From an uncultured bacterium (GTDB lineage: Bacteria; Patescibacteriota; Minisyncoccia; Phycocordibacterales; GWA1-40-21): a stretch of 64,000 bases of DNA. This document shows positions 1 through 64,000 of the stretch, piece by piece. Within the stretch, counting starts at the first letter, position 1. The number at the start of each line of letters is the position of its first letter. The notes under the pieces are model-generated. The model saw nothing but the letters and a program-made list of their open reading frames with translations, had not been told where the DNA came from and made no database searches. The translations under genes were made by a program, and so were the position numbers. The stretch lies in assembly GCA_903831305.1 (NCBI GenBank), contig CAIKXE010000008.1, positions 25,105 to 89,104 of the forward strand. Reading direction: 5' to 3'.

Positions 1-397
1 ACTTAGGAACAATAAAATCAATACCGACACTAAACTTAGTATTAAATAACTCATCCTCAAAATTTGGAGTAAGAGCTGTTGCCCAAGAGATAACTCTTTT
101 ACTAGCCTTATTTACCCCATACAATTTAAAATCAATGTTTATTTTGTTATCACCACATATCTTATATGTTGCCTTACGATCTGCAATAATACTATCCTCA
201 AAAAACCAAGATGCATTCTGGTATATTTTTCTATCAGTATCATTAAAAAGCTGAAAGTTGTTAAGGTCGTTTGGAGTATCAATCAAGAGATTAACCACAG
301 AAAGAATAACCCTCTGTGTTTGTTCAAAGCTTTTTTTAGTAGTGAGCTCATTAAGCTCATTTTGAATATTTTGGATTTTATCTGGTAGTTTATTCAT
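1..397 (-). CDS. Hypothetical protein, C-terminally truncated by window edge (N-terminal 132 aa visible: MNKLPDKIQNIQNELNELTTKK...). Its start ATG overlaps the stop of the upstream PLD-helicase gene (ATGAATAA), so the two are translationally coupled
   Basis: Open reading frame on the minus strand running off the left edge. ATG at 395-397 overlaps the TAA stop of the 390..3872 gene, an operon-style 8-nt overlap. Confidence 0.45.
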   Translation of the reverse strand, partial: MNKLPDKIQNIQNELNELTTKKSFEQTQRVILSVVNLLIDTPNDLNNFQLFNDTDRKIYQNASWFFEDSIIADRKATYKICGDNKINIDFKLYGVNKASKRVISWATALTPNFEDELFNTKFSVGIDFIVPK

Positions 398-3300
398 TAT
401 CTTTTACATAGAATAGAATGCTCTTTGTTGAAGACGGTAACTTAGTTGTTTCTGTTTGTTTATATTTATAAAGATCCTTTGATAAAGCAACTAACTTTTG
501 GAGTGTTTCTTGATAAGCATCACCTTTATTCTTTTGTGTCATTACTTTGCGTTTTAGCTGGCCAATATCACGTTTATAGAATACGTCTTTTGTCTTAAAA
601 GCATCACGGACAATATCAATCTCTTCCTCAAGATAACCGTTGGTGAAAAGTATTCTAAGAACCTCATTCTCTTGACCAATCAAAGCACCAGTCTCATCAT
701 CTCCAAAATATTGAATGACTTTTGATTCAATTTGCTTCTTAATAGAAACCTTATCTAGACTTATTTTATCTAAGAATCTCTTACTATCCTCTGGATTAGT
801 TCTAAGCCACTCTAAGGCTTGGAGTTGAGAGACAGCATATAGTTGAGAGGCTGACTTATCAGTTTTTGTAAATTGAAAGCCGGTTAGCTCACCTTGTTCA
901 GAAAATAGTTTTGTTAGTGAGAACACTTCTGGTCTAGCCTGACCACGATAAGGAATGTTTGGAGTTACTGCCCACTTACCGTCAGAAATATTATAAATAT
1001 TCTCTTTATATTCATCAGAGTATAGATCGCTTTCATTAAATCTTTTTAGATCAAGAACAAACTCATCTTCTGAAATTAGAAAATCTGATGCTTTTTCTGC
1101 ATCCTGAAGAGCTTGCATTCTCTTTTGAAAATCAGAGCTGTAAATATCACTTACTGAATCGGTGTACTCAATAGGATTTTCTGGTTCGTCTAATACCGGT
1201 GTATCAGTACCAATTGTATTCCTAATAATATCAATCTTACCTTGTAGTCTTTGAATTAGTTTTAGATATGAATCCAGTTTTGCTTCTGGTCTCATATTAT
1301 AAATATATACCTCACTAAATAATGATCCGAGACGATTAACACGACCGTTTCTCTGGATCATACGGACAGGATTCCAGTGAAGATCATAGTTTACAAGGAT
1401 ACCTGAATCTTGAAGATTTTGACCCTCGGATAGTACATCAGTAGAGAAAAGATACTGTAATTCTACTTCATTATCTTTTAATACATAATTTTTAGACTTA
1501 GGTGAAAATCTTGATGCAATGTTCTCGGCATCACTCCTGTTTTTTGAAGATACAAAAGCTGTATTTTCTTTGTTTACGCTTGAGGAATATTTTGAAATCT
1601 TTTCCTCTAAATAATTAACTGTATCTGCAAAGTATGAAAAGATAAGAACTTTTTTGTTAGGATTTTCTTTTTTAAGTGAGTCAATAAGAGCACCAAAACA
1701 TTTTATTTTTGAATCATCTTTAGCAAGAATCTCTAGTTGATTTCTTATTACATCAACAAGTTCTTTTTCTTTTTTAAGATCTGCCTTTATAACTTCAAGC
1801 TCGTAAGTTTTCTCATCAACTGTATCAAGAGTATTTTCTTCTAGAGCATCAGGATCAATTTCAAGATCTTCATCGCCCAAACTAGCTTCAAGTGCTTCAA
1901 GATCTTGTAAAGAAACGATCTTACCCTCATTGATTCCTTTTTCAAATAAATCTAGTTTATGGCTATAAGTTTCTAGAGATGATCTTAATGCGCTAACTGA
2001 TGATTCCATACGCTTTAGAAAAACAGTTCTTAAAATACCAAAAATACCAAGCTGTAGAAGTAGTCGCTTGCTGTTTTCAGAACTCAAACCAATTTCTTTT
2101 ATTTCATCACGTGTTTTACCATAATACTTTGTTTGATACATCATCCAGCGATAAGGAATAAATCCAAGCATTAAAATAAGCTGGAACACAAAGTACATTG
2201 GGTTCTCCTCTGATATAGTTTTCTCATCTAGTTTCTTTATTACTTTATCAGTCTGATTAAGGGGGTGTTTTAAATCCTTACATTTATCAATGATTTCATT
2301 TGGATCTAACTCATAGATAGAAGCTAGGGGTATAGTTGGAGTTTTAATTTTTCTAATAGCATCAACAAGTTTTTTATCAAGCTCATATTCAGTTACCTCT
2401 GGTATAACTTTAGGAAACTTAGTCTCAACTCCATTGATAGTCAGTGCACCATACTCTTTCTCAATACCTTGTCTGGTTCTTCTAACAACAAAAGTACGAA
2501 TGATCGGTGTCATTACCTGTTTTATATAATCATAATCAATTTTACCGTCTCGCTTTATATCTTGGTTTATTTTCTTTTTTAGGTTTTCAACCGCTTGGTA
2601 GAAACTAATTTGAACAGTTTGTTTCTGCTCATCAGCAATAGTTACTTTCAATACTTCTGCATTACCACCAGTACCTAAAAGAATCTGATTTGTAAGATCG
2701 CTTAGTTGATTGTTAATTGGAGTAGCAGTAAGAAGAAGTACCTGTGCTTTAGGGTTTGATCTAACCCAATCCAAAAGAAGTTTGAAACGTGAACCAGATG
2801 TTTGGCGTAAATTATGTGACTCATCAATTACAAACAAAGATACGCTGGCAATATTATCTAACTCTTTTCTTCTTTCTATTTCACCGCTATTTTGAAGAGT
2901 TATTGGTTTTAAACCATAGACACCCTCTGTTGTAAGTTCCTTTTCCCATTGCTGAACGAGAGATTTAGGACAAATTATTTCAACGCGTTTTTTACCCTCT
3001 GAATTATCTACATACTGTTTAAGTACGCTAATAGCTGTGGTTGTTTTACCAAGACCAACAGAGTCAGCGAGCATAGCAACCTTATATTTACGGAGTCGTC
3101 TTAATAGGGCGTGTACGTTCTTTTGTTGAAAATCAAATAACGTCTTTCCGTGACCATTTTTACTTAATTCTTCATCATCATCCTCAATTTCTTCCTTATA
3201 TAATTCATATAAAGTTTTGATATATGTCTCGTAAGGACTATAAAGTTCATCTCCAACAGGAGAGGTACCAAGAAGTGTGCAGAATTTCTCACTCCATATT

Positions 3301-3872
3301 TCTGTAGTTTCTTCATTCCAAAATTGATCAAACCAATACAAGTGTCCAACTTCTTGCTCCTCTGTCTTTGGTTGAAATACAACAACTCTTTGATCAGATT
3401 CAAGCGCATTTAGTTCCGCATTATATGCGAGACCATTTTTAGTAAAATTAGATGAACCAATAATACCAACCGCCTCATTTGATTCATAAGAACCAAATAT
3501 GTAACACTTAGCGTGTAAAAAAGTCTTTCTGTATACACGAACCTCAAGTTTTCCATTTGCAATACTTTCCTTAATTTCTGAAACGACTTCTTTAAGGCCG
3601 GATTCGGGGTCAATCATTGATAGATCAAACTTTATATCCTGATCTGGATAATCAAGCTCTGGTTCAATCATATTATGTCTTGGAATAAGTGGTTCTCTTC
3701 CGATAAGGAGTCTAACTTTTTTATAATTCTTAAGATGCGGAATTATTAGCTTCATTCCCTCAAGATCCCAGTACCCAGTGGCTATGGAAAGTTCATTGTG
3801 TTTTGGGGCTACATCAATAAGAACATCAATAAGTTTTTTTCTATTATTATCAATAATTTTTGGGAGTGTCAT
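390..3872 (-). CDS. PLD-family nuclease domain fused to an SNF2/DEAD-like superfamily-2 helicase (1160 aa); candidate defence/restriction-like helicase-nuclease
   Basis: N-terminus carries an HxK PLD motif (HAKCYIFGS...GSSNFT). The helicase has motif I DSVGLGKTTTAI, motif II VIDESHNLR, motif III LLLTATPINN, a C-terminal helicase domain (LSEGQNLQ) and motif VI QRNGRVNRLG, plus a ~250 aa C-terminal extension. Confidence 0.75.
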   Translation of the reverse strand: MTLPKIIDNNRKKLIDVLIDVAPKHNELSIATGYWDLEGMKLIIPHLKNYKKVRLLIGREPLIPRHNMIEPELDYPDQDIKFDLSMIDPESGLKEVVSEIKESIANGKLEVRVYRKTFLHAKCYIFGSYESNEAVGIIGSSNFTKNGLAYNAELNALESDQRVVVFQPKTEEQEVGHLYWFDQFWNEETTEIWSEKFCTLLGTSPVGDELYSPYETYIKTLYELYKEEIEDDDEELSKNGHGKTLFDFQQKNVHALLRRLRKYKVAMLADSVGLGKTTTAISVLKQYVDNSEGKKRVEIICPKSLVQQWEKELTTEGVYGLKPITLQNSGEIERRKELDNIASVSLFVIDESHNLRQTSGSRFKLLLDWVRSNPKAQVLLLTATPINNQLSDLTNQILLGTGGNAEVLKVTIADEQKQTVQISFYQAVENLKKKINQDIKRDGKIDYDYIKQVMTPIIRTFVVRRTRQGIEKEYGALTINGVETKFPKVIPEVTEYELDKKLVDAIRKIKTPTIPLASIYELDPNEIIDKCKDLKHPLNQTDKVIKKLDEKTISEENPMYFVFQLILMLGFIPYRWMMYQTKYYGKTRDEIKEIGLSSENSKRLLLQLGIFGILRTVFLKRMESSVSALRSSLETYSHKLDLFEKGINEGKIVSLQDLEALEASLGDEDLEIDPDALEENTLDTVDEKTYELEVIKADLKKEKELVDVIRNQLEILAKDDSKIKCFGALIDSLKKENPNKKVLIFSYFADTVNYLEEKISKYSSSVNKENTAFVSSKNRSDAENIASRFSPKSKNYVLKDNEVELQYLFSTDVLSEGQNLQDSGILVNYDLHWNPVRMIQRNGRVNRLGSLFSEVYIYNMRPEAKLDSYLKLIQRLQGKIDIIRNTIGTDTPVLDEPENPIEYTDSVSDIYSSDFQKRMQALQDAEKASDFLISEDEFVLDLKRFNESDLYSDEYKENIYNISDGKWAVTPNIPYRGQARPEVFSLTKLFSEQGELTGFQFTKTDKSASQLYAVSQLQALEWLRTNPEDSKRFLDKISLDKVSIKKQIESKVIQYFGDDETGALIGQENEVLRILFTNGYLEEEIDIVRDAFKTKDVFYKRDIGQLKRKVMTQKNKGDAYQETLQKLVALSKDLYKYKQTETTKLPSSTKSILFYVKDNE

Positions 3873-3949
3873 TTTTGTATTCTAGCACAAAATCAATACC
3901 TTTTAAAGGGTTTTGTAAATATGTATTTTATCCAAAAATCTGCTATTGT

Positions 3950-4618
3950 ATGAGTATGTCAACGCCAGACCAAAACTTATCATATTTAATTAAAAGAAAG
4001 AAAAAAGTTCTTAAAATTTTATCAAAAATTAAGAGATTGTCTTTGTCTCATTCAGATAACGTTATCTTTTATAAAGTAGAGCTAGTTTTGAATAAAAAAC
4101 ATAAGATTGACGAGAGGTACGTTTTAGATCTTGAAGAAGATCATATAATAAATATATTTCAAAAAAGTAATCTGTTTAAGGTATTAGACAGCTACCAAAA
4201 TGATCAGAATGATCAAGTATATGAAATCAAAATTGATCCTGTTCAGTTTAGGCAGTCGGAGGAATTTTTATTGCAGGAATTAGATCTATCTGACACTCTT
4301 AAAGAGTATAGCGGTGATTCAATAGCGAGTCTGAAATTTAATATAGCAAAAGACAACAAAAGAGATATGACGATCATTGTTAATAATAATGAGAATTTAT
4401 CTATTGAGGTTGATAGGACTGATACGTACTGGGGGTTATTACTTGAGATAGCCAAAAATAAATCAATAGACTACGATAGCTCCCATAAAAACTTTATAAA
4501 TTATATAAACAGTGGAGTGGATTGTGCATTTTATTCCAAGGATAAATATAAACCAACTAAAATCTTGGGGAGAAAAAATGGAATAATTAAATTTTTAATT
4601 CCTGTTAAGTTAAAATAG
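3950..4618 (+). CDS. Hypothetical protein, Lys-rich, divergent from the helicase gene; start chosen at the internal Met MSMSTPDQ (the ORF is open from 3860)
   Basis: ORF track 3860..4618. The AT-rich upstream is better explained as promoter. A hairpin terminator AGCCTTATAAAATAAGGCT lies at ~4652-4672. Confidence 0.45.
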   Translation: MSMSTPDQNLSYLIKRKKKVLKILSKIKRLSLSHSDNVIFYKVELVLNKKHKIDERYVLDLEEDHIINIFQKSNLFKVLDSYQNDQNDQVYEIKIDPVQFRQSEEFLLQELDLSDTLKEYSGDSIASLKFNIAKDNKRDMTIIVNNNENLSIEVDRTDTYWGLLLEIAKNKSIDYDSSHKNFINYINSGVDCAFYSKDKYKPTKILGRKNGIIKFLIPVKLK

Positions 4619-5252
4619 GGGTTGGGGAAAGTTGGGAATGTGAATAACTTTAATAGCCTTATAAAATAAGGCTATTTTGTATTACTTATTTTAATCCCAA
4701 CCTAGTACCAACCGACGCACTCTGTAAAAATAGTGCTATGGAACTAAGTAATAGCGACATAGCCAAACTTCGGGAAGTGCTCCAAAAATCAATTGGAGAT
4801 TATTCTGATCAGCTATCTGATCAAGAAGTTGGCGAACTCGGTATTACCTTACTCCAAACAACCGCAGTTATTCTTAAAGCTAAATGTGATTTAAGAAAAA
4901 TAGCTACAGTAAATTAACAACGGAATATTTGGGTGGCTATCAGCGCATCCACCAGAAGATAACTTGGGCTGAAAAATTAGGTACTTTCTTAAAAATCCAG
5001 GAGATTATGAGGTTTCGCCCCGAAATGGGACTTTTACTCCTCCTGGCTCTAGAAGAGAGCGCGTAATAACTGATGATGATACGGTCAGTGCAAACAACTC
5101 CGCACCAGTTGTTAAATCGGTTACCCTATAAGTCCGACTGACGCGCCCCTCAACATAAATATCCTACATAATAAAAAACATTGTTGTAGATATTATCTAG
5201 AGCAAAAAAGGGTGCATATTTAATAAAACAAACACTAATTAACACTAATAAT

Positions 5253-5666
5253 ATGAAGCAAACAAAAATAAGACACAATTTTGAGTATCATCAGTTTATC
5301 CTTTGGATTAGCCTACCAAAAGAACTTCGCGAGCCAAAAACTCAAGCGGAATTATCAAAACACTTTAGGGTTGGCCAAGATACTCTTTCAGAGTGGAAAA
5401 AGAAGACAGGATTCTGGGAGGAGGTTGCTAGTCAAAGAAAGAATTGGAGTAAGGAAAAGACATCAGAAGTTGTATATGCACTTTATAAAAAAGCGGTCGA
5501 TATAGGAGGTGCACCAGAAGTTAAGTTATGGTTTCAGATTATGGAGGGTTGGTCTGAAAGATTGATTTCATTTACTGAAAAAGAAAACCCTCTCGCGAAC
5601 TTAACAGATCAGGAGTTAGACGACCTAATTAAAAAACAAAAAGCACGTTTTTCTAAAACAGACTAA
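5253..5666 (+). CDS. Small HTH-domain protein, possibly phage terminase small-subunit-like or transposase-type HTH
   Basis: Helix-turn-helix-like segment TQAELSKHFRVGQDTLSEWKKK. It sits in the cargo next to the serine recombinase. Confidence 0.35.
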   Translation: MKQTKIRHNFEYHQFILWISLPKELREPKTQAELSKHFRVGQDTLSEWKKKTGFWEEVASQRKNWSKEKTSEVVYALYKKAVDIGGAPEVKLWFQIMEGWSERLISFTEKENPLANLTDQELDDLIKKQKARFSKTD

Positions 5667-5678
5667 GTAATAAAAAAA

Positions 5679-5963
5679 ATGAAAAGTATAGAAAAAGAGT
5701 TTGATAAAACTCAAAGTAAAAATCCAAACTGGTCATCATATACTGTCTTTGCAAGTACAGTTCGGGGTAAAAAATATAGCGAGGATAGACTTAAAAGAAT
5801 GTTTAAAAAACTTGTAAGTAAAGATGATTATGCAAACAAGGATAAAAAGGGGCTTATAAAAAACCTATGCGCTCTCAATATATGCCCGAAGCGTACAGAA
5901 AACAGGGGTAAATTTGCTCTAGACAACACGAAAGATGAAAAGACGATAAATGGTATTATTTAA
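5679..5963 (+). CDS. Hypothetical small basic protein (94 aa)
   Basis: ORF with AT-rich codon usage consistent with the backbone; no recognisable motif. Confidence 0.35.
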   Translation: MKSIEKEFDKTQSKNPNWSSYTVFASTVRGKKYSEDRLKRMFKKLVSKDDYANKDKKGLIKNLCALNICPKRTENRGKFALDNTKDEKTINGII

Positions 5964-6008
5964 ACAAAATTAAGTAACAAACAACAAAATTATTGCTATA
6001 ATGCATAT

Positions 6009-6077
6009 GCCAGACCATAAAGTTAAAATATTCAAATTTGTTTATAGAAGCGGAGTAATAACTCACTATGGTCTGGC
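6009..6077. repeat. Inverted repeat GCCAGACCATA / TATGGTCTGGC (11-bp arms, ~47-nt spacer) in the promoter region of the serine recombinase
   Basis: Arms read directly at 6009-6019 and 6067-6077. Confidence 0.5.
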
Positions 6078-6133
6078 GATCTTAGGTATAGTTATTGCTC
6101 CACTTTTGTATATAAAAATAATAAATTAAAACA

Positions 6134-7837
6134 ATGAAAAAAATACTGAATGATAAAATAATATACGGTGCTTATTTCCGTAAGTCATCTGAATCAGAGG
6201 ATAGGCAAGCTCAATCTATCCCAGATCAAATTAGGGAGGTTGAAACTATTGCGCAAAGAGAAAATATTCAAATTGGTATAAAGTTTCCCGGAGAGTCACA
6301 GTCTGCTTTTACAATTGGAAGACCTATTTTTGCGGATCTTGTAAATAAAATAATGGATCAGGAAATAAACGCAATTGTTGTTTGGCACCCAAACAGACTT
6401 GCGAGAAATCCTGTTGATGCCGGAATGATTCTTTATCTTTTGGATGAGGGTAAATTAAAAGTTATACAAACTCCTAGTAGAGCATATTATAATACTGCGA
6501 GTGATAAATTTATGCTTCAACTTGAGTTTAGTATGTCAAAGAAAGACAGTGACGATAAGAGTGAAGCAGTTATTAGAGGTTTAGAGGGAAGAGCAATTAG
6601 AGGTCTTCCAAGCGGAGTTTCAAAAGTTGGTTTTCTCAATGACACGACAGAAGAAAAAGGAAAAAGAAAATGGAACGTAGATAAAATTCGTTTTCCACTG
6701 GTACAACAACTTCTTAAGAAAATGCTTACTGGAAAATATTCTCCAGCACAAATATACAGATATGCAAAAGACGATTTAAAACTTACAACTACACCTAGAA
6801 AAAAAGTTGGAGGTAAAGCGATATCTTTTTCGTACATTTATTTATTATTAAGAGATCCTATTTATGCAGGTTTTTTCTTTTATGACGAGAAAAGATATGA
6901 ATTAGACGATAGACTTCCACGTGCTATAACCGAAGACGAATATTGGAAAATACAGACAATACTTGGATTAAAAGGAAGACCTCACCCCTCAAAACACGAG
7001 GGAACATATAATGATTTTCTTGTTTGTAAAAAGTGTAATGGACATATGTCACCTGATTTTAAGTTTCAACTTATATGTTCTGTTTGTAGACATAAATTTT
7101 CTTATAGAAACACGGTTGAGTGTCCTAAATGCAAAACAAAAATTGAACAAATGATTGACCCTGTATATTGTTCATATGTATATTATTACTGTATTAACAA
7201 CAAAAAACACCGGACTGTCTGTCAAAATGACGGTATTGAGGAAAAGAAACTTCAACAAGCTCTAGTTCTAAGTCTTAAAGAAAAAGTATCTATTTCTAAA
7301 GATTTATCTAAGTGGTGTATTGATAATATCTACAAACTTAAAGATATTGAACTTAACGAGAAACTATCAATTAAAAACAATCTTGATCAAGAAGAACTGT
7401 CTTTGAAAACGAAATTAAAAAAAATAACTCTAGCTCGTATTTCTCGCGAAGTCTCTTTAGAAGAAGAACAAACTTATATTGAACTTGAAAATGAGATAAG
7501 GGCTGAATTGGTTAGTTTGAATATTCAAAAAGGTAATATGAATGTTGAGTGGTTTTCTGAAGCCTCTAAAGATTTTGATCTTATGTCGGAAATAGTTAAT
7601 GTACTTGAAAATGGAACGACAGAGCAAAAAAAGGAAACTCTGTATGCTTTTGGTTCGAACCTGACAGTTAAAGACAAAATAGTTAGTGTTCACAACAAAA
7701 AATCAATAGAACTCTTTTCAGAGTTCCTAGAACGGGCACAGATAGAAAACAAAGCGTTCGAACCTAGAAATACCCTTGCTACAAAAGAAAAAACAGAGGT
7801 TTTTGCCTCTGTAATTCCTATCCTGCTCCGTGGGTAG
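6134..7837 (+). CDS. Large serine recombinase (serine integrase; resolvase-type catalytic domain, recombinase domain and Zn-ribbon)
   Basis: N-terminus YGAYFRKSSESEDRQAQSIPDQ carries the nucleophilic Ser context. Further support from VVWHPNRLARN and a Cys-rich ribbon CKKCNGH...CSVCRH...CPKCKTK. Size is 567 aa. The last 12 nt, including the TAG stop, overlap the 3' end of tRNA-Asn. Confidence 0.8.
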   Translation: MKKILNDKIIYGAYFRKSSESEDRQAQSIPDQIREVETIAQRENIQIGIKFPGESQSAFTIGRPIFADLVNKIMDQEINAIVVWHPNRLARNPVDAGMILYLLDEGKLKVIQTPSRAYYNTASDKFMLQLEFSMSKKDSDDKSEAVIRGLEGRAIRGLPSGVSKVGFLNDTTEEKGKRKWNVDKIRFPLVQQLLKKMLTGKYSPAQIYRYAKDDLKLTTTPRKKVGGKAISFSYIYLLLRDPIYAGFFFYDEKRYELDDRLPRAITEDEYWKIQTILGLKGRPHPSKHEGTYNDFLVCKKCNGHMSPDFKFQLICSVCRHKFSYRNTVECPKCKTKIEQMIDPVYCSYVYYYCINNKKHRTVCQNDGIEEKKLQQALVLSLKEKVSISKDLSKWCIDNIYKLKDIELNEKLSIKNNLDQEELSLKTKLKKITLARISREVSLEEEQTYIELENEIRAELVSLNIQKGNMNVEWFSEASKDFDLMSEIVNVLENGTTEQKKETLYAFGSNLTVKDKIVSVHNKKSIELFSEFLERAQIENKAFEPRNTLATKEKTEVFASVIPILLRG

Positions 7838-7897
7838 GGATCGAACCTACGACCAATCGCTTAACAGGCGACCGCTCTACCGCTGAGCTACCACGGA
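7826..7897 (-). tRNA. tRNA-Asn (anticodon GTT)
   Basis: Manual fold gives acceptor UCCGUGG/CCACGGA, D-arm GCUC-AGCGGUA-GAGC, anticodon arm GUCGC-CUGUUAA-GCGAU, T-loop UUCGAUC and discriminator G. Confidence 0.85.
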
Positions 7898-7979
7898 ATA
7901 TATTGGACCACTCTATCCTAGCAGGAATTTATGAAAAAATAAAGGGGTCTAAGATAGTCATTTGTGTTATACTTTCTAG

Positions 7980-8717
7980 ATGAAAAAAGAAAATATTAAA
8001 AAGATAGTCAAAGATAAATATAAAGAAATAGCTATCAGTGGTGCTTCATGCGGATGTTCATGCAATAGAGCAAAAAATATTTCAAAAAGTATTGGTTATT
8101 CTGAAGAGGAATTAAAAATAGTTGGTACGGCAAATCTTGGTCTTGGTTGTGGTAATCCGTTAGCTTATGGCAAGATTAAGGAGGGGGATGTGGTTCTGGA
8201 TTTAGGCTCTGGTGCTGGTATAGATTCTATTCTTGCGGCTGAAAAAGTTGGGAGTAAAGGCAAGGTGATCGGAGTGGATATGACTGAAGAAATGATAGAA
8301 AGGGCCAAAGAAAATGCTAAAAAATACAATGTAAAGAATGTAGAATTTCTCTTGGGAGAAATAGAGCATCTTCCTTTAGTGGATAATTCAGTTGATACTA
8401 TAATTACTAATTGTGTTATTAATTTAACGCCAGACAAAGCCAAGACATTTAGTGAAGCATACCGAGTGCTCAAACCAGGGGGAAAGATCTACCTTTCGGA
8501 TATTGTTTTGCTTGAAGACTTATCAAAGGAACAAAGAAATGACAAAGATTTATTATCTGGCTGTGTGGCTGGAGCTTTATTAAAGGAAGACTATCTTAAT
8601 AAAATAGAAAAAGCGGGTTTCGAAGTGAGGATTTTACATGAAAACAAGGAGATTAGTAAAAAGCAATATAATGGAATTGCTCTAGAAAGTATAATGGTTG
8701 AACTGTCTAAAAATTAA
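7980..8717 (+). CDS. SAM-dependent methyltransferase, ArsM-like (arsenite methyltransferase family)
   Basis: SAM-binding motif [11 protein letters not shown], the sequence [12 protein letters not shown], and N-terminal Cys cluster [10 protein letters not shown]. Confidence 0.6.
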
Positions 8718-8734
8718 ATAGACTATATTTTGGT

Positions 8735-8762
8735 TGACAAAATCACTGGATTAGCTAACATA
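8735..8762 (+). promoter_or_regulatory. Sigma70-like promoter TTGACA-16-TAACAT driving the GC-rich unit at 8770-9090
   Basis: Read directly from ttggTTGACAaaatcactggattagcTAACATatag. Confidence 0.4.
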
Positions 8763-8809
8763 TAGTCAGAACCTAGGTCCCTTACAAGAGTGGTGAGATG
8801 GAGGTGCGT

Positions 8810-9025
8810 ATGTCCAAGAAGCACAGAACGCGTAAACGGTGTGGGCGGATCGGCGGAATTGAGCGCCGGGTGTTCTCTTCCTACATGTGGTGCTTTACTA
8901 TGAACACGTGGGTGTTTGTACAGGTGGATGAGGAAAAGGGCAACTGTTGCACCTGCCCAAATTGCCCGTTCAGTCCGGCCTATGTAAGGCCGGAAGTTGA
9001 AACGGACGCCCGGCTTACCGCCTGA
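8810..9025 (+). CDS. Small basic Cys-rich ORF (71 aa, MSKKHRTRKRCGRIGG...CCTCPNCP) inside a GC-rich transcript; could instead be part of a structured ncRNA
   Basis: Strong SD GGAGGTG 4-5 nt before the ATG. The region is ~58% GC against an AT-rich backbone. Flanked by a promoter and a terminator. Confidence 0.3.
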   Translation: MSKKHRTRKRCGRIGGIERRVFSSYMWCFTMNTWVFVQVDEEKGNCCTCPNCPFSPAYVRPEVETDARLTA

Positions 9026-9048
9026 GTACCGCCCGGCCACCGCCGTAC

Positions 9049-9088
9049 AGCCCGCCTGGTTCCTATACCAGCGGGCTCTTTGTTTGTG
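9049..9088 (+). terminator. Intrinsic terminator (AGCCCGCCUGG...CCAGCGGGCU followed by CUUUGUUUGUG)
   Basis: GC-rich hairpin followed by a U-rich tract. Confidence 0.6.
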
Positions 9089-9119
9089 CAAATATTTGAT
9101 GCACGCTATACTTCATGGT

Positions 9120-10127
9120 ATGAGAAATGAAGATTTACTTTTGGATTTGATAAAAATAAACTCTGAATCTGGGAACGAAAAAGAGATAGGGGATTTTATT
9201 TTTAATTTATTAACGGAGAAGGGTTTCCAGGTGGAGAAGCAGATAGTGGATGAGAAGGCCGGAACCTTTAATATCTTTGCATCTGTGGGCAAGCCCAAGG
9301 TGGTATTTAGCAATCATATGGACACGGTGCCACCACAAATAGAAGTAAAAGAAGAAGATGGTAAAATATATGGTCGGGGGGCTTGTGATGCTAAGTCTCA
9401 ATTAGCGGCCGCTTTATGTGCGGCTTTTTTGGCCAGGGAAAAAGATCTGACGGATTTTGGTCTAGCTTACACCATACAAGAAGAATTGGATCTATTAGGG
9501 GCGGAAAAGATCCTGGACATATTGCCGGACGGAGTAGAACTGATTGTAGCGGGGGAACCAACGGAGCTTGAACTGGTTCGGGGTCACAATGGTATTATTT
9601 GTTTTGAACTTTTAGCTCATGGAAAAACAGCTCATGGGGCGCTACCAGAGAAGGGAATAAATGCAATTGAATTACTGATGGAGGATTTAACCGTGATTCG
9701 TAATACAGATTTTGGTGAGGACAAAATTTTGGGCAAAAATATTTTAAATATTGCTCAAATATCTGGTGGTATTGCAGATAATGTGGTGCCCGATGAAGCT
9801 AAAGCTATCATATCTTTTAGAACTGTTTCAGATTTTGAAAAGGTGATTGAAAAATTAAAGTCTGTTGTTAAAGGGGAAGTTAAAATTACTCTAAAATACA
9901 ATCCATTTTTTAATGATAAAGCTGAAGATTTGGCTAAGAAGATTGGAATAAAGACCAAGACCGTCAGATATTTTACCGAGGCGTCTATTTTACGCCAAAA
10001 GGGTAACCCGGTGATTCTTGGCGCGGGGAGCATTAAGGAGGCGCATAGTGCCACTGAATTTGTTTCTATTGCAGAGTATAATAAATTGATTGAGCTTTAT
10101 TTGGAAATTATCAAACAGTATAATTAG
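9120..10127 (+). CDS. M20 family metallopeptidase (ArgE/DapE-type deacylase)
   Basis: Contains FSNHMDTVPP and GRGACDAKSQLAAALCA. Start set at MRNEDLLLDLIK; the ORF track starts at 8997, inside the GC-rich upstream unit. Confidence 0.7.
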   Translation: MRNEDLLLDLIKINSESGNEKEIGDFIFNLLTEKGFQVEKQIVDEKAGTFNIFASVGKPKVVFSNHMDTVPPQIEVKEEDGKIYGRGACDAKSQLAAALCAAFLAREKDLTDFGLAYTIQEELDLLGAEKILDILPDGVELIVAGEPTELELVRGHNGIICFELLAHGKTAHGALPEKGINAIELLMEDLTVIRNTDFGEDKILGKNILNIAQISGGIADNVVPDEAKAIISFRTVSDFEKVIEKLKSVVKGEVKITLKYNPFFNDKAEDLAKKIGIKTKTVRYFTEASILRQKGNPVILGAGSIKEAHSATEFVSIAEYNKLIELYLEIIKQYN

Positions 10128-10141
10128 TTCATAAATTTACT

Positions 10142-10150
10142 TGTGGATAA
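10142..10150 (+). promoter_or_regulatory. Perfect DnaA-box 9-mer (TGTGGATAA = TTATCCACA) within the conserved 14-mer TTGTGGATAACTTT
   Basis: Exact match; the same 14-mer recurs at ~35955 and ~47791. Confidence 0.5.
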
Positions 10151-10262
10151 CTTTTTGCTTTTTCTCTATTAAGGCATTATGCTGATGAGCAGACTTGTTT
10201 AGGTGCGAGGTGGTTTTTTAAGCCACGGGTTCACCTTGTTTGAGGAAGAATCAGGAGGAAAG

Positions 10263-10610
10263 ATGATGAAGATTTGGATGCTCTGGAGTGTGGTTCTCGG
10301 GCTCGTCCTGGCCTCAGTATCTGTGGTGGGGGAAGGACCAGAGACAAATGAAAGGGACTTCTACCTCAGGCTCGTGGGCGGGCCGGTGGTGGAAACCGGA
10401 TCTGGCCTGGTGACAGAGCCGATCCTTGGGCTGTATGCCTTGCTTTTGGGTCAGAACCAAACGTCGGTTCGGCGCCAGCGCGAGCGGTCACGTGATGCTC
10501 TTGGCGGTCCGGACAAGAACCGTCGGCAATCACCGCCATCGCACGAGCTCTCACTCGGCGGGTACGGCCAGTGCCGGCAATCCCAGACCTATGGTCAGTT
10601 TGGTCGTTGA
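10263..10610 (+). CDS. Small secreted/membrane-anchored protein (signal peptide MMKIWMLWSVVLGLVLASVSVVG), GC-rich
   Basis: SD GGAGGA precedes the ATG. Hydrophobic N-terminus. Codons have high GC3, unlike the backbone. Confidence 0.5.
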   Translation: MMKIWMLWSVVLGLVLASVSVVGEGPETNERDFYLRLVGGPVVETGSGLVTEPILGLYALLLGQNQTSVRRQRERSRDALGGPDKNRRQSPPSHELSLGGYGQCRQSQTYGQFGR

Positions 10611-10640
10611 ACACGGTCAACTCTGACCAAGTCATAAACG

Positions 10641-10672
10641 CGCGGACCCCCCTCGGGTCCGGGCGTTTTTTC
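10641..10672 (+). terminator. Intrinsic terminator CGGACCC-CCCTC-GGGTCCG followed by T-run
   Basis: Hairpin followed by TTTTTT. Confidence 0.65.
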
Positions 10673-10787
10673 TTGTTAAATTTTTAGTATACAAAATAGT
10701 CGTTTGGTGCTAGGCTTTAGCCAGATGCTCTTCGTCACTATTTGTTAGTAAGTGTTGGTAGAAGGAACAAGAAACGGGAGAACGGTC

Positions 10788-11915
10788 ATGAAGATTCTGG
10801 TGATTGCAGACACGCACGACATCCCAGACTGGGTCGTCCGGTGCATCGTCGAACTCGGGCAGAAGTGGGGAGTGGAGCTGGTCATACACTGTGGGGATAT
10901 TATCCCCGAGCATGTCAGCAACGAACTCTTCAGCAATCTGCCGGTCATCTGTGCCATCGTGAAGAATCAGAAGGACGACCCAGTCTTCGGTGTGGACAAG
11001 CCCGTCGGCTGGACTCTGACCCGGTCTGAGGATCGTGTTCGTACACTCACGAATGACATGGTGGTCTACGTGGGGCATCAGCGCCCGCTGGACTACCTCC
11101 GGGCCACGGAGGAGAAGTTCAACGCTATCCTCATGGACCTGCGGCAGACCTTTGACGGCCTGCGCTACGTCTTCGGGGGTCACACCCATTTCCAGGCCTA
11201 CAAGCAAGGACAGTTGGTTACCCTCGTCAATCCCGGTGCCGTCAAGGACGCGATTGGCTGGGGCTACGAGTATGCGCTCGTGGACACGGAAACAGGGAAA
11301 GTCATCTTCAGTCGTGTCCTGCCGACCCCGGATAGCCGTGAGATCTTCACGGTCGGTGTGATCTCGGATACTCTGGATATCACCGAACGTGATGCCAAGT
11401 ATTGGTCCCTGCTTGCTCGTGAGTTGAAGGAGGGGGGAGTGAGCCACCTGATCATTTGTGGCAACATGCACCTTACGGACATCGGTCGGTCCGAGCTTGC
11501 TGGCCTCACCGTCCACTATGCTATCCGGAGTGATCAGTACAGCCGTCATCGGGCTATGCAAGAAGGTGGTGTCATCCCGGCGAACTGGCAGGTGATTGCG
11601 CTTGAGGACCTGGACAAAGGGGCGGTGGTGGACATCAACGGTTACCGCTTCTACGTCCAGCTGGATCTCGGCCTGGAGTACATGCAACTCAGCGAAGTGG
11701 GTATGGACTCCAAGGCTATGGAGATCCGGCGGTTGCACCCCGAGACGGAGTTCGTCCTCTGCGGTTTCACTCGAGATGCCCTTCTGATGGAAGGAGAGCA
11801 GGCCGTCACCATCAACCCTGGGGATACGAACACGGACCGGGCCTACGTGACCATCCAACTGCCGAAGCGCGAGATCACCTTTGATCACGTGCCGGTGGAA
11901 GCTTTGCCACAGTAA
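10788..11915 (+). CDS. Calcineurin-like metallophosphoesterase with tandem MPP domains (second copy degenerate), GC-rich
   Basis: MPP motifs ILVIADTHD, HCGDI and GHTHF. Second repeat is VGVISDTLD...ICGNMH. The long antisense ORF 10710..11888 is the usual high-GC artefact. Confidence 0.7.
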   Translation: MKILVIADTHDIPDWVVRCIVELGQKWGVELVIHCGDIIPEHVSNELFSNLPVICAIVKNQKDDPVFGVDKPVGWTLTRSEDRVRTLTNDMVVYVGHQRPLDYLRATEEKFNAILMDLRQTFDGLRYVFGGHTHFQAYKQGQLVTLVNPGAVKDAIGWGYEYALVDTETGKVIFSRVLPTPDSREIFTVGVISDTLDITERDAKYWSLLARELKEGGVSHLIICGNMHLTDIGRSELAGLTVHYAIRSDQYSRHRAMQEGGVIPANWQVIALEDLDKGAVVDINGYRFYVQLDLGLEYMQLSEVGMDSKAMEIRRLHPETEFVLCGFTRDALLMEGEQAVTINPGDTNTDRAYVTIQLPKREITFDHVPVEALPQ

Positions 11916-11948
11916 GCAAGTAGTAAAGAAAGGAGTTCTTGAATCAGT

Positions 11949-11992
11949 GAGGGTGGGTGTGCCATGTGGGCACCCACCCTCTTTTTGTTTTT
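11949..11992 (+). terminator. Intrinsic terminator (GAGGGUGGGUG...CACCCACCCUC followed by UUUUUGUUUUU)
   Basis: Long GC hairpin followed by a T-run. Confidence 0.7.
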
Positions 11993-12045
11993 AATTATTT
12001 TTATATTAAATAGCTTTTTTCTAAAAAAATGCTATAATATATTTC

Positions 12046-12534
12046 ATGATTAAGATGAAATATTACAAGCAAAATACTATCATTTCTTGTGGGCCAGTAG
12101 TCCTGCAGATGATTTTTCATTATTATGGTAAATATTTTAGTGAAGAGACTTTGACAAACAAGCTAAGGCCAAACAGTGATGTCGGTACACCACATTATCG
12201 GATGATTAACTTGGCTACTTCTGAAGGATTTTATGTTTATGCTAACGAAGGCTCGTCACTTTATGAGATTGCCTATTTTGTCAATGAAGGTATACCAGTC
12301 ATTGTTCATTTTATCGAGCCAGACACGGAGGATGGTCATTATGCGGTAGTGGTGGGGGTGCAGAAGAAAAATGTAGTATTAAATGATCCCTGGAATGGAG
12401 AAAAGTTTAAAATGGATAAAGCTGAGTTTGAAAAGAGATGGGTCAGTCTAGACGGTAAGCACAAAAGGTGGATTATGGCGGTTTCTGACACGGATGTGCA
12501 TTTTGGTAAGCAATATTTGCCTAATAAAGCCTAA
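12046..12534 (+). CDS. Peptidase C39-like (papain-fold cysteine peptidase) domain protein
   Basis: Catalytic Cys context SCGPVVLQMIFHYYG and a downstream HYAVVVG His. AT-rich codon usage like the backbone. Confidence 0.55.
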   Translation: MIKMKYYKQNTIISCGPVVLQMIFHYYGKYFSEETLTNKLRPNSDVGTPHYRMINLATSEGFYVYANEGSSLYEIAYFVNEGIPVIVHFIEPDTEDGHYAVVVGVQKKNVVLNDPWNGEKFKMDKAEFEKRWVSLDGKHKRWIMAVSDTDVHFGKQYLPNKA

Positions 12535-12578
12535 AAGTCAGTAAAATGGCTCAGAATAGGGGATTTGTCAAATTACTA

Positions 12579-12607
12579 TTGACTTTTACTGTATAATTTG
12601 CTATAGT
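12579..12607 (+). promoter_or_regulatory. Sigma70-like promoter TTGACT-17-TATAGT followed by a GC hairpin/U-tract leader upstream of the GC-rich gene at 12680
   Basis: Read from ttgacttttactgtataatttgctatagt; leader hairpin GGAGACCGGGUGGUUUCC followed by UUGUUUUUG. Confidence 0.4.
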
Positions 12608-12679
12608 AGTAAATAGATAGGAGACCGGGTGGTTTCCTTGTTTTTGTGTAAAGTTCGTTGTCAGAAAGGGTAGAAAGAG

Positions 12680-12943
12680 ATGAAGAAAAGTGATCTGTGG
12701 CTGTTGCTGGTGGTTGCACTCGTGGTGGCGGTGTCCTTTGTGGCACTGCACCGGATGCCGATCACACCCGTGGAGCCCAGGAAGTCGCCGATGGAGAAGG
12801 TCTCCCCGGCACCCGTGAAGGATCTGGGTCCGAAGGTCCCCAAGAAGGTCTTGGGTAACCCGAACGAGCCAAGTGTCAGTGTCGCCAACAAAGGGAAGGG
12901 GTATACGGAAGTGCGGACACGGTTGTCCGTCAGTATCGAGTGA
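12680..12943 (+). CDS. Small membrane/secreted protein (87 aa), GC-rich
   Basis: N-terminal TM/signal segment LWLLLVVALVVAVSFVAL; GC-rich codons. Confidence 0.5.
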   Translation: MKKSDLWLLLVVALVVAVSFVALHRMPITPVEPRKSPMEKVSPAPVKDLGPKVPKKVLGNPNEPSVSVANKGKGYTEVRTRLSVSIE

Positions 12944-13003
12944 ATCAAGAATGTCAGTTCGAAGCGTCCTGAAAGAAAAAGTGTAGAAAGAGGAGATGGT
13001 GAG

Positions 13004-14065
13004 ATGAAGACGAAGATTCTGTCTACGGTTCTCGTGATGTTCGGTCTCGCATCGGCCAACTGGGCGGCATCGGTGGTGGTACCCTCGACGACGGAGCCGG
13101 TGGTTGAGTCCTGGATTCGGCCACTCGTTTCCAAAGCGGTGATGAGGTCATACCTCGTCGAGCGGTCCGTACAAGTGTACGTGGACACATTCGGTGAGGG
13201 AGTGCTGGATCAGAGTGCTGATGGACTTCAGCTCATCGGCAAGGGTGCTGACGAACTCTGTGATTTGGTTGCTGACCAGGTCATCACCTTCAAGGTGGTG
13301 GATGGTCGGGAGGATCAGGTTGGTCAGACCGTCCAGATGTCTGACCAGCTTGGCAACGCGACTTTCCTAGGTTGGAGAGAAGTGCACCTTGACCGAGTCA
13401 ATGGAGGGCTCGTGGTGATGGGTTCTGATGCCATTTCCCTTCAAATGAGTGATAGGGTGATGGTGGAGGTACCGGCGGATATCATCTGGGTCAATGTCTT
13501 GACCCGTGATGAATCTGGCAATGTGGTCGGTGGGTTATATTGCTCCATTTCCAAAATGAATGAGCAGTATTACCTCGAGTTTCCGACCACTGCGTGCGGT
13601 GATTCCTTTGCCCCTGGTTACTACGGTGAACTTACGGCGCAGAGACGGACCAGTGGTGGCGGATATATGACTTCGGTCTATAATCTGTCCACTGGTGAGG
13701 AGTTGCCCAGCACAGACGTCAGCATGGTTATCTCACCGTCGATTGAGGGGGTTAAGGTGCTCGCCGTAGACTCGGATATCATCGAGATCCTACCGAGCAC
13801 TGGTGGAGTTGGTATGAACACCACGTTCATCCTGACTGTAACCAAAAAGATGGAAGTCATCACTAAAGCCAAAACCTCGGAAGGGGAATTGGCAGTCGGG
13901 TGCTTCATCAAGGCAGTGCTGGGCGAGGCGGGCTCCGCTTACGTCTCATCACCGTCAGTGACTCTTCTCCCTGGCAAGTATCATATCCAGTTCGCTTGGA
14001 GTAAGTTCCACGAACTGGGTGAGCGTGCCGAGGGGTGGGATTACTACGACAACGGCAAGGGCTGA
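13004..14065 (+). CDS. Secreted protein of unknown function (353 aa, signal peptide MKTKILSTVLVMFGLASANWAA), GC-rich
   Basis: SD AGAGGAG precedes the ATG. Signal peptide. High GC3. Confidence 0.55.
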   Translation: MKTKILSTVLVMFGLASANWAASVVVPSTTEPVVESWIRPLVSKAVMRSYLVERSVQVYVDTFGEGVLDQSADGLQLIGKGADELCDLVADQVITFKVVDGREDQVGQTVQMSDQLGNATFLGWREVHLDRVNGGLVVMGSDAISLQMSDRVMVEVPADIIWVNVLTRDESGNVVGGLYCSISKMNEQYYLEFPTTACGDSFAPGYYGELTAQRRTSGGGYMTSVYNLSTGEELPSTDVSMVISPSIEGVKVLAVDSDIIEILPSTGGVGMNTTFILTVTKKMEVITKAKTSEGELAVGCFIKAVLGEAGSAYVSSPSVTLLPGKYHIQFAWSKFHELGERAEGWDYYDNGKG

Positions 14066-14083
14066 CGCTCACGCCGAAGTCTC

Positions 14084-14124
14084 AGAGGCGGTCTTGGGGT
14101 TTACCCTGGGGCCGCCTCTTTTTG
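14084..14124 (+). terminator. Intrinsic terminator AGAGGCGG...CCGCCUCU followed by UUUUUG
   Basis: Hairpin followed by a T-run. Confidence 0.7.
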
Positions 14125-14193
14125 TATCTAAATTTTGGTATTGCATTTAATTAAAAAGTAAGCTATACTCTTTTTTGTTAATCAAATACATAT

Positions 14194-14352
14194 ATGTCAC
14201 AAGATCAATTAATCAAATTATCCTGTAAAACCTGCAAAAGGACTAATTATTGGTCCCGCAAGAACAAAAAGAAAGTTGAGCGCAAAATCGAGCTCAAGAA
14301 GTTTTGTAAATGGTGCAAGAAAAATACTATTCATAAAGAAAGCAAAAAATAG
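14194..14352 (+). CDS. rpmG: 50S ribosomal protein L33 (52 aa; not in ORF track because <60 aa)
   Basis: MSQDQLIKLSCKTCKRTNYWSRKNKKKVERKIELKKFCKWCKKNTIHKESKK matches the L33 Cys4 zinc-ribbon pattern. Confidence 0.8.
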   Translation: MSQDQLIKLSCKTCKRTNYWSRKNKKKVERKIELKKFCKWCKKNTIHKESKK

Positions 14353-14376
14353 TCCCAGACGGGGCTATTTTTGTTG

Positions 14377-14395
14377 GCGGGGGATGTAGGAATCG
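14377..14395. repeat. 19-bp direct repeat of the tRNA-Trp 3' end (GCGGGGGATGTAGGAATCG), 153 bp upstream of the intact copy at 14530-14548. The intervening segment also carries the inverted copy TTCGATTCCTACAT at 14491-14504
   Basis: Exact 19/19 identity read by eye. Confidence 0.65.
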
Positions 14396-14530
14396 CTTCG
14401 CATTCTCCCTCGACTAAATTTTCGCCGTCGCTCAAATTTGTCTGGGCACCGGCTCACGGCTTCGCCTGCTGGCTCGGCATCGTTCCGCCGTTCGATTCCT
14501 ACATTAAAAATCTAATAAATTATATTTTTG

Positions 14531-14601
14531 CGGGGGATGTAGGAATCGAACCTACACTAAAGCGTTTGGAGTGCCTTGTGATACCATTTCACTAATCCCC
14601 C
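14531..14601 (-). tRNA. tRNA-Trp (anticodon CCA)
   Basis: Fold gives acceptor GGGGGAU/AUCCCCC, D-arm GUGA-AAUGGUA-UCAC, anticodon loop CUCCAAA, T-arm GUAGG-UUCGAUU-CCUAC and discriminator G. Confidence 0.8.
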
Positions 14602-14641
14602 CTGCTTGCAAATACTAGCACAAAATAAGTTTTAAATAAAC

Positions 14642-15550
14642 CTATATCTTCTTTTTCATATCACCGAGGATTTTTTCAGTAGTCTTGGGGCCGATTAGAT
14701 ACCAGTGGATATTTTTATTTTTTTTGAACCAGGTTTTTTGACGGCGGGCATATTGCCAGATTTTGGAATTCAGTTCATTTATCATCTGCTCCTCATTAAT
14801 CTTCCCGGTTAAATATCTGGCTAAGTATCTGTATTCCAGACCCAAGCCTTCCATCCGCTTCCAGCTAAGGCCTTGCTTATGTAACTCCTCCGCCTCCTTT
14901 ACCATCCCACTCTCCATTCGCGCTTTAAGGCGAATAAGGATGCGGTCTTTGAGAACCTGGTCCGGGACCATGAGGCCAATCTGAAAAGCTTCATAAAGCG
15001 GATCAGATTTGACCGCTGGTACTGCACCAAGCGCGGTGGCTATTTCAATAGCGCGGATGATTTTTCTTTTATTCTTAACATCAATTGTTTTGACGATATT
15101 TTTATCAAGCTTTTGTAAGATAAGTAGTAGTTGTTCGCAATTTTTTGGCTCCAGTTTTTCTCTCAATTTTCCATTTGGTAATACTTCGGGCCAAGTAATA
15201 TTGTTTATCACGGCGTCAATATAAAAACCGGTACCACCGCAAATTATTGGAAGTTTACCTCGCCCTAAAATATCCGCAATTATTTTTTGGGCTTGGATTT
15301 TATATTTGGAGACATTGTAAATGGACTTGGGACTCACAATGTCCAACATATGGTGGGGAATACCACGCATCTCTTTTTTAGTGATTTTTCCGGTGCCTAA
15401 ATCTAAGCCCTTGTAGACCTGACGGGAATCAGCGGAAATCACTTCACCATCAAACTGCTGGGCAAGTGTAACCGCCAAGTCACTTTTCCCCGTGGCTGTG
15501 GGACCAAGAATAACCAAGACTTTTGGTTTAGATATCGTCATATTTTTCAT
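14642..15550 (-). CDS. miaA: tRNA dimethylallyltransferase MiaA
   Basis: P-loop ILGPTATGKSDLAVTLA and DSRQVYKGLDLGTGK. The ORF track 5' extension overlaps tRNA-Leu, so the start was moved to the Met adjacent to the tRNA (Met at 15550 or 15541). Confidence 0.8.
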   Translation of the reverse strand: MKNMTISKPKVLVILGPTATGKSDLAVTLAQQFDGEVISADSRQVYKGLDLGTGKITKKEMRGIPHHMLDIVSPKSIYNVSKYKIQAQKIIADILGRGKLPIICGGTGFYIDAVINNITWPEVLPNGKLREKLEPKNCEQLLLILQKLDKNIVKTIDVKNKRKIIRAIEIATALGAVPAVKSDPLYEAFQIGLMVPDQVLKDRILIRLKARMESGMVKEAEELHKQGLSWKRMEGLGLEYRYLARYLTGKINEEQMINELNSKIWQYARRQKTWFKKNKNIHWYLIGPKTTEKILGDMKKKI

Positions 15551-15552
15551 TG

Positions 15553-15633
15553 TGCCGGAGAAGAGACTTGAACTCTTACCCCTTACGAGACACGATTTTG
15601 AGTCGTGCGCGTCTACCATTCCGCCACTCCGGC
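15553..15633 (-). tRNA. tRNA-Leu (anticodon CAA), long variable arm
   Basis: Acceptor GCCGGAG/CUCCGGC, anticodon arm CACGA-CUCAAAA-UCGUG, long variable arm, T-arm AAGAG-UUCAAGU-CUCUU. Confidence 0.8.
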
Positions 15634-15686
15634 AATGTGCTGATTCTATACTATTTTGAGGAAAAAATAAAGTATGTTAGAATTAC

Positions 15687-16706
15687 ATGATGAGCAGTCA
15701 ATTTTTTAGTGATTCCATATTTTGGGTGGAGATCAGCAAGGTGCACCCAAACCCATTTCAGCCTCGCAAGGAGTTTGAAGAGTCCAAGTTAAAAGACTTG
15801 GCAGATTCTATCCGTCAGTATGGTATTTTACAACCCATGGTGGTGACGCGAAAGGAAGTGACCAAGGAAGATGGTGGTCTCACCACTGAGTATGAGTTGA
15901 TTTCTGGTGAACGCCGTTTACGCGCTTCTAAAATTGCCGGTTTATCTCAAGTGCCGGTTTTGATCCGGGATCAGGAAGAAAGTGATCAGTTGAAATTAGA
16001 ATTAGCGATTATTGAAAATTTACAAAGAGAAGATCTAAATCCCGTGGACCGTGCCAAAGCTTTTCAGCGCTTGGTGGAGGAGTTTCATTTCAAACATATT
16101 GATGTGGCTAGGCGGGTGGGTAAGAGCCGAGAGTATGTTTCTAATAGTTTGCGTATTTTAATGTTGCCGGAGCATATGCTAAATGCTTTGTCTGAAGGAA
16201 AGATTACCGAGGGTCATTCCCGACCACTCATGATGCTTGCAGACCGTAAGGAAGAACAGGAAGTTTTGTTTAAGGAAATGATGGTGAGAAAAATGTCCGT
16301 GCGGGAGGCGGAGCTCACCGCTAGAAAGATTGCCGTGGAGCGAGTACGCAAGATCGAGCGGATGCCAGATCCAGAGATTACGGAGCTTGAGGAAAAGCTG
16401 GCTAATACTTTTGGCTCACGAGTGCGAATAGAGCGTAGTAATACCGGCGGTAAAATCATGATTGATTTCTTTTCTAATGATGATCTGCGTTCTATCTTGG
16501 ATATGGTAAATAATAAGCCAGAGATTGGCACTAATACATTATTAAACAGGCATATTGCTAAAAGTGAAGCGGGGGAGGCGGTCACTAATCCAGCTGAGAC
16601 TGTTACTACTCCACGGGAGGAATCTGCTCTGCTCGATGATCGGTCCAAGGAGGAAAAAAAAGAAGATGAACAGGATCTCTATTCAGTAGATAATTTTACC
16701 GTCTAA
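15687..16706 (+). CDS. parB: ParB/Spo0J-family partition protein (no adjacent parA in this window)
   Basis: ParB box ISGERRLRASKIAGL and N-terminal HPNPFQPRKEF. Confidence 0.75.
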   Translation: MMSSQFFSDSIFWVEISKVHPNPFQPRKEFEESKLKDLADSIRQYGILQPMVVTRKEVTKEDGGLTTEYELISGERRLRASKIAGLSQVPVLIRDQEESDQLKLELAIIENLQREDLNPVDRAKAFQRLVEEFHFKHIDVARRVGKSREYVSNSLRILMLPEHMLNALSEGKITEGHSRPLMMLADRKEEQEVLFKEMMVRKMSVREAELTARKIAVERVRKIERMPDPEITELEEKLANTFGSRVRIERSNTGGKIMIDFFSNDDLRSILDMVNNKPEIGTNTLLNRHIAKSEAGEAVTNPAETVTTPREESALLDDRSKEEKKEDEQDLYSVDNFTV

Positions 16707-16707
16707 C

Positions 16708-18201
16708 TTACTCAGTTTTTATTCCTAGGGCTTGTTTGATAAATTTTCTTGCCATGCCTGTTTTGGTGTAGTCCAGCCATTTTCTGTTTGGCTTGGCAGT
16801 TTTTTTAGTTATAATCTCTACATGGTCGCCATTTTTTAATTCGGCATGAAGGGGAGATATTTTACCATTGACCATGGCGCTCGCAATATGATTACCGATA
16901 TCGGAGTGGATAGCATAAGCAAAGTCAATGACCGAGGAACCGATGGGTAAGTCCACTACATCACCTTTGGGCGTAAAGACAAATATTCGTTGAGAGAAAA
17001 AATCAGCCTTTAGATCGGTCAGCATATCCTCACCATTTGATGAGGCGTTTGTCTCAACTAAATCTTTCATCCAACCCGGAGTGTTTTGGTTTGTAACTGT
17101 TGATTTGAAAAAATAACCTAAGGATTTTGGCAAAAATTGGCTGAACCAACTCATTTCCCTGTTTTCGCTATTTTTAATATCTTTATATGAGAGGTGAGAA
17201 GCAATACCATATTCTGCTTCCTTATGCATTTCATAAGTACGGATTTGAATTTCCACAATTGCTCCATCACCAGTAAAAACAGTTGTGTGAATGCTTCTAT
17301 AACCGTTTAGCTTGGGGATGGCAATATAATCCTTGATTCTCCCCGGTAAAGGACGCCATTTACTGTGAATAATACCAAGTATTTTATAACAGTCTGCTAT
17401 GGAATCAGTAAAAATGCGGAGAGCTAAAATATCATAGACATTATCAATATCTCCACCCTTGGAGATTATTTTTTTACTCAAACTATAGAGTCCTTTTTGA
17501 CGATAATCAGTATGGATATTGGTCAGATTATTTTCCGCCAAAGCCTTTTTGACTGATTTCATAAACCTTTCTAGTTTTGGTAGGGTTTCCGCTTTCTTTT
17601 GTTTAATCAGTTCTTTAACTTTTTTGTATTCATCTGGATAGAGATATGGAAAGGACAAATCCTCTAACTCTTTAGATAGTTTTCTGATTCCCAGTCTGTA
17701 GGCTAGGGGAGAAAATATCTCGATGGTTTCCAGGGACATTCTTTTCTGTTTTTCTGGGGATAAAAACTCTAAGGTACGCATATTATGTAACCTATCGGCA
17801 AGCTTGATTATGAGGACACGAATATCTTGAGCGGAGGCGACAAATAATTTGCGCAAGCTTTCAATATGTCTTTCTACTCCATGGTATTTTATTCTATCAA
17901 GCTTGGTAACACCGTTTACTAAAAATAGGATCTCGTCTCCGAATTCCTTTTTTAAATTTTCTTCAGATATTTTATCAAACTTAAATGAACCGTGTAATAA
18001 ACCGGCAGCAATGGTCGGTGGGTCCATTTTAATTTCAGCTAAAATTAAAGCGGTTGAGAAAAAATGAACAAAATAAGGTTCACCAGAATTTCTCATTTGG
18101 CCGTGATGAATTTTTTCGGCTATATTATAGGCTTTTTCAATCAGGGCAATATCCTCGGGGGTCTGAGAATCTATAAGGTTGATTATTTCCTTAACGTCCA
18201 T
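16708..18201 (-). CDS. rel: Bifunctional (p)ppGpp synthetase/hydrolase Rel (HD + RelA/SpoT + TGS domains)
   Basis: HD domain HHGQMRNSGEPYFVH; synthetase region RSIHTTV; TGS FVFTPKGDVVDLPIGSSVIDFAYAIHSDIG. Confidence 0.8.
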   Translation of the reverse strand: MDVKEIINLIDSQTPEDIALIEKAYNIAEKIHHGQMRNSGEPYFVHFFSTALILAEIKMDPPTIAAGLLHGSFKFDKISEENLKKEFGDEILFLVNGVTKLDRIKYHGVERHIESLRKLFVASAQDIRVLIIKLADRLHNMRTLEFLSPEKQKRMSLETIEIFSPLAYRLGIRKLSKELEDLSFPYLYPDEYKKVKELIKQKKAETLPKLERFMKSVKKALAENNLTNIHTDYRQKGLYSLSKKIISKGGDIDNVYDILALRIFTDSIADCYKILGIIHSKWRPLPGRIKDYIAIPKLNGYRSIHTTVFTGDGAIVEIQIRTYEMHKEAEYGIASHLSYKDIKNSENREMSWFSQFLPKSLGYFFKSTVTNQNTPGWMKDLVETNASSNGEDMLTDLKADFFSQRIFVFTPKGDVVDLPIGSSVIDFAYAIHSDIGNHIASAMVNGKISPLHAELKNGDHVEIITKKTAKPNRKWLDYTKTGMARKFIKQALGIKTE

Positions 18202-18248
18202 ATATTAAGTATAGACCTAGATTTAAATTTAGCAAATGGAATAAGATA

Positions 18249-20540
18249 TTAGACTTTTGCTATTTTATCTGGTCGGTGGTTTGGGCAAGTTTTGACGGAA
18301 CATCGCTCGGGGATAGTTTTTGTACCTTCCATCATGAGGGCCCCGCAGATTTTACAGAGGCTACCCGTCGGCTTGGCTTTAATAGCATTCTTACACTTGG
18401 GATAATTGGAACAGCTGTAAAATACGCCAAAGCGTCCGCGCTTCTCCGTCATCACGCCGTCCTTGCAGGTCGGGCAAGTAACACCGGTACTGTTCTGTCT
18501 TTCGAGCTCAGCATCCTTTTTAATGTATTTACACTTGGGATAATTGGAACAAGAGATAAACCGGCCAAACTTACCATCGCGTTCTACCAAGACGCCAGTT
18601 TTACAGTCTGGGCATTTTTCACCAGTTTCTTTTGGCCCAGCCATCTCTTCGCCGGTGATCTTTCGGGCACCAGTACACTCAGGGTATTTAGCACAGCTCA
18701 AGAATTTACCATTCTTTGATAGCTTGATAATCATCGGTCCACCACAGATCGGGCAAGCGTGTTTGCTATCTGCTTCACCAAAATTGTTTACTTTGTCTAT
18801 TTTGTCTTTCAATTTAATTTCTTTTAAGAACGGTCCGTAAAAGTCTTTTAAAGTTTTTAAATACTCCGCCTTACCTTCGGCAATAAAGTCCAGCTTGTCT
18901 TCCATCTCGGCGGTAAAGGTGTCACTGATATAATGAGCAAAATTATTTTCTAGGAAGCTACTGACCACATCACCGGTATCCGTCGGTACCAGAGCTTTAT
19001 TTATTTTTTCTACATAACCGCGGTCCTCAATCGTCTTGATAATAGAAGCATAGGTGGATGGTCGGCCAATATCCCTTTTTTCTAATTCCTTGATCAAGCC
19101 GGCTTCGGAATATCGGCTCGGTGGCTCGGTCTGTTTACCAAGGGCCGAAATATCTATAAGTTTAAGTTCATCACCAATAGTGACTTTGGGTAATATCACA
19201 TCATCACCCACACCCTCCGGATCAGCGGAGAGCCAACCCGGGAAAAGTAAGCGGGAACCATTGGCCCAAAAATCAGGGATCGCTGTATTGGTAGGAGGAA
19301 CTTTTGGAGATTTCTCGGAGCGATTAGGTACTCCGTTAAGCGGAGAGAATTCTCCGAGAGTTCCGACGATGGAAACAAAAATCTTGGTACGCATTATTTT
19401 AGCGTCAGTCATTTGGGAGGCCAGTGTCCTCTGCCAGATCAAGCGGTACAGTCTTTTCTGTTCATCATTTATTCCAGCATTTAGATTAGAAATATCCGTC
19501 GGACGAATAGCCTCATGCGCTTCCTGTGCATTTTTACTCTTGGCGGTAAAAGTGTGGGGCTCTAAATATTCCTTACCATATTTATTTTCAATCGTGCTAT
19601 AGATTTGGTTTAAGGCCACTTGGCTCAAGTTTACACTGTCCGTACGCATATAAGTAATATAACCCGCTTCATAAAGCTTCTGAGCAATACCCATGGTGCG
19701 TGAGGGAGCAAAGCCCAGGCGGGAACTGGCAGTTTGTTGCATAGTGGAGGTGGTAAAAGGGGCGCGAGCGGAGCGCTTGGTCTCGGTCTCAGTCACATCT
19801 TTTACTAGCCACTTTGACTTTCTTCCAGCTTCCAAGATTTTATTTACTATCTTTTCATCTCGCGGTTCCTCGGAACAGGTCAAAACTAAATCTTCATGTT
19901 TGGGTGTTTTGGTATTAGCGGTAATCTCCCAATAATTTTCTGGAATAAAAGCGCGGATTTCACGTTCCCGTTCCATAATTATACGGAGGGCGGGGGACTG
20001 CACTCGGCCAGCCGAGAGACCATAACGGACTTTTTTCCAAATCAAACCGGAAAGGTCATAACCAACCAAGCGGTCAAGTACTCGTCTGGCCTCCTGGGCT
20101 TGCTTTAGATTGTCATCTATCTCGCGTGGGTGCTTCATGGCTTCTTGCACCGCATCCTTGGTGATTTCATAAAAGACAACTCGTTTAGGGTTTTTTAGTC
20201 CTACGGCTTCTTTGATATGCCAAGCAATCGCTTCACCTTCACGGTCGGGGTCGGTCGCAAGTAGCACCTCTTCGGCTTTCTTAGCTAAAGCTTTAATTTC
20301 ACTAACCACCTTTTCCTTACCCGGGGAGATTTCATAATGGGGGATAAAACCACCCGGAATGTCTATGGCCTTTTTATTACTTTTTGGCAGATCGCGAATA
20401 TGCCCCACGCTCGCGCGGACTTCATATTTGCCATCCAAATATTTGGAAATGGTCTTGGCTTTTGATGGTGATTCTACAATTAAAAGTTTCATATATTTGC
20501 TAGTATGCCATAAATTTTTATTTTTACCAAGTTTGTACAC
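18249..20540 (-). CDS. topA: DNA topoisomerase I with C-terminal Zn-ribbon repeats
   Basis: Toprim N-terminus LLIVESPSKAKTI; catalytic region; multiple C4 ribbons (CPICGG, CPDCKTG, CPTCKDG). Confidence 0.85.
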   Translation of the reverse strand: MYKLGKNKNLWHTSKYMKLLIVESPSKAKTISKYLDGKYEVRASVGHIRDLPKSNKKAIDIPGGFIPHYEISPGKEKVVSEIKALAKKAEEVLLATDPDREGEAIAWHIKEAVGLKNPKRVVFYEITKDAVQEAMKHPREIDDNLKQAQEARRVLDRLVGYDLSGLIWKKVRYGLSAGRVQSPALRIIMEREREIRAFIPENYWEITANTKTPKHEDLVLTCSEEPRDEKIVNKILEAGRKSKWLVKDVTETETKRSARAPFTTSTMQQTASSRLGFAPSRTMGIAQKLYEAGYITYMRTDSVNLSQVALNQIYSTIENKYGKEYLEPHTFTAKSKNAQEAHEAIRPTDISNLNAGINDEQKRLYRLIWQRTLASQMTDAKIMRTKIFVSIVGTLGEFSPLNGVPNRSEKSPKVPPTNTAIPDFWANGSRLLFPGWLSADPEGVGDDVILPKVTIGDELKLIDISALGKQTEPPSRYSEAGLIKELEKRDIGRPSTYASIIKTIEDRGYVEKINKALVPTDTGDVVSSFLENNFAHYISDTFTAEMEDKLDFIAEGKAEYLKTLKDFYGPFLKEIKLKDKIDKVNNFGEADSKHACPICGGPMIIKLSKNGKFLSCAKYPECTGARKITGEEMAGPKETGEKCPDCKTGVLVERDGKFGRFISCSNYPKCKYIKKDAELERQNSTGVTCPTCKDGVMTEKRGRFGVFYSCSNYPKCKNAIKAKPTGSLCKICGALMMEGTKTIPERCSVKTCPNHRPDKIAKV

Positions 20541-20576
20541 TTTTTTGCATCTGCCTTTTAAATATATTTATAATGT

Positions 20577-20596
20577 AAAGTAAGCCATGGCTTACT
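20577..20596. promoter_or_regulatory. 20-bp perfect palindrome AAGTAAGCCATGGCTTACTT (copy 1), overlapping the -35 region upstream of the 20712 gene
   Basis: Exact self-complementary 20-mer. Identical copies at 21035-21054 and 21487-21506. Confidence 0.7.
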
Positions 20597-20711
20597 TGAT
20601 AATTAGCAATATAGTGTAAAGTGAAGAGGCATTTCAAATATAAGTTGATTTAATCATAAAATCTGGTACTCTGTATTTTAGATAGAACTTAAACCAAGGA
20701 GGGTGTAAAGA

Positions 20712-20972
20712 ATGAAAATCAAGACCTGGGGAGAACCGTGGTATGAGGAGATGTCTCGTTCAAGAGACAATCGATGTCCTGAATGCCACGAGGGAACGCT
20801 TGGTAGACCAAGTATTGAGAATGTTGCGAAACTTCTCGTGGGTATTGATACGAGAGGTGGGTCTTTTAAGGTAACGGCTATCTTTAGATGCCCAAAGTGT
20901 GAGAATTTGTTCTGGTTTCACCTTGACCTCATATTTGCCGAATGGGTTCTAGAAGATATGGAGGATAGATAA
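20712..20972 (+). CDS. Small Zn-ribbon protein (CPECH...CPKCEN), 86 aa
   Basis: Two CxxC pairs; SD AAGGAGGG precedes the ATG; own terminator at 20973-21002. Confidence 0.55.
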   Translation: MKIKTWGEPWYEEMSRSRDNRCPECHEGTLGRPSIENVAKLLVGIDTRGGSFKVTAIFRCPKCENLFWFHLDLIFAEWVLEDMEDR

Positions 20973-21002
20973 AGTGGTTGGCCTGGAAACTAACCACTTT
21001 TA
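20973..21002 (+). terminator. Intrinsic terminator AGUGGUU...AACCACU followed by UUUU
   Basis: Hairpin followed by a T-run directly after the stop. Confidence 0.6.
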
Positions 21003-21034
21003 ACATTTATTTTTGAAAGTTAATATTGAATATA

Positions 21035-21054
21035 AAGTAAGCCATGGCTTACTT
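21035..21054. promoter_or_regulatory. 20-bp perfect palindrome AAGTAAGCCATGGCTTACTT (copy 2), overlapping the -35 of a promoter with extended -10 TGATATAAT
   Basis: Exact copy; followed by ...TTACAAAAACTGGATTTGTGATATAATG and the ATG at 21086. Confidence 0.7.
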
Positions 21055-21085
21055 ACAAAAACTGGATTTGTGATATAATGTAGAT

Positions 21086-21472
21086 ATGAAAAAACATTTA
21101 AAATATAAAGGGGTTACTGTTGGGGCTTTTGGTTTACCGGTATTGCTTTCTAATAAGAAAGATATTTCACGACGAGGAGAACCCGGAAGAAAATATTTTC
21201 AATACCAACGTTTTATCTATAATTTTAAAAATACCGCCCCAAGGGATTTGATTGTAATGTATGATATTCCGACTGAAAAGAAAAAGGAGAGGGAGTGGTT
21301 TAGACGGCATTTGCAGAAATTTGGTTATGTTATGATCCAGAAAAGTGTTTGGGTCGGTCCTTCACCTTTACCAAGAAATTTTCTGGACTATGTTAAAAAG
21401 CTAGGTCTTTTAAGTCAATTAAGGACATTAAAGCTCGCTAAACCATATTCGAGGTATGATCGAAATATGTAA
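21086..21472 (+). CDS. Cas2-fold-like (VapD/Cas2 superfamily) protein with N- and C-terminal extensions, 128 aa; orphan (no cas1 or array nearby)
   Basis: Core LIVMYDIPTEKKKEREWFRRHLQKFGYVMIQKSVWV follows the Cas2 pattern xxYDVxxxxRRxxLRKxLxxYGxRVQxSVF (beta1-alpha1-beta2 spacing). By-eye alignment only. Confidence 0.4.
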   Translation: MKKHLKYKGVTVGAFGLPVLLSNKKDISRRGEPGRKYFQYQRFIYNFKNTAPRDLIVMYDIPTEKKKEREWFRRHLQKFGYVMIQKSVWVGPSPLPRNFLDYVKKLGLLSQLRTLKLAKPYSRYDRNM

Positions 21473-21486
21473 TTCTATATTATCCC

Positions 21487-21506
21487 AAGTAAGCCATGGC
21501 TTACTT
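21487..21506. promoter_or_regulatory. 20-bp perfect palindrome AAGTAAGCCATGGCTTACTT (copy 3), upstream of the pilin-like gene
   Basis: Exact copy. Confidence 0.7.
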
Positions 21507-21602
21507 GTAATTATGACTAATTAGGTATTGAGTTGAGCCAAACGGTGTGTTGGTTTCCGATGTATATATGCTATTATATTAAGTACAAGTTTATTTAGTA
21601 TT

Positions 21603-22916
21603 ATGAAAAGAAAACACGGTTTTACACTTTTGGAAATATTATTAGTCATCGGTATCATCGCCATCCTTGCTGGTATCGTGATTTTAGCCATCAACCCCAC
21701 CAGACAATTTTCTAATATCCGCAATACTCAAAGAAAGATGAATCTAGCGGAAATCAACAAAGCTTTATACCAATATTATATAGATAATTCCGGTTATCCC
21801 TCCTCTATCACTACTACCCTTACGGAAATCTGTGATACTGGAGCTACCTCAACTGGACACAGCTTGACTTGCACGGGTTTTGTGGATCTTTCCGCTCTTG
21901 TCCCTACCTATTTAGTAGCTATCCCACTTGATCCGAGTGGTGCTATCATCACAGGGGGAGCTGGTTATAAAGTCGCTTTTAATTCTAGTGGAAAGGTGTA
22001 TTTAGCTGGTACCCAGGCTGAAAATGGCGATTCAATTATTTTTGGAAACAATGCTGGGGTTACTATTTTTATTTCGGCAACGGGTGGGGCTATTACTTAT
22101 ACTGATGCCGATGGACAAAATGCCCGTTCTTCACCGGCTTATGCTGGTGGTTATAAACTCCATACCTTTACTACTGATGATGCTTTGATCGTGACGGCGG
22201 GTAGTGATAATGCTCAAGTGTTGGTAGTGGCTGGGGGAGGTGGAGGTGGAGGACGGATGGGTGGTGGTGGTGGGGCGGGTGGTCTGGTTTATACTTCGGC
22301 CGTAGCTGTGACAACCGGCACATATTCTATTGTCATTGGGGCTGGCGGCGCAGGGGCCACTAATTCAAGTACTAGAGGGAGTTCGGGTTCAAATACTTCT
22401 TTTGCGGCGATAATAGCAACAGGCGGTGGAGGAGGTGGAAGCAGAAACTCATCTCCCGCCAATGGAATAAATGGTGGTTCAGGTGGCGGTGGAGGTGGGG
22501 GTGCTGGAACAACTGGCGGGACGGGGACATCTGGACAGGGAAATAATGGCGGAAATGGGAATGGCGATGGCACCAACGGTGGCGGTGGAGGTGGAGGTGG
22601 TGCTGGTGCTGCTGCCAGTAATGTTTCAACGTTTGCACCAACTAGTGGAGGTGTGGGATTAGATTATAGTGGAATTTTTGGAACGGGGGCTGGTGTAGCT
22701 GGTTGGTTTGCTGGTGGTGGTGGAGGAGGGTCGGGCTCTTGGATGAATGCAGCTGGAGCGGGAGGAGGAGGCGGTGGCGGAACGGGAGGAATTTCGAGTG
22801 GTGGTGGTGTAAATGGAACAATTAATACTGGTGGTGGCGGTGGTGGTGGTGGAAACACAGTAAATACAGGTGGCAGTGGCGGGTCGGGCATTGTTATTGT
22901 TAGATATCGGTCATGA
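21603..22916 (+). CDS. Type IV pilin-like protein (class III signal peptide, cleavage site G/FTLLE) with a long Gly-rich low-complexity C-terminal region
   Basis: N-terminus MKRKHGFTLLEILLVIGIIAILAGIVILAI. C-terminus ~200 aa of GGGGxGG tracts. The Pro-rich antisense ORFs are artefacts. Confidence 0.75.
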   Translation: MKRKHGFTLLEILLVIGIIAILAGIVILAINPTRQFSNIRNTQRKMNLAEINKALYQYYIDNSGYPSSITTTLTEICDTGATSTGHSLTCTGFVDLSALVPTYLVAIPLDPSGAIITGGAGYKVAFNSSGKVYLAGTQAENGDSIIFGNNAGVTIFISATGGAITYTDADGQNARSSPAYAGGYKLHTFTTDDALIVTAGSDNAQVLVVAGGGGGGGRMGGGGGAGGLVYTSAVAVTTGTYSIVIGAGGAGATNSSTRGSSGSNTSFAAIIATGGGGGGSRNSSPANGINGGSGGGGGGGAGTTGGTGTSGQGNNGGNGNGDGTNGGGGGGGGAGAAASNVSTFAPTSGGVGLDYSGIFGTGAGVAGWFAGGGGGGSGSWMNAAGAGGGGGGGTGGISSGGGVNGTINTGGGGGGGGNTVNTGGSGGSGIVIVRYRS

Positions 22917-22997
22917 TGCCGTCAACGTCGTATGTTGACAGCGGAGGTGATAGCAAGCCCTTTCATTTTTGGCTTAAATAGAGTATTCTCTAGACTT

Positions 22998-24458
22998 ATG
23001 GCCAATGATGAGTCCATCTTAAAATTTGAGAAAGTCACTTTTGGTTACAGTGAAAATATACCCTTGATGAGCGAGGTGGATTTTTCTATTCGCCGAGGAA
23101 CCAAGACTACTATTATGGGACAAAACGGTGCCGGAAAAAGCACTTTGTTTGGCTTGATTACCGGCAGTCTCACACCGGAGGAGGGGCGGGTCAATGTGGT
23201 GACTGGTGTCTCTATTGCTCTATCCCGGCAAGTGATCCCGCGCGCCGAGCTGGACTTGACTGTGCGGGAATTTTTCCAAAAATGTTTTTCGGAAAAAGTT
23301 TATGATATTGATCCGAGGATTGATGATATTTTGGAAGTCGTAAATTTAAAGGGACATGTCAAAGTACATGACCGTATCATCCGCTCTTTTTCTGGTGGTC
23401 AGCAAGCCAGATTGCTTTTGGCTTCCGCTCTGATTCAAAAGCCGGACCTGTTATTACTAGATGAGCCCACTAATAATTTGGATAAAGCAGGGATTGAGCA
23501 TTTGACTAAGTTTTTGATTAATTATGAAAAGACTTGCTTGGTAATTTCTCACGATGCGGATTTTTTGAATAGTTTTACGGATGGGGTGCTGTATCTAGAT
23601 GTCTATACCAGAAAGATTGAACAGTACGTGGGTAACTATTTTGATGTGCGCGAGCAGATAGTGGCGCGCCAGGAAAAAGAAAATCGTAAGAATGCTCAGC
23701 TGGCTAAAGAGATACAAGAAAAAAAAGATAAGGCAAACTTTTTTGCGAATAAGGGTGGGCAGATGCGCCTAGTAGCCAAGCGGATGCGGGAGAAGGCGGA
23801 TGAATTGGAAGAAGAAAAGGTGGATACACGAAAAGAGGATCGAACTATCCGGCCTTTTATTATTCCTGCACAAGCGGATTTGCTGGGCGAGCTCGTTTCT
23901 ATCACCTCATTTAAAATTATGAAGAATCACAAGTCCGTCACCAGGAAGACAGATATAAAACTGAAACGGGGGAATCATTTGCTCTTGCGTGGACCAAATG
24001 GTATTGGTAAAAGTACTTTACTGGAAGCCATTGCCAAGAACGAAGCCGAGGGGACGCGGATTTCACCGGACGTGGAGATCGGCTATTACCGGCAAGACTT
24101 TTCTACTTTGAATTTTGAGGATACCGTCTATCAGTCCCTCTCGGCGGTGTGTAAAAAGCAAAGTGAAGAGACGATGCGGAGTGTGGCGGCCGGTTTTCTG
24201 ATCACGGGGGATTTGATCCATAATAAAATCGGTAATTTGTCCGAGGGACAAAAAGGTCTGGTAGCTTTTGCCAGACTGGTTTTACAAAAACCAGGCCTTT
24301 TGATTTTAGATGAGCCGACGAATCATATAAACTTTCGGCATATTCCGGTGATTGCTGAAGCACTGGACAAATATGAGGGGGCGATGATTCTGGTCAGTCA
24401 CGTGCCAGACTTTGTGAGTAAAATCCGGATTGACTATACTTTGGACTTGGAAAAATAA
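22998..24458 (+). CDS. ABC-F family ATPase (two ABC cassettes, no TMD)
   Basis: Walker A GQNGAGKST and GPNGIGKST; signature LSGGQQARL and LSEGQKGLV; charged inter-domain linker. Start set at MANDESILKFEKVTFGY. Confidence 0.8.
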   Translation: MANDESILKFEKVTFGYSENIPLMSEVDFSIRRGTKTTIMGQNGAGKSTLFGLITGSLTPEEGRVNVVTGVSIALSRQVIPRAELDLTVREFFQKCFSEKVYDIDPRIDDILEVVNLKGHVKVHDRIIRSFSGGQQARLLLASALIQKPDLLLLDEPTNNLDKAGIEHLTKFLINYEKTCLVISHDADFLNSFTDGVLYLDVYTRKIEQYVGNYFDVREQIVARQEKENRKNAQLAKEIQEKKDKANFFANKGGQMRLVAKRMREKADELEEEKVDTRKEDRTIRPFIIPAQADLLGELVSITSFKIMKNHKSVTRKTDIKLKRGNHLLLRGPNGIGKSTLLEAIAKNEAEGTRISPDVEIGYYRQDFSTLNFEDTVYQSLSAVCKKQSEETMRSVAAGFLITGDLIHNKIGNLSEGQKGLVAFARLVLQKPGLLILDEPTNHINFRHIPVIAEALDKYEGAMILVSHVPDFVSKIRIDYTLDLEK

Positions 24459-24472
24459 GAATCATAAGGCTG

Positions 24473-24542
24473 AAAGTTCTCAGAACATACTTTCCGTTTA
24501 ACGGAGTACCTAATCACTCCAAGTATGTTCTGAAAACTTTCA
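24473..24542. repeat. Long inverted repeat (21-bp arms GAAAGTTCTCAGAACATACTT / AAGTATGTTCTGAAAACTTTC, 1 mismatch) enclosing an inner palindrome TCCGTTTAACGGA
   Basis: Read directly; lies between the ABC-F gene and the RGG/Zn-ribbon gene. Confidence 0.6.
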
Positions 24543-24611
24543 ACCCTTGCTATTTTATGAGAAATAGTACATAATGTACTTTCACTATTTTAATAACTAA
24601 TTAATAAAAAC

Positions 24612-25163
24612 ATGGGAGAATTCAGATCAGGTGGAACAAATAGATTTAGTGGCGGTCATGGTGGACATGGCGGTGGTTTTGCTGGCCGTGGTGGCCGACC
24701 GAGCTTTGGTGGGGGTAATAGGGGTGGTTTCCGTGGTAATGACCGTGGTCCGGTGACTATGCATAAAGTAGTTTGTGACGAATGTAAAAAGCCTTGCGAA
24801 GTGCCCTTTTTACCGACCGCTGGTAAGCCAGTTTATTGTAGTGCTTGTTTTGGTGGTAAAAGAGAAGGTGGTAATGACCGCGGTGGTGACAGATTCCCTA
24901 AAAAAAACTTTGGGGATTACAAGACCCCGCCTCGTACAGACTTTGGTAATGATGTAAACAAAGTGAGTGGTAGCGAGATCAAAAAGCAGATTGAAGTTTT
25001 AAATGTGAAGATCGATCGTTTGACCAAGGTGATAGAGGGTATGACTAATATCAAACCAGTAGTTGCCGAACAAAAGGTTAAAGAAGTGGTGAAAGAGAGC
25101 TTCAAAATGACCCCGGTCGTCAAAACCAAGAAAACCGTCAAAAAGGTTTCCAAAAAGAAATAA
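24612..25163 (+). CDS. Gly/Arg-rich protein with central CxxC-x17-CxxC Zn-ribbon and Lys-rich C-terminus (putative nucleic-acid binding)
   Basis: N-terminal RGG/GGF repeats, Zn-ribbon VVCDECKKPCEVPFLPTAGKPVYCSACF, then a K-rich tail. Confidence 0.55.
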   Translation: MGEFRSGGTNRFSGGHGGHGGGFAGRGGRPSFGGGNRGGFRGNDRGPVTMHKVVCDECKKPCEVPFLPTAGKPVYCSACFGGKREGGNDRGGDRFPKKNFGDYKTPPRTDFGNDVNKVSGSEIKKQIEVLNVKIDRLTKVIEGMTNIKPVVAEQKVKEVVKESFKMTPVVKTKKTVKKVSKKK

Positions 25164-25181
25164 ATAGTATATACTAATTCT

Positions 25182-25289
25182 ATGGCAAAAAGAGCAAGTC
25201 AAGATATTAAAAATAAGACCTCGCGTTCTCGCAAGACTAAGAAACGTCTGGCGATAAAGCACGCCCGCTTGGGCAAGGGTCAGAAATAG
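25182..25289 (+). CDS. Small very basic ORF (35 aa, MAKRASQDIKNKTSRSRKTKKRLAIKHARLGKGQK), ribosomal-protein-like composition; identity unknown
   Basis: Short ORF, too basic to be chance-like, located between genes; not in the track (<60 aa). Confidence 0.3.
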   Translation: MAKRASQDIKNKTSRSRKTKKRLAIKHARLGKGQK

Positions 25290-25299
25290 GAAATTTATC

Positions 25300-25974
25300 A
25301 TGATATTCCTGAATTCCAATAGTCCGGCCGAGTGTGCCAGAATACTAGCAGAAAGAATTGGAAGTTTCCTGGCTCAGGATAAAAAGGTACTGTGGCTACT
25401 TTCTGGTGGTTCTAATATTAACATTTCTGTTCTTACCTTAGATATTTTAAAAGAGCATTTTCCACTCAAGTTAAAAACTAATTTAGCGGTTAGCCTGGTA
25501 GATGAGCGATATGGGCCAGTCGGCCATCCGGATTCAAATTGGCAGCAGCTTTTGGAGGCTGATTTTTCATTAGATGAAATTATCTCCGAACCAGTTTTGA
25601 CTGGTTTATCATTAGAGGAGACTGTAAAAAATTTTAGTGAGAATTATAAAAGAATCTCTACTTGGGCGGATGTGGTGATCGGTCAGATGGGGATTGGGCT
25701 TGATGGTCATACCGCTGGTATCTTACCGGAGTCACCCGCTGTGACTGAGTCAGGCATTGCTTGTAGCTATGAAGCGTTGAAGTACACTCGCATTAGTTTA
25801 ACTTTGACGACTATTAAATCCATAAATGCCTCTTATGCTTTTCTAATCGGCAGTACAAAAAAGCTGGTTATCTATTATCTTCGAAGTCGGGATTTCCCTT
25901 ATGCTGAAATGCCGGCTCAAGTTCTGAAAGATATCCCGGAGTCATATGTGTATAGTGTGGAGGCTACTGATTAG
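25300..25974 (+). CDS. 6-phosphogluconolactonase / glucosamine-6-P deaminase family protein
   Basis: Motif LWLLSGGSNIN; DERYGP; fold-family length. Confidence 0.6.
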   Translation: MIFLNSNSPAECARILAERIGSFLAQDKKVLWLLSGGSNINISVLTLDILKEHFPLKLKTNLAVSLVDERYGPVGHPDSNWQQLLEADFSLDEIISEPVLTGLSLEETVKNFSENYKRISTWADVVIGQMGIGLDGHTAGILPESPAVTESGIACSYEALKYTRISLTLTTIKSINASYAFLIGSTKKLVIYYLRSRDFPYAEMPAQVLKDIPESYVYSVEATD

Positions 25975-26729
25975 TGGGTGGTACTGATTGCTCCAAGTCC
26001 TATCATTATGAGAATACCAGTGGCAAACCAGGTTAGGTGTTTTATAATGTGCATCTTGGTGGTAGAAGTTTTTATGGAGTGGGGGATGAGGTCTTGAATT
26101 ACGACGATTAAAAAGGAGCCAGCCGCCAAGCCTAAGAGCGGTATCTCAATAAATTTAAAATATTTTAGCAGAAAAAAGCCACCGACTGAACCAAAGAGGA
26201 TGGTTGCGGAGGCGCTAAAATTAACTAGCAAGGCTTTCTTGGTAGAATAGCCGGCTTGTTTTAATACAAAAAATTCTGATATCTCCTGGATTATCTCGTG
26301 AATAAAAATACTGATAGTCGCGGCCAGACCAAGAGTACTATTGATGGCAAAGGAGGTCACAAGTAATAAGCCATCACCCATATTGTGTATGGCATCACCA
26401 AATATTATCCGGCGAGCATCAAGCGGGGAGTGTTTAGGCTCCTCTGTTTCATTGTCATGGTGGTGATGAAAGGAAGGAAGGAATTTAAATATTAGCCAGA
26501 CCGAGAGAACACCAATCAAAATCCAGGTTAGGCCCATTTGTATACTCTCTGCTTCTCTTGTGATTTCAAGTATTAATTTATAGGTAATAAATAGAAATAC
26601 TCCAGCCGAAAAACTAACCAGAAAGTGTAGGTTCTGTTCTATCAGCCGACCCATATGCTTCCAGACGGATATGACACCGATTAGGGAAGCTAGCATTATT
26701 ACGAGTGATGAGAATATTATTTCAATCAT
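25971..26729 (-). CDS. ZIP family metal (zinc) transporter
   Basis: Multi-TM protein with His-rich loop HHHHDNETEEPKH and HEIIQEISEF (ZIP signature HExPxE-like). Confidence 0.7.
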   Translation of the reverse strand: MIEIIFSSLVIMLASLIGVISVWKHMGRLIEQNLHFLVSFSAGVFLFITYKLILEITREAESIQMGLTWILIGVLSVWLIFKFLPSFHHHHDNETEEPKHSPLDARRIIFGDAIHNMGDGLLLVTSFAINSTLGLAATISIFIHEIIQEISEFFVLKQAGYSTKKALLVNFSASATILFGSVGGFFLLKYFKFIEIPLLGLAAGSFLIVVIQDLIPHSIKTSTTKMHIIKHLTWFATGILIMIGLGAISTTH

Positions 26730-26847
26730 AATTTTATAATGTAATTACTCTAGCATAGTTTTATATTTTTATCACTAAATAAATGAATATAAATAAGGTT
26801 TAAAACCGGGCACTCTTTACAGTGTGTGCTATTAAGTATCCAAATAC

Positions 26848-26856
26848 TTATCCACA
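26848..26856 (+). promoter_or_regulatory. Perfect DnaA box TTATCCACA immediately upstream of the lexA-operon -35
   Basis: Exact 9-mer. Confidence 0.45.
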
Positions 26857-26857
26857 G

Positions 26858-26886
26858 TTGACGGTGAACGAACGTTCACCTATAAT
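26858..26886 (+). promoter_or_regulatory. Sigma70 promoter TTGACG-17-TATAAT
   Basis: -35 at 26858-26863, -10 at 26881-26886. Confidence 0.6.
26864..26879 (+). promoter_or_regulatory. LexA operator (Cheo-box type, GTGAACGAACGTTCAC, GAAC-N4-GTTC) exactly filling the promoter spacer
   Basis: Palindrome matching the Gram-positive-type SOS box consensus CGAACRNRYGTTCG; lies upstream of the lexA operon. Confidence 0.7.
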
Positions 26887-26937
26887 ACCTATATAACAAA
26901 AGTCGGGTAATTATTAGGTGGTTAATTTAATAAAAAT

Positions 26938-27153
26938 ATGAGCAAATATGTTTTAGAGAAAAATATTCGCGGTGAGCTAAAGAGGATCAATGATATTATT
27001 GATCTTAAAATTATCAGAGGGATGCCTTATAAGAGAGAGTCTCTAAGACATCGTTTTTTGCTGTATCGATTGGTGGATTTACACCGCTTGCCCAAGTTTC
27101 ATTCTAACTGGTTTGCGCGGTCAGTAAATGTCATTGCTACTTTTCTGCTATAA
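26938..27153 (+). CDS. Hypothetical small protein (71 aa), first gene of the SOS-box-controlled operon
   Basis: ORF between the LexA box/promoter and lexA. Confidence 0.4.
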   Translation: MSKYVLEKNIRGELKRINDIIDLKIIRGMPYKRESLRHRFLLYRLVDLHRLPKFHSNWFARSVNVIATFLL

Positions 27154-27161
27154 TACTATAT

Positions 27162-27752
27162 ATGTTAAATGATTATAAAAATAAAATAATTTCTTTTTAC
27201 AAGAAAAATAAACGGATGCCGGTTTACACGGAGATTATGAAGCTGGTCGGTTTCAAGTCTAAGAACGCTGTTTCTAAGCTGATCACCAGGCTTGTGGAGG
27301 AAGGAGTCTTAGATAAAGATTCAAGCGGTCATTTGATTCCAAATCAGCTGGTTGGTGAGGTGCCACTACTTGGGCTGGTGGAAGCTGGTTTTCCAACGAC
27401 CGCTGAAGAAAGTCTCCTAGACACTATGAATATTGATGACTATCTTATTCAGAATAAAGATTCCACCTATTTGCTTGAAGTAAAAGGTGAGTCCATGATT
27501 GATGCTGGTATTCATGAAGGGGATTTGGTTATTGCTGAAAAGCTGATCTCTGGTACTTATTCAGGCGGTAAGACGGTGAAGGATGGTGATATTGTCATTG
27601 CGATTGTAGATGGTGGTTCCACCATGAAATATTATCGTAATCGTAAGGGTAAAGTATATTTAGAACCAGCTAATAAGGATTTTAGCCTTATTTTCCCTGA
27701 AAATCAGCTGGAAGTCACCGCTGTGGTGAAAGGCGTGGTCAGAAAGTATTAG
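27162..27752 (+). CDS. lexA: LexA repressor (HTH + S24 peptidase domain)
   Basis: Cleavage-site region VPLLGLVEAGFPT; Ser/Lys dyad context VKGESMIDAGI...; C-terminal GDIVIAIVDGGSTMKYY. Confidence 0.85.
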   Translation: MLNDYKNKIISFYKKNKRMPVYTEIMKLVGFKSKNAVSKLITRLVEEGVLDKDSSGHLIPNQLVGEVPLLGLVEAGFPTTAEESLLDTMNIDDYLIQNKDSTYLLEVKGESMIDAGIHEGDLVIAEKLISGTYSGGKTVKDGDIVIAIVDGGSTMKYYRNRKGKVYLEPANKDFSLIFPENQLEVTAVVKGVVRKY

Positions 27753-27786
27753 TCATCTTGGTATAACACATATTATTTGTTATAGT

Positions 27787-28011
27787 ATGGGTATGATAAG
27801 TCCTGAAATGCCGACAGAGGGTTTTGATGAAGAAAATATTGAAGAACAAAAATGGCATTTTTTTTATTTCAATAATGAAATATCTGATCACCCTATTATT
27901 TTAGAGTGTATAGCTAGAAGTCAGGCCGAAGCTGATTCTATTTATACTGAAAAAATTGGTAAAAGGCCAAGTAAAGATGATCATATTGGTTGCACTACTA
28001 TTAAAATCTAA
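27787..28011 (+). CDS. Hypothetical acidic small protein (74 aa) immediately downstream of lexA
   Basis: ORF only. Confidence 0.35.
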   Translation: MGMISPEMPTEGFDEENIEEQKWHFFYFNNEISDHPIILECIARSQAEADSIYTEKIGKRPSKDDHIGCTTIKI

Positions 28012-28016
28012 TTAAA

Positions 28017-28568
28017 ATGAGTAATTTATCTATTTTGGTTTTTTGGGATACTAAAATAAGCGAGACAATAATTTATTTAAGAAGTGACTTTTTTAATCAT
28101 TTTTTCTTTTTTGTTACCGGTTTTGGAGAATGGAAGGTCATAACCGCCTTATTTATTATTATTTCTTTTGGTTTTTATTTATCACTGAAGAGGGACTTGA
28201 TTTTCCCTTTTTTTATTTCTGTTTTTGGCTCCGGTGTTACAGCACTTATTATTAAATATATTGTGGATCGAAGCCGGCCTGGGTCCGGTATTGCTCTGTA
28301 TCATGAAAAGTTATCATCCTTTCCTAGTGCTCACGCTGCTTTAGCTTGCGCTTTTTTTGGTTTTTTAATCTATTGCTTATGGAGGTTTGATATTAGTGTC
28401 AGACTTAAAATAGTTTTATCATCTATTTTTAGTCTCATGATAATCCTTGTCAGCTTTAGCCGATTATATTTGGGCGTGCATTATTTAAGTGATGTCTTGG
28501 CCGGTTTTCTTACTGGCCTTTTGTGGCTCATCATCACTATGTACGTATCCTATCGGCGGGCTAGCTAA
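28017..28568 (+). CDS. PAP2-family membrane phosphatase (undecaprenyl-diphosphatase-like)
   Basis: PAP2 motifs KYIVDRSRPG, FPSAHAA and SRLYLGVHYLSDV. Confidence 0.75.
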   Translation: MSNLSILVFWDTKISETIIYLRSDFFNHFFFFVTGFGEWKVITALFIIISFGFYLSLKRDLIFPFFISVFGSGVTALIIKYIVDRSRPGSGIALYHEKLSSFPSAHAALACAFFGFLIYCLWRFDISVRLKIVLSSIFSLMIILVSFSRLYLGVHYLSDVLAGFLTGLLWLIITMYVSYRRAS

Positions 28569-31057
28569 ACAACCACCGGCTCTAAGCTATCTTTTGTTTC
28601 TCCTTTTGCTAGGACTTTGAAGCTAACTGTTTGGCCAGCATTAAGCTGTCCACGAATTATGAGATCAGCTAGGTGTTGTTCTATGGTGTCCTGGATCAAG
28701 CGGTTCATTGGTCTAGCGCCGAAGGTAGGGTTGTAACCACCATTGACCACAAAGTCAATAAGCTCATTATCAATATTTAGGACCATTCCTTTATCGCTTA
28801 TTTTTTTGGCAACTTTTTTCAGCATTAACTTGGCAATTTCAGTTAGATTTTCCTTAGTTAGGGGATGAAACAAAATAGTGGCATCGAAGCGGTTTAAAAG
28901 CTCAGGCCTAAATATCCCTTGTTTGATGATGTCGGCCGTTATTTCGGTTTCAAAAGTCTTTAGGTCTTTACCGGCAGAAACAATTTCAAATATCTTTTCA
29001 GCGCCAGCGTTTGAGGTGGCAATAAATATAATATTTCTGGCTAATACTTTTTTCCCGGTAGCGTCAGAGAAGTAACCCTCGTCTATTATTTGTAGGAATA
29101 AATTAAGAACGTCTTTGTTTGTTTTTTCAAATTCATCAAGTAGGAGGACACCATAAGGGTGTTCACGAAGCATATTAGAAAGTATACCCTGTGTTTCGCT
29201 AGTTTGTGAGCCGATCAGACGGGCTAAGGCTTCACTGTTTTGATACTCAGACATATCTAGTCGGAGAAGGAGTTTTTCATCACCAAAGAAAACCTCAGCC
29301 AAAGCTTTAGCTGTTTCGGTTTTTCCTACACCTGTTGGTCCCAGAAAGAGGAAAGATCCGAGCGGTCTCTTTTCATTACGGATACCGGCCCGGCTTCGCC
29401 TCACAGCCGTGGAGATAGAAAATATTGCTTCCGTTTGGGCTATTACTCTCTGACCCAACAGCTTTTCAAGATTTAGTAATTTTTCTTTTTCATCAGTATT
29501 GATATTACCAGTAGGAATGTTTGTCTTTTGGCTAATATAATCTAAAACATCTTCTTTGCTAATCATCTGAATATTTTTACCTAGACACCAGGGTGATAGT
29601 TCTGCTAAAAGATCTCTGGCTTTGTCTGAAGAAACTCCATCAGGAAAATAATATTCTGCGCTTTTTGCAATCTCTAAGACCGCCGGGTAAGTATAAAAAA
29701 CGTCATAAGTATCTTCCGCTAAGAGGGCCTCGCGAGAAATAATCCCCGCTATTTCTTCCTGCATCAGGGCTTTGGTCTGCACTACCTCAAAGCGGGACAT
29801 GATAGCTTGGTCTGGCTCTATTAAGGTGTGAAAATAGTCAGTGTCAGCTAAAGCGATAATCTGATCTTCTGAACTAGTAATGTATGGTTCTATCAGTTCA
29901 TAGAGATTTAGACCAAATTGTTTGGCTTGGATAATGAGTTTGGGAAAACTATCTATAACCATGATTATATTTCCAGCCCGCATTGCTTCAGAAAAAATAG
30001 TGGTTAATTTTTGTTCAAAATCTTCTTTATTTTCAGTAGTAGCGGTAAAGTTGGTTGTTAAAAATAAAACCGGTCTTTTTCCAAGAAGCTTATTTTGAGC
30101 AGTTTTGCTTTTTATTTTTCGGCATAAATTCCAGATCACCTCTATCTTTTCTTGGCCTGGTTGGCCCACTAGTATGGCGTTGGCACCGTTTGATCTTGCC
30201 AGAATAGACTGTAACTGATCAAGCTCTCTTGTTCGTAAGGAAAATGAGATATTTTCCGAAATCACTTCCTCATCATTTAGGAGGTCTCGACTATATTTAC
30301 TGAGCAGATATGTCCGGCCAAATGACCAGTCTGAAGCTAAACCTTTTATTTGAGACAGTCTTTCTCTGGTCCACCACTGACGGTGATATTCTTTTTCTTC
30401 AATACTATAAATTATCCAATTAGTAGCGGCCTCTAGGTCTTTTTGGCCAAGGCCGTGCTTGGCTAAGAGGTTCCTAAAATCAGTATGATTTAAATAAATA
30501 AAATTTACAATATTGGAAACTTTTATCAAAGGGATGCCCTCGGTGTTAAAGACAGGGGGATTATTTATCTCGGTCTGTTTTAAAAGTAAATTATCGATCT
30601 CCTCATCACTTATTCCTAGGCGTCTGATAATCTTGCGGCCGATACTATATGAAGTGAGTAGGCCGGTAAGTATGTTGTCATTTTTCACTCGGCGTAGAAT
30701 TCGTCCAGCAGAAAAGGTACAGCCTTCATTTTCACGGTAGACGTTTTTAGCTATATGTTCAAAATAAAAAATTGAAGCAAAGTAAAATTCAAACATCTGC
30801 ATCGTGGCATATAGTACAGCTGATATTAAGGTAAGGCCAATTAACTTTTTGATGATGAAGTCTATTGTTATGCTATTTGTTACAGCAATATTATTATTTC
30901 CATAAATAACACTAATAACAATAACAACAGGAATAGAAAGCAGTAGATAGCCGGTTGTTTTGCTTAAGAAGCGTCTTTTTTTAACTGAAAAGAAACTTTC
31001 CAATATTAAGGCTGGGTAGATAGGACTTTTTTTTAATAGTAATTCAGTTTTAGTCAT
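28565..31057 (-). CDS. Clp/Hsp100-family AAA+ ATPase with N-terminal transmembrane anchor and degenerate first nucleotide-binding domain
   Basis: N-terminal ~130 aa hydrophobic helices. D1-like region has a non-canonical Walker A GQPGQEK. Intact D2 has FLFLGPTGVGKTETAKALA and LLLDEFEKT, with sensor ATSNAG. Confidence 0.65.
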   Translation of the reverse strand: MTKTELLLKKSPIYPALILESFFSVKKRRFLSKTTGYLLLSIPVVIVISVIYGNNNIAVTNSITIDFIIKKLIGLTLISAVLYATMQMFEFYFASIFYFEHIAKNVYRENEGCTFSAGRILRRVKNDNILTGLLTSYSIGRKIIRRLGISDEEIDNLLLKQTEINNPPVFNTEGIPLIKVSNIVNFIYLNHTDFRNLLAKHGLGQKDLEAATNWIIYSIEEKEYHRQWWTRERLSQIKGLASDWSFGRTYLLSKYSRDLLNDEEVISENISFSLRTRELDQLQSILARSNGANAILVGQPGQEKIEVIWNLCRKIKSKTAQNKLLGKRPVLFLTTNFTATTENKEDFEQKLTTIFSEAMRAGNIIMVIDSFPKLIIQAKQFGLNLYELIEPYITSSEDQIIALADTDYFHTLIEPDQAIMSRFEVVQTKALMQEEIAGIISREALLAEDTYDVFYTYPAVLEIAKSAEYYFPDGVSSDKARDLLAELSPWCLGKNIQMISKEDVLDYISQKTNIPTGNINTDEKEKLLNLEKLLGQRVIAQTEAIFSISTAVRRSRAGIRNEKRPLGSFLFLGPTGVGKTETAKALAEVFFGDEKLLLRLDMSEYQNSEALARLIGSQTSETQGILSNMLREHPYGVLLLDEFEKTNKDVLNLFLQIIDEGYFSDATGKKVLARNIIFIATSNAGAEKIFEIVSAGKDLKTFETEITADIIKQGIFRPELLNRFDATILFHPLTKENLTEIAKLMLKKVAKKISDKGMVLNIDNELIDFVVNGGYNPTFGARPMNRLIQDTIEQHLADLIIRGQLNAGQTVSFKVLAKGETKDSLEPVVV

Positions 31058-31067
31058 GTTTTTCCAT

Positions 31068-31487
31068 TTATTGGGAAATTAATAAAATTAGACTATAGTA
31101 AATGGCCATGATGAGTAACAATGGTAAGACTAACCAGAAAATAAGAACTATCGGATAAAGCAAAGTTAGAAACATATAGGTAAGTAAACCAAGAATTATC
31201 AAAAAGGTTCTCATAATCATCCCGACTATGCGGACAATACTGTTTGTGACAAAGGCCGTCAAATATAATTTTAAATCAAAAAATTTTGGGTATTGATCAG
31301 CCATCCTTTTCCAAGGATCAAAAAAGTTTTTAAATAATAGATCAAAAGAAAAAAAGATATTAATAAAGTAGAAAAGATTTCCCCAAATTTGACTGAAAGA
31401 GAGTAAGGCTTTGCCATAGTGCCATTTTAAATATCCTAACAGAATTAAAAATATCTTCATAACTCTTATTATACAATATATTTGCAA
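31068..31487 (-). CDS. Small polytopic membrane protein, co-oriented downstream partner of the AAA+ gene
   Basis: Hydrophobic throughout; gap of 10 nt. Confidence 0.5.
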   Translation of the reverse strand: MQIYCIIRVMKIFLILLGYLKWHYGKALLSFSQIWGNLFYFINIFFSFDLLFKNFFDPWKRMADQYPKFFDLKLYLTAFVTNSIVRIVGMIMRTFLIILGLLTYMFLTLLYPIVLIFWLVLPLLLIMAIYYSLILLISQ

Positions 31488-31504
31488 AATATGGTATAAT
31501 TTTA

Positions 31505-32401
31505 TTGTTTATGATGAAAGTATTTAAAAAGGCATTCGGACCATTTCTTATTATGGCTATTGTTATTTCCTTTTTTTGTAGTAAAACTGAAGTACTAGCC
31601 TATGATTTTAGTCCTCTTAATTTAATTCGGCGGACGGCGGGTGTGATGACCACCGGTGTGACAGATGTTTATTATTTTTTGACTAGGCAGCAAAAGCCTG
31701 GGACCGAATTTGCGAACTTCCTGGCTAACAATATGGTCAGTGGTTTGGATATATTAAATATAACCAACAATGAGCGTGTTGCCCTTTCTTTAAAACCCTA
31801 TACCTCAAATATGCTTTTGGACCGGATTGCTAGTTTGCGCGCTGATGATTTATTTGCTAACCAGTATTTTGAGCACGAATCACCAGATGGTAAATCTGCC
31901 CCCGAGCTTGCTCCCGTCGTTGGGTATAAGTATTTGTATATTGGTGAGAACCTGGCAATGGGTGACTTTTATACAGATGCGGAGATAGTCAATGCCTGGA
32001 TGGATAGTCCTGGCCATAAGGCTAATATTTTAAATGATAAATATACGGAACTTGGGGTGGCAATAAAAGAAGGGGAATATAAAGGGGGCACTACCGTGAT
32101 TGCCGTGCAGATCTTTGGCCGGCCTTTGGCTAGCTGTCCCGAACCGAGTGCGCAGATCAAAGCGTTGATTGATAGCTCTGTTGCTTCTGTAAAGAAGATG
32201 CAGACTGAGGCTTTAGCTAAATATAACGAGTTAAATATTATGAAGAGTAATCCCGCCACGGACAGGATTTTGTATAGTCAGAAGGCTGATGCTTATAATT
32301 ATTTTGCTAAGACTATAAATGATGCCACTGGGGCTCTGAAATCTATCATTGATTACTATAACGTTGAAGTTAATAAATATAATTCCTGTATAAATACCTA
32401 A
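31505..32401 (+). CDS. CAP/SCP/PR-1 domain secreted protein (YkwD-like)
   Basis: Signal/TM N-terminus; CAP motifs GENLAMGD, WMDSPGHKANIL and YTELGVA. Confidence 0.7.
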   Translation: MFMMKVFKKAFGPFLIMAIVISFFCSKTEVLAYDFSPLNLIRRTAGVMTTGVTDVYYFLTRQQKPGTEFANFLANNMVSGLDILNITNNERVALSLKPYTSNMLLDRIASLRADDLFANQYFEHESPDGKSAPELAPVVGYKYLYIGENLAMGDFYTDAEIVNAWMDSPGHKANILNDKYTELGVAIKEGEYKGGTTVIAVQIFGRPLASCPEPSAQIKALIDSSVASVKKMQTEALAKYNELNIMKSNPATDRILYSQKADAYNYFAKTINDATGALKSIIDYYNVEVNKYNSCINT

Positions 32402-32402
32402 T

Positions 32403-32921
32403 ATGATTTTATCTGTTCATGCAACATTTGGTGCGGCCGTAGCTTCCTTGGTACCTACCCATCCAGGACTAGCTTTTTGTTTGGGTTTTGTTAGTCATTT
32501 GGCATTGGATGCTATCCCGCACCAGGACTATGATCTCCTTTCGGTCTCGTCAGGTGAAAATAGAACAATGCAGAACATAGATAGCCAAGAAAAGAAGAAG
32601 AGACGTCTGCGCGATGTTCGTCTGGTTTCGTTTGATGCCTTGATTGGTTTTACTTTGGCTTCTATTTTTTTCTTTAACCCAGTTTACCCATGGATTTTCT
32701 TTTTAGGGGCCCTTGGGGCGGTATTACCTGATTTTTTTACTTTTCTATTTTTAATCCTCAGATATAAACCCTTAGTCATATTTTATAATTGGCATTCTAA
32801 CTTTTTTCATTCCAAAATTGATTTAAAAATTGGTCAGTTGACCGGAATTATTTTACAGTTCTGCACCTTAGTAATATTATTGGCGGTATTGTTTGAAGTA
32901 AAATATCTTGCTCTAATATAA
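32403..32921 (+). CDS. Membrane-bound metal-dependent hydrolase-like protein (DUF457/YdjM-like)
   Basis: HLALDAIPHQDY motif plus multiple TM segments. Confidence 0.45.
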   Translation: MILSVHATFGAAVASLVPTHPGLAFCLGFVSHLALDAIPHQDYDLLSVSSGENRTMQNIDSQEKKKRRLRDVRLVSFDALIGFTLASIFFFNPVYPWIFFLGALGAVLPDFFTFLFLILRYKPLVIFYNWHSNFFHSKIDLKIGQLTGIILQFCTLVILLAVLFEVKYLALI

Positions 32922-33009
32922 AAAGTTAGCTTTATCTCGTTTGATATGGTGTTATTTAAGCTCACCAATTCCCTTGCATTTTTTACTGTTTTTGTGTAGT
33001 ATAGCGTCT

Positions 33010-33327
33010 ATGGAATTTGCAGTCATAAAAACAGGTGGCAAGCAATATAAAGTCTCCGTGGGAGATTCTGTTAAGATTGAGAAGATAATCGGTGAATATA
33101 AGGAAGGTGATAAAGTCACTTTTGATAAAGTTTTACTCGTGGATAACGGCAAGGATACTACCATTGGCACTCCTACTATCAAAGGCGCCGAGGTCAAGGC
33201 TACTATTGCTGAGATCGGCCGAGCACAAAAGGTCACCGTCATTCACTACAAGCAAAAGAGCCGATACTTCAAGAAAAACGGACACCGCCAGCCATACTTT
33301 AAAGTCACCATTGATTCAATCAAGTAA
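33010..33327 (+). CDS. rplU: 50S ribosomal protein L21
   Basis: MEFAVIKTGGKQYKVSVGD...HYKQKSRYFKKNGHRQPYFKVTI. Start moved from 32941 to the MEFAV Met. Confidence 0.85.
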   Translation: MEFAVIKTGGKQYKVSVGDSVKIEKIIGEYKEGDKVTFDKVLLVDNGKDTTIGTPTIKGAEVKATIAEIGRAQKVTVIHYKQKSRYFKKNGHRQPYFKVTIDSIK

Positions 33328-33328
33328 A

Positions 33329-33358
33329 ACCGCCCCCGAAAGGCGGTTTTATCTTTAT
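33329..33358 (+). terminator. Intrinsic terminator AAACCGCCCCCGAAAGGCGGTTTT
   Basis: Hairpin followed by a T-run after rplU. Confidence 0.7.
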
Positions 33359-33379
33359 AAGAATGTTTAATTTTTTAGA

Positions 33380-35035
33380 ATGAAAAAAAGAGCACATAAA
33401 TTTATTTTTGTTACCGGTGGGGTGATGTCTGGGGTGGGTAAGGGAATTGCCACCTCATCCATCGGTGCCTTGTTACAAGCTAAAGGTTTTGTGGTGAATT
33501 TGCTAAAGGTGGATCCATATTTAAACGTAGACGCTGGCACTATGAACCCCACGGAACACGGCGAGACTTATGTTTTGGACTCCGGTTTAGAGACTGATCA
33601 GGATATGGGTAATTATGAGCGATTTTTAAATCGTAGCTTAAGCCAGGATGACTATATTACTTCCGGCATGGTCTACAAGCATGTGATAGAAGCTGAGCGC
33701 GCGCTCAAATACGGTGGGCATTGTGTGGAGGCAATACCACATATTCGCGATGAAATAATTCGTCGTTTTGAAAATTCGGCAAAAGTCAATAAAAGCGATA
33801 TTACAGTGGTGGAGATTGGTGGAACAGTGGGTGATTATCAAAATATTATGTTCATAGAAGCGGCTCGAACTATGAAGGTTTATCATCCCAAGGATGTGGC
33901 TTTTGTGATGGTGAGCTATATGCCAGTGCCGAGGAAGCTTGGGGAGATGAAGTCCAAGCCGACGCAAAACGCTATCCGTCAGCTAAACTCATACGGTGTA
34001 AATACGGACATTATTATTGCCAGAAGTGAGGTACCCATGGACCATAAACGCAAAGAAAAAATTGCCATTTCTTGCAGTGTACCGGTAGAGCAAGTGATTT
34101 CTGCACCAGATATTGAGAGCGTATTTGATGTGCCATTAAATTTTGAAAAAGATAACTTGGGAAATATTTTATTAAAGCTTTTGAATTTAAGACATAAAAG
34201 GGAGACGGTCGGGATGAAGGATTGGGAGACTTTTGCAGCGCGAGTAAAAAGTGTGAAGAAGCCTGTTCATATTGCGATCGTTGGTAAATACTTTAATACC
34301 GGCGATTTTGTCTTGACGGATGCTTATGTCTCCGTACTGGAAGCGATAAAATATTCCGCTTATAAGCTGGGTTATAAACCAGTGATTCACACGGTAAATG
34401 CCCGGGATTATGAAGGTTTAAAAGTCAGTAAAAGTAAATTTCAAGAGCTTAAAAAGTTTGACGGCATTATTGTGCCGGGGGGCTTTGGGGAAAGTGGAAT
34501 AGAGGGAAAGCTTGCGGTGATTTGTTTTGCACGGGAAAATAAAATTCCGTATTTCGGATTGTGTTACGGGATGCAACTCATGGTGATAGAATATGCCAGA
34601 AATGTTTTAAAATTAAAAGATGCCAATACGGCAGAGATTAATCCAAAATCTAGTGCTTTGGTGATTGATATTATGCCTGATCAGAAGAAAAAGATTGCGG
34701 CGGGGAATTATGGTGGCAGTATGCGTTTGGGTTCATATTCAGCAAATATATTAAAAGGCAGTATGGCATATGAGGCCTATGGAAAAATTTTGATTCAGGA
34801 AAGACATAGGCATCGTTACGAGGTGAATCCGGACTATATTAAAATACTGAAAGAAGCAGGCTTGGTTTTCTCTGGTCAGTCACCAGATGGAGTTTTGATG
34901 GAAATTGCCGAATTACCAAAAAAGATCCATCCTTTTTTTCTTGGTACCCAGTTTCACCCAGAATTTATTGCACGTCCGCTTTCTCCTCATCCGTTGTTTA
35001 CCGCGTTTATAAAAGCAGCGGTTAGGAGAAAATAA
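33380..35035 (+). CDS. pyrG: CTP synthase
   Basis: N-terminus KFIFVTGGVMSGVGKGI; glutaminase domain GGFGESG...LCYGMQ. Confidence 0.9.
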   Translation: MKKRAHKFIFVTGGVMSGVGKGIATSSIGALLQAKGFVVNLLKVDPYLNVDAGTMNPTEHGETYVLDSGLETDQDMGNYERFLNRSLSQDDYITSGMVYKHVIEAERALKYGGHCVEAIPHIRDEIIRRFENSAKVNKSDITVVEIGGTVGDYQNIMFIEAARTMKVYHPKDVAFVMVSYMPVPRKLGEMKSKPTQNAIRQLNSYGVNTDIIIARSEVPMDHKRKEKIAISCSVPVEQVISAPDIESVFDVPLNFEKDNLGNILLKLLNLRHKRETVGMKDWETFAARVKSVKKPVHIAIVGKYFNTGDFVLTDAYVSVLEAIKYSAYKLGYKPVIHTVNARDYEGLKVSKSKFQELKKFDGIIVPGGFGESGIEGKLAVICFARENKIPYFGLCYGMQLMVIEYARNVLKLKDANTAEINPKSSALVIDIMPDQKKKIAAGNYGGSMRLGSYSANILKGSMAYEAYGKILIQERHRHRYEVNPDYIKILKEAGLVFSGQSPDGVLMEIAELPKKIHPFFLGTQFHPEFIARPLSPHPLFTAFIKAAVRRK

Positions 35036-35038
35036 TAT

Positions 35039-35932
35039 TTAAGTTAGTTTTATTTCACCGAGGACCTCTTTGATCAAACCCTTGAGCTCCATCACAGAGA
35101 GGACGGCGTTAGCTTGACCTGTGGGCATATTGAGCGAGCGGAGGAGAACATCTTTTTCCATCGGCTCGCGGAGAAGGGTAATCACCTTTTTTTCTTCCGC
35201 AGAACACTCGGCATATTCTAATTCTAAATTTCGAGGGGCGGAATCACGGTCCTTAAAGCCTAGAGCCAGCAGTAACTCCTTGGAACTAGTAATCGGCGTG
35301 GCGCCCAACCGTATCAGCATATGTGGACCCTCAGAGGTTTTAGAAAAAATGGATCCAGGGACAGTCAGCACATCTTTATTATAATCAGTAGCTAACCTAG
35401 AAGTAATTAAGGTTCCAGACTTAATCTCTGCTTCAATAATTAAAACAGCAGAAGATAGTCCAGCCATAATGCGGTTACGCTGGGGGAAACTATACTGAGT
35501 GGCTTTAAAGTCGGCGTCATATTCGGAAAGCATACAGCCACCACTTTCTAATATTTTTCTGGCTAAGCCAATATGGGCTTGGGGGTGGAGAGAAGTCACG
35601 CCTAATCCAGAGCCGGGAACAGAAATGGTTTTTAGTCCGGTATTGATAGCCGCCTCGTGAGCGATACCATCAATACCAATGGCTAGTCCAGAGACAATAG
35701 CCACATCATAACCACGAAGGCCGGCAATTAATTTTTCACAGGCTTCCTTGCCATAGTTCGTATACCGCCGGCTACCGACGACGCAAAGTAGTTTGGTATT
35801 GGGGCCGGGTAGGTCACCGCGTAAATAGAGTTTTTCCGGTGGCTCCGGAATCTCTAAAAGAGCTTCGGGAAAATTCTTCTTTTTAAGTTCATGGATGGGG
35901 AAGTCTCTGTCAATAATATGTTCAATTTTCAT
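35039..35932 (-). CDS. dprA: DNA processing protein DprA (Smf)
   Basis: GSRRYTNYG and GLAIGIDGIAHEAA Rossmann DprA motifs. Confidence 0.8.
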   Translation of the reverse strand: MKIEHIIDRDFPIHELKKKNFPEALLEIPEPPEKLYLRGDLPGPNTKLLCVVGSRRYTNYGKEACEKLIAGLRGYDVAIVSGLAIGIDGIAHEAAINTGLKTISVPGSGLGVTSLHPQAHIGLARKILESGGCMLSEYDADFKATQYSFPQRNRIMAGLSSAVLIIEAEIKSGTLITSRLATDYNKDVLTVPGSIFSKTSEGPHMLIRLGATPITSSKELLLALGFKDRDSAPRNLELEYAECSAEEKKVITLLREPMEKDVLLRSLNMPTGQANAVLSVMELKGLIKEVLGEIKLT

Positions 35933-35955
35933 CCCCTGATTTTAACACAGCCTCC

Positions 35956-35964
35956 AGATTATTC
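35956..35964 (+). promoter_or_regulatory. Perfect DnaA-box 9-mer within TTGTGGATAACTTT upstream of serS
   Basis: Exact match. Confidence 0.5.
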
Positions 35965-36046
35965 TTTGTGGATAACTTTTTCTAAAAATGCTAGTATTAT
36001 TAGTATAAATTATTCGGTTATTTATTAGTTTTATAAACATAAATAT

Positions 36047-37321
36047 ATGTTAGATATAAAATTCATCAGGGAAAATAAAGATTTGATTGAGGCCGGGGCT
36101 AAGAAAAAGCACTTAAAGTTTGATGTTTCCGAGCTTATCTTGGTGGATGATAAAAGACGAGCTTTATTGACCCTGACGGAAGATAAAAAAGCAGAGCAAA
36201 ACAAATTTAATGAGCAGATTATAAAGGTCACGGATACGGCCAAGCGTGGCCAGCTCATCATGGAGATGAAGATGGTTAAAGATGATTTAGCTAAGGGAGA
36301 AGAGGAGCTGAAGGAAGTGATGAAGCAATGGCAACTACTCATGCTTCAAGTACCTAATATTCCAGATATGTCCGTGCCGGATGGTGATGATGATACTGCT
36401 AATCGTGAGCATACTGTTTGGGGTGATATTCCTAAATTTGATTTCCCGGTTAAGGATCATATTGAACTCATGGAGAAGCTGGATATGGTGGATTTGGAGG
36501 CTGGCACCAGAATTGCTGGTTTTCGTGGCTATATTTTGAAAAATGACGGGGCATTATTAAACTATGCTCTGTGGCAGTTTGTGATGGAGTATTTCCGTGA
36601 GCATAAAAAAGATTATTCCCCCATGCTCGTACCTTCACTTGTCCGTCGAGAGACTCTTTTAGGAACTGGGTATTTACCGCAAGGGGAAGATGATTTGTAT
36701 AAGACCCAGGATGGTGAGTATCTGGCGGGAACAGCCGAGGTGTCTACCATGAGTTATTTCTCTGGCAAATTATTAAATGAGTCAGAGTTACCGCAAAAGG
36801 TGATTGCCTTCTCACCAGCATTTAGACGTGAGGCCGGTAGCCATAGCAAAGATGTGAAAGGTATTTTACGTGTGCATGAGTTTATGAAATTTGAGCAGGT
36901 GATTATCTGTGAAGCTAATCATGAGACTTCCGTCAAACACCATGAGGAGCTCCGTGAGAATGCTGAGGAGATACTGCGCGCCTTGAAATTACCTTACCAT
37001 GTAGTGGTTAACTGCGGTGGGGATCTGGGACTCGGTCAGGTGAAAAAATATGACATTGAGACTTGGGTGCCGTCACAGAATAAATACCGCGAGACTCATT
37101 CTTGTTCTTATTTCCATGATTTTCAGACTAGACGTTTGAATATCAAATATAAAGATGCTGAGGGTAAGGCCAAGTTTACCCACTCTCTGAATAACACTGC
37201 TCTGGCTACCCCGCGGATCCTGATTCAGATTGTAGAAAACTATCAGCAAGCTGACGGCTCAATCAAGGTGCCAGAAGTACTCCAAAAGTATATGGGTAAA
37301 GCAGTGATAACAAGAAAATAG
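36047..37321 (+). CDS. serS: Seryl-tRNA synthetase
   Basis: N-terminal coiled-coil MLDIKFIRENKDLIE; class II motifs FRREAGSHSKD and GLGQVKKYD. Confidence 0.9.
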   Translation: MLDIKFIRENKDLIEAGAKKKHLKFDVSELILVDDKRRALLTLTEDKKAEQNKFNEQIIKVTDTAKRGQLIMEMKMVKDDLAKGEEELKEVMKQWQLLMLQVPNIPDMSVPDGDDDTANREHTVWGDIPKFDFPVKDHIELMEKLDMVDLEAGTRIAGFRGYILKNDGALLNYALWQFVMEYFREHKKDYSPMLVPSLVRRETLLGTGYLPQGEDDLYKTQDGEYLAGTAEVSTMSYFSGKLLNESELPQKVIAFSPAFRREAGSHSKDVKGILRVHEFMKFEQVIICEANHETSVKHHEELRENAEEILRALKLPYHVVVNCGGDLGLGQVKKYDIETWVPSQNKYRETHSCSYFHDFQTRRLNIKYKDAEGKAKFTHSLNNTALATPRILIQIVENYQQADGSIKVPEVLQKYMGKAVITRK

Positions 37322-37432
37322 GTTTGTATCGGTCGGCCAGGATATTTAATTTTAAAAGTCCTCGGATCTCCTCGTCAGAACTTCGGCCAGACATTTTAAA
37401 ATCAAATATCCTGGCCTCCCTAAATAAGAACG

Positions 37433-38269
37433 ATGTCAGCCACTAGAAATCCAAATCTTGGTCCGTCTGTCATACGCGCAAAGAGGCGGAGGTTATTTTT
37501 AATTCGACTTTTGATAGTGGCATTCATTCTTTTAGTTATTGTTTTTGGCTCAGCTATTTTATCTGGTCATGAGAAAGTTCAGATCCAGACTATCACGGTC
37601 AGTGGTAACGCGGCTGTTCCCACTGATGATATTTTAGCTATAGCAAATCAAGCTTTAACTGGCCGGTATTGGCAGTTATTTGCCCGAAGCAATTCTTTAA
37701 TATTTCCTCGTTTTGAAATTAAAAATAGTCTATTACAAGCAATCAGGACTATAAAAGAAGTGGATATTTCTTGGACCAGCTGGCAGGAGATAAATATTTC
37801 TATTACAGAGAGGAAACCTCACTCGGTGTGGTGTGGGGATAGTCCGGCGCATACCGAGGAATGTTTTTTTGTGGACAAAGCTGGTTATGTTTATGCTCCT
37901 GCCCCGACTGCTTTTGGAAATCTCTTTGTCAGGGATTATGGCTTTCTCACGCCTGGTGACCCCTTGGGGCAGTATTATCTTGCCTTGGGGACATATGTCA
38001 GGGTTTTTAATCTGATATATTCTTTAGACCAAAATAATCTCAAGGTCATTGCGGTGACTTATGATGGCTTTGATTATCGGTTTGTTTTAGATAATAAGGT
38101 AGAGATTATCTTTAATAATAAAAATGATTTTGATTCTTCCTTTACTAATCTGTTTTCTGCTCTGGCTAATAAAAGCTTGGATTTAGTAAAGGACGGTGCT
38201 AGCATCAGTTATATTGATTTGCGTTTTGATAATAAAATCGTGATTGGTAAGAAAAACCCTATAAAATAA
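37433..38269 (+). CDS. ftsQ: Cell-division protein FtsQ/DivIB-like (single TM + POTRA)
   Basis: RRRLFLIRLLIVAFILLVIVFGS TM; POTRA-like IQTITVSGN. Confidence 0.6.
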   Translation: MSATRNPNLGPSVIRAKRRRLFLIRLLIVAFILLVIVFGSAILSGHEKVQIQTITVSGNAAVPTDDILAIANQALTGRYWQLFARSNSLIFPRFEIKNSLLQAIRTIKEVDISWTSWQEINISITERKPHSVWCGDSPAHTEECFFVDKAGYVYAPAPTAFGNLFVRDYGFLTPGDPLGQYYLALGTYVRVFNLIYSLDQNNLKVIAVTYDGFDYRFVLDNKVEIIFNNKNDFDSSFTNLFSALANKSLDLVKDGASISYIDLRFDNKIVIGKKNPIK

Positions 38270-38273
38270 TGAT

Positions 38274-39266
38274 ATGAAAAAAAACTTTTGGGAAAAATTA
38301 GATAAGCCGTTTTTTTGTTTAGCACCCATGGCGGATGTGACGGATATCGCTTTTCGAAAAATGCTTGCTAAATATGGTAAAAATCCAGCCAATAAAAATC
38401 AGGTGGTGTTTTGGACGGAGTTTGTTTCTGCGGACGGTTTGTGTCACCCTAAAGGCCGGCCACATTTACTGCCGACCTTAAAATTTTCTAAAATCGAGAA
38501 GCCGATCGTTGCTCAAGTGTTTGGTGCTAATCCGGCCAATATGGAAAAAGCCTGCCGACTGATTTCAAAGCTGGGTTTTGACGGTATTGATATTAATATG
38601 GGTTGTCCAGATAAAAGTGTGATCAAACAAGGGGCAGGTTCCGCTTTGATTAAAAATCCTAAACTCGCTCGGGAGATAATCCAGAGCGCGATTTTAGGCG
38701 CAGGTGGATTACCGGTATCAGTGAAAACTAGAGCCGGTTTTAATAAAGAAGAGATTGATACCTGGATTCCGGAATTGTTAAAGGAAGATATCAAGGCCCT
38801 CACTATCCACGCGCGAACAAAAAAGGAGATGTCTAAAGTGCCAGCGCACTGGGATTATGTGAAGCGGGTGGTAGAGCTCGTGAAGAAAAGTGGTAAGGCT
38901 ATCCCGGTGATTGGTAATGGTGATGTAGTAGATATTGCTGATGGTCAAAAAAAAAGTATTGAAACTGGTTGTGCTGGGGTGATGGTGGGGCGGGGAGTGT
39001 TTGGCAATCCGTGGTTTTTTTCTGGCCGAAAAATAGAAACAGTGAGCATAACAGAAAAAATAAAAGCATTGGTTGAACATATTAAAATTTTTGATAAAGA
39101 ATTACTTAAGACCAAGATAAAAAACTATGCGGTGATGAAAAAGCATTTTAAGGCGTATATAAATGGTTTTGCCGGAGCCAAGGAATTAAGAGAGAAGCTG
39201 ATGGCAACGGAGACCCCTAAAGAAAGCGTCCATATTTTGTCTTCCTTCCTAAAAACCATTAAATAA
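38274..39266 (+). CDS. dus: tRNA-dihydrouridine synthase
   Basis: LAPMADVTDIAFR; catalytic INMGCP; TIM-barrel length. Confidence 0.8.
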   Translation: MKKNFWEKLDKPFFCLAPMADVTDIAFRKMLAKYGKNPANKNQVVFWTEFVSADGLCHPKGRPHLLPTLKFSKIEKPIVAQVFGANPANMEKACRLISKLGFDGIDINMGCPDKSVIKQGAGSALIKNPKLAREIIQSAILGAGGLPVSVKTRAGFNKEEIDTWIPELLKEDIKALTIHARTKKEMSKVPAHWDYVKRVVELVKKSGKAIPVIGNGDVVDIADGQKKSIETGCAGVMVGRGVFGNPWFFSGRKIETVSITEKIKALVEHIKIFDKELLKTKIKNYAVMKKHFKAYINGFAGAKELREKLMATETPKESVHILSSFLKTIK

Positions 39267-39297
39267 AGGTTGTTTTGGCGGCCTTTATGGTAAATGC

Positions 39298-39326
39298 TTG
39301 ACTTTACCATAATATTATGCTAGTAT
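39298..39326 (+). promoter_or_regulatory. Sigma70 promoter TTGACT-17-TAGTAT for the GC-rich secreted-protein cassette
   Basis: Read from ttgactttaccataatattatgctagtat. Confidence 0.5.
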
Positions 39327-39423
39327 ATTAGATAGATAGTCCTGATAAACCAACCATATTTATTGCTTGCCCTATCGGGTGGCGTATGGCTGGAATCAGG
39401 AAGGATTGAAAGGGAAGAGTCCG

Positions 39424-39915
39424 ATGAGTAAGTTCATTGCAATGCTGACCGTCTTGGTTGCCTTGGTGGCGACCGTGTCGGCACAGGATCTGGAGATCGC
39501 TAAGTTCCAGATCCAGAACCATGACATTACTGTAGAGGTCATGAAACCCAGACTTGCCGCAATCTCACAGCACTGGGGACGGCCAGTTGTGACCGGTGTT
39601 GTGACGATCGTCATTCATAACCAGATGGAGATCGTCAGTGTCCAGAGTAACTGGAACGGAGAGGAAGGTGACGGAAGTCGCTTCTCGTACACCTTGGTCT
39701 ATCGGTTGAAGGGTGTGACGGTCGGTGAGGCACACCTTACATCATACTCATTGAGTCTCTTCAAGTTCTCGTCAACAAGTAAAGACTGTGTTGACGACTT
39801 GTGGATCACCCCGATGGGAGTGGTGCCGGAGGACGATATTGTCCGATTCCGGTCTGCCGAAGTTGGGGAGGATATCCATAACGGTACTAATCCTCGCAAG
39901 TTTCTGAAGAAGTAA
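39424..39915 (+). CDS. Small secreted protein (signal peptide MSKFIAMLTVLVALVATVSAQD), GC-rich
   Basis: SD GGGAAG precedes the ATG. GC-rich codons; ~95-nt GC-rich leader. Confidence 0.55.
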   Translation: MSKFIAMLTVLVALVATVSAQDLEIAKFQIQNHDITVEVMKPRLAAISQHWGRPVVTGVVTIVIHNQMEIVSVQSNWNGEEGDGSRFSYTLVYRLKGVTVGEAHLTSYSLSLFKFSSTSKDCVDDLWITPMGVVPEDDIVRFRSAEVGEDIHNGTNPRKFLKK

Positions 39916-39943
39916 CAAACAAGCACAAAGAGGAAAGGAGGTG

Positions 39944-39975
39944 GCCCCGACATTCGTGTCGGGGCTATTCGTTTG
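39944..39975 (+). terminator. Intrinsic terminator GCCCCGAC-AUUCGU-GUCGGGGC followed by U-tract
   Basis: Hairpin followed by a T-rich tract. Confidence 0.65.
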
Positions 39976-40016
39976 TCCATTTTTGTAAATCAGCTAAATT
40001 CTGTTATACTAGACCC

Positions 40017-41054
40017 ATGTCTGAAACCGCATTGTATCGCAAATACCGCCCGCAAAAGTTTTCTGAAGTCTTGGGGCAAGATCATATTGTAAAGGTGCTG
40101 GAATCATCCATTGATCTGGATCGTCTTTCTCATGCTTATATTTTTTCTGGGAGCCGGGGAACGGGCAAGACCTCTGTGGCCCGTATTTTTGCCCGCGAGA
40201 TCGGCACCAGTGTGAATGACATTACCGAGATTGACGCCGCTTCTAATAACGGTGTGGACGAGATCCGCGCCTTGACTGAAGCTGTCAGTACCTTACCTTT
40301 TGAATCAAAATACAAAGTGTATATTTTAGATGAAGCGCACATGCTCTCTAAAGGTGCTTGGAATGCCTTGCTGAAAACCTTGGAAGAGCCACCAAAGCAT
40401 GTGATTTTTATCCTAGCTACGACTGAGTTTGAAAAGATACCGGAGACCGTGATTTCCCGTTGTCAGAATTTTTCTTTTAAAAGACCGACGCAAAAAGTCC
40501 TAAAGGAAGTGGTTATAGCGATTGCTAAGAAGGAGGGCTTTGGGCTGGAGCCTGCCTCAGCTGATTTGGTGGCTCTGCTTGGTGACGGTTCCTTCCGTGA
40601 TGCGCAGAGTATTTTACAAAAGGTAATGGGCTCATCAAAGGATAAAATGATATCATTGGCTGAAGTAGTATTAGTGACGGGGGCACCACGGGGGGAGATG
40701 ATCAATGATTTTATCCGGGCGATAGATGAGAATAATCTGGGGCTTGGCTTGGCCTCGGTTTCCTTAGCCCTGGAGGCAAATATGGATATGCTACTGTATT
40801 TTAAATTAGTGTTGCACAAAATGCGCACTATTTTACTCTTGCGTAATTTAAAATCCGCCGAGGAAAAATTAAGAGAAGAGTTGACCGATACGGATTTTAC
40901 TTTCCTTAAAGCGTTGGCTGAAAAAAGGGATGGTAAAATCAACTCTGACACCTTGCTTACCTTGCTTACTCATTATGATCTGGTCTCTCACGCCTATCTC
41001 CCTGAGATGGTCTTGGAACTGCTATTGAATAAGTTAATCACTACTAAGGAATAA
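40017..41054 (+). CDS. dnaX: DNA polymerase III subunit gamma/tau (short form)
   Basis: YRPQKFSEVLGQ, Walker A GSRGTGKTS and DEAHML. Confidence 0.85.
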   Translation: MSETALYRKYRPQKFSEVLGQDHIVKVLESSIDLDRLSHAYIFSGSRGTGKTSVARIFAREIGTSVNDITEIDAASNNGVDEIRALTEAVSTLPFESKYKVYILDEAHMLSKGAWNALLKTLEEPPKHVIFILATTEFEKIPETVISRCQNFSFKRPTQKVLKEVVIAIAKKEGFGLEPASADLVALLGDGSFRDAQSILQKVMGSSKDKMISLAEVVLVTGAPRGEMINDFIRAIDENNLGLGLASVSLALEANMDMLLYFKLVLHKMRTILLLRNLKSAEEKLREELTDTDFTFLKALAEKRDGKINSDTLLTLLTHYDLVSHAYLPEMVLELLLNKLITTKE

Positions 41055-41102
41055 GGGTCTATCTATCCGAACATTAATAGTATATACTAAGGCTTAGTAT
41101 TA

Positions 41103-41798
41103 ATGTTCATGAAAGTAGAGTTAAAAAATAAAGCGATAGCTCTAAGAAAGGAGGGAAACACATATTCAGAAATTATGAAGGTTATTCCGGTGGCTAAGTC
41201 TACTTTGTCTGATTGGTTGAAACAGGTTGGTATGGTAAAGGAAGTAAAACAAATTTTTACTGAAAAGAGAAGGTTGGCCTCTCTTAAAGGTGGGCAGGCT
41301 AAACGAAAACAGAGAGTAGATCTTTATAATTTGATTACTGGAAAGGCTGAGAAAGAAATTGGTAGGATGACGAGAAGAGAATTATGGCTAGTGGGCACTG
41401 CCTTGTATTGGGCGGAGGGATCAAAAGAGAAAGAAGGGCGTCCGGGCACGGGAATTAGCTTTTCAAACTCTGATTATCAGATGGTTAATTTATTTTTGAA
41501 ATGGTTGATGTTTGTTATCAATATTCCTAGGGAGGAAATCAGCTGTGAGATATATATTCATGATAGTTATCGTGATGAAATTCCTCGTTTTCAAAAGTAT
41601 TGGTCAACTAAAACCGGTTTACCTTTGAGTTATTTTAATACGGTCTATTTTAAGAGGATTAAGATTAATACCAAAAGAAAGAATGTGGGGGACTTGTATA
41701 ATGGACAATTAAGAGTTAAAGTATACAGGAGCTCGTCCTTGAACCGTCAAGTGGCGGGTTGGGTCCGAGGTATAAATAAATATTGGGGGATCGTCTAA
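41103..41798 (+). CDS. HTH + LAGLIDADG-like endonuclease-fold protein; 3' end overlaps the 5' end of tRNA-Gln by 15 nt
   Basis: N-terminal HTH NTYSEIMKVIPVAKSTLSDWLKQ; LAGLIDADG-like LVGTALYWAEGS. Confidence 0.45.
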   Translation: MFMKVELKNKAIALRKEGNTYSEIMKVIPVAKSTLSDWLKQVGMVKEVKQIFTEKRRLASLKGGQAKRKQRVDLYNLITGKAEKEIGRMTRRELWLVGTALYWAEGSKEKEGRPGTGISFSNSDYQMVNLFLKWLMFVINIPREEISCEIYIHDSYRDEIPRFQKYWSTKTGLPLSYFNTVYFKRIKINTKRKNVGDLYNGQLRVKVYRSSSLNRQVAGWVRGINKYWGIV

Positions 41799-41854
41799 TG
41801 GTAGGACAACGGATTTTGGATCCGTTTATTTTGGTTCGACTCCAAGTCCCCCAG
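41784..41854 (+). tRNA. tRNA-Gln (anticodon TTG)
   Basis: U1:A72 acceptor UGGGGGA/UCCCCCA with G73 (bacterial Gln identity); D-arm GUCU-AAUGGUA-GGAC; anticodon loop UUUUGGA; T-loop UUCGACU. Confidence 0.8.
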
Positions 41855-41884
41855 CTTTGTTCAGGATTTTAATAAGATAAATTT

Positions 41885-42187
41885 ATGTTACCAGCAACAG
41901 ATTTAATATATTTCTATATAATTCTATCAGGCTTTATGACCGTTTGGGCTTTTAGAAAGACTGTCGGTAGAAAGGAAAAACTTGGTGAATTTGAATATAT
42001 TGGGTTCAGTGCCTTTTGGGGTATTGCTTTAATTATTTTCTATAATTTTGCAAAGGCTAGTAATCTAAAAATAAGTAGTGGTTTACTTTTTAATCCAATT
42101 GATATTGGGTTTGTCCTAGCTCTTGCAGGTATGTTTTTTGCTTGGTTAGTTGGGTTGATCTGTAATTTATTTGGTTGGGGAAGATAA
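41885..42187 (+). CDS. Small membrane protein (100 aa, 3 TM)
   Basis: Hydrophobic segments. Confidence 0.45.
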   Translation: MLPATDLIYFYIILSGFMTVWAFRKTVGRKEKLGEFEYIGFSAFWGIALIIFYNFAKASNLKISSGLLFNPIDIGFVLALAGMFFAWLVGLICNLFGWGR

Positions 42188-42247
42188 ATTCATCTACGGT
42201 TATGTGTCTTCGATATACTACACACAGCATAATATATATAAAATAAT

Positions 42248-42724
42248 ATGGCAAATATATACGAAACAGAAAATTTTGTTGTCGAGTCACAAAGTGAACC
42301 ATTTGTGTCGCGCACTGATGGCGGGCATATTCGGATTAGAATTAAAGATAAAAGCATTACAGATAGGACAAAGCTTGAGTCAAAAGTGGCAATAGAGCTT
42401 ATGCGTTTGACCATGATCGTCGGCGAGGCGTTTGAGATAGCGATGAATAACAGAGGTATACCAGTGGTGAAAATAAATTATCAGGATATGGGGAATTGGG
42501 CTTACAAAAGAAATGAAAAACCATTTCTTCATGTGCACATTTTTGGGCGAGCAACTAATGCGGTCAAACAGATTTGGCCAGAGAGTGTGTCTTTGCCTGC
42601 TAGAGAAAGTGGTTTTTATGAAGGATTTGAACCACTAAATACTGAGGATATTGAAGAAGTTAAAAAGCAGATTTTCCAGGCAGAAGCAAAAGAAAAATAC
42701 CAACTTAAGAACTGGGGTATTTAA
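42248..42724 (+). CDS. HIT-like (histidine triad) hydrolase-fold protein
   Basis: HxHxH-like PFLHVHIFGR. Confidence 0.45.
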   Translation: MANIYETENFVVESQSEPFVSRTDGGHIRIRIKDKSITDRTKLESKVAIELMRLTMIVGEAFEIAMNNRGIPVVKINYQDMGNWAYKRNEKPFLHVHIFGRATNAVKQIWPESVSLPARESGFYEGFEPLNTEDIEEVKKQIFQAEAKEKYQLKNWGI

Positions 42725-42726
42725 TA

Positions 42727-43584
42727 TTGTCCGCTATGAAAAACAATAAAATTTGGTTTGTTAATAAAACTTATGGCTATGGGTGGACGCCGGCCACTTG
42801 GGAAGGCTGGCTGGTTATATTTTTGTGGCTTATTCTTTTTGTCCCCCTAACTCTGGCGGTAGAGCACAATTTACCTTTTAGCTTGATCGGGATATTCTTT
42901 GTTACTGGTTTACTAATATATATTTGTTATAAAAAAGGGGAGAAACCACACTGGCAGTGGGGTAAAAAGAATCAAAACCTAAAATTACTTCTGACATCCG
43001 CGGGATTAGCCAATCAAAAAATTAAGGAAGTGTTTTTGGCTGAAGTGGGGGAACCACTAAAAGAAAAAATGGTTTTGCTGATTGCTTATGCGCAAAATAA
43101 TGATGAGCAGTTTTATGTGGATAAGTCAGTAGAGGAACTCCAGACTTTAGGAATGCAAAAAATTACTATCTTTAACCTGCATAAGCCGACAGTGGTCACA
43201 AACCTGCCAAAATTTGATGTCATATATATGTGTGGGGGAAACACTTTTTCTATTTTAAAAAAGTTGCGTGAGACGGGGATAGATAAGTTGGTTATTTCTC
43301 AGGTAAACTCTGGTGCCCTTTATGTGGGTGTCTCGGCTGGTAGTATTATCGCGGGACCGGATATTAAAATAGCGGGACATGGGAGTGAAGGTGACCCTAA
43401 TGATGTTAAATTGGTGGACCTTTCTGGATTTAAATTCACGGACACTATTATCTTTCCGCATTATAGGGAGCTATTAAAATCTGAAGTGGAATCTTTCCAA
43501 CGTCTGGTAAAAAACCCGGTCATCGCCCTCACGGATAATCAAGCCTTGCTTATTAGCGGCGGAAAATCAATAATAATAGAGTGA
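42727..43584 (+). CDS. Membrane-anchored S51 peptidase (PepE/cyanophycinase-like)
   Basis: N-terminal 2 TM; catalytic Ser context VGVSAGSIIAG; YMCGGNTFSILKKL. Confidence 0.6.
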   Translation: MSAMKNNKIWFVNKTYGYGWTPATWEGWLVIFLWLILFVPLTLAVEHNLPFSLIGIFFVTGLLIYICYKKGEKPHWQWGKKNQNLKLLLTSAGLANQKIKEVFLAEVGEPLKEKMVLLIAYAQNNDEQFYVDKSVEELQTLGMQKITIFNLHKPTVVTNLPKFDVIYMCGGNTFSILKKLRETGIDKLVISQVNSGALYVGVSAGSIIAGPDIKIAGHGSEGDPNDVKLVDLSGFKFTDTIIFPHYRELLKSEVESFQRLVKNPVIALTDNQALLISGGKSIIIE

Positions 43585-44237
43585 TGAATCAAGAAACACA
43601 GGAATTTATAGCTGAGTTAAAGACTAGACCCGATGTTTTGGGAATCATTCTTTTTGGCTCTTGGGCGCGGGGGAATAATCGTCCTGATAGTGATGTTGAC
43701 TTGGTTGTGATTATACAGACAGGCTTCAAGCGGACGGTGGAATACAGAAATAAGCAGGCTTTCGAGATAATATATAATACTGTAGATGGAGCTATTAATT
43801 TTTGGATGACGCATGGTGATGACTGTGCTGGTCTTTGGGAGATAGCAAAAATTCTTTATGATAAAGATGGTTCTGTTAAACTCTTACAGTCCGAAGCACA
43901 AAAAATAATTCAGAACGGCAAAAAGGAGATTGATTTATTTCAGGTGGAACAATATAAGTTTAGTGCGGAGGATGAAATCGTCGCGATTCGGGCACTTAAA
44001 CAAACTGATGTGGCCACCGCAAATCTAGTGTTAAGTAAAATGGTACTTTTTCTCACCGAATTATTCTTTAATTTAAGACAGTTGTGGACACCGGCGCCAA
44101 AACAAAGATTAACAAAAATACAGGAAATAATGCCTGAGCTGCATAAGCTTTTGGTGGCTTTTTACGCTGATGATAAAACTCTAGATGAAAGAATTGATTT
44201 AGCCGAAGAAATAGTCGTCAGTGTTTTTAAAAAATAA
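43581..44237 (+). CDS. Nucleotidyltransferase (Pol-beta superfamily; KNTase/ANT-like N-terminal NTase + helical C-domain); overlaps upstream gene by 4 nt
   Basis: GIILFGSWARGNNRPDSDVDLVVI (GS...D.D). Confidence 0.65.
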   Translation: MMNQETQEFIAELKTRPDVLGIILFGSWARGNNRPDSDVDLVVIIQTGFKRTVEYRNKQAFEIIYNTVDGAINFWMTHGDDCAGLWEIAKILYDKDGSVKLLQSEAQKIIQNGKKEIDLFQVEQYKFSAEDEIVAIRALKQTDVATANLVLSKMVLFLTELFFNLRQLWTPAPKQRLTKIQEIMPELHKLLVAFYADDKTLDERIDLAEEIVVSVFKK

Positions 44238-44280
44238 AATGGTCACGGCCCGCAGGAGTGCATCCTAGCGGGCCGGGTTA

Positions 44281-44769
44281 TTAGCTACCGTGTGGTAGCC
44301 AGATGGGGACTCGAGAAAGGTCAGGAATTGAGACATATGGGTCGTCATAACGTAGCACCCTTATTGCTCTAAAATTGGAGTCGTTATAGTGTGTTATTGA
44401 CCTCAATCTGAAGTCGTGAAAGCCATCAAAGCGTTCAAACGTTCCAAAGTTGAGCCCTTCTTCATATGCCTGGATGTAGGCCAAGCCAAAAGTGGTAATG
44501 TAGACCATGGCCTTCCCTTGAAGGCACTTAAGGTAATTCAGTACCTCTTGCTCGGTAGGGTTGCCCCTAAACCTAATCCTGTCATGATAGACATTAATGT
44601 CATTACCCCAGACGTAGGTAACAGAATCGATCTGTTCCCTAGATAGGTCATGACTGGTGTTAATGACTACAGACGGCTTGCCAGAGCTATCATTCAGAAT
44701 TCGAGATCTGGCATCGTTCGTACAGATCAGTTGATACATGGTTGCGTTCCTTTTTGTTGTTGGATTCAT
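44281..44769 (-). CDS. Hypothetical protein (162 aa), moderately GC-rich
   Basis: ORF only; no confident motif. Confidence 0.35.
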   Translation of the reverse strand: MNPTTKRNATMYQLICTNDARSRILNDSSGKPSVVINTSHDLSREQIDSVTYVWGNDINVYHDRIRFRGNPTEQEVLNYLKCLQGKAMVYITTFGLAYIQAYEEGLNFGTFERFDGFHDFRLRSITHYNDSNFRAIRVLRYDDPYVSIPDLSRVPIWLPHGS

Positions 44770-45032
44770 TCAATACACGAAACGGAAGCTAAACACACAG
44801 GCGGGCAATTTCACGCTTTTGAGGGACACCTCCTTTCTTGAGTTGTGAGAGAACTTGTGGTCTGGTATAAGTATAGCATGATAAATATAGCCAGACAATA
44901 GGGGATTGTGGGTAACTTGTTTTTGACAGTAATATGTTTGATTGTTTGCCGTCTAATTAGGTGTATAATGATAGTGTAATTTAATAGGTAAAAAATTTAG
45001 GTAAAATAAATAATACTTAAATATTTAGGAAT

Positions 45033-45941
45033 ATGAAGAATATAATTATTGGAATTATTGTCGTCCTTGCTCTCGGTCTCGGTATTTATTATTTTACAGG
45101 CACCAAGTCAAACAAGGTGGTGCTAGATGTTGATAAAAATGTGGCTACGACCACCAAAGATGTCGTGAAAGTGGCTACTAGCACTGTGCCTACTAGTGGT
45201 TCACAGAGTATCCTCGGGACTTCTGTCTCAGGTAAAAATATTTTAGCTTATCACTATGGTACCGGTAGTACAGAAATATTATTGGTGGGTGGTATTCACG
45301 GTGGTTATGCTTGGAACACCCCTTTGCTTGCCTTCCAAGTGATGGATTATCTAAAGGCTAACCCCACAGTCATACCCGCTGGTTTGCGCGTGACAGTTAT
45401 CCCGGTTTTAAATCCTGATGGTTTGGTCAAGGTGACTGGAACGGATGGACGCTTTACCGTTGGTGATGTTTCTGAGAGTCAGGCTACAGTGGTGGCTGGG
45501 CGTTTCAATGCAAATAAAGTGGATTTAAACCGTAACTTTGATTGTGATTGGAAAGCAAATAGTGTCTGGCAGAATACGGATGTGAGTGGTGGTAGTGCCG
45601 CATTCTCTGAGCCAGAGGCCAAGGCTTTGAAAACTTATGTAGAGACTAGTCAGCCTAAGGCGGTGGTAGCTTGGTATAGTGCAGCCGGTGGAGTGTATTC
45701 TTCAAATTGTCATAACGGCGTTTTGCCTGAGACTAAGGATCTGACTAGTACCTATGCCAAGGCTTCTGGCTATAGTGCCAATGAAGAATTTGACTTCTAT
45801 GAGACAACTGGTGACCTGACAAATTGGCTAGCTAAGAAGGGTATTCCGGCTATTGGTGTCCTCTTGACTAACCATACCGATACGGAATTAGCCAAGAATA
45901 AGGCTGGCTTGCTCGCTATCTTTAAGTATTATACTAAGTAA
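45033..45941 (+). CDS. M14 zinc carboxypeptidase-like protein (gamma-D-glutamyl-diamino acid peptidase-like), N-terminal TM anchor; paralog A
   Basis: HGGYAWN, NPDG and NRNFDCDW motifs. Confidence 0.7.
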   Translation: MKNIIIGIIVVLALGLGIYYFTGTKSNKVVLDVDKNVATTTKDVVKVATSTVPTSGSQSILGTSVSGKNILAYHYGTGSTEILLVGGIHGGYAWNTPLLAFQVMDYLKANPTVIPAGLRVTVIPVLNPDGLVKVTGTDGRFTVGDVSESQATVVAGRFNANKVDLNRNFDCDWKANSVWQNTDVSGGSAAFSEPEAKALKTYVETSQPKAVVAWYSAAGGVYSSNCHNGVLPETKDLTSTYAKASGYSANEEFDFYETTGDLTNWLAKKGIPAIGVLLTNHTDTELAKNKAGLLAIFKYYTK

Positions 45942-46810
45942 TGAGTTCTATTTTTTCTCGACGGACTATTACGGTAATAGTCATCCTGGCTCTTTTGGGC
46001 TGGGGTGGCTATGTGCTGTATGGTCAGTTTAAGCGAGCACCTGTGGTGGAGACTGTGCAAACACCGGTGGAAACTATAATCGGTAAGTCAGTGGAAGGTA
46101 GGGAGATCAAGGCTTATACTTATGGGACCGGTAAAACCCATCTACTCTTTGTAGGTGGTGTTCATGGTGGCTATGAATGGAACAGTGTTCTTTTGGCCTA
46201 TAATTTTATTGATTACCTTAATACCAATATTTCTTATTTTCCAGAATTTTTGACGGTGACGGTGATACCAGCAGTAAATCCAGATGGCGTGTATAAGGTA
46301 ATCGGTAAGGAAGGGCGGTTTGCTTTTGCTGATGTAGCTACCAGCACTTCTGTCACTGGTATTGGGCGATTTAATTCTAATAATGTGGATTTAAACCGAA
46401 ACTTTGATTGTAAATGGAAGTCACAAAGTACTTGGAAGAATAATATTGTCAGTGCCGGAACAAAAGCTTTTTCGGAACCGGAAGCAGCCGCCTTGCAAGG
46501 TTTTGTTTTAAAAAACAAACCAACAGCGGTGATCTTTTGGCATAGTATGTCTAACGCAGTCTATGCCTCCGAATGTAAGAATGGTATTTTACCGGAGACC
46601 AGAAATATTATGAACACTTATGCTAAGGCGGCGGGCTATCCGGCGGTGGACACCTTTGATAGCTATGAAATAACTGGTGATGCCGAGGGGTGGCTGGCAT
46701 CTATAAATATCCCGGCAATTACCGTGGAGCTTAAAACCCATGAAAGTGTAGAGTGGGAGAAAAACCTAGCTGGTATCAAAGCTTTGTTTAAGTATTATCA
46801 AAGGCCCTAG
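45941..46810 (+). CDS. M14 zinc carboxypeptidase-like protein, paralog B (tandem duplicate; start overlaps the stop of paralog A)
   Basis: HGGYEWN, NPDG and NRNFDCKW; colinear similarity to 45033..45941. Confidence 0.7.
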   Translation: MSSIFSRRTITVIVILALLGWGGYVLYGQFKRAPVVETVQTPVETIIGKSVEGREIKAYTYGTGKTHLLFVGGVHGGYEWNSVLLAYNFIDYLNTNISYFPEFLTVTVIPAVNPDGVYKVIGKEGRFAFADVATSTSVTGIGRFNSNNVDLNRNFDCKWKSQSTWKNNIVSAGTKAFSEPEAAALQGFVLKNKPTAVIFWHSMSNAVYASECKNGILPETRNIMNTYAKAAGYPAVDTFDSYEITGDAEGWLASINIPAITVELKTHESVEWEKNLAGIKALFKYYQRP

Positions 46811-46817
46811 TCTATAG

Positions 46818-47570
46818 CTAGTTTTTGGAACGCTTCCAATTATCTAGTAGTACGGCGGTGGCGATGGAGACATTTAAAGATTCAGTTTTGCCATAAGCAG
46901 GAATATTAATTTTATTTGTCACTAAACTTTCTATTTCCTTATCAATGCCGTTTGATTCATTACCCATCACTAATATTCCACCATTGGGGAATTTAAAATT
47001 ATGAGCATTTTCTCCGGTCATAAAAGCTCCGAGGATAGGGGTATTCACATTACTTAAAAAAGACTTAAGATCTGCATAAAAGACCTGGACACGGGTAAAA
47101 GAGCCCTTGGTAGCGGAGATGACCTTAGGATTATATAGATCCACAGTACCGATAGAGGCAATGATTTTTTTAATACCATACCAGTCCGCGATACGGATTA
47201 TAGTGCCTAAATTCCCCGGATCACGCACATTATCCAAAGCTAGGATGATCTCATCACCGGTAATTTTAAAATCTAGGACAGGCATATCTTTTTGTTTGAC
47301 GACCGCAAGCACAGAATCATTACTGTCTAAACTGCTGACCTTTTCAATCTCACCGGCCTCTACGAGCTCGCAATTAACATTTTTGGTGTTAATAATTTTT
47401 TGGTATTTTGAATAAAAAGACTTGGTGGTAATCAGGGTTTTGATTTCAAAATTTGACTGCAGAGTCTCAACGACACTTTTTTCACCTTCTACAAGGAATA
47501 GACCGGTTTTCTGGCGGTTTTTTTTATCAGCTAGGGATTTTATGATATTAGCTTGGCTTTTGGTAAACAT
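46818..47570 (-). CDS. SpoU/TrmH-family RNA 2'-O-methyltransferase
   Basis: DNVRDPGNLGTIIRIADWYG and MGNESNGI SPOUT motifs. Confidence 0.75.
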   Translation of the reverse strand: MFTKSQANIIKSLADKKNRQKTGLFLVEGEKSVVETLQSNFEIKTLITTKSFYSKYQKIINTKNVNCELVEAGEIEKVSSLDSNDSVLAVVKQKDMPVLDFKITGDEIILALDNVRDPGNLGTIIRIADWYGIKKIIASIGTVDLYNPKVISATKGSFTRVQVFYADLKSFLSNVNTPILGAFMTGENAHNFKFPNGGILVMGNESNGIDKEIESLVTNKINIPAYGKTESLNVSIATAVLLDNWKRSKN

Positions 47571-47602
47571 TTGTCAACTATAGCATATTTGCTCTAAATA
47601 AA

Positions 47603-47756
47603 AAAAGGTGAACCGACCACTGCAAGCAGCGTCGGTTCAGGTGGGGTGAGGACAGCGATGTCGTTACCGGGTTGTGTTGCAAGCCACGGCCTGCGTTTTG
47701 TCCCTAAGGGGACACCTTGTAACGAGAGCATCGGGTCTCTCTCCACTCCCAAGATA
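47603..47756 (-). ncRNA. Putative structured small RNA (~150 nt, GC-rich), unknown family; promoter TTGCAA-17-TATTAT on the minus strand and intrinsic terminator GAACCGAC...GUCGGUUC followed by ACCUUUUUUU
   Basis: GC-rich island without a credible ORF (the 62-aa track ORF begins in the promoter). Promoter and terminator read on the minus strand. Lies directly upstream of the TrmH-family gene. Confidence 0.4.
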
Positions 47757-47791
47757 ATATAAAATATATTATATTTTTGCAAGTTAGCTCT

Positions 47792-47800
47792 TGTGGATAA
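47792..47800 (+). promoter_or_regulatory. Perfect DnaA-box 9-mer within TTGTGGATAACTTT upstream of the SIMPL-domain gene
   Basis: Exact match. Confidence 0.5.
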
Positions 47801-47859
47801 CTTTCATATCTATGCTATTATAGTAAGTACAATTGTTTTATAAGCATTAATCTAAAAAA

Positions 47860-48600
47860 ATGAAAGCAAGTGAAGAAAAAAGTTTTTATAGTTCCATTCA
47901 GTTTATTATTGGTCTTTGTCTCATTATTAGTTCTGTTATTTTTTCCTTAGCATTTTATAGCTCAAGAATTTCTACGGATTCTATTTCCGTGACGGGTTCT
48001 GCTTCTCAGGAGGTGGTGTCTGATAATGCTAAGTTTTCTGGTGATTTCTCCAGAATTGTAAAACTCAGTGCTTTGAAGACAGGCTATGATCAGATGGCAA
48101 AAGACTTAGTTGTGGTTAAGGATTTTTTGAAAGCCCAAAAGATTGAGGATAAGGATATAACTATTTCTACTGTTTCCATGCAACAAAATTATGATTATAA
48201 TCAAAACGTCAGTCAGGCGGAGAAAGACTATACTTTACGCCAGACGGTAGAAATATCTTCTTCAGGTGTGGCTAAAATCACCGCCTTAGCTCAGGCCACA
48301 CAATCAATCATAAATAAAGGGGTTATCTTTAGCGTCTATCCGGTAGAATATTATTATAGAAATTTACCGGAAGTTAGAGTTTCTCTTCTGTCTTCTGCCG
48401 TGGCTGATGCCAAGAAGCGAGCTGAGGAGATTGTCTCTGGTACTGGCCAAAAGATTGGGGCCTTGAAGTCTGCGGCGAGTGGGGTGGTCCAGGTCCTTCC
48501 GGCCAATTCTTTAGAAATTTCTGATTACGGTACTTATGATACTACCAAGGTAAATAAGAACATTATGGTGACAGTAAAGGCGGCTTTTACAATAAAATAG
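47860..48600 (+). CDS. SIMPL/DUF541 domain protein (periplasmic immunogenic protein family)
   Basis: N-terminal TM; length and composition typical of DUF541. By-eye call. Confidence 0.45.
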   Translation: MKASEEKSFYSSIQFIIGLCLIISSVIFSLAFYSSRISTDSISVTGSASQEVVSDNAKFSGDFSRIVKLSALKTGYDQMAKDLVVVKDFLKAQKIEDKDITISTVSMQQNYDYNQNVSQAEKDYTLRQTVEISSSGVAKITALAQATQSIINKGVIFSVYPVEYYYRNLPEVRVSLLSSAVADAKKRAEEIVSGTGQKIGALKSAASGVVQVLPANSLEISDYGTYDTTKVNKNIMVTVKAAFTIK

Positions 48601-48682
48601 CAACAGCAAAAAAGCAGAAAATTCTCTCCACTTAACAAGGACTAATCATTACGAGAAATTTCTGCCTTTTTTGTTATTAGGT

Positions 48683-49387
48683 TTACTCTTGTCTAAAAGG
48701 GGCGTTTTTGATGATCTGGATTATCTCATCTTCAGAATCTACTATTTTATAGATATTTTCATCTTCTAGGTTTATGGTGTGTTCATCATGATAGAGTTTA
48801 TCATCAATCAACTTTAGCAGCGGGGTCCAAAATTCTCGACCCACTAATATCACTGGCACCTTGGGGATTTCACTAGTTTGAATCAAGGTAACTATTTCAA
48901 ATAGTTCATCCATGGTACCAAAACCACCGGGGTAATAGATATAGGTTTCGGCGGAGAAAAAAAGTAGGGTTTTACGACTGAAAAAGTATTCAAATTCTAC
49001 GTGCTCGGTGAGATAGATATTTGTTGCTTGTTCTTTAGGTAATTTAATTGCAAAACCAATAGAGACGCCGCCGGCTTCATAAGCTCCCTTATTGGCGGCC
49101 TCCATAATACCAGGACCACCACCGGTAACCACCGCATATTTTAGTTCCTGGACGATTCTCCGCCCCAGCGACTCTGCTTGCTGATAATAAATATTGTCTG
49201 ATTTAAACCGAGCAGAACCTAAAATGCTGACCGAACGCGGATATTTTTTTATTAAATTATAACCGTTGGTAAATTCTTTGTCAGTAATTACCATTCGATT
49301 TTTTATTAAGCGGTCAATTTCTTTTATTGTTAAAAGGTCACCGCTACGGTGTACTTTTTTTGCAAATAAGTTTTTTATGTTTAGCAT
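48683..49387 (-). CDS. LOG-family (Rossmann TIGR00730-type) nucleotide phosphoribohydrolase
   Basis: VTGGGPGIMEAANKGA and GGFGTMDELFE motifs. Confidence 0.7.
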   Translation of the reverse strand: MLNIKNLFAKKVHRSGDLLTIKEIDRLIKNRMVITDKEFTNGYNLIKKYPRSVSILGSARFKSDNIYYQQAESLGRRIVQELKYAVVTGGGPGIMEAANKGAYEAGGVSIGFAIKLPKEQATNIYLTEHVEFEYFFSRKTLLFFSAETYIYYPGGFGTMDELFEIVTLIQTSEIPKVPVILVGREFWTPLLKLIDDKLYHDEHTINLEDENIYKIVDSEDEIIQIIKNAPFRQE

Positions 49388-49434
49388 CGCACTATTATAG
49401 CATTTATCTTAAAATTTGCTATATTAGTGAGGTA

Positions 49435-50667
49435 ATGACTATGGATTTTAGGATTGAAAAAAGACTTACAGGTAAGCTCGGTCGGGCTGGTACTTTGACC
49501 GTGCCTCATGGGGTGATAGAAACGCCAGCATATGTTGTGGTGGGGACAAAAGGCACGGTCAAATCTGTGGATTCCGCTCAGGTGAAGGAGGCCGGGGCGC
49601 AGGTGGTACTTTCTAATACTTATCACTTATATTTACAGCCGGGGGATGAGGCGGTGAAGAAAATGGGAGGGTTGAATAAAATGATGAATTGGTCCGGGCC
49701 CTCTATGACGGATTCAGGTGGTTTCCAAGTTTTCTCTTTGGGGGCTGCTTATAAAAAAGGAATTTCTAAAGTCTTGCAGGTGACGGATCCCTCGCTTTTA
49801 ATTCCGGAGCGGTTTGATGATTCTGATGCGCCCCGGCTGGCTAAAATCGGTCAGGATGGTGTGTCCTTTACTTCACATATTGATGGTTCAGTGCATTATA
49901 TTACGCCAGAAAAGTCTATTCAGATTCAGCACAATATTGGTGCCGATATTATTTTTGCTTTTGACGAATGTACTTCGCCAAACGAAGATTTGAAGTATCA
50001 AGGAGAGGCACTAGAGCGAACACATAATTGGGCTCGGCGGTCCTTGGAGGAGCATATCAAGCTCGAGAACCAGAAAAGTTTTTCTGACACTTCTCAGTCC
50101 ATATTCGGTATTGTTCAAGGTGGACGAGATGAAGAATTGCGGAAAAAGTCCGCTAAATTTATTTCTGAGGTAGAAGTGGAAGGTAAGAAATTTGATGGTT
50201 TTGGTATTGGTGGTTCTTTTGCCAAAGAGGATATGCAAACCGCTGTAAAATGGGTGAATGAAATTTTACCGGAAGATAAACCAAGGCATTTGCTCGGGAT
50301 AGGTGAACCAGAAGATTTGTTTATGGGGGTTGAGAGTGGGGTGGATTTGTTTGATTGTGTTTTACCGACTAGGTTGGGAAGAAACGGCACACTTTATACT
50401 AAGGAAGGAAAAATCCATATTACTAATACTGAATATCGTCTGGATACAAAACCAGTAGAAGAGGATTGCCCGTGTTATACCTGTACGCATTATTCTCGCT
50501 CTTATATTTGTCACCTCTTTCATGGTAAAGAAATGCTCGCTGGTACTCTGTCATCTATCCACAATATTCATTTCTTAGTTAATCTGGTTAAAAAAATCCG
50601 TCAGTCTATCTTAGATGAGAATTTTGCGGAGTTTAAAGAAAGCTTTTTGAATAAATATAAGCAGTAA
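49435..50667 (+). CDS. tgt: Queuine tRNA-ribosyltransferase
   Basis: TPAYVVVGTKG; QGGRDEELR; Zn site CPCYTCTHYSRSYICHL. Start moved to MTMDFRIEKRL. Confidence 0.85.
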   Translation: MTMDFRIEKRLTGKLGRAGTLTVPHGVIETPAYVVVGTKGTVKSVDSAQVKEAGAQVVLSNTYHLYLQPGDEAVKKMGGLNKMMNWSGPSMTDSGGFQVFSLGAAYKKGISKVLQVTDPSLLIPERFDDSDAPRLAKIGQDGVSFTSHIDGSVHYITPEKSIQIQHNIGADIIFAFDECTSPNEDLKYQGEALERTHNWARRSLEEHIKLENQKSFSDTSQSIFGIVQGGRDEELRKKSAKFISEVEVEGKKFDGFGIGGSFAKEDMQTAVKWVNEILPEDKPRHLLGIGEPEDLFMGVESGVDLFDCVLPTRLGRNGTLYTKEGKIHITNTEYRLDTKPVEEDCPCYTCTHYSRSYICHLFHGKEMLAGTLSSIHNIHFLVNLVKKIRQSILDENFAEFKESFLNKYKQ

Positions 50668-50748
50668 AGTGGTTTGTTTTTATTTTCTATTTGGTGTACT
50701 GTTTCGATAGAGTTGTTGTTTTGAAACCAAAAGTTAAGGAGATAGATC

Positions 50749-51225
50749 ATGTTGGACAATGTGAAGGTCGGTCAGCACGTGATTATTTATGGTCTGGAGC
50801 AAAAGTACTACGGGGTCGGAGCAGAGGTCGTTTCTGAGGCATACAGTTGTGTTGTACATGAGGTACCAACACAAGTTGTGGCGGTCAAAGTCTTTTATCA
50901 AGAGTGGGGTCTCTTCTCTAATAATGGGGAGTGGCATGAAACGATTTTGATTATTAGTATCCATCAAATGAAGCCGGATACTTACCATGCCTTTGAAAAG
51001 AAAAGGCTAAAGATGAAGTTCGGTGGGTATTGGTCCACTGAATTACTGGCTCAACCTTTGAATCGGGAAGCAGAATGCGCCTTTTGCGGTAACCGGGTTC
51101 ATGTCAGGATTGAGATGAATCACTCGGGCTGTATTCGACAGTACGATGTCTGCCGTCCATGTGCCAAGCGCTGGGATGGCGTTTGGTCTGACTGCCCACC
51201 GGAGAAAAAGGTCAAGGCTGTCTGA
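50749..51225 (+). CDS. Hypothetical Cys-rich protein (C-terminal CAFCGN...CRPCAKRW), GC-enriched
   Basis: SD AAGGAG precedes the ATG. Composition differs from the backbone. Confidence 0.45.
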   Translation: MLDNVKVGQHVIIYGLEQKYYGVGAEVVSEAYSCVVHEVPTQVVAVKVFYQEWGLFSNNGEWHETILIISIHQMKPDTYHAFEKKRLKMKFGGYWSTELLAQPLNREAECAFCGNRVHVRIEMNHSGCIRQYDVCRPCAKRWDGVWSDCPPEKKVKAV

Positions 51226-51243
51226 ATTTGTCTCGGTTTTTCT

Positions 51244-51289
51244 GGGGCCCGCGAGTCGCATCGCGGGCCCTTTCTAATACTTGCATTTT
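51244..51289 (+). repeat. Direct-repeat copy 1 of a terminator+promoter module (GGGGCCCGCGAG-loop-CGCGGGCCC-TTTCTAATACTTGCATTT). The hairpin terminates the 50749 gene; TTGCAT-17-CATAAT drives the DUF559 gene
   Basis: Near-identical copy at 52400-52446. Confidence 0.6.
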
Positions 51290-51339
51290 AAATATTGATT
51301 TCGCATAATATAGTTTGCTATGTTTAATTTATTTAAAAT

Positions 51340-51789
51340 ATGAACAGAAACCCCTCCCAACCTCCCCTTGTCAGGGGAGGGGAAAATCCTAAAAGACTTG
51401 ATCTTAAGTTTATTCCTTATAATAAGGAATTAGTTTCTCGAGCTAGAGAATTAAGGCTAAATCAGACCCCGGCCGAAAGAGTATTTTGGGAAACTCTGCT
51501 CAATAAAAAAACTATTGAATATAAATTTACCAGACAGAAGCCAATCGATAATTTTATTGCAGATTTTTATTGTTCAAAACTCTTATTGGCTGTAGAAATA
51601 GATGGTCAAATCCATTTGGCTACAGAAAAAAGAGATCAAGAGAGAACCGATATATTGTGTTTGAAGTACGGTATTTTGGTGGTTAGATATTCTAATGATG
51701 AAGTTTTAAGAGACCCAAATGGTGTTATAAACAACCTAGAAAAAATAATACACGCGCGAGAATCTTTTCCCCCTGACAAGGGGGATTAA
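51340..51789 (+). CDS. DUF559 (Vsr-like PD-(D/E)xK endonuclease fold) protein, bounded by 14-bp inverted hairpins (CCCCTTGTCAGGGG at 51365-51378 and CCCCTGACAAGGGG at 51767-51780) inside its own coding ends
   Basis: Core LLAVEIDGQIHLATEKRDQERTDILCLKYGILVVRYSNDEV is typical of DUF559; the terminal inverted repeats were read by eye. Confidence 0.65.
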   Translation: MNRNPSQPPLVRGGENPKRLDLKFIPYNKELVSRARELRLNQTPAERVFWETLLNKKTIEYKFTRQKPIDNFIADFYCSKLLLAVEIDGQIHLATEKRDQERTDILCLKYGILVVRYSNDEVLRDPNGVINNLEKIIHARESFPPDKGD

Positions 51790-51955
51790 GGGGGTTGATT
51801 TTATTAATTTATATGGTAGGTTATATGTAGGTTGTACTTTGTATTGTGGATTGTAATGCCAATCGTATGATTGGTGCTTCCACCCTGGTGGTGGAGGAAC
51901 GGCGTTTGATGCGTTCGCCAATAATGCATCAGGTTTGTTTCAGAAAGGGGTTCGT

Positions 51956-52375
51956 ATGAACTCTCCAGTCGTGGTAGGTGCAAGGCGGGTGCTGTACCGG
52001 GGTAAGATCACCAAAGGTCCCTCGTTGCACTCTCTGATCGTGTCACTAACATTCGTTCAGACCCTCAATGGTTGGATGGAGATTCCGGTAACGTTCGGTA
52101 TTGACCCTATCGTCACCGGGAGTGCTGGGGACTTTTCCTGGAACATCTCGGCCTTCTGGATGGTCGTCCATTCATTGGGTCGCGAGGATGGTGATTACGT
52201 CAACTGGAAGATCGTGGGAGAACCAGAAAGGCGTGAGTCAGCTCAAACCATACTTCGGGCTTTCGGTGTCTCTTACGAGGGGCAACGGATACCACGAATT
52301 CGGTTTGAGATTGAGTATTCTACCTCAGGCCAGGCAGGCCGGTCTGGAGAAGTGGAGGTCTGTATTTACGACTGA
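51956..52375 (+). CDS. Hypothetical GC-rich protein (139 aa) with a ~100-nt GC-rich structured leader
   Basis: SD AAAGGGG precedes the ATG. High GC3. Confidence 0.45.
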   Translation: MNSPVVVGARRVLYRGKITKGPSLHSLIVSLTFVQTLNGWMEIPVTFGIDPIVTGSAGDFSWNISAFWMVVHSLGREDGDYVNWKIVGEPERRESAQTILRAFGVSYEGQRIPRIRFEIEYSTSGQAGRSGEVEVCIYD

Positions 52376-52399
52376 GTCTACTGTGTTCTAAACATTATT

Positions 52400-52446
52400 G
52401 GGGCCCGCGAGGTGATATCCGCGGGCCCCTTTTAATACTTGCAATT
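52400..52446 (+). repeat. Direct-repeat copy 2 of the terminator+promoter module; its TTGCAA-17-CATAAT is the uvrB promoter
   Basis: GGGGCCCGCGAGgtgatatcCGCGGGCCCCTTTTAATACTTGCAATT. Confidence 0.6.
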
Positions 52447-52477
52447 CTCCAAAATGCTATGCATAATAACCTTTCAT

Positions 52478-54487
52478 ATGTCAAACCAGAAATTTAAATT
52501 ACAAGCCCAATATAAGCCCGCGGGGGACCAGCCCAAAGCCATAGAACAGCTCGTGGCGGGATTAAAAAAAGGTTATGAGAACCAGACGCTTTTGGGCGTG
52601 ACCGGATCCGGCAAGACTTTTACCATGGCCAATGTGATTGAACAGATTCAGAAGCCCACCTTGGTGATTGCCCATAATAAAACCTTGGCGGCCCAGCTGG
52701 CTCAAGAGTATAAGGAATTTTTCCCGGATAATGCCGTACATTATTTTGTCTCGTACTATGATTATTATCAGCCAGAGGCCTATATTCCAGTGACGGATAC
52801 TTATATTGAAAAGGAAGCAATGATCAACGAAGAGATTGACCGTTTACGCCATGCTTCCACTCAGGCATTACTCACGAGAAAAGATGTGATTATAGTGGCC
52901 TCGGTTTCCTGTATTTATGGCTTGGGTTCACCGGCGGAATATGAAAAAGTAAATTTAAAAATAGCAGTAGGGATGGAGATCAGCCGAGCGGAGATGATTC
53001 GCAAATTTATCAATATTCATTTTGAAAGAAATAATACAGATTTAAAGCCTGGGGAGTTCCGCGCGGTGGGAAACTCCTTAGAAATAATGCCGGTAAACGA
53101 AAAGTTGATTTACCGGATTACTTTTGCGGAGAATAAGATAGGTGATATTGTAAAGATGGATGGTGTGACCCGGCGGATAGTGAGTGATGAGAAAACTTTC
53201 TTTTTATTTCCGGCCAAACATTTTATTACTAACGAGGAGGAAAAAAAGCTGGCAATAAAAAGTATCAAATCAGAACTTGAAGCCCAGCTTAAATTATTAA
53301 AAAAGGAGGGCAAGCTTTTGGAAGCTGAGAGATTGAAGAGACGAACGACTTATGATTTATCTTTAATAAAGGAGGTGGGTTATTGTAATGGGATTGAAAA
53401 TTATTCTAGACATTTTTCTGGTAAAGGTGCAGGCGAGCCACCAGATAGCTTACTCTCATATTTTGGTCCAGATTTTCTGACCATTATTGACGAATCGCAC
53501 GTCACCATCCCACAGCTGAACGGAATGTATGCCGGGGACGCCTCTCGTAAGAAAAATCTAATTGATCACGGTTTTCGTTTGCCATCTTCTCGGGACAATA
53601 GACCATTGAAATTTCCCGAGTTTGTGGAGCGGGTGAATCAAGTTATTTATACTTCTGCCACCCCAAGTGACTATGAACTGGAGAAAAGTGCTCAGGTGGT
53701 GGAGCAGGTAATCAGGCCGACTGGTTTGATTGATCCTGAGGTTGAGATCCGTGGAATAATAGAGCAAGGTTCATATAAAGGCCAGGTTTTTGATTTTATA
53801 GCAGAGACGGAAAAGGTAATCAAAGGTGGCGGGCGAGTGATTGCTACCACTTTGACCAAGAAGATGGCGGAGGATTTAAGCGAATATTTGAAGGCTAAAA
53901 GTATTAAAGCGGAATATTTGCACAGTGATATTAAAACGATTGACCGGATTCAGATTTTGACGGATTTTAGAAAGGGCAAATTTGATTGTATTGTGGGGGT
54001 GAACCTCTTGCGTGAGGGTTTGGACCTACCAGAAGTGGAGTTTATCGGAATTTTAGATGCCGATAAAGAAGGTTTTTTGCGCTCTGATACTTCTTTGATT
54101 CAGATCATTGGCCGAGCCGCTAGAAATGTGAAGGGCAAGGTAGTTCTATATGCTGATCATATTACTGGTTCAATCACCAGGGCTATCAATGAGACAAATA
54201 GAAGGCGTGAAGTCCAGGTGACCTATAACAAAAAGCACAATATTACTCCTAAGACAATTATAAAAAATATTCGGGATATTATGGAAGATTTGAAATCGCC
54301 ACATGATAAGGCGGTGATGGAGGTGCTAAAGATTGATCAGGAGATTATGGGTAAGAACCCTAAAAAACTGATTAAGCAGAAAGAAATTCAGCTTAATGCC
54401 GCGGTCAAAATACTGGACTTTGAAACGGCAGCTATTATCCGTGATGAACTGATTGCCATCAAAAAGGCTCTTAGTAAAAAAAGTTAG
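52478..54487 (+). CDS. uvrB: Excinuclease ABC subunit B
   Basis: FKLQAQYKPAGDQP; Walker A GVTGSGKT; helicase motifs; C-terminal UVR domain AAIIRDELIAIKK. Confidence 0.9.
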   Translation: MSNQKFKLQAQYKPAGDQPKAIEQLVAGLKKGYENQTLLGVTGSGKTFTMANVIEQIQKPTLVIAHNKTLAAQLAQEYKEFFPDNAVHYFVSYYDYYQPEAYIPVTDTYIEKEAMINEEIDRLRHASTQALLTRKDVIIVASVSCIYGLGSPAEYEKVNLKIAVGMEISRAEMIRKFINIHFERNNTDLKPGEFRAVGNSLEIMPVNEKLIYRITFAENKIGDIVKMDGVTRRIVSDEKTFFLFPAKHFITNEEEKKLAIKSIKSELEAQLKLLKKEGKLLEAERLKRRTTYDLSLIKEVGYCNGIENYSRHFSGKGAGEPPDSLLSYFGPDFLTIIDESHVTIPQLNGMYAGDASRKKNLIDHGFRLPSSRDNRPLKFPEFVERVNQVIYTSATPSDYELEKSAQVVEQVIRPTGLIDPEVEIRGIIEQGSYKGQVFDFIAETEKVIKGGGRVIATTLTKKMAEDLSEYLKAKSIKAEYLHSDIKTIDRIQILTDFRKGKFDCIVGVNLLREGLDLPEVEFIGILDADKEGFLRSDTSLIQIIGRAARNVKGKVVLYADHITGSITRAINETNRRREVQVTYNKKHNITPKTIIKNIRDIMEDLKSPHDKAVMEVLKIDQEIMGKNPKKLIKQKEIQLNAAVKILDFETAAIIRDELIAIKKALSKKS

Positions 54488-54509
54488 GAATTTATGCTAG
54501 AATCACTCT

Positions 54510-56225
54510 ATGTTTAAATGGCCATGGCAGAGGAGTCATATTCGTTATGAAAAAAGAGAGAAGGATATTGATCCAGACGAGATTTTTATTGATTCAGAAA
54601 ATTTGCCAAACTTTGATGTTTATCAGTTTGAGGGTCGGTTGGAAAAACCGATTTCTCGCCGTAGCTTGTTTAGCCTTGGGGTAGTAGTTTTAATAATTAT
54701 TTTAGTTTTTATTTTCAGAATTGGAAATTTACAAATCAGTAATGGTGAATATTATTTTACAAAAAGTGAAAATAATCGTTTACGAAACTCATTGATTTTT
54801 GCCAAAAGAGGCGTGGTTTATGACCGCGTAGGTACCAAACTTGTCTGGAATGCTGAAAATCTACAGGATAAGGCTTTTGACTTAAGAAAATACATTCCGC
54901 TTGACGGTCTCTCTCATCTTTTGGGTTATTTAAAGTATCCCTCTAAAGATAAATATGGTTTTTATTTTACTGAGGTTTTTGATGGTAAAGATGGTGTAGA
55001 GAAAGTATATAATGATATTTTATCGGGGGAAAACGGCAAGAGGATTGTGGAGGTGGACGCCCTTGGAGCGGTGCAGTCAGAAAATATTATTCACAATGCT
55101 CAGGATGGAGAAAATATTACCTTGACGGTGGATGCTGACGTTCAGAATAAAATTTACCAAGAAATTAAAAGCTTAGCACAAAAAGTCGGTTTTTCTGGCG
55201 GAGCGGGGATAATCATGGATGTGAATACTGGGGCGGTGCTTGCGATGACTAGTTATCCGGAATACAGTTCACAGATATTAACTGATGGGCAAAATAAAAG
55301 TGTAATAAATAAATATCTGACTGACAAAAATACACCTTTTCTCAATCGGGTGATTGATGGTCTCTATACCCCAGGGTCTACCGTCAAACCCTACATGGCC
55401 TTTGCCGCCTTGAGTGAAAATATCATTGATCCATATCAGAATATTTTTGGTGCTGCTTATATTTCTATTCCCAATCCCTATGACTCCACCAAGCCCACTA
55501 TTTTTAAAGACTGGAAGGCGCATGGCTATGTGGATATGAAGAAGGCGTTGGCCGTATCATCAGACATCTATTTTTATGAGATTGGTGGTGGTTATGAGAA
55601 TCAAAAGGGTTTGGGTATTTTAGCTATTGATAAGTATATGAAAATGTTTGGCTTTGGTGAAGCCCTAAGCACCCCTTTCTTTTCTGGCGAAGCGGGAGTG
55701 ATACCAACTCCTGAGTGGAAGAAAGCTAATTTTGACGGTGATGAGTGGCGGGTAGGAAATACTTATCATACTTCTATTGGTCAGTATGGTTTTCAGGTGA
55801 GTCCCGTCCAGATGGTGCGGGCGGTCTCGGCTCTGGCCAATGGTGGTAGACTGATAGAGCCAGAAATATTGTTAGACCAAGCTGATCATTTGGATGATAG
55901 AGTAACTGATTTAAACTTGAATCAAGCGGATTTAAAAATTGTGCGGGAGGGTATGCACGATGGTGTGATAAAAGATTATGGTGTGGCCAAGGGACTAAAT
56001 AGTAGTGATTATACCGTGGCCGCCAAGACCGGTACAGCCGAGCTTGGGGTTTATAAGCAGTATGTAAATTCTTGGGTGACCGGTTTTTTCCCGTATGAAA
56101 ATCCTAAATATGCTTTTGTGATTATCATGGAAAAAGGTCCCGTGGCTAATACCACCGGTGCCACCTCTGTCATGCGCCAGGTGCTCGACTATATGGCGGT
56201 CTATAAAAGTGAGTATTTGAAGTAG
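54510..56225 (+). CDS. Penicillin-binding protein 2-type peptidoglycan D,D-transpeptidase
   Basis: TM anchor; SxxK GSTVKP, SxN-like SSD, KTGT. Confidence 0.8.
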   Translation: MFKWPWQRSHIRYEKREKDIDPDEIFIDSENLPNFDVYQFEGRLEKPISRRSLFSLGVVVLIIILVFIFRIGNLQISNGEYYFTKSENNRLRNSLIFAKRGVVYDRVGTKLVWNAENLQDKAFDLRKYIPLDGLSHLLGYLKYPSKDKYGFYFTEVFDGKDGVEKVYNDILSGENGKRIVEVDALGAVQSENIIHNAQDGENITLTVDADVQNKIYQEIKSLAQKVGFSGGAGIIMDVNTGAVLAMTSYPEYSSQILTDGQNKSVINKYLTDKNTPFLNRVIDGLYTPGSTVKPYMAFAALSENIIDPYQNIFGAAYISIPNPYDSTKPTIFKDWKAHGYVDMKKALAVSSDIYFYEIGGGYENQKGLGILAIDKYMKMFGFGEALSTPFFSGEAGVIPTPEWKKANFDGDEWRVGNTYHTSIGQYGFQVSPVQMVRAVSALANGGRLIEPEILLDQADHLDDRVTDLNLNQADLKIVREGMHDGVIKDYGVAKGLNSSDYTVAAKTGTAELGVYKQYVNSWVTGFFPYENPKYAFVIIMEKGPVANTTGATSVMRQVLDYMAVYKSEYLK

Positions 56226-56253
56226 TTGTGGTTTTTTATGCTAGAATAGGGGG

Positions 56254-57951
56254 ATGACACAAGCGGAGGCGTTGGACATTTTGAAATTAGGGCACAATGT
56301 TTTTTTGACTGGTCCGGCTGGAAGCGGTAAAACGCATTTGCTGAATAAATATATTAATTTTCTAAAGGATAATTATGTGGATGTGGGGATTACCGCTTCC
56401 ACCGGTATTGCCGCTACGCATATGGGTGGTACCACTATCCACTCCTGGACCGGGATGGGAATTAAGGATGCTTTGAATAAAGGAGACTTGGAAGAATTAA
56501 AATCTCGGAAATATCTGCGGGACCGTTTTGACCGGACCCAAGTCCTAGTGATTGACGAGGTGTCCATGCTCCACCACTTTCGTTTAGACTTGATTGATCA
56601 GATTTGCCGGCATATGAAAAATAGTAATGATCCGTTTGGTGGGATGCAAATTATCCTCTGCGGAGACTTTTTTCAGCTACCACCAGTGGCCCGCTCTGGT
56701 GAACCATTAGCGCAGTTTGCCTATGAAGCGGAGATCTGGAAGGAAGCGAATTTCAAAATATGTTATCTGGAGGAACAACACCGCCAGACTGACTCCGCTT
56801 TTCTAAAGGTTTTAAACGAAATCCGTGGAAACAGATTATCGGAAGAAGGGATGAAACACTTGCTGTCTCGTTCCAAAAACTCTGCCCATTCGCCTGTTTT
56901 GGCGAATGATTTTAAAGAGCCGACAAGACTGCATACGCATAATATTGACGTTGACGAAATTAATCAAAGAGAACTCCTAAAATTGCATGGCCAGCAACGA
57001 GAATATCAGATGGAGAGTAAGGGGAGAAAGCCCTTAGTAGATTCTTTGATTAAGAGTTGCTTGGCGCCAGAAGTATTAAAGCTGAAAGTGGGAGCCAAGG
57101 TGATGTTTGTTAAAAATAATTTTGAGGAGGGTTATGTCAATGGGACTTTGGGTAAAATTGTGGGCTTTGACTATGACGGACCGATTGTGCAGATTACAAA
57201 CGGTAAAAACATCCACGCTAAAACAGCCAACTGGATGATCGAGGAAGATGGCAAGGCAAAGGCAAGTATTGGTCAGTACCCTCTGCGGTTAGCCTGGGCG
57301 ATCACGGTGCATAAGAGCCAGGGGATGAGCTTGGATGCCATAGAGGTGGATTTATCAAAATCATTTGAAAAAGGTATGGGCTATGTGGCTCTTTCCCGCG
57401 TACGTTCCCTTGAGGGTCTTACCTTGCTTGGGCTAAATGAGATAGCCGTGCAAGTGCGCGGAGAGGTATTAGACTTTGATGAAGAATTAAAAAAGATTTC
57501 TAATAAGCATTTGGCGGAGATGGTCAGTTTGTCTGATGCGGATAGATTAGAAAAGCAGAAAAAGTTTTTGAAAAAGATTTCACCGGAGCGCACTTCTACT
57601 GGCCGAATTAAAAAAGTAAAAATTTCTACTTTTGATGAGACAAGGAAGTATTTGGAGGCGGGGCTGAACTTGAATGAGATCGCTTCGGCTAAGGGGACCA
57701 GGGTTGGCACGGTTTTGGACCATTTGGAAAAATTGCTAGCGGAGGATTCTCGACTTGATATCAGACATTTGGAGGGTGAGATTCCGGTTTCAAAATTTAA
57801 GAAAATATATAAAGCCTTCAATGATATTTATGGTGATAATCGGGAGCTACGCCTCTCTCCAGTGATGAAAATCCTCGGTGGTGAAAACGCCGGTTTCCAG
57901 TTTGAGGATTTGCGCTTGGTCCGTCTGTTTTTGAAAAAGAAGGGGATGTAG
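56254..57951 (+). CDS. Pif1/RecD-like SF1B DNA helicase with C-terminal HTH-like extension
   Basis: Walker A TGPAGSGKTHLL; VIDEVSML; ITVHKSQG; C-terminal NLNEIASAKGTRVGTVLDHLEKL. Confidence 0.75.
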   Translation: MTQAEALDILKLGHNVFLTGPAGSGKTHLLNKYINFLKDNYVDVGITASTGIAATHMGGTTIHSWTGMGIKDALNKGDLEELKSRKYLRDRFDRTQVLVIDEVSMLHHFRLDLIDQICRHMKNSNDPFGGMQIILCGDFFQLPPVARSGEPLAQFAYEAEIWKEANFKICYLEEQHRQTDSAFLKVLNEIRGNRLSEEGMKHLLSRSKNSAHSPVLANDFKEPTRLHTHNIDVDEINQRELLKLHGQQREYQMESKGRKPLVDSLIKSCLAPEVLKLKVGAKVMFVKNNFEEGYVNGTLGKIVGFDYDGPIVQITNGKNIHAKTANWMIEEDGKAKASIGQYPLRLAWAITVHKSQGMSLDAIEVDLSKSFEKGMGYVALSRVRSLEGLTLLGLNEIAVQVRGEVLDFDEELKKISNKHLAEMVSLSDADRLEKQKKFLKKISPERTSTGRIKKVKISTFDETRKYLEAGLNLNEIASAKGTRVGTVLDHLEKLLAEDSRLDIRHLEGEIPVSKFKKIYKAFNDIYGDNRELRLSPVMKILGGENAGFQFEDLRLVRLFLKKKGM

Positions 57952-58083
57952 AGTTTAGGACTTTTTTATGCTAGTCTTTTTACAGATGATCTTTCTGTCT
58001 TATAGTCAAGAAAGGTAGTGACTAGTGATAAACAAGGAAGACCGGGCAAGATTAGCCATTGTCCTCATGATCATTGGTGTCAT

Positions 58084-58146
58084 TGTTCTTACTGTGGTGT
58101 TACATTTTGTGATGAATCCTTCAAACTAGTCCACAGTACGGTGAAC
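58084..58146 (+). CDS. Candidate 20-aa hydrophobic micropeptide (MIIGVIVLTVVLHFVMNPSN) followed by the strong terminator GGGCAGG...CCUGCCC+UUUUU at ~58153-58190
   Basis: Tiny ORF plus terminator forming an isolated unit upstream of the 58219 membrane-protein gene; speculative. Confidence 0.2.
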
Positions 58147-58218
58147 GCAAGCGGGCAGGTGTAGTGATGCGCCTGCCCATTTTTAATTGTCAGATTTTAA
58201 TGCTATTATTTACCTGTT

Positions 58219-59313
58219 ATGATTTTAAATAAATTCTCAGATTTTTATAAAAAGTTTGAAAAGTATATTTCACCCATTGGGTTGATTTATGGTTTTATTT
58301 TTACCTTCCTTACCCTGACTCGGGTGGATATGTTTCTAGAAAACTTTTGGATTGTCGTTCACTTACTGATAGCTGGTTTTGGTATTTTAGCCGTTACTTT
58401 ATTTGAGAATCGCGCTGATAAAAAGCAGTTACCGGAGGCGGACCGGGAGAAATTCCATTTCTATTTGACTTTAATTATCCAGTTTGCCTTTGGTGGTTTA
58501 TTTTCTACTTTTTTTGTTTTTTACATGCGCAGTTCTTCCTTGGCGGATAGCTGGTTTTTCTTATTATTACTTCTGGTTTTACTAGTGGGTAATGAATTAT
58601 GGAAGAAACATTATCAAAGACTAGCTTTTCAAGTCAGTGTGCTCTTTATTTCTCTATATTTGTTTTTAGTTTTTCTTTTGCCGGTTATTTTCCACCGTAT
58701 AGGGACAGACTTATTTTTAGCAAGTGGCATTGTCAGTTTACTTCTCATATTCCTTTTTACTTTATTATTACGTCGTTTTTCTCATGAAAATTTTAAACGA
58801 CACCACAATGTTCTTAAGGTAAGTATTATTTCTATTTTTGTTTTGATGAATGTTTTGTATTTTACTAACGTTATTCCACCTATTCCTCTATCACTCAAGG
58901 AAGCCGGTGTCTATCATACTCTAGTGAAGGATGGATCTAATTATCAGGTCACTACTGAGACTAAGTCTTGGCTAGACTTTTTTACCCGCTATCCGGTTAT
59001 TCATCTGAAAACTGGTGATCGAGCATATGTTTTTAGTGCTATCTTTTCACCGGTTAGATTTAATACCGAGATTGTTCACTTGTGGCAACATTATGATGAG
59101 GTGACTAAAGAGTGGGTGAACTCTGGAGTAGTGAATCTAGCAATCACCGGTGGCCGTGAGGGAGGCTTCCGGACTTATTCTTGGCAAAAGGGGGTAAAGA
59201 CTGGTTTGTGGCGAGTAAAGGTGATGACCGCCTCAGGAAAGACTCTGGGTAATGTTAAATTTCGGGTAGAGCAATCCACCTCCACTCCGGCTTTAATCAC
59301 TAAAACATTATAA
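58219..59313 (+). CDS. Polytopic membrane protein with C-terminal soluble domain, unknown function
   Basis: ~8 hydrophobic helices. Confidence 0.5.
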   Translation: MILNKFSDFYKKFEKYISPIGLIYGFIFTFLTLTRVDMFLENFWIVVHLLIAGFGILAVTLFENRADKKQLPEADREKFHFYLTLIIQFAFGGLFSTFFVFYMRSSSLADSWFFLLLLLVLLVGNELWKKHYQRLAFQVSVLFISLYLFLVFLLPVIFHRIGTDLFLASGIVSLLLIFLFTLLLRRFSHENFKRHHNVLKVSIISIFVLMNVLYFTNVIPPIPLSLKEAGVYHTLVKDGSNYQVTTETKSWLDFFTRYPVIHLKTGDRAYVFSAIFSPVRFNTEIVHLWQHYDEVTKEWVNSGVVNLAITGGREGGFRTYSWQKGVKTGLWRVKVMTASGKTLGNVKFRVEQSTSTPALITKTL

Positions 59314-59368
59314 TACAAAAAGCTTTATTTTTTTCTATTTTTAGCTATAATGACCCTACCCATAAAGT

Positions 59369-59442
59369 GGGCGATTAGCTCAGCTGGTTAGAGCGTACGA
59401 TTCACATTCGTAAGGTCACAGGTTCGATTCCTGTATCGCCCA
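59369..59442 (+). tRNA. tRNA-Val (anticodon CAC)
   Basis: Acceptor GGGCGAU/AUCGCCC; anticodon arm UACGA-UUCACAU-UCGUA; T-loop UUCGAUU. Confidence 0.8.
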
Positions 59443-59449
59443 CTAGTAA

Positions 59450-59520
59450 GGGCCTATAGTTCAATGGTAGAACGCATCCATGGCATGGATGAGGTAGGAG
59501 TCCGATTCTCCTTAGGTCCA
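59450..59520 (+). tRNA. tRNA-Ala (anticodon GGC), G3:U70 identity pair present
   Basis: Acceptor GGGCCUA/UAGGUCC with G3:U70; anticodon arm CAUCC-AUGGCAU-GGAUG. Confidence 0.75.
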
Positions 59521-59533
59521 CAATAAAATAAAT

Positions 59534-60514
59534 ATGATAAATAATAAAAAAATTCTCGTGGTTGGGGGAGCCGGATACATTGGCAGTCATGTGGTCAAAG
59601 CCTTGAAGGAGGTGGGCTACAGTCCGGTAGTGTTTGATAATTTGAGCACCGGTTTAAAGCAGAATCTTTTTCCCGATTGTGAATTTATCCTTGGTGATAT
59701 TTTAAATTATGCGGAGATAAAGGGAGCCATGGCGGGAGTGGGAGCGGTGATCCATCTGGCCGCGCTTAAGGCCGCTGGGGATTCTATGCTGGTACCAGAA
59801 AAGTATGCGGTGAATAATGTGAGTGGTACTATTAATCTCTTGAATGCGGTGTCTGAAGCGGGGATTAAGAAGATAATTTTCTCTTCTAGTGCCGCGGTGT
59901 ATGGTAGTCCTAAATATTTACCCCTGGATGAGAAGCACCCCACAAACCCAGAAAACTTTTATGGTTATACTAAACTTGCAGTGGAGGAGCTCTTGTCCTG
60001 GTATTCAAAATTAAAGGGGATTAAGTTTGTGGCCTTGCGGTATTTTAATGCCGTGGGTTATGATGCTAGTCTGGCTATTACCGGGGAGGAGAAAAATCCT
60101 GGTAACCTCTTGCCGATTATTATGGAAGCCGTAGTGGGCCGGAGACCAAAGGTAACTGTCTTTGGTACGGACTATGAGACGGCTGATGGGAGCGGGGTGC
60201 GGGATTATATTCATGTGACAGATCTGGCGCAGGCACATTTACAGTCTTTAGAATATCTGGAGACGCATGACAGTCTGACCGTTAATCTGGGAACCACTAA
60301 AGGCATAAGTGTCCTCGAAATGATAAAAGCGGCCAAGGAAATGTCTGGCGTGGATTTCCCGGTGGAGCTTGGGGCCAGGCGTCCTGGTGACCCCGGTACC
60401 GTTTTGGCGGATGCCAGCTTGGCCAAGCAAGTTTTAAATTGGGAACCAAAATACAGTGATTTGGAAAATATAATTAAAACGACATTATCAGTTTATAAGA
60501 AAAATAATAAATAA
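59534..60514 (+). CDS. galE: UDP-glucose 4-epimerase
   Basis: VVGGAGYIGSHVV Rossmann N-terminus; YGSPKYLPLDE; YxxxK region. Confidence 0.85.
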   Translation: MINNKKILVVGGAGYIGSHVVKALKEVGYSPVVFDNLSTGLKQNLFPDCEFILGDILNYAEIKGAMAGVGAVIHLAALKAAGDSMLVPEKYAVNNVSGTINLLNAVSEAGIKKIIFSSSAAVYGSPKYLPLDEKHPTNPENFYGYTKLAVEELLSWYSKLKGIKFVALRYFNAVGYDASLAITGEEKNPGNLLPIIMEAVVGRRPKVTVFGTDYETADGSGVRDYIHVTDLAQAHLQSLEYLETHDSLTVNLGTTKGISVLEMIKAAKEMSGVDFPVELGARRPGDPGTVLADASLAKQVLNWEPKYSDLENIIKTTLSVYKKNNK

Positions 60515-60520
60515 AATAAA

Positions 60521-60751
60521 ATGGGATTTTTTAAAGATTTGCTTTTGAAGAAGATGCTTAAGAATCAGTTAAAGGGCGTGCCAGAGGATCAACAGAATAA
60601 AATAATTGAGGCGGTAGAAAAGAACCCCAAGTTGTTTCAGGATATTGCCACCGAGGTGCAGGAAAAAATCAAAGGGGGTATGGACCAACAGTCCGCCACT
60701 ATGCAGGTGATGATGAGTCATCAAAAAGAATTGCAGGATTTGATGAGATAA
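60521..60751 (+). CDS. Small helical hypothetical protein (76 aa)
   Basis: ORF only. Confidence 0.4.
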   Translation: MGFFKDLLLKKMLKNQLKGVPEDQQNKIIEAVEKNPKLFQDIATEVQEKIKGGMDQQSATMQVMMSHQKELQDLMR

Positions 60752-60792
60752 TGGGATACAAAAGCCCCAAGATTAGCTTAAAACTTTTAATA

Positions 60793-60874
60793 GTAAAACC
60801 CCGAAAATAGTTTGATTTTTTTGAGTCTGGTTGGGTCCGGACCAAAAAAATTAAAGCTATTTTCGGGGTTTTAC
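60793..60874. terminator. Bidirectional terminator formed by nested inverted repeats (TAAAACCCCGAAAATAG ... CTATTTTCGGGGTTTTA; inner GGTCCGGACC)
   Basis: Lies between convergent genes 60521..60751 (+) and rpsA (-). Confidence 0.65.
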
Positions 60875-60883
60875 TTTGCTATA

Positions 60884-62059
60884 TTATTTCTTCACGGAAT
60901 CTACAAATGATAGACCCATCTTCTGATTCTTAACTTCAAATAAGAGGATTTTGAAAGTATAGCTTTTACCAAGCTCTAATTTCTCCTTCATCTTGATTTC
61001 AGAACCAAATTCAGATATATGAACCAAACCGGAGATCCCTTCCTCAATGGAGGCCAAGGCACCATGCTTGTTAAACTTGATGACCACGCCCTTCACTTCA
61101 TCACCCTTCTTGTATTTCTTCTCGGCTTCAATCCAAGGGTTTTCTTTCAAGGCTTTGATAGAGAGGGAAATCTTGCCATCCTTCACCTCAATGATTTTAG
61201 CATCCACTTTCTCACCCACCTTATAGAAGGCGCGAGGATTTTCTACCAAGGTCCAATCCACTTCAGAGATGTGGACTAGCCCCTCTAGGCCATCCTCAAT
61301 TTTCATAAAGATACCAAAGTCCACAATTCCCGTAATCTCACCATTACAGATATCGCCCACCTTGTACTTGTCTACAATCTTTTGTTTACCTTTCTTCTCA
61401 ATATTTTTCTCAGAGAAGATCAGCTTACCTTCCTTAGGGAGGGCGGTAATGATAGCCACGGATATTTTATGGCCAACCAATTTCTTCAATTCGTCCAAGA
61501 TCTTATCCTTATCACCATCATTGATTCTAGGATAATGCTCAGTTTTGAGTTGGGAAGCGGGAAGGAAACCTTTGATTCCTTGCCAGTTGATGATCAAACC
61601 ACCCTTGTTAGCTTCTTCCACTGGTAATTCCAAAACAGTTTTATTCTTGATAGCCGCCTCTGCTTCATCCCAGATTAGAGCTTGTCTAGCTTCCTTGAGA
61701 GATAATTCAATGTAGCCGTCTTTGTTACCAGCATCTACTACCTTGGCGGAGACTTTATCACCAATATTTATTTTCTTGATAATATCTCGAGCGCTGATGA
61801 ATTCCTTACCAAAGATAATACCTGTTCCATAAGGGTGTAGATTAATATATACACAAGACTTTTCTACCCCGAGTACATCACCCTCCACCACGTCACCAAT
61901 GCTTGGTGGGGTAACACTCTTGTCTACAATCTTGGTCATTAAACTATCCTTTTTCAACTTGAGGGCTTTTTCCTCAGCGGTTGACTCATCGATCACTACT
62001 TTTGCTTTTTTTGCCATATTCTTTAAAAAAAATCGCGCTTTTGGCGCGAACATCGCCAA
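60884..62059 (-). CDS. rpsA: 30S ribosomal protein S1 (four S1 domains)
   Basis: Repeated S1 OB-fold motifs (GxV...G.FV, GLVHISE). Confidence 0.8.
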   Translation of the reverse strand: MAMFAPKARFFLKNMAKKAKVVIDESTAEEKALKLKKDSLMTKIVDKSVTPPSIGDVVEGDVLGVEKSCVYINLHPYGTGIIFGKEFISARDIIKKINIGDKVSAKVVDAGNKDGYIELSLKEARQALIWDEAEAAIKNKTVLELPVEEANKGGLIINWQGIKGFLPASQLKTEHYPRINDGDKDKILDELKKLVGHKISVAIITALPKEGKLIFSEKNIEKKGKQKIVDKYKVGDICNGEITGIVDFGIFMKIEDGLEGLVHISEVDWTLVENPRAFYKVGEKVDAKIIEVKDGKISLSIKALKENPWIEAEKKYKKGDEVKGVVIKFNKHGALASIEEGISGLVHISEFGSEIKMKEKLELGKSYTFKILLFEVKNQKMGLSFVDSVKK

Positions 62060-62264
62060 AAAGGTCCGTTGGTAAACTGTCCCAAGGGTGTTACTTTTTG
62101 TGAACTAATAACTCCGCTAGTATACCTGAAATTTATAGAAAGGCAAGGGGATTTGGTTTTTTGGGGAAAATATGGTAGTATAGCCGTCAATAGTAGTTTA
62201 ATAATCAGCTTACAAATTATTTTATTTTAAAGTTAATTAATTTGTTCGCTTTAACAGAAATAAA

Positions 62265-62738
62265 ATGAAAGGAGAAAGAGAATATTTAACTAAAGACAAA
62301 TTTGATGAGTTGATGAAAGAGCTCAATGAATTAAAAACCGTCAAGCGTAAGGAGGTGGCCGAGAGTTTGGATTATGCTCGTGGTTTGGGTGATTTGTCTG
62401 AAAATGCCGAGTACCATGAAGCCCGTGAGCTCCAAGCTAATATTGAAGATAGAATCGCCAAGTTGGAGTCCATTATGAAGAATACCACTATTATGTCTGG
62501 CGAGGCTTCACATGGGGAATATGTCCATATTGGTTCTACGGTAACGGTGGCAAAGCAGGGTGAGAAGAATCATAAGAAATATAAAATTGTCGGTTCTGAA
62601 GAAGCGGATATGGCGGCCGGCAAGCTCTCAAACAGGAGTCCGCTTGGCTCTGTGGTCCTGGGTAAAAAGGTGGGGGAATCATTTACCTTTAATACACCCG
62701 CCGGGGCGATGACTTATAAGGTCATTGCAATAGAGTAG
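62265..62738 (+). CDS. greA: Transcription elongation factor GreA
   Basis: N-terminal coiled-coil LTKDKFDELMKELNELK...LSENAEYHEARE; C-terminal FKBP-like domain. Confidence 0.85.
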   Translation: MKGEREYLTKDKFDELMKELNELKTVKRKEVAESLDYARGLGDLSENAEYHEARELQANIEDRIAKLESIMKNTTIMSGEASHGEYVHIGSTVTVAKQGEKNHKKYKIVGSEEADMAAGKLSNRSPLGSVVLGKKVGESFTFNTPAGAMTYKVIAIE

Positions 62739-62760
62739 GAACTCAGATATTATATTACTA

Positions 62761-64000
62761 ATGGCTTCATTTTTCGAAATCAGAAATACGCGGATTGAAA
62801 AGTTGAAACTGCTACAGGCAAAAGGTCTTAATCCTTACCCGGCTAAAACCGCTCGGGAGTATTCCTTACAGACGGTGATAGAAAAGTTTGACGAGCTGTC
62901 TCAGCTTCCCCAGCTAGTTTTAGCCGGCCGGGTGATGGCTATCCGTGGACAGGGAGCTTTGGTTTTTTTTAATTTGAATGATGGCACGGCTACTTTTCAG
63001 GGTCTCTTGAAGAAGGATGAGATGGATGCCGAGAGCTTTGACCTATTTGTAAACACCGTGGATATGGGGGACTTTGTAGAGATTAATGGCTTCCTATTTG
63101 TGACGAAGAAAGGTCAGCCGACTCTCCAAGTGAAAGCGTGGAAAATGCTCACCAAGAGCTTGAGTCCTTTGCCGGACAAATGGGATGGACTGCAGGATGA
63201 AGAAGGGCGCCTCCGTAAGCGTTATTTGGATGTCATTTTTAATCCGGAAGCTAAAGAGATTATTATCAAGCGCACCAAATTTTGGCGGGCATTCCGGGAA
63301 TTTTTAAATACTCGAGATTTTATGGAAGTGGAAACCCCGATTTTAGAAAACACCACTGGTGGGGCTGAGGCCAAGCCGTTTAGCACTCATCATAATGCTT
63401 TGAATATGGATGTTTTCTTGCGCATCTCTCCGGAGCTCTGGCTCAAGCGCTTGATGGTGGCTGGTTTTTCCAAGGTGTATGAGATCGGGCGGGTTTTTAG
63501 AAATGAAGGTATGGATGCCGAGCATTTGCAGGACTATACGCAGATGGAGTGCTACCAGGCCTACTCAGATTATGAGCAAGGGATGAAATTTGTGACGGAG
63601 ATGTACCGCTATGTGGCAGAGAAAACTTTTAATACTTTGAAATTTAAGATCAAGGATTTTGAGGTGGACTTGGGTGCCGAGTGGGAGACCTATGACTTTG
63701 TGGCGACGATTAAAAAGATGACCGGAGTGGATGTGCTGACGGCAGATTTGAAATTGATTGAAAAGAAGCTGCGTGAATTGAAGGTGGAGTATGATAGTAA
63801 GAATGGTTTTAATTTGACTCGTGGGGTGGATAATCTCTGGAAATATTGCCGTAAGCAGATAGCAGGCCCAGGCTTTTTGATCAATGTGCCGGTGATGATG
63901 GAGCCGTTGGCCAAGCGGATGGAGAGTAACCCAAATCTAGTGGAGCGTTTCCAGATTATTTTAGCCGGCTCGGAGATGGGCAAGGGCTTCTCTGAGCTCA
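62761..64000 (+). CDS. lysS: Lysyl-tRNA synthetase (class II), 3' end beyond window
   Basis: OB anticodon-binding domain, then class II motifs FMEVETPIL and YEIGRVFRNEG; no stop before the window end. Confidence 0.85.
   Translation, partial: MASFFEIRNTRIEKLKLLQAKGLNPYPAKTAREYSLQTVIEKFDELSQLPQLVLAGRVMAIRGQGALVFFNLNDGTATFQGLLKKDEMDAESFDLFVNTVDMGDFVEINGFLFVTKKGQPTLQVKAWKMLTKSLSPLPDKWDGLQDEEGRLRKRYLDVIFNPEAKEIIIKRTKFWRAFREFLNTRDFMEVETPILENTTGGAEAKPFSTHHNALNMDVFLRISPELWLKRLMVAGFSKVYEIGRVFRNEGMDAEHLQDYTQMECYQAYSDYEQGMKFVTEMYRYVAEKTFNTLKFKIKDFEVDLGAEWETYDFVATIKKMTGVDVLTADLKLIEKKLRELKVEYDSKNGFNLTRGVDNLWKYCRKQIAGPGFLINVPVMMEPLAKRMESNPNLVERFQIILAGSEMGKGFSEL

Follow-up and report, generated by a model that had tools for sequence, protein, structure and literature searches.

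A self-contained transcription unit between the core genes dus and dnaX (positions 39298-39976) probably represents an accessory expression cassette, autonomous and "moron-like", of a Paceibacterota chromosome: laterally gained, and with both its GC-rich composition and its long leader maintained. The unit lies within a 64,000-nucleotide stretch of DNA (the window), a chromosome segment of an ultra-small groundwater bacterium of the Paceibacterota (Patescibacteria, CPR). It is monocistronic, and the dnaX gene that follows is leaderless. What was not expected is that a GC-rich, leadered design persists within genomes that are AT-rich and leaderless.

CPR bacteria are believed to spend their lives attached to other cells. 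Of everything that their tiny genomes encode, the surface and secreted proteins vary most and are understood least. The cassette raises the question of why leadered, GC-rich mRNAs persist in a leaderless, AT-rich translation system.

Anatomy of the cassette

The initial annotation placed a TTGACT-17-TAGTAT promoter ahead of the gene; that promoter is present, with an extended -10 element (Table 1). Positions 39298 and 12579 are the only matches to the motif TTGACT-N17-TAKWRT in the 64 kb, where 0.15 would be expected, and the cassette promoter fits the consensus module described below (alignment A8). Transcription would start at about 39333, as read from the sequence, and the start-site box probably forms the transcript's single-stranded 5′ end. 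The leader, annotated as about 95 nt and GC-rich, spans about 91 nt from this putative start to the ATG at 39424; its GC content of 0.46 exceeds that of the promoter (0.23), but it counts as GC-rich only when set against AT-rich intergenic DNA.

Downstream of the open reading frame, a GC hairpin of 9-11 bp (39944-39965) is followed by TATTCGTTTGT, with a folding energy of -26 kcal/mol (z = -4.6). It had been called a strong terminator. A simple terminator pattern scan passed over it, owing to an interruption in the T-run; termination here is presumed from the fold. Both flanking genes are core housekeeping genes, as first annotated, and dnaX is leaderless because its own promoter ends so close to the ATG.

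Table 1. Features of the dus-dnaX cassette, its neighbours, and a second cassette in the window
Feature	Coordinates	Strand	Sequence and basis
dus (tRNA dihydrouridine synthase), upstream core gene	38274..39266	+	PF01207, E = 4e-63
Cassette promoter	39298..39326	+	-35 TTGACT (39298-39303), 17-nt spacer, extended -10 TGCTAGTAT (TAGTAT 39321-39326, preceded by TG)
Start-site box, conserved	39327..39339	+	ATTAGATAGATAG (consensus TAAATAGATAGG); common to window 12599-12620 and L009
Structured leader domain (predicted)	39340..39401	+	Folding; helix kept in L009
Possible 7-codon upstream ORF (MAGIRKD*)	39386..39409	+	Overlaps 3′ strand of outer helix
Ribosome-binding region, purine-rich	39402..39423	+	AGGAUUGAAAGGGAAGAGUCCG; from sequence; region mostly missing from host genes
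CDS, 163-aa pre-protein	39424..39915	+	GC3 0.63; family member (alignment A3); AF2 model
Terminator-like GC hairpin and U-rich tail	39944..39976	+	GCCCCGACA / TGTCGGGGC; inverted repeat I8; conserved in L009
dnaX promoter	39983..40010	+	TTGTAA-16-TATACT with TG; ends 6 nt before ATG
dnaX-like clamp-loader ATPase, downstream core gene	40017..41054	+	PF13177 and AAA domains
Second cassette, same promoter module	12579..14122	+	TTGACTTTTACTGTATAATTTGCTATAGT + TAAATAGATAGG; ~70-nt leader, two ORFs, GC hairpin

Coding sequence and constraint

An abrupt change in composition, together with the lack of any Pfam, PHROGs, or PDB match in sequence-profile searches with the 163-aa protein, might betray an artefact: an assembly chimera, contaminating DNA, or a structured, GC-rich RNA in which an open reading frame arose by chance. 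This reading is effectively refuted already, and its probability is negligible. The identical protein and the same dus-X-dnaX junctions occur at 10 listed places (8 as DNA) in ENA, Logan, and JGI assemblies. Recurrence of the junctions in 10 contigs of independent assemblies, which takes the place of the coverage check proposed in the initial annotation, rules out an assembly artefact. (In one of the contigs with these junctions, the ftsQ-like gene has another upstream neighbour.) In all, 16 contigs encode the identical 163-aa protein.

A 60%-identical homologue lies on the 1.2-kb contig L009, where it adjoins a GIY-YIG gene, not dnaX; a word-indexed protein search returned the identical protein and this one homologue only, and repeating it with the family profile, under a limit on the number of candidates, contributed little. 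Between the window and L009 genes, codon positions 1, 2, and 3 are 76%, 78%, and 48% identical, with dN = 0.29 and dS = 2.3 (dN/dS about 0.13). This coding-type substitution pattern identifies the ORF as a real coding sequence. The promoter (76% identical), leader (73%), and 3′UTR plus terminator (70%) match codon positions 1 and 2 in their degree of conservation, and are therefore under purifying selection too. In the cassette alignment, conservation starts at the -35 element and stops just past the terminator tail; the flanks diverge beyond. As judged from these aligned sequences, purifying selection has acted both on the protein and on the non-coding parts. The artefact reading also sits poorly with the protein family and confident AF2 model described next.

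A rare family of predicted exported proteins

The annotated signal-peptide protein of 164 residues is 163 aa plus the stop codon, and its N-terminus, MSKFIAMLTVLVALVATVSA followed by QD, does resemble a Sec signal peptide by eye. The signal peptide would comprise approximately residues 1-20 (39424-39483), leaving a mature part of about 143 aa, predicted to form an all-beta domain.

An exhaustive HMMER search with a window-plus-L009 profile found 16 matches among 1.8e9 representative proteins; 13 of these are 164-253 aa long, with N-terminal signal peptides and shared motifs. Proteins P0003-P0013 match by hmmsearch at E = 1.8e-25 to 6.7e-10 over about 125-165 residues, and are 28-41% identical to the window protein. 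All aligned members start with MKK and a hydrophobic stretch (again by eye), and the window protein, at 163 aa, fits the usual family length of about 160-200 aa. This profile similarity, extending over the whole predicted mature domain, places the 163-aa protein as a divergent member of a rare, unnamed family of putative secreted proteins, here the "QCHWDG family" (alignment A3), with about 15 detected members.

Four motifs characterize the family: Q-C-H-W-D-G, RYxYTLxYRLKG, YSxNLxDF, and MGVxPEDGIVxFRTA. The window protein keeps three of them, as RFSYTLVYRLKG, YSLSLFKF, and MGVVPEDDIVRFRSA. The most conserved, QCHWDG, is QSNWNG in both the window and L009 proteins, which retain only W and G. 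If the Cys, His, and Asp residues form a metal or active site, the window/L009 sub-branch has lost it.

AlphaFold with a 15-sequence alignment gave an all-beta model with pLDDT 85.6 and pTM 0.78; with a 2-sequence alignment, pLDDT was 37. A Foldseek search of this AF2 model against the PDB found no significant neighbour (TM < 0.25), and a fold search of BFVD found no match. A search with a 5-sequence family alignment yielded one metagenome locus and, in 2.9 million viral contigs, no relative. Two candidate relatives were rejected by hhalign: the 353-aa protein of cluster 1, a cluster whose architecture the initial annotation had likened to that of this unit, and the product of the second ORF of locus L096.

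Family hosts that could be identified are Patescibacteria: the window itself, Ca. Staskawiczbacteria (L090), and a "Patescibacteria group bacterium" from Hainich groundwater (L098). The remaining, unassigned loci look similar, with Patescibacteria-type contexts. In L090 and L091 the gene lies 3′ of a gene for a T4SS-coupling-protein-like ATPase and 5′ of efp; L091 carries two tandem copies. The most economical reading of the protein would be an exported binding or surface protein.

A variably occupied site

The order serS, ftsQ-like gene, dus, dnaX is kept in about 50 species-level Paceibacterota genomes. The window DnaX is 82% identical to that of the closest GTDB relative ("AlinenLipids_bin-6017"), 75-76% to those of other Paceibacterota MAGs, and 50-63% to those of Nomura-, Taylor-, and Zambryskibacteria MAGs. 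Among 52 related species that hold both dus and dnaX, none has the 163-aa gene at this site; the gene is thus accessory. The initial annotation had suggested an insertion, to be checked by looking for empty sites and refuted by an orthologue of similar GC at this position in all relatives. Empty sites exist: dus abuts dnaX with a gap of 12-105 nt in 22 of the 52 species. No orthologue occupies the site in any of them, and the insertion reading survives.

The other 30 species have 129-2251 nt of unrelated content between the two genes. No empty site was seen among the closest relatives (75-82% DnaX identity), which hold other units there. The closest, L010, has three small units, each composed of a promoter, "GAAAGGAGG", a short ORF, and a terminator; the first begins with TTGACTTTTACTGTA, the same 15 nt that begin the window's second cassette at 12579. 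L026 and L036 have GC-rich lipoprotein genes (GC3 0.67-0.68), and the L026 units start with TTGACTTTT promoters and end with GC hairpins, just 5′ of a leaderless dnaX. Other species have ordinary AT-typical genes, such as the two-gene inserts in L038 and L040. The variety of occupants marks the dus-dnaX spacer as a recurrent landing place for independent transcription units.

The initial annotation proposed a common insertion or expression mechanism. The expression part stands, on the evidence of a shared promoter module of about 45 nt, a leader, and a hairpin. A common insertion mechanism is not demonstrated, because the borders of the window unit show no flanking direct repeats, target-site duplication, or att-like site, and no integrase or tRNA gene adjoins it (the nearest tRNA, at 41784, is beyond dnaX). 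A 13-nt inverted repeat (I1) is merely the two -10 boxes. The sole recombinase gene in the window, of serine resolvase type, is 32 kb from the unit. The window does contain the competence gene dprA (35039-35932, Pfam), and the simplest inference for acquisition is uptake of DNA followed by recombination in the conserved flanking sequence.

Composition and its possible causes

The annotated GC-rich codons are evident. The ORF has GC 0.51 and GC3 0.63; GC3 in the 49 other window genes averages 0.374 (sd 0.067, maximum 0.477), so the cassette ORF stands at z = 3.9. Composition changes sharply at the cassette borders, from GC 0.33-0.38 at the 3′ end of dus and 0.23 in the promoter. The contrast recurs in the family: GC3 is 0.53-0.78 in the family gene versus 0.19-0.37 in its neighbours at L009, L090, L091, L093, L094, L096, and L101. 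It is absent from the GC-richer host L098, and the L097 gene reaches only 0.44.

The conventional interpretation is an ordinary recent gain from a GC-richer donor outside the CPR, with GC-rich codons and an SD-type leader as an ameliorating donor signature and nothing maintained. The deviant GC3, the absence of the gene from this site in all relatives, and an SD-like leader that differs from the leaderless host genes are all expected from such an event; other GC-rich ORFs in the window, including one for a metallophosphoesterase (PF12850), possibly came from elsewhere too. Several observations nevertheless make this account unlikely. The promoter's extended -10 is of the type that the host itself uses, the promoter has been conserved together with the rest of the cassette, and no donor homologue appears among 5.8e9 or 1.8e9 proteins. 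The identifiable contexts are all Patescibacteria, and a family known only from Patescibacteria-type contexts weakens the case for recent foreign origin.

Most telling is the orthologous pair at the same site in the two diverged genomes L090 and L091. Their flanking genes have dS of 0.68-1.27, differ at 35-49% of four-fold sites, and have GC4 of 0.14-0.27. The family gene has dS of 1.28 and differs at 53% of four-fold sites, with GC4 of 0.76 and 0.75. Roughly half of the silent sites have been substituted with no drift toward host composition, which argues against a fading donor signature; GC-richness that persists across saturating synonymous divergence further weakens the recent-origin reading. 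This one pair, L090/L091, thus argues that the composition is maintained rather than fading. Independent replacement of alleles from a GC-rich pool would mimic maintained GC, and is a less simple reading. The pattern favours selection on mRNA or codons, GC-biased gene conversion, or, less simply, repeated allele replacement. Recent gene transfer alone does not explain a rare family that is GC-rich inside AT-rich genomes.

GC-biased gene conversion, which is known to operate in bacteria, would make the cassette a recombination hot spot where frequent allele exchange between strains fixes GC at synonymous sites with no selection on the mRNA. Such exchange could accord with the high variability of the dus-dnaX site between species, with the dprA gene in the window, and with a family that evolves fast (dN 0.27-0.29) yet keeps a high GC4. 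Conversion tracts are expected to spill into the flanks, whereas GC drops sharply at the cassette borders. The explanation is given a low probability.

Translational selection would require a very highly expressed gene using the genome's optimal C- and G-ending codons. The near-consensus promoter is in keeping with high expression, and host genes that are likely to be highly expressed (those for L21, S1, GreA, and SerS) lean the same way (C3+G3 0.46 versus 0.37). The host shift is small, however: GC3 peaks at 0.477 in the 49 genes, versus 0.63-0.76 in the cassettes. Moreover, efp has GC3 of only 0.19 in L090 and L091, beside family genes at 0.68-0.72. Translational selection alone seems too weak, and is very unlikely to account for the composition.

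The preferred reading is instead that composition and leader are functional or actively maintained, since GC-rich synonymous sites and the constrained promoter, leader, and terminator have been kept in AT-rich hosts. An unusual composition, commonly taken for "recent foreign DNA", can be a lasting trait of a class of genes. Should this hold widely, it would affect both the detection of horizontal transfer and binning in these phyla.

The leader RNA

The window leader is predicted to fold (MFE -30 kcal/mol, z = -2.5; 3 of 200 shuffles fold as well) into a domain closed by an outer helix, in which UCCUGAU (39340-39346) pairs with AUCAGGA (39395-39401). Further helices lie inside, and GCCC and GGGU form a hairpin at the tip (39369-39380). 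The prediction leaves about 10 nt unpaired at the 5′ end. L009 keeps the outer helix and fold, with two compensatory pairs; its leader folds no better than shuffles (z = -1.2).

Two further leader subtypes were found. The three Staskawiczbacteria leaders (L090/L091) have a topology similar to the closed hairpin of window and L009, with covariation from GGACAU/AUGUCC to GAACAU/AUGUUC. In five other members, UUUCACNNN pairs with NNNGUGAAA 25-30 nt downstream: a different sequence with the same geometry. The 3′ strand of this helix ends 15-18 nt before the ATG, and the pairing covaries as CUG/CAG, UUG/CAA, UUA/UAA, and UUU/AAA. A local AGGG/CCCU hairpin, mutually exclusive with the UUUCACNNN/NNNGUGAAA pairing, becomes AGAG/CUCU in L094. 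The three subtypes cannot be aligned with each other, and their covariation is based on 2, 3, and 5 sequences, respectively; because the sample is small, a conserved leader structure across the family is suggestive rather than proven. Rfam 15 covariance models gave no match to the leader at the gathering thresholds, only chance-level matches (E > 1) across 39250-40020, and no match in the leaders of six other loci.

The possible upstream ORF (7-8 codons) has a counterpart at the matching place in L009 (MWKGIRKV*), where a 3-nt indel preserves the frame (alignment A1). With these two sequences as its basis, it is proposed with low confidence. A leaderless upstream ORF common to all leader subtypes was weighed as well. 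L090 and the second L091 copy could plausibly have one, but its absence from the window led to its rejection as a general feature.

A working model

Together, these observations suggest the following scheme. A strong σ70-type promoter, combining a consensus -35 element with the lineage's extended -10, would start a monocistronic mRNA. The leader of about 91 nt would fold into a closed stem-loop domain, leaving single-stranded a short purine-rich 5′ end and the purine-rich ribosome-binding stretch; its role may be mRNA stabilization, translation control, or both, in an otherwise leaderless system. The ORF would be translated into a Sec-type pre-protein, and its all-beta mature part of about 143 residues presumably exported to the cell surface or medium, perhaps for cell-surface or partner interaction. 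The transcript would end at the GC hairpin, with dnaX restarting from its own leaderless promoter. The unit itself would have been gained laterally into a dus-dnaX spacer that different units have filled repeatedly in the phylum, most likely by recombination via the conserved flanking core genes after DNA uptake.

Comparison with known systems

Phage genomes can carry "morons". Like these, the window unit is a self-contained promoter-gene-terminator unit of deviant composition, set between genes that are adjacent in relatives; morons often encode secreted or surface proteins, and the window protein is likewise predicted to be of the secreted type. Unlike morons, it has no prophage context: PHROGs, viral contigs, and BFVD give no match, and the flanks are chromosomal core genes. 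Its family also keeps its composition across AT-rich hosts, rather than carrying that of a single donor. The unit therefore has the architecture of a moron and works like one, but is not classed as one since the prophage context is absent.

Genomic islets and strain-specific ORFan insertions share its patchy presence, variable intergenic hot spot, and atypical GC3. They differ in two respects: the promoter-leader module is constrained and common to unrelated cassettes; and the GC excess lasts across dS > 1, unlike classical amelioration.

An integron cassette lacks a promoter, bears attC, and depends on an IntI integrase in its vicinity. The window unit resembles such cassettes as a small single-gene mobile unit gathering with others at one site. 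It has its own promoter, however, and no attC-like repeat downstream (the terminator hairpin only) or integrase nearby. An integrase island or prophage remnant is similarly disfavoured: the borders show no integrase, tRNA, or direct repeats, and PHROGs gives no matches.

Stabilizing or regulatory 5′ leaders include the Escherichia coli ompA 5′ UTR, the Bacillus subtilis aprE leader, and the B. thuringiensis cryIIIA STAB-SD. The cassette leader likewise is a long 5′ UTR with a predicted stable stem-loop and a purine-rich, SD-like stretch before a gene for a secreted or abundant protein. It differs from those leaders in its predicted unpaired 5′ end of about 10 nt, in showing no sequence or Rfam relationship to them, and in belonging to a host whose mRNAs are otherwise mostly leaderless.

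A shared promoter module

The initial annotation saw the same architecture in cluster 1. Indeed, the promoter at 12579 shares the motif and drives GC-rich, signal-peptide ORFs (12680-12943 and 13004-14065; GC3 0.76 and 0.63), whose products are unrelated to the 163-aa family. The promoters at 12579 and 39318 have TGCTAnnnTnnTArATAGATAG in common. The full module of about 45 nt, TATTGACTTTT-N9-ATATGCTAnnAT-TAAATAGATAGG, is common to both window cassettes and to homologous cassettes in other genomes, and occurs also in the unrelated cassettes at the dus-dnaX site of L010 and L026. Cassettes that bear it share a long leader, a purine-rich ribosome-binding region, and a GC hairpin.

Within the family, a TTGAC(T/A) promoter of its own and a leader of 85-130 nt accompany the gene in the window, L009, L090, L091 (two copies), L093, L094, L096, and L101. 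L098 has only the promoter and long leader; L097 shows the leader only, as its contig ends inside the promoter. Upstream of the L100 gene no such promoter was seen, and L095 and L100 were counted as uninformative. At the level of sequence, a common expression architecture across cassettes is supported.

The remainder of the window provides the contrast. In at least 13 genes the distance from the end of a TGnTAnnnT box to the start codon is only 6-7 nt, which makes them leaderless; by eye, their -35 elements seem weak, and an SD-like sequence is uncommon among them. At the GC-rich ORFs at 10263, 10779, 12680/13004, and 39424, the -35 matches the consensus, the extended -10 is of the same kind, the leader measures 70-110 nt, and the ribosome-binding region is purine-rich or SD-like. 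No account of such GC-rich, leadered cassettes turned up in literature searches.

This suggests a more general hypothesis, offered tentatively and with rather less than even chances: that Paceibacterota genomes harbour a separate class of genes, in the form of monocistronic cassettes, GC-rich and leadered, that share the module of about 45 nt and in many cases encode exported proteins. Their structured leaders would be undescribed cis-regulatory or stabilizing RNA motifs, and their synonymous GC would be actively maintained within AT-rich, largely leaderless genomes. If so, these bacteria would have a second, separately tuned expression regime for secretome or interaction genes, and the 163-aa protein would stand for a fold that has no relative among solved structures or viral models. 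Such genes can be recognized by four marks: the consensus promoter module, GC-rich codons, a leader that is both long and structured, and a GC hairpin. Milder examples of GC-rich, leadered genes in the window lie at 44281 (minus strand), 50749, and 51935.

Leader-bearing cassettes and leaderless host genes

In at least 13 genes of the window, an extended −10 box (TGnTAnnnT) ends 6–7 nt upstream of the start codon, and host mRNAs therefore appear to be mainly leaderless. Operon-internal starts also lack SD sequences.

The GC-rich leadered ORFs of cluster 1 (10130–14130) have GC3 values of 0.63–0.76, and enclose a stand-alone Peptidase_C39-like gene that is itself AT-rich and leaderless. The low-complexity carboxyl terminus of the first ORF is possibly decayed. 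Three further orphan ORFs with raised GC3, without matches in Pfam or PHROG, look like milder members of the cassette class.

Between dus and dnaX, the closest relatives (loci L010, L011, and L014) carry from one to three short units of higher GC content, each comprising a promoter, a 'GAAAGGAGG' box, an ORF of only 20–35 codons, and a strong hairpin. These units are possibly small-protein genes, sRNA genes, or decayed cassettes. By eye, the last L010 unit and the L011 unit look homologous.

Features in the window and in related loci
Feature	Location	Details
Extended −10 near start (examples)	window 27140-27164; 46818-47600 (-); 54485-54512; 56230-56256; 40000-40019	
GC-rich leadered ORF	window 10263-10610	signal peptide, then low-complexity C-terminus
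GC-rich leadered ORF	window 10779-11915	metallophosphoesterase, PF12850
GC-rich leadered ORF	window 12680-12943	signal peptide
GC-rich leadered ORF	window 13004-14065	signal peptide
Peptidase_C39-like gene	window 12046-12534	
Orphan ORF	window 44281-44880 (-)	GC3 0.50; promoter CTATTGTCTGG...ATGCTATACT; 100-nt leader
Orphan ORF	window 50700-51225	GC3 0.52; AAGGAG SD
Orphan ORF	window 51820-52375	GC3 0.57
Short units in dus-dnaX spacer	L010:4757-6000; L011:952-1310; L014:5735-6000	
Family-gene neighbourhoods, Ca. Staskawiczbacteria	L090:1349-4600; L091:1335-5727	
Second GC-rich gene, 242 aa	L101:1347-2075	GC3 0.68; upstream of family member
Hammerhead-ribozyme-like element	L096:1059-1108	core CUGAUGAG...CGAAA
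Hammerhead-ribozyme-like element	L096:1732-1786	core CUGAUGAG...CGAAA
Serine recombinase and tRNA-Asn	window 6134-7897	
tRNA-Trp gene	window 14530-14601 (-)	
30-nt element, three copies	window 20569-21507	contains palindrome AAGTAAGCCATGGCTTACTT

Family genes in other genomes

In the two Ca. Staskawiczbacteria loci, the family gene directly follows genes for an 825-aa ATPase resembling T4SS coupling proteins (PF02534/DUF87/DUF8128) and two small membrane proteins; in L091 it is present in two tandem copies. This gene order hints at a functional tie to a secretion or DNA-transfer apparatus. Elsewhere, an identical terminator (AAGCTCAACTTCGGTTGrGCTTT) stands behind both GC-rich genes of locus L101 and behind the family gene of locus L097 (downstream of 629). 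Terminator modules, like promoter modules, are therefore common to different cassettes.

Locus L096 encodes two successive GC-rich signal-peptide ORFs, one of them a family member, each with a hammerhead-like element immediately 3′. The Rfam match to Hammerhead_3 (34.1 bits, E = 3.5e-4) is under the gathering threshold, and that to HH9 has E = 0.7. This arrangement suggests that cassette transcripts in this genome are split by ribozymes. No hammerhead-like element was found in the window.

Possible mobile elements and repeats

The 567-aa serine recombinase (Resolvase N-terminal domain) has its end adjoining tRNA-Asn (7825–7897) on the opposite strand. Across the ~8 kb around it, GC is 0.31–0.35, and nowhere else is the window so AT-rich. 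An SNF2/PLD helicase-nuclease gene lies in this stretch, which is possibly a mobile or defence island in its own right. Two copies of the 19-nt string GCGGGGGATGTAGGAATCG lie within 14378–14560. One, at ~14532, is at the tRNA-Trp gene; the other, at 14378, is possibly a tRNA fragment that arose by duplication, for example the scar of an old integration. The 30-nt palindrome-containing elements, spaced by ~455 nt, lie to either side of a small gene (21086–21472); downstream of them is a gene resembling those of type IV pilins (N_methyl and Gly-rich; 21603–22916).

Follow-up and report, generated by a model that had tools for sequence, protein, structure and literature searches.

A GC-rich intergenic element in a Patescibacteria genome as a candidate free-standing structured small RNA gene

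A short GC-rich segment upstream of a TrmH-family methyltransferase gene, in a bacterium within the Patescibacteria (nearest public relatives labelled Paceibacterota, Parcubacteria or Saccharibacteria MAGs), raises the question of whether it encodes an independent small RNA (sRNA) or forms a riboswitch-like attenuator leader of the gene that follows it, both of which had been proposed in a sequence-only reading of the locus. The analysis was carried out on the whole 64,000-nt stretch of DNA (the window), and the element was followed on the minus strand within a 289-nt spacer bounded by the TrmH-family gene (46818-47570, minus strand, ATG at 47570) and the divergent SIMPL/DUF541 gene (47860-48600, plus strand, ATG at 47860, assigned using Pfam). 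Read along the minus strand, an AT-rich stretch with two promoter-like sites is followed by the GC-rich core, a terminator hairpin and a U7 tract. The U tract ends 29 nt upstream of the TrmH-family ATG at 47570, against the 30 nt given previously, and all of the sequence features described in the sequence-only reading were found where it had placed them.

In 100-nt windows the G+C content was 0.56-0.58 across the core, as compared with 0.22-0.24 in the flanking spacer and 0.40 in the whole window, in agreement with the earlier description of a GC-rich segment, and no intergenic 120-nt window exceeds the core in G+C (0.57) or folds at a lower energy. Single-sequence fold prediction for the 110-nt core (GGGAGUGG...CCCCAC, 47641-47750, minus strand) yielded a minimum free energy (MFE) of -46.0 kcal/mol (z = -4.20 against dinucleotide shuffles), with the MFE structure representing 38% of the ensemble, and a 161-nt stretch yielded -64.5 kcal/mol (z = -4.33). 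The 5' and 3' ends of the core are predicted to pair as an interrupted rod of ~25 bp with two 3-nt bulges (ACC and CUC), the tip of which is predicted to be a three-way junction bearing the hairpins GUCCC-CUUA-GGGAC and GCAGGC-CGUG-GCUUGC, linked in the predicted fold by the A/C-rich strands AAAAC and AACACA. The same core fold recurred when the full transcript was folded, and this secondary structure is to be read as a model derived from a single sequence. The plus strand folds alike (-65.0 kcal/mol, z = -3.95), so that folding energy does not discriminate between the strands; since both fold equally well, the assignment to the minus strand relies on the promoter-like site and the U tract. 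Long terminator hairpins give several other spacers of the window z-scores equal to or stronger than that of the element. The high G+C of the core and its stable fold, in a genome of 40% GC and between flanks of 22% GC, suggest selection on RNA structure.

The downstream end of the element is an intrinsic terminator, consisting of the hairpin UGAACCGACGCUG-CUUG-CAGUGGUCGGUUCA (47609-47639, minus strand; 13 pairs, one bulged G and a CUUG loop) with an energy of -17.2 kcal/mol and a U7 tract (47600-47606, minus strand) that begins 2 nt (CC) past the stem. A GC-rich hairpin followed by a U tract is therefore present on the transcribed strand, and the earlier term "textbook terminator" is apt; a hairpin of -17 kcal/mol or lower followed by T6 or more is expected by chance only 0.03 times per window (30 shuffles of local composition). 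A simple terminator scan missed the hairpin at 47639-47609, probably due to the bulge in its stem, whereas a dedicated scan for hairpins followed by T runs recovered it (T7) together with five similar sites in the window, four of them located directly past gene ends and one ~200 nt past a gene end. No minus-strand gene lies upstream of this terminator, the next gene in that direction (SIMPL) being on the opposite strand, and the terminator must therefore end a transcript that begins inside the spacer.

For the beginning of this transcript, a promoter scan identified the -35-like hexamer TTGCAA (47777-47782, minus strand) and the -10-like hexamer TATTAT (47754-47759, minus strand), separated by a 17-nt spacer and with 9/12 consensus matches. 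The TTGCAA-17-TATTAT promoter proposed earlier is thus present on the minus strand at 47782-47754. However, nine promoter-like sites were found in the AT-rich stretch, against 6.7 +/- 2.6 in shuffles, and with such sites at chance frequency the candidate sRNA promoter is plausible but without statistical support. It is also of an atypical kind, as its TATTAT lacks the TGC extension typical of the promoters of this organism, in which the TGCTATAAT extension marks the clear cases. An alternative promoter-like site, TCCACA-18-TATAAT (47768-47797, minus strand, 10/12 matches), would lengthen the 5' end by ~11 AU-rich nt. Judging from spacing, transcription would start at about 47750-47746.

The clear promoters of this organism were defined by motif search as an extended -10 element with the consensus TATGCTATAAT, all nine matches to which (at most one mismatch) lie just upstream of a same-strand ORF start, usually 6-7 nt before the ATG. 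The pattern TGnTAnnnT ends 4-9 nt before the start codon in 13/57 genes of the window; examples of extended -10 sites are found at 12030-12038, 27146-27154, 47579-47587 (minus), 49396-49404 (minus), 54495-54503 and 56239-56247. With TGnTAnnnT so near the start codon, the genes concerned, TrmH included, would be leaderless, which implies that leaderless mRNAs are widespread in this Patescibacteria genome. The extended -10 promoter of TrmH, TATGCTATAGT (47577-47587, minus strand), is located 6 nt before the ATG at 47570 and downstream of the sRNA terminator, and sets the downstream limit of the sRNA unit. The same element is found at the same distance before TrmH in five loci of relatives (L002, L006, L010, L026 and L084), where the upstream spacers are short and unrelated. 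The TrmH start is confirmed by full-length alignment with homologues of 248-250 aa, and no Shine-Dalgarno sequence was found before its ATG. On the other side of the spacer, the promoter motif of SIMPL, TATGCTATTAT, was located by the same type of search at 47811-47821 (plus strand); as the complement of the sRNA is located upstream of this motif, it is not part of the SIMPL transcript.

Known RNA families and protein-coding potential were then assessed. A search of the whole window against Rfam 15 at gathering thresholds returned six tRNAs only, and a 401-nt scan using permissive filters gave no match on the strand of the element within 47606-47750 at E<=10, including the models for 6S RNA (RF00013), small SRP RNA (RF00169), tmRNA, RNase P RNA, 5S RNA, Y RNA, riboswitches and ribozymes. 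The statement, made by eye in the sequence-only reading, that 6S, SRP and tmRNA motifs are not recognisable is consequently upheld by covariance search. The longest reading frame (frame -0; 62 aa, 47782-47594) has a TTG start inside the -35 hexamer and crosses both the terminator hairpin and the U tract. Its sole match among 1.84 billion representative proteins and in a 5.8-billion-sequence database was an identical 45-aa gene call of the same species (P0241), and Pfam gave no match in five frames. No conserved reading frame was found, and the earlier judgement that the segment contains no credible ORF was borne out.

Homologues of the element were sought in the same species, in the corresponding loci of relatives and in public sequence collections. 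Three contigs of the same species from other samples, retrieved via the identical TrmH protein, are 100% identical over 2.5-3.7 kb and therefore carry no information on covariation, polymorphism or selection. Samples in which this organism occurs include ENA ERZ18659709 and ERZ18659518 and JGI 3300045650. In 80 TrmH loci of GTDB species (~4 kb around TrmH), no match was obtained using nhmmer, blastn or a single-sequence covariance model (R1). The closest relative found, a sister species in JGI 3300045131 with a TrmH 84% and a SIMPL 89% identical, has a 53-nt spacer upstream of TrmH from which the element is absent. It is likewise absent from SIMPL relatives at 89, 85, 82, 81, 79 and 73% identity, in which spacers of 3-130 nt and different upstream genes precede SIMPL; the covariance model, run there without filters, gave no match. 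In the metagenome collection, 0 matches were obtained for a strict junction pattern whose stems were coded as R/Y and 13 for a relaxed junction pattern, 0/13 of which fitted the covariance model at the match site; as the collection did not return the JGI contig of the species itself, this negative is weak. Four scans of viral collections yielded chance matches only, blastn against plasmid and phage collections yielded nothing, and the 62-aa frame, used as a query to catch gene calls laid over homologous RNAs, retrieved the same-species call only. Thus, no homologue with compensatory base-pair changes was found in the TrmH or SIMPL loci of relatives or in the collections searched, and the element is absent from close relatives at every syntenic position examined, an outcome that the sequence-only reading had named as evidence against its proposal. 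This absence withdraws comparative support for a function and leaves the feature itself standing. Two other structures were observed upstream of TrmH during these comparisons, namely an inverted repeat with arms of ~35 nt (GAAATTCGAAGCACGAAATCCGAAAC...) at ~1000-1270 of locus L007 and a terminator-like hairpin, AAGGTCTGGCCTTT...AAAGGCCAGACCTT, at ~3880-3940 of locus L004, neither of which is homologous to the element.

The gene order around the spacer was compared with that of the relatives, in which ClpB, x, CAP, a 172-174-aa gene, SIMPL, cytidine deaminase, LOG, TGT and UvrB follow one another, an order that is taken from these sequence comparisons to be ancestral. SIMPL lies 3-19 nt past the 172-174-aa gene in the relatives, whereas here these genes are found at 32921 and 47860, with the ClpB-CAP-172-aa part at 28.5-32.9 kb of the window. 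A 15-kb housekeeping block is interposed (L21, CTP synthase, DprA, SerRS, Dus, a clamp-loader subunit, a tRNA, two M14 peptidases and TrmH), and the cytidine deaminase gene, located between SIMPL and LOG in the relatives, is missing here. As this block splits genes that are adjacent in the relatives, the candidate RNA lies at the right-hand junction of a species-specific rearrangement (32921-47860). No flanking direct or inverted repeats of the kind expected for mobile-element ends were found, and a comparison of the spacer with all of the relatives' loci using tblastx (six-frame) and blastn-short gave no similarity that would point to a gene-fragment origin. Three RNA-modification genes are located within 12 kb around the candidate RNA, Dus (38274-39266), the TrmH-family gene (46818-47570) and TGT (49327-50667); their clustering is probably a coincidence because the rearrangement joined the TrmH and TGT blocks.

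Taken together, these data were used to weigh the possible identities of the element. A cis-acting leader of TrmH, in which the core would sense a ligand or protein, set the terminator and so control read-through, has in its favour that a structured domain followed by a terminator and a same-strand gene resembles an OFF-switch leader and that the downstream gene encodes an RNA methyltransferase. However, between the terminator and the ATG lies an extended -10 promoter belonging to TrmH itself, which is kept in relatives that lack the candidate RNA and represents the standard leaderless layout in this genome, and a transcript reading through would reach the TrmH ATG without a Shine-Dalgarno sequence. 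Constrained folding predicted no antiterminator or other structure competing with the terminator: the core and the terminator behave as independent domains, blocking the 5' strand of the rod leaves the terminator intact, and the best duplexes between the core and a terminator arm reach -9 to -12 kcal/mol, against -17 kcal/mol for the terminator. The nearest relative found, with its 53-nt spacer, has no such element, and no riboswitch family matched at E<=10. A riboswitch or attenuator leader was rejected: the position of TrmH's own extended -10 would place the element outside the TrmH 5' UTR, no mutually exclusive terminator and antiterminator pairings are predicted, and neither the 80 GTDB loci nor the 84% relative has the putative sensor domain upstream of TrmH. 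This reading is accordingly very unlikely, the second of the two roles proposed earlier does not hold, an independent sRNA is better supported than an attenuator leader, and the candidate RNA does not regulate TrmH in cis. A small protein, encoded by the 62-aa frame at 47782-47594 or by another short frame, is a reading to which we attach almost no credence: frame -0 is open across the whole element and the public gene call P0241 covers 45 aa of it, but the TTG start falls within the -35 hexamer, the frame runs through terminator and U tract, no homologue besides the identical same-species call exists in the databases searched, Pfam finds nothing, and open frames are expected in GC-rich sequence of an AT-rich genome.

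The remaining explanations accept the element as RNA or as debris. A highly diverged housekeeping RNA, such as an RNA-protein scaffold or a functional analogue of 6S RNA, which would be encoded at other positions in relatives, is improbable. Stable protein-bound RNAs are typically rod-like with paired termini, a shape that the predicted rod resembles, and the relatives were inspected ~4-20 kb around TrmH or SIMPL, a range that non-syntenic copies would escape. On the other hand, no match to 6S, SRP, RNase P, tmRNA, 5S or Y RNA was obtained at E<=10, the ~110-nt core has no large central bubble and so departs from the 6S architecture, and the transition-tolerant junction patterns found nothing real in the metagenome collection. 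More weight, although it is still an unlikely explanation, is given to a non-functional or merely insulating by-product of the rearrangement, that is, a GC-rich relic, possibly foreign, combined with a terminator and placed between two divergent promoters that the rearrangement newly brought side by side, any transcript of which would be incidental. In favour of this, the 15-kb block that splits genes adjacent in relatives has the element at its right edge, where junk is expected; none of the relatives examined carries the element; uptake of GC-rich DNA by this genome is exemplified by the island at 8.7-14.1 kb described below; and the promoter is atypical for the organism. Against such an origin, neutral DNA in a 40% GC genome should lose a G+C of 57% and a near-perfect self-complementarity (z = -4.2), the terminator is in the correct orientation and context, no similarity to genes in the relatives' loci was found at the six-frame or nucleotide level, and frame -0 has no homologue among the 1.84 billion representative proteins. 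A structured RNA gene that is young, having been born or captured at the rearrangement junction, or that is the first member of a fast-evolving, shape-conserved class of CPR RNAs acting as a protein-binding scaffold in the form of a rod with a three-way junction at its tip, is a further conceivable explanation, which we regard as speculative and of low probability.

The reading preferred here is that of a candidate free-standing structured small RNA gene, restricted to the species or lineage, which we consider about evenly balanced between true and false. The independent sRNA of the earlier proposal retains its terminator, its compact GC-rich fold and the absence of an upstream minus-strand gene, while its promoter is reduced to a plausible match to the consensus, suitably spaced from the core, occurring at chance frequency and of an atypical type. 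In the mechanism envisaged for this free-standing RNA, a sigma-70-type -35/-10 promoter would start minus-strand transcription near 47750, and the ~150-nt transcript is predicted to fold co-transcriptionally into a rod formed by its own 5' and 3' ends, with a three-way junction at the tip carrying two short hairpins. The strong intrinsic terminator, recognisable at the sequence level, would release the transcript and may also shield the leaderless TrmH promoter, whose start is 13 nt further downstream. The exposed A/C-rich junction strands and the apical loops might then bind a protein or pair with other RNAs. Since paired ends and a compact GC-rich fold occur in an AT-rich spacer, a stable trans-acting RNA is suggested, which according to the predicted structure could be either a protein-binding scaffold or a pairing RNA.

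The candidate was compared with known systems. It resembles orphan, species-specific sRNAs with an intrinsic terminator in being intergenic, in having a -35/-10-like promoter, a length of ~150 nt and a GC-rich hairpin followed by a U tract, and conservation that does not extend beyond close relatives is common for such sRNAs. Most base-pairing sRNAs, however, expose a single-stranded seed, often at the 5' end, whereas in this candidate, known from its sequence, both ends would be held in a long rod and only short A/C-rich strands would be free. GC-rich intergenic islands are reported to reveal structured non-coding RNAs in AT-rich genomes, an approach associated with Klein, Misulovin and Eddy in 2002 and with the GC-IGR screens of the Breaker laboratory. 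The pronounced G+C maximum (0.57) within a spacer of 0.22 GC, in a genome of 0.40 GC, and the stable predicted fold are like those found in such screens; their candidates were accepted on covarying homologues, whereas no homologue was found for the element described here. Terminating riboswitch or attenuator leaders share with it the succession of structured domain, terminator and same-strand gene, but differ in that here the promoter of the gene is downstream of the terminator, there is no antiterminator, the element is not conserved with the gene and no Rfam match was obtained. Rod-shaped stable RNAs (6S, 4.5S/SRP and Y RNA) are likewise GC-rich and compact and closed by a long interrupted helix between their 5' and 3' ends, yet the element matches none of their models and its predicted tip is a three-way junction with two hairpins of 5-6 bp. 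More specifically, 6S RNA is an irregular hairpin of ~150-200 nt whose large central bubble imitates an open promoter, whereas the core is 110 nt long with bulges of 1-3 nt only, and unlike SRP RNA the element contains neither the domain IV motif nor a GNRA loop. It is thus an orphan candidate of a familiar kind of feature, for which an independent sRNA is plausible.

To our knowledge, few RNAs beyond tRNA, rRNA, SRP RNA, RNase P RNA and tmRNA have been described for Patescibacteria (CPR), and a literature search covering leaderless promoters and non-coding RNAs of CPR bacteria retrieved no relevant work. Should the element be expressed, it would represent a regulatory or scaffold RNA specific to its lineage within the Patescibacteria (CPR) and possibly an example of a recently born structured RNA; were it indeed a young RNA gene or the first of a shape-conserved class, it would join a very small number of RNAs outside the housekeeping set that have been proposed for such reduced genomes. 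Firmer, and of wider use, are the findings that the element is not a TrmH leader and that many genes, TrmH among them, appear to be leaderless via TGnTAnnnT (TATGCTATAAT) located 6-7 nt before the start codon.

Several further features of the window were recorded. A GC-rich island at 8700-14130, in which 100-nt windows reach 0.68 GC against 0.40 overall, contains genes for an M20 peptidase (8997-10127), a metallophosphoesterase (10752-11915) and two hypothetical proteins, and was probably acquired horizontally. Behind three of the island genes, with ends at 10610, 11915 and 14065, strong intrinsic terminators are located at 10639-10671, 11949-11986 and 14085-14123, respectively. The spacers 37322-37432, 60755-60874 and 24459-24578 have folds with z-scores of -11.6, -12.5 and -8.6, far beyond those of ordinary terminators, and 60755-60874 contains a long near-perfect inverted repeat, AAAACCCCGAAAATAG...CTATTTTCGGGGTTTT. 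Two short ORFs located in spacers fall below the 90-aa cut-off of the gene list: one at ~58022-58130 (plus strand) would encode a peptide of ~35 aa with a hydrophobic stretch and is followed by a terminator (58153-58184), and the other, of 76 aa at 60523-60751 (plus strand), is followed by the long hairpin at 60755-60874. Finally, a DUF559 gene (Vsr-like endonuclease fold) was identified at 51340-51789 among unannotated small genes between TGT and UvrB, a position occupied in the relatives by a 48-aa ORF only.

Follow-up and report, generated by a model that had tools for sequence, protein, structure and literature searches.

The DUF559 gene upstream of uvrB in the window (the whole stretch of 64 kb analyzed here) behaves, together with its hairpin ends, like a discrete unit, which we read as a selfish element at the 5' end of uvrB. 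The direct repeats around it look like a duplication of the region upstream of uvrB and not like the scar of an insertion. For this reading as a whole, including the order of events proposed below, we estimate a probability of roughly 0.55. The first-pass annotation had suggested a selfish cassette whose insertion duplicated the junction; the selfish-type unit stands, while the repeats as an insertion scar do not.

The locus is anchored on the left by tgt, encoding queuine tRNA-ribosyltransferase (49441-50667; gene call, Pfam TGT), and on the right by uvrB (52478-54487; Pfam UvrB domains), a tgt>uvrB synteny found in most of ~90 related loci. All features described here lie on the + strand. 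Only seven GC-rich hairpins with a stem of at least 7 bp were found in the 64 kb, four of them inside the DUF559 locus. The DUF559 ORF (51340-51789) encodes a Vsr-like PD-(D/E)XK nuclease of 149 aa (Pfam PF04480, E=1.6e-28) matching PDB 3hrl (E=1.5e-11). The core of its AF2 model matches both 3hrl and 3r3p, and structure comparison placed the predicted fold nearest to 3hrl and the homing endonuclease I-Bth0305I, while residues 1-19 at the N-terminus have a pLDDT below 50. In alignments with L092, L093 and L095, homology begins at about the ATG and ends exactly after GGGGGTT, delimiting the unit common to these lineages (51340-51796).

Within the ORF, a perfect 14-nt inverted pair, already recognized in the first-pass annotation, is present as CCCCTTGTCAGGGG at 51364-51377 and its exact reverse complement at 51770-51783. 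The 64 kb contain just these two copies, against an expectation of 0.3, and two copies were reached in 6 of 100 shuffles. Each arm is itself a hairpin, CCTCCCCT-TGTC-AGGGGAGG at 51361-51380 and TCCCCCT-GACA-AGGGGGA at 51768-51785, and the similarity of the arms widens to imperfect end modules of ~36 nt. The 5' end module (51349-51384) joins an outer C-run, AACCCCTCCC, to its hairpin and encodes the disordered N-terminal tail PSQPPLVRGGE; the 3' end module (51765-51796) joins its hairpin to an outer G-run, GGGGGTT, and encodes the C-terminal tail FPPDKGD with the stop codon. Across four aligned lineages, the 5' module core, CCTCCCCTTGTCAGGGGAGGGGAA, comprises 24 consecutive invariant columns and the 3' module block has a single variable column, while dS in the gene body reaches 0.66-1.2. 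The 5' module is identical at 33 of 34 nt even in L007, though DUF559 is only 55% and UvrB 62% identical there. The ends are constrained as DNA, well beyond what is seen in the coding sequence. The protein tails do not account for this conservation, since the 3' hairpin lies beyond the stop codon in L006-L008 and L178 and both tails, encoded by the end modules, have a pLDDT below 50.

The two hairpin loops are reverse complements of each other and covary, with the 5'/3' states TGTC/GACA, TCTC/GAGA and TATC/GATA plus one mismatch. The variable loop base (pair 27-74) occurs as GC five times, AU twice and CG once, and its covariation score was reached by 1 of 500 shuffles, the nine sequences representing perhaps two to three events. 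Both the minimum-energy and the centroid RNA folds pair the two end modules with each other (z=-4.1). The unit would thus be a compact element in which one Vsr-like PD-(D/E)XK nuclease gene sits between two inverted end modules, each made of an outer C- or G-run and a pyrimidine-loop-purine hairpin and able to pair with the other as a panhandle. The modules may act as cis-acting sites, either as a DNA inverted repeat or as an RNA or ssDNA panhandle. The element ends show no target-site duplication, and the window contains only two hairpin copies with no sign of spread in this genome; both points weigh against a selfish element.

The first-pass annotation had proposed searching the genome for other DUF559 copies with the same terminal hairpins. 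Homologues across phyla have the same architecture. Of the 76 testable DUF559 loci, drawn from many phyla, 34 (45%) have exact inverted repeats of 11 nt or more from one flank to the other, compared with 0.6% of 1900 controls. Hairpins with a stem of at least 7 bp are found in 57-66% of DUF559 flanks compared with 9.5% of controls. The unit also shows signs of mobility or turnover, among them the empty and filled junctions of sister taxa and the 80 related loci without DUF559 that are described below. Solo ends are present in L177, L178 and L181, an internally deleted copy with a promoter in L179, and MITE-like units around the DUF559 gene in L022; the 3' end of DUF559 is degenerate in L178, and the gene has decayed to remnants in L181. 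One MAG (L032/L034) contains module arrays as well as two copies, the L032 array lying away from the gene with an 84-nt period repeated 4.5 times. End modules have multiplied without the ORF in L022, L032 and L179. In one lineage (L018, L019, L021) the insert lies in frame inside ELP3, and in some genomes ELP3 is split by, or fused to, it. DUF559 lies in opposite orientations beside a shared flank in L038/L039 and L048/L056.

Some of these features recall REP/RAYT systems (REPINs). RAYTs are HUH/Y1 (IS200/IS605-like) enzymes, and REPs occur as tens to hundreds of dispersed copies. As in these systems, inverted hairpin repeats surround a nuclease-type gene that is single-copy and vertically kept, and in some genomes the hairpin units form solo copies, doublets and arrays. 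The modules could accordingly be a repeat family made, moved or maintained by the nuclease encoded between two inverted copies, the gene being domesticated rather than selfish. The flanking modules in 45% of loci, the arrays and solo modules, which lie apart from the gene in L032 and surround it in L022, and the vertical, single-copy inheritance in the window clade would fit. We nevertheless consider this improbable: DUF559 is a PD-(D/E)XK nuclease, not an HUH/Y1 enzyme, and the modules are mostly confined to the gene flanks. In the window no copies exist beyond the two that flank the gene, only four such hairpins lie outside DUF559 loci in ~600 kb of related DNA, and in most loci the module is present in two to four copies, every one adjoining the gene.

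The direct repeat of hairpin and promoter is real and, at ~83 nt, longer than the 46 nt first described. Its copies (51243-51325 and 52399-52483) run through the -10 box to ATGT, with TGGGGCCCGCGAG identical at 13 of 13 positions and, after it, blocks of 27 nt (89% identity) and 21 nt (76% identity), at a spacing of 1156-1158; by BLAST, the 46-48-nt core is 83% identical. Neither half was found elsewhere in the window, so the repeat is not a common intergenic motif there. With the uvrB codons that follow, copy 1 extends over 51243-51343. It starts with T1 (51245-51270), a terminator-like GC-rich hairpin, GGGCCCGCGA-GTCGCA-TCGCGGGCCC, followed by TTTCT, whose DNA fold has -14.6 kcal/mol (z=-5.4) and whose orthologue in L181 differs by one compensatory pair. 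P1 (51281-51309), read from the sequence as TTGCAT-17 nt-CATAAT, is a copy of the conserved uvrB promoter and aligns with the uvrB promoters of L177, L092, L095 and L178. The uvrB' stub (51320-51343; ATG TTT AAT TTA TTT AAA ATA TGA) begins 10 nt past the -10 box, as in all uvrB copies, and its stop overlaps the DUF559 ATG (ATGA). Over 51320-51340 it is identical without gaps to the L092 uvrB start at 18 of 21 nt, compared with 15 of 21, gapped, for the uvrB of its own genome. Copy 2 comprises T2 (52400-52429), TTGCAA (52439-52444), CATAAT (52462-52467) and the true uvrB ATG at 52478. As the -10 box lies 10 nt from this ATG and no Shine-Dalgarno sequence precedes it, the uvrB mRNA is probably leaderless; the distance from promoter to ATG is kept in L177, L092, L095 and L178. 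'Terminator' and 'promoter' are consensus-level labels here, because a simple scanner called P2 (TTGCAA-17-CATAAT) but not P1 (TTGCAT, 3/6 matches), and called neither T1 nor T2, with their short T tails (TTTC and TTTT), as a + strand terminator. Judged by its sequence, copy 1 is a displaced uvrB promoter and start, which would now drive DUF559.

The order tgt>DUF559>uvrB is shared by six related lineages, L092, L093/L094, the P0010 contig, L095/L096, L177 and L178-L180, whose UvrB is 83-90% identical to that of the window, and the DUF559 ends are the same as here in L092, L093, L095, L177 and L178. T, ORF0 and ORF2 are all missing from L092, L093, L095 and L177; in L178, ORF0 is present together with a T whose stem sequence differs. 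As relatives hold this order mostly without T, ORF0 and ORF2, comparison of the loci indicates that DUF559 is ancestral at the tgt/uvrB junction and not newly inserted here. The first-pass annotation had suggested an insertion, here taken as recent, of a DUF559 and ORF2 cassette between a terminator and the uvrB promoter, with the 46-bp repeat as the duplicated target junction. Direct repeats do bracket a 1.16-kb segment, they are unique in the window, and single-copy relatives exist, among them a genome of the kind that the first-pass annotation had proposed to look for, with a single hairpin-promoter copy upstream of uvrB (L178/L086; ORF0-T-P-uvrB in L178). Nevertheless, this synteny, with DUF559 in place without T in four lineages, contradicts the model. 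Copy 1 takes in the promoter and seven uvrB codons, so the junction lies inside uvrB. Furthermore, the copies are only ~80% identical and differ in hairpin loop, promoter spacer and type of uvrB start, not as a fresh target duplication would leave them. We regard such an insertion as very improbable.

The GC-rich companions of DUF559 also bear on this point. ORF2 (51956-52375; 139 aa) belongs to a rare unnamed family with no Pfam match. A word search found nothing but itself, and only five remote relatives appeared among 1.84 G representatives (best E=1.7e-20). Its GC3 is 0.58, compared with 0.29-0.43 in neighboring genes other than ORF0. The cassette has its left edge at a candidate structured RNA leader (51795-51955), which starts right after the DUF559 end and is 84% identical at the nucleotide level to L181 1091-1284; the leader has three hairpins, changes that all preserve pairing, and no Rfam match. 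In L181 the order is ORF2 homologue-T-(DUF559 remnant)-P-uvrB, so that an ORF2 homologue is present without an intact DUF559. By these comparisons ORF2 is an independent cassette, a further point against a joint insertion. ORF0 (50749-51225; 158 aa, with CxxC...CxxC motifs) has no Pfam match, falls into only three protein clusters among 5.8 G proteins and shows a dN/dS of ~0.13 against L087. Its position between tgt and DUF559 is peculiar to this genome; tgt-ORF0 is also found in L087, where the contig ends at the ORF0 stop, and in L178/L086 the homologue is downstream of DUF559.

A host function for DUF559 must also be weighed. The gene could be a housekeeping-type Vsr-like repair nuclease of a tgt-uvrB operon, working with or alongside UvrB, and the modules an RNA panhandle (such as a stem for RNase III processing or for control of translation) that sets expression and separates neighboring messages, with nothing mobile today. 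In two separate clades DUF559 immediately precedes uvrB; in the window subclade it is present as a single, syntenic copy that evolves under purifying selection (dN/dS 0.15-0.19), which fits a useful host gene equally well and counts against a selfish element. Its ATG overlaps the tgt stop in L095 (ATGA), suggesting translational coupling, and its start codon lies just 5' of the stem of a panhandle found in both folds and linked by a compensatory pair. However, DUF559 is missing from 80 related tgt-uvrB loci, sister taxa included, with the junction empty in L120 and filled in L007, and has decayed in L181 and, at its 3' end, in L178. Moreover, 75 of 80 GTDB homologues are away from uvrB, and flanking repeats are nevertheless retained in about half of the 76 testable loci; the multiplication of modules without the ORF and the lineage with DUF559 inside ELP3 also count against a repair gene. 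We therefore hold a purely host role to be rather unlikely. The patchy distribution could, in turn, reflect one old gain and many losses, the NJ tree being crude, which tempers the case for mobility.

The 14-nt repeats might instead let the gene body flip, as a programmed inversion that switches the nuclease between on and off states. Among predicted targets of programmed inversion, 'DUF559 domain-containing protein' shows a 14-fold enrichment (PMC9881135), and assemblies break at the 3' module. However, the ~6 kb to each side contain no recombinase gene, and the orientation does not vary among the 12 contigs of this population. The Logan contigs break at an overlap of ~30 nt (k-1; 28-30 nt) in the 3' module that is exactly shared by related lineages, as expected if relatives co-occur in the sample, and the L038/L048 orientation difference has just one flank in common. 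We find a switch extremely unlikely.

Among known systems, free-standing Vsr-like homing endonuclease genes (the I-Bth0305I or 'fractured gene' family; PDB 3r3p, matched by the DUF559 model with a TMt of 0.63) likewise are small Vsr-fold nuclease genes that invade conserved genes or junctions. The empty and filled sites and the split or fused ELP3 are further likenesses. Conserved hairpins beside the ORF are shared as well, and Dassa et al. 2009 (PMC2677866) discuss how the invader may bring along signals for the downstream gene. That family comprises phage and metagenome genes between split-intein halves or in group I introns, with a hairpin on the 5' side only that hides the ribosome-binding site, whereas DUF559 has neither intron nor intein, two matching, covarying inverted modules, and solo and MITE-like derivatives. 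By sequence DUF559 is PF04480 and not of the EDxHD family, and target cleavage is putative here. Homing endonucleases require no terminal repeats, so a pure homing model leaves the end modules unexplained. IS elements and MITEs share the imperfect terminal inverted repeats (~36 nt, up to 54 nt in L037) and the deleted, ORF-less derivatives beside a full copy; unlike them, the DUF559 element has no DDE, HUH, serine or tyrosine transposase and no target-site duplication, usually occurs once per genome, and its ORF reads through both ends. We know of no lone PD-(D/E)XK nuclease established as a transposase. E. coli Vsr is of the same superfamily and clan, and JGI calls the homologues 'very-short-patch-repair endonuclease', but the structural match to 1cw0 is weak (E=0.65), the Pfam family is PF04480 (DUF559) and not PF03852, and the genes called in the ~6 kb to each side include no cytosine methyltransferase partner. 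Rickettsia palindromic elements are short in-frame palindromic insertions in genes, non-coding in themselves; the insert in ELP3 is similarly palindrome-ended and tolerated in frame but carries a whole nuclease domain.

We propose that the element, selfish, site-specific and of the homing-endonuclease type, aimed at the first uvrB codons, entered an ancestral Paceibacteria-like genome at the junction where tgt and uvrB overlap. The direct repeats would be two uvrB upstream modules, each with a GC-rich hairpin, a leaderless-type promoter and a start codon. In copy 1, seven codons of an L092-type uvrB start would have been joined illegitimately to the DUF559 ATG, and copy 2 would drive the real uvrB. 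Most likely, a uvrB already preceded by ORF0-T-P received a DUF559-ORF2-T-P-uvrB segment at its codon 7, by re-invasion or by homology-facilitated illegitimate recombination; alternatively, a partial tandem duplication may have been followed by loss of one DUF559 copy. In homology-facilitated illegitimate recombination, one junction is illegitimate and the other side homologous. Here uvrB codon 7 is joined to the DUF559 ATG with a possible AAAA microhomology, and a homologous other side would leave the upstream module in two copies of different allelic type. The T stems are identical between the copies, yet loop and promoter spacer are unrelated in sequence, a mosaic that such an inferred event does not predict and that neither recombination nor duplication explains cleanly. 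The retained P1 and stub would supply DUF559 with a promoter and a coupled start after T1 had severed it from tgt transcription. The element would thus have persisted at this junction under purifying selection, repeatedly shedding solo ends, deleted copies and duplicated promoters.

The DUF559 gene (51340-51789) lies between tgt (49441-50667) and uvrB (52478-54487), in a tract whose features are all on the + strand. To its left are the small gene ORF0 (50749-51225), a GC-rich hairpin, T1 (51245-51270), the promoter-like boxes of P1 (TTGCAT at 51281-86 and, after 17 nt, CATAAT at 51304-09) and a mini-ORF of seven codons (51320-51343), referred to below as the uvrB stub. To its right follow a 160-nt leader (51795-51955), ORF2 (51956-52375), a second hairpin, T2 (52400-52429), and the boxes of P2 (TTGCAA at 52439-44, CATAAT at 52462-67). 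We label T as terminator-like and P as a predicted promoter on sequence grounds. The stems of T1 and T2 are strong (z about -5), and the terminator scan made no call on the + strand because the T-tract comprises only 3-4 T; the promoter scan called P2 and not P1, and the promoter boxes are conserved in five lineages.

The 14-nt inverted pair that the first-pass annotation had described within DUF559 was recovered and is unique within the 64-kb window. The direct repeat is likewise present and unique there, but it is longer than the 46 bp reported: ~83 nt are repeated, taking in the -10 box and reaching ATGT. GC-rich hairpins with a stem of 7 bp or more number seven in the whole window, and four of them fall in the DUF559 locus. 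The observation is thus confirmed, while its interpretation, a DUF559 cassette inserted between a terminator and the uvrB promoter with duplication of the junction, is supported in part.

The protein matches the PF04480 profile with 99.1 bits (cut-off 20.6, E=1.6e-28) over 105 of the 109 profile positions, and PDB entry 3hrl with E=1.5e-11. In an AlphaFold (AF2) model derived from 20 homologues, the core is predicted with confidence (pLDDT 80-96) and has a restriction-endonuclease-like fold, for which 3hrl is the best Foldseek match (TMt 0.85). I-Bth0305I, a homing endonuclease, has a catalytic domain that also superposes on the core (TMt 0.63), and E. coli Vsr gave only a weak structural match. 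An acidic/His core (D75, E86, D88, H92, D99, E101, R116) is invariant across the 20 homologues. Since dN/dS against three relatives is 0.15-0.19, the protein has been kept functional, and we regard it as a predicted Vsr-like PD-(D/E)XK nuclease. The hairpin modules encode residues 1-19 and 145-149, for which pLDDT is below 50. Scans for defence systems and NCBIfam families returned a weak mREase_II match (E=0.004), with the generic DUF559 model below its cut-off. A lower dS in DUF559 than in uvrB was considered as a sign of transfer and dropped, because DUF559 is very AT-rich and its pS saturates lower.

The ends of the element are far better conserved than the gene they enclose. In an alignment of four lineages, synonymous differences run throughout the gene body (dS 0.66-1.2), while the 5' block CCTCCCCTTGTCAGGGGAGGGGAA is invariant and the 3' block CTTTTCCCCCTGACAAGGGGGAyTAAGGGGGTT has one variable column; interlineage homology ends exactly after GGGGGTT (window 51796). 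Even in L007, a locus whose UvrB is only 62% and DUF559 only 55% identical to those of the window, the 5' module is identical at 33 of 34 positions. The 3' hairpin lies beyond the stop codon in L006-L008 and L178, so the constraint on the modules acts on nucleic acid rather than on the protein tails.

Within the 14-nt core there is a single variable position, at which both ends change together. The loop states are TGTC/GACA in five lineages, TCTC/GAGA in L178/L179 and TATC/GATA in L006/L007, with L008 carrying an uncompensated TATC/GACA. The corresponding pair, 27-74, is GC five times, AU twice, CG once and something else once, and its covariation score was equalled in one of 500 shuffles; the local hairpin stems show zero variation and are therefore uninformative on covariation. 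When the whole message is folded, the 5' and 3' modules pair over 7+15 bp, in the minimum-energy structure as well as in the centroid (z=-4.1). From the paired changes and the fold we infer that the ends are kept complementary to each other, which fits a putative panhandle in RNA or single-stranded DNA and would also fit terminal repeats of which one serves to copy or correct the other.

Related loci contradict a recent arrival of DUF559, as they carry it at the same tgt/uvrB site. The closest homologues, 66-85% identical, all retain the peptides PPLVRGG and FPPDKGD. The gene order LOG< tgt> DUF559> uvrB> PBP is found in L092, L093/L094, the P0010 contig, L095/L096, L177 and L178-L180, and UvrB of the relatives sharing the tgt>DUF559>uvrB order is 83-90% identical to that of the window. 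It follows from this shared order that the element is no newcomer to the window genome. In L092, L093 and L095 the DUF559 ATG overlaps the end of tgt; T, ORF0 and ORF2 are all missing from these three loci and from L177, and an ORF0 homologue is present in L178 together with a T of its own. What is new in the window genome is ORF0, T1, P1 and the stub to the left of DUF559, and ORF2 with T2 to its right.

The direct repeat itself corresponds to the upstream module of uvrB. Its promoter portion can be aligned to those of uvrB in L177, L092, L095 and L178, and in every promoter-bearing lineage the -10 box GCATAAT lies 10-11 nt from the uvrB ATG. As no Shine-Dalgarno sequence was found at uvrB in any of these lineages (window, L177, L092, L095, L178), the uvrB mRNA is probably leaderless. 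In relatives that lack DUF559, such as L120, uvrB instead overlaps the tgt stop; thus the promoter seems to have appeared together with the insertion.

The left copy of the repeat runs on as ATGTTTAATTTATTTAAAATA, which matches the uvrB start of L092 at 18 of 21 positions without gaps, as against 15 of 21 with a 3-nt gap for the window's own uvrB, and the stop codon of this stub overlaps the DUF559 ATG. Copy 1 is therefore T, a uvrB promoter and seven uvrB codons joined to DUF559. Relatives with a single hairpin-promoter copy before uvrB, which the first-pass annotation had suggested looking for, do exist: L178 and L086 have the arrangement DUF559-ORF0-T'-P-uvrB, and L181 (UvrB 90% identical) has a PaaX/Cas2-like gene, an ORF2 homologue, T, a DUF559 remnant, P and uvrB. 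The T of L181 differs from that of the window by one compensatory pair and has a loop like that of T1.

A target-site duplication is contradicted by the length of the repeat (~83-100 nt) and its ~80% identity, with copies that differ in loop, spacer and type of uvrB start. Nor do both copies abut the DUF559 element, as the right one is separated from it by the ORF2 cassette, which starts at most 2 nt from the DUF559 end. The simplest account would be that a DUF559-ORF2-T-P-uvrB segment was joined illegitimately, at codon 7, to a uvrB with ORF0-T-P already in front of it; speculatively, the end of the stub may even be a nuclease cut site. Alternatively, a partial tandem duplication may have occurred, after which the upstream DUF559 was lost. 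Both copies have the same T stem, yet their loops and promoter spacers are unrelated in sequence, which neither the joining nor the duplication account explains. No further T was found in the window; of 176 compared loci, 168 lack it and the eight with a match are copies of the window's own locus. A common intergenic motif and an attC-like (integron-like) cassette end were both rejected for T, given this absence elsewhere and the different stem carried by ORF0 of L178. Taken alone, the window has a modest practical message: its repeat is an ordinary though instructive local rearrangement that re-uses the promoter and start of uvrB.

A scan with the UvrB N-terminus yielded 80 tgt>uvrB loci without DUF559, many with tgt abutting uvrB and others with unrelated genes in between. 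The five closest DUF559 genes from GTDB genomes (L006-L010) also lie between tgt and uvrB, and in a crude neighbor-joining tree of UvrB they fall among sisters that lack DUF559. L120 and L007 are an empty/filled pair among these sister taxa. In the empty junction of L120 the tgt stop overlaps the uvrB ATG by 11 nt; at exactly this overlap point L007 has 934 nt in place of 9 nt, with flanks 76-79% identical. The insert comprises the 5' module, a 131-aa cargo ORF, DUF559, the 3' module and a new ATG with the first three uvrB codons.

Four other loci carry remnants of earlier copies. L177 has a solo 3' end between tgt and DUF559, and L178 has two additional 3' ends downstream of DUF559. In L179, a strain variant, an internally deleted element with a uvrB-type promoter lies upstream of the full gene, and in L181 a 3' end in degenerate form lies between T and P. 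In these same four loci a TTGCNT -35 box lies 2-5 nt past the 3' end or its remnant, which suggests that a predicted outward promoter accompanies the element.

The tgt-uvrB spacers of L097-L176 range in length from 0 to 2.7 kb, and the spacer is a hot spot for unrelated cargo in this clade. That of L097 holds two more ORFs (148 aa and 399 aa), and that of L181 its PaaX_M/Cas2-like gene. In L102, a relative without DUF559, a lone hairpin and G-run at 185-235 (CTCCCCCTTAGAAAAGGGGGAG...GAGGGGGTTG), located ~375 nt before uvrB, could be the trace of an element once present there. The P0010 contig and L092 have other small inserts at the spot of the ORF2 cassette. The L092 insert, an unrelated GC-rich stretch of 350 nt (4460-4815) just past the 3' end of DUF559, has a 94-aa ORF on the opposite strand and hairpins on both sides.

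ORF0 encodes 158 aa with CxxC...CxxC motifs and belongs to a family with only three clusters in 5.8 billion proteins. It is GC-rich (GC3 0.52), is under purifying selection (dN/dS ~0.13) and lies on differing sides of DUF559 according to lineage (window 50749-51225; L086, L087, L178). The relative L087 (80% nt identity) has tgt-ORF0 on a contig that ends at the ORF0 stop. The ORF2 leader (51795-51955) is 84% identical in DNA to positions 1091-1250 of L181, and ~95% over its last 105 nt, whereas the ORF2 proteins of the two loci are just 37-42% identical. The leader folds into three hairpins, the few differences between window and L181 all preserve pairing, and no Rfam match was found for it; it is a candidate structured leader or small RNA.

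As for ORF2 itself, a non-coding RNA or a spurious ORF was rejected, since the region has no Rfam match and unremarkable fold z-scores on both strands, and a full HMMER scan found five remote homologues; in ORF2 itself GC3 exceeds GC2. Descent of ORF2 from a duplicated ORF0 was also dismissed: tblastn detected no similarity at E<=10, and ORF0 orthologues hold 56% identity at a greater distance than the repeat implies. Some contig oddities were noted as well. L088-L091 are the window sequence with a different gene call rather than strain variants. Two contigs of the same population part abruptly from the window sequence: L088 in its first 71 nt (1-71), the break falling at window 51676 within DUF559, and L005 in its last 45 nt (792-836), with the break at window 52116 within ORF2. 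Both stretches are absent from the window and are probably assembly chimeras or rare structural variants.

Across GTDB genomes (Patescibacteria, Clostridia, Bacteroidota and others) 76 DUF559 loci were testable, and for flank repeats they were compared with controls of the same geometry. In 34 of the 76 loci (45%) versus 0.6% of controls, the two flanks share an exact inverted repeat of 11 nt or more (maximum 54 nt), and in 14 of the 76 versus 2.1% they share a direct repeat of at least 11 nt. A hairpin with a stem of 7 bp or longer was present in 57% of the 5' and 66% of the 3' flanks, compared with 9.5% of control windows; the 5' arms of these hairpins are 81% pyrimidine. The hairpin sequence is lineage-specific, and in repeat-bearing loci both ends of one element match. 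Copies almost always adjoin the DUF559 gene, with four stray hairpins in ~600 kb of related loci. The 64-kb window contains one DUF559 copy and two copies of the hairpin repeat, and one Kapaibacterium MAG has two DUF559 copies.

Denser arrays are found in two loci. L022 has ten hairpin copies in ORF-less units of 235-245 nt on both sides of DUF559; within its array at 2700-4240, two of the composite units are 99% identical. L032, whose MAG has a second DUF559 copy (L034), carries 42-nt and 84-nt tandem arrays, with dense modules at 3677-3863 and 6922-7299. These arrays adjoin the DUF559 gene and in one case lie 2.5 kb away from it.

In Uhrbacteria MAGs (L016-L021) the DUF559 unit is embedded in an ELP3 gene. 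The ORF of L018 (2552-4720) has 722 aa; its residues 70-463 and 648-722 align with PDB ELP3, and the intervening 184 residues are an in-frame insert, DUF559 flanked by its own hairpins. The host gene is of the ELP3 family (radical-SAM/acetyltransferase), with the insert between the part matching ELP3 residues 22-406 and the C-terminal part. The interrupted gene keeps an intact reading frame in three genomes and a broken one in others. Clostridia loci share a 2.7-kb flank, which L038/L039 have downstream of the element and L048/L056 have upstream of it in inverted orientation. A 150-aa DUF559 homologue, P0041, bears the JGI name 'leucyl-tRNA synthetase', which hints at a further insertion in or beside a conserved gene. 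A scan of viral contigs for the 14-mer gave 120+ single matches, the chance level for a database of that size, and was uninformative.

The nearest described systems are free-standing, Vsr-like homing endonuclease genes that carry 5' hairpins (PMC2677866) and, by architecture, REP/RAYT and TIR/MITE elements; the DUF559 element shares some defining features with each and lacks others. Like a homing endonuclease gene, it is present or absent at one precise site (empty in L120, filled in L007). No Rfam intron was found in 50600-52700, and no intein domain was recognisable in the ELP3 insert, either in the PDB alignment or in its translation. The ends qualify as terminal inverted repeats, with a perfect 14-nt core in imperfect modules of ~36 nt, and no short direct repeat abuts them as a target-site duplication in the window, L092, L093, L095 or L177. 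DUF559 is the sole ORF of the element, and no recognised transposase (DDE, HUH, serine or tyrosine) was detected. The resemblance to REP/RAYT lies in a gene flanked by inverted copies of a hairpin repeat. However, the repeat is not dispersed in many copies over the 64-kb window (two copies) or ~600 kb of related loci (four stray hairpins), with arrays solely in L022 and L032, and the RAYT protein is HUH/Y1 transposase-like, whereas that of the element is PF04480 and not Y1_Tnp.

We also considered an inversion switch and rejected it. The inverted repeats it would need are present, but there is no recombinase among the neighbouring genes within ~6 kb and all contigs have one orientation. Logan assemblies break at the 3' module, which might be taken as a sign of inversion and is better explained by a ~30-nt overlap (k-1; 28-30 nt): relatives carry the module in identical form, and where they co-occur it would become a branch point for assembly. 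The one hint found in print is a table row of PMC9881135 that gives DUF559 proteins as 14-fold enriched among predicted inversion targets, an enrichment for which flanking inverted modules could account. No description of a hairpin-bounded DUF559 architecture was found in the openly searchable literature, so novelty is provisional.

Altogether, the DUF559 unit with its hairpin ends is probably a selfish nuclease element of a new form. A more far-reaching reading, which we hold tentatively at a probability of roughly 0.3, is that DUF559 genes of this type form a class of small autonomous elements (0.45-0.9 kb), not described before, that spans phyla. Their sole protein would be a Vsr-like PD-(D/E)XK nuclease whose frame runs through its own hairpin ends, and these ends would have to stay complementary as a panhandle of single-stranded DNA or RNA. 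Such elements would be aimed at the first codons of conserved genes (uvrB, ELP3), supply the host gene with a new start or promoter, and shed REP/MITE-like hairpin derivatives.

DUF559 is among the commonest nuclease domains of 'unknown function' in bacterial genomes and is routinely annotated as a very-short-patch repair enzyme, an annotation that would need revision if many of these genes are hairpin-bounded selfish units. The odd proline/glycine-rich tails of DUF559 proteins would then be translated hairpins, their enrichment among predicted inversion targets (PMC9881135) would be explained, and a further nuclease class would be added to the few proteins linked with palindromic repeat elements. 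In Paceibacteria, the states of the tgt/uvrB junction (empty, filled, cargo-bearing, decayed and re-arranged) form a natural series, suited to testing how such an element can insert into an operon while an essential repair gene stays expressed.
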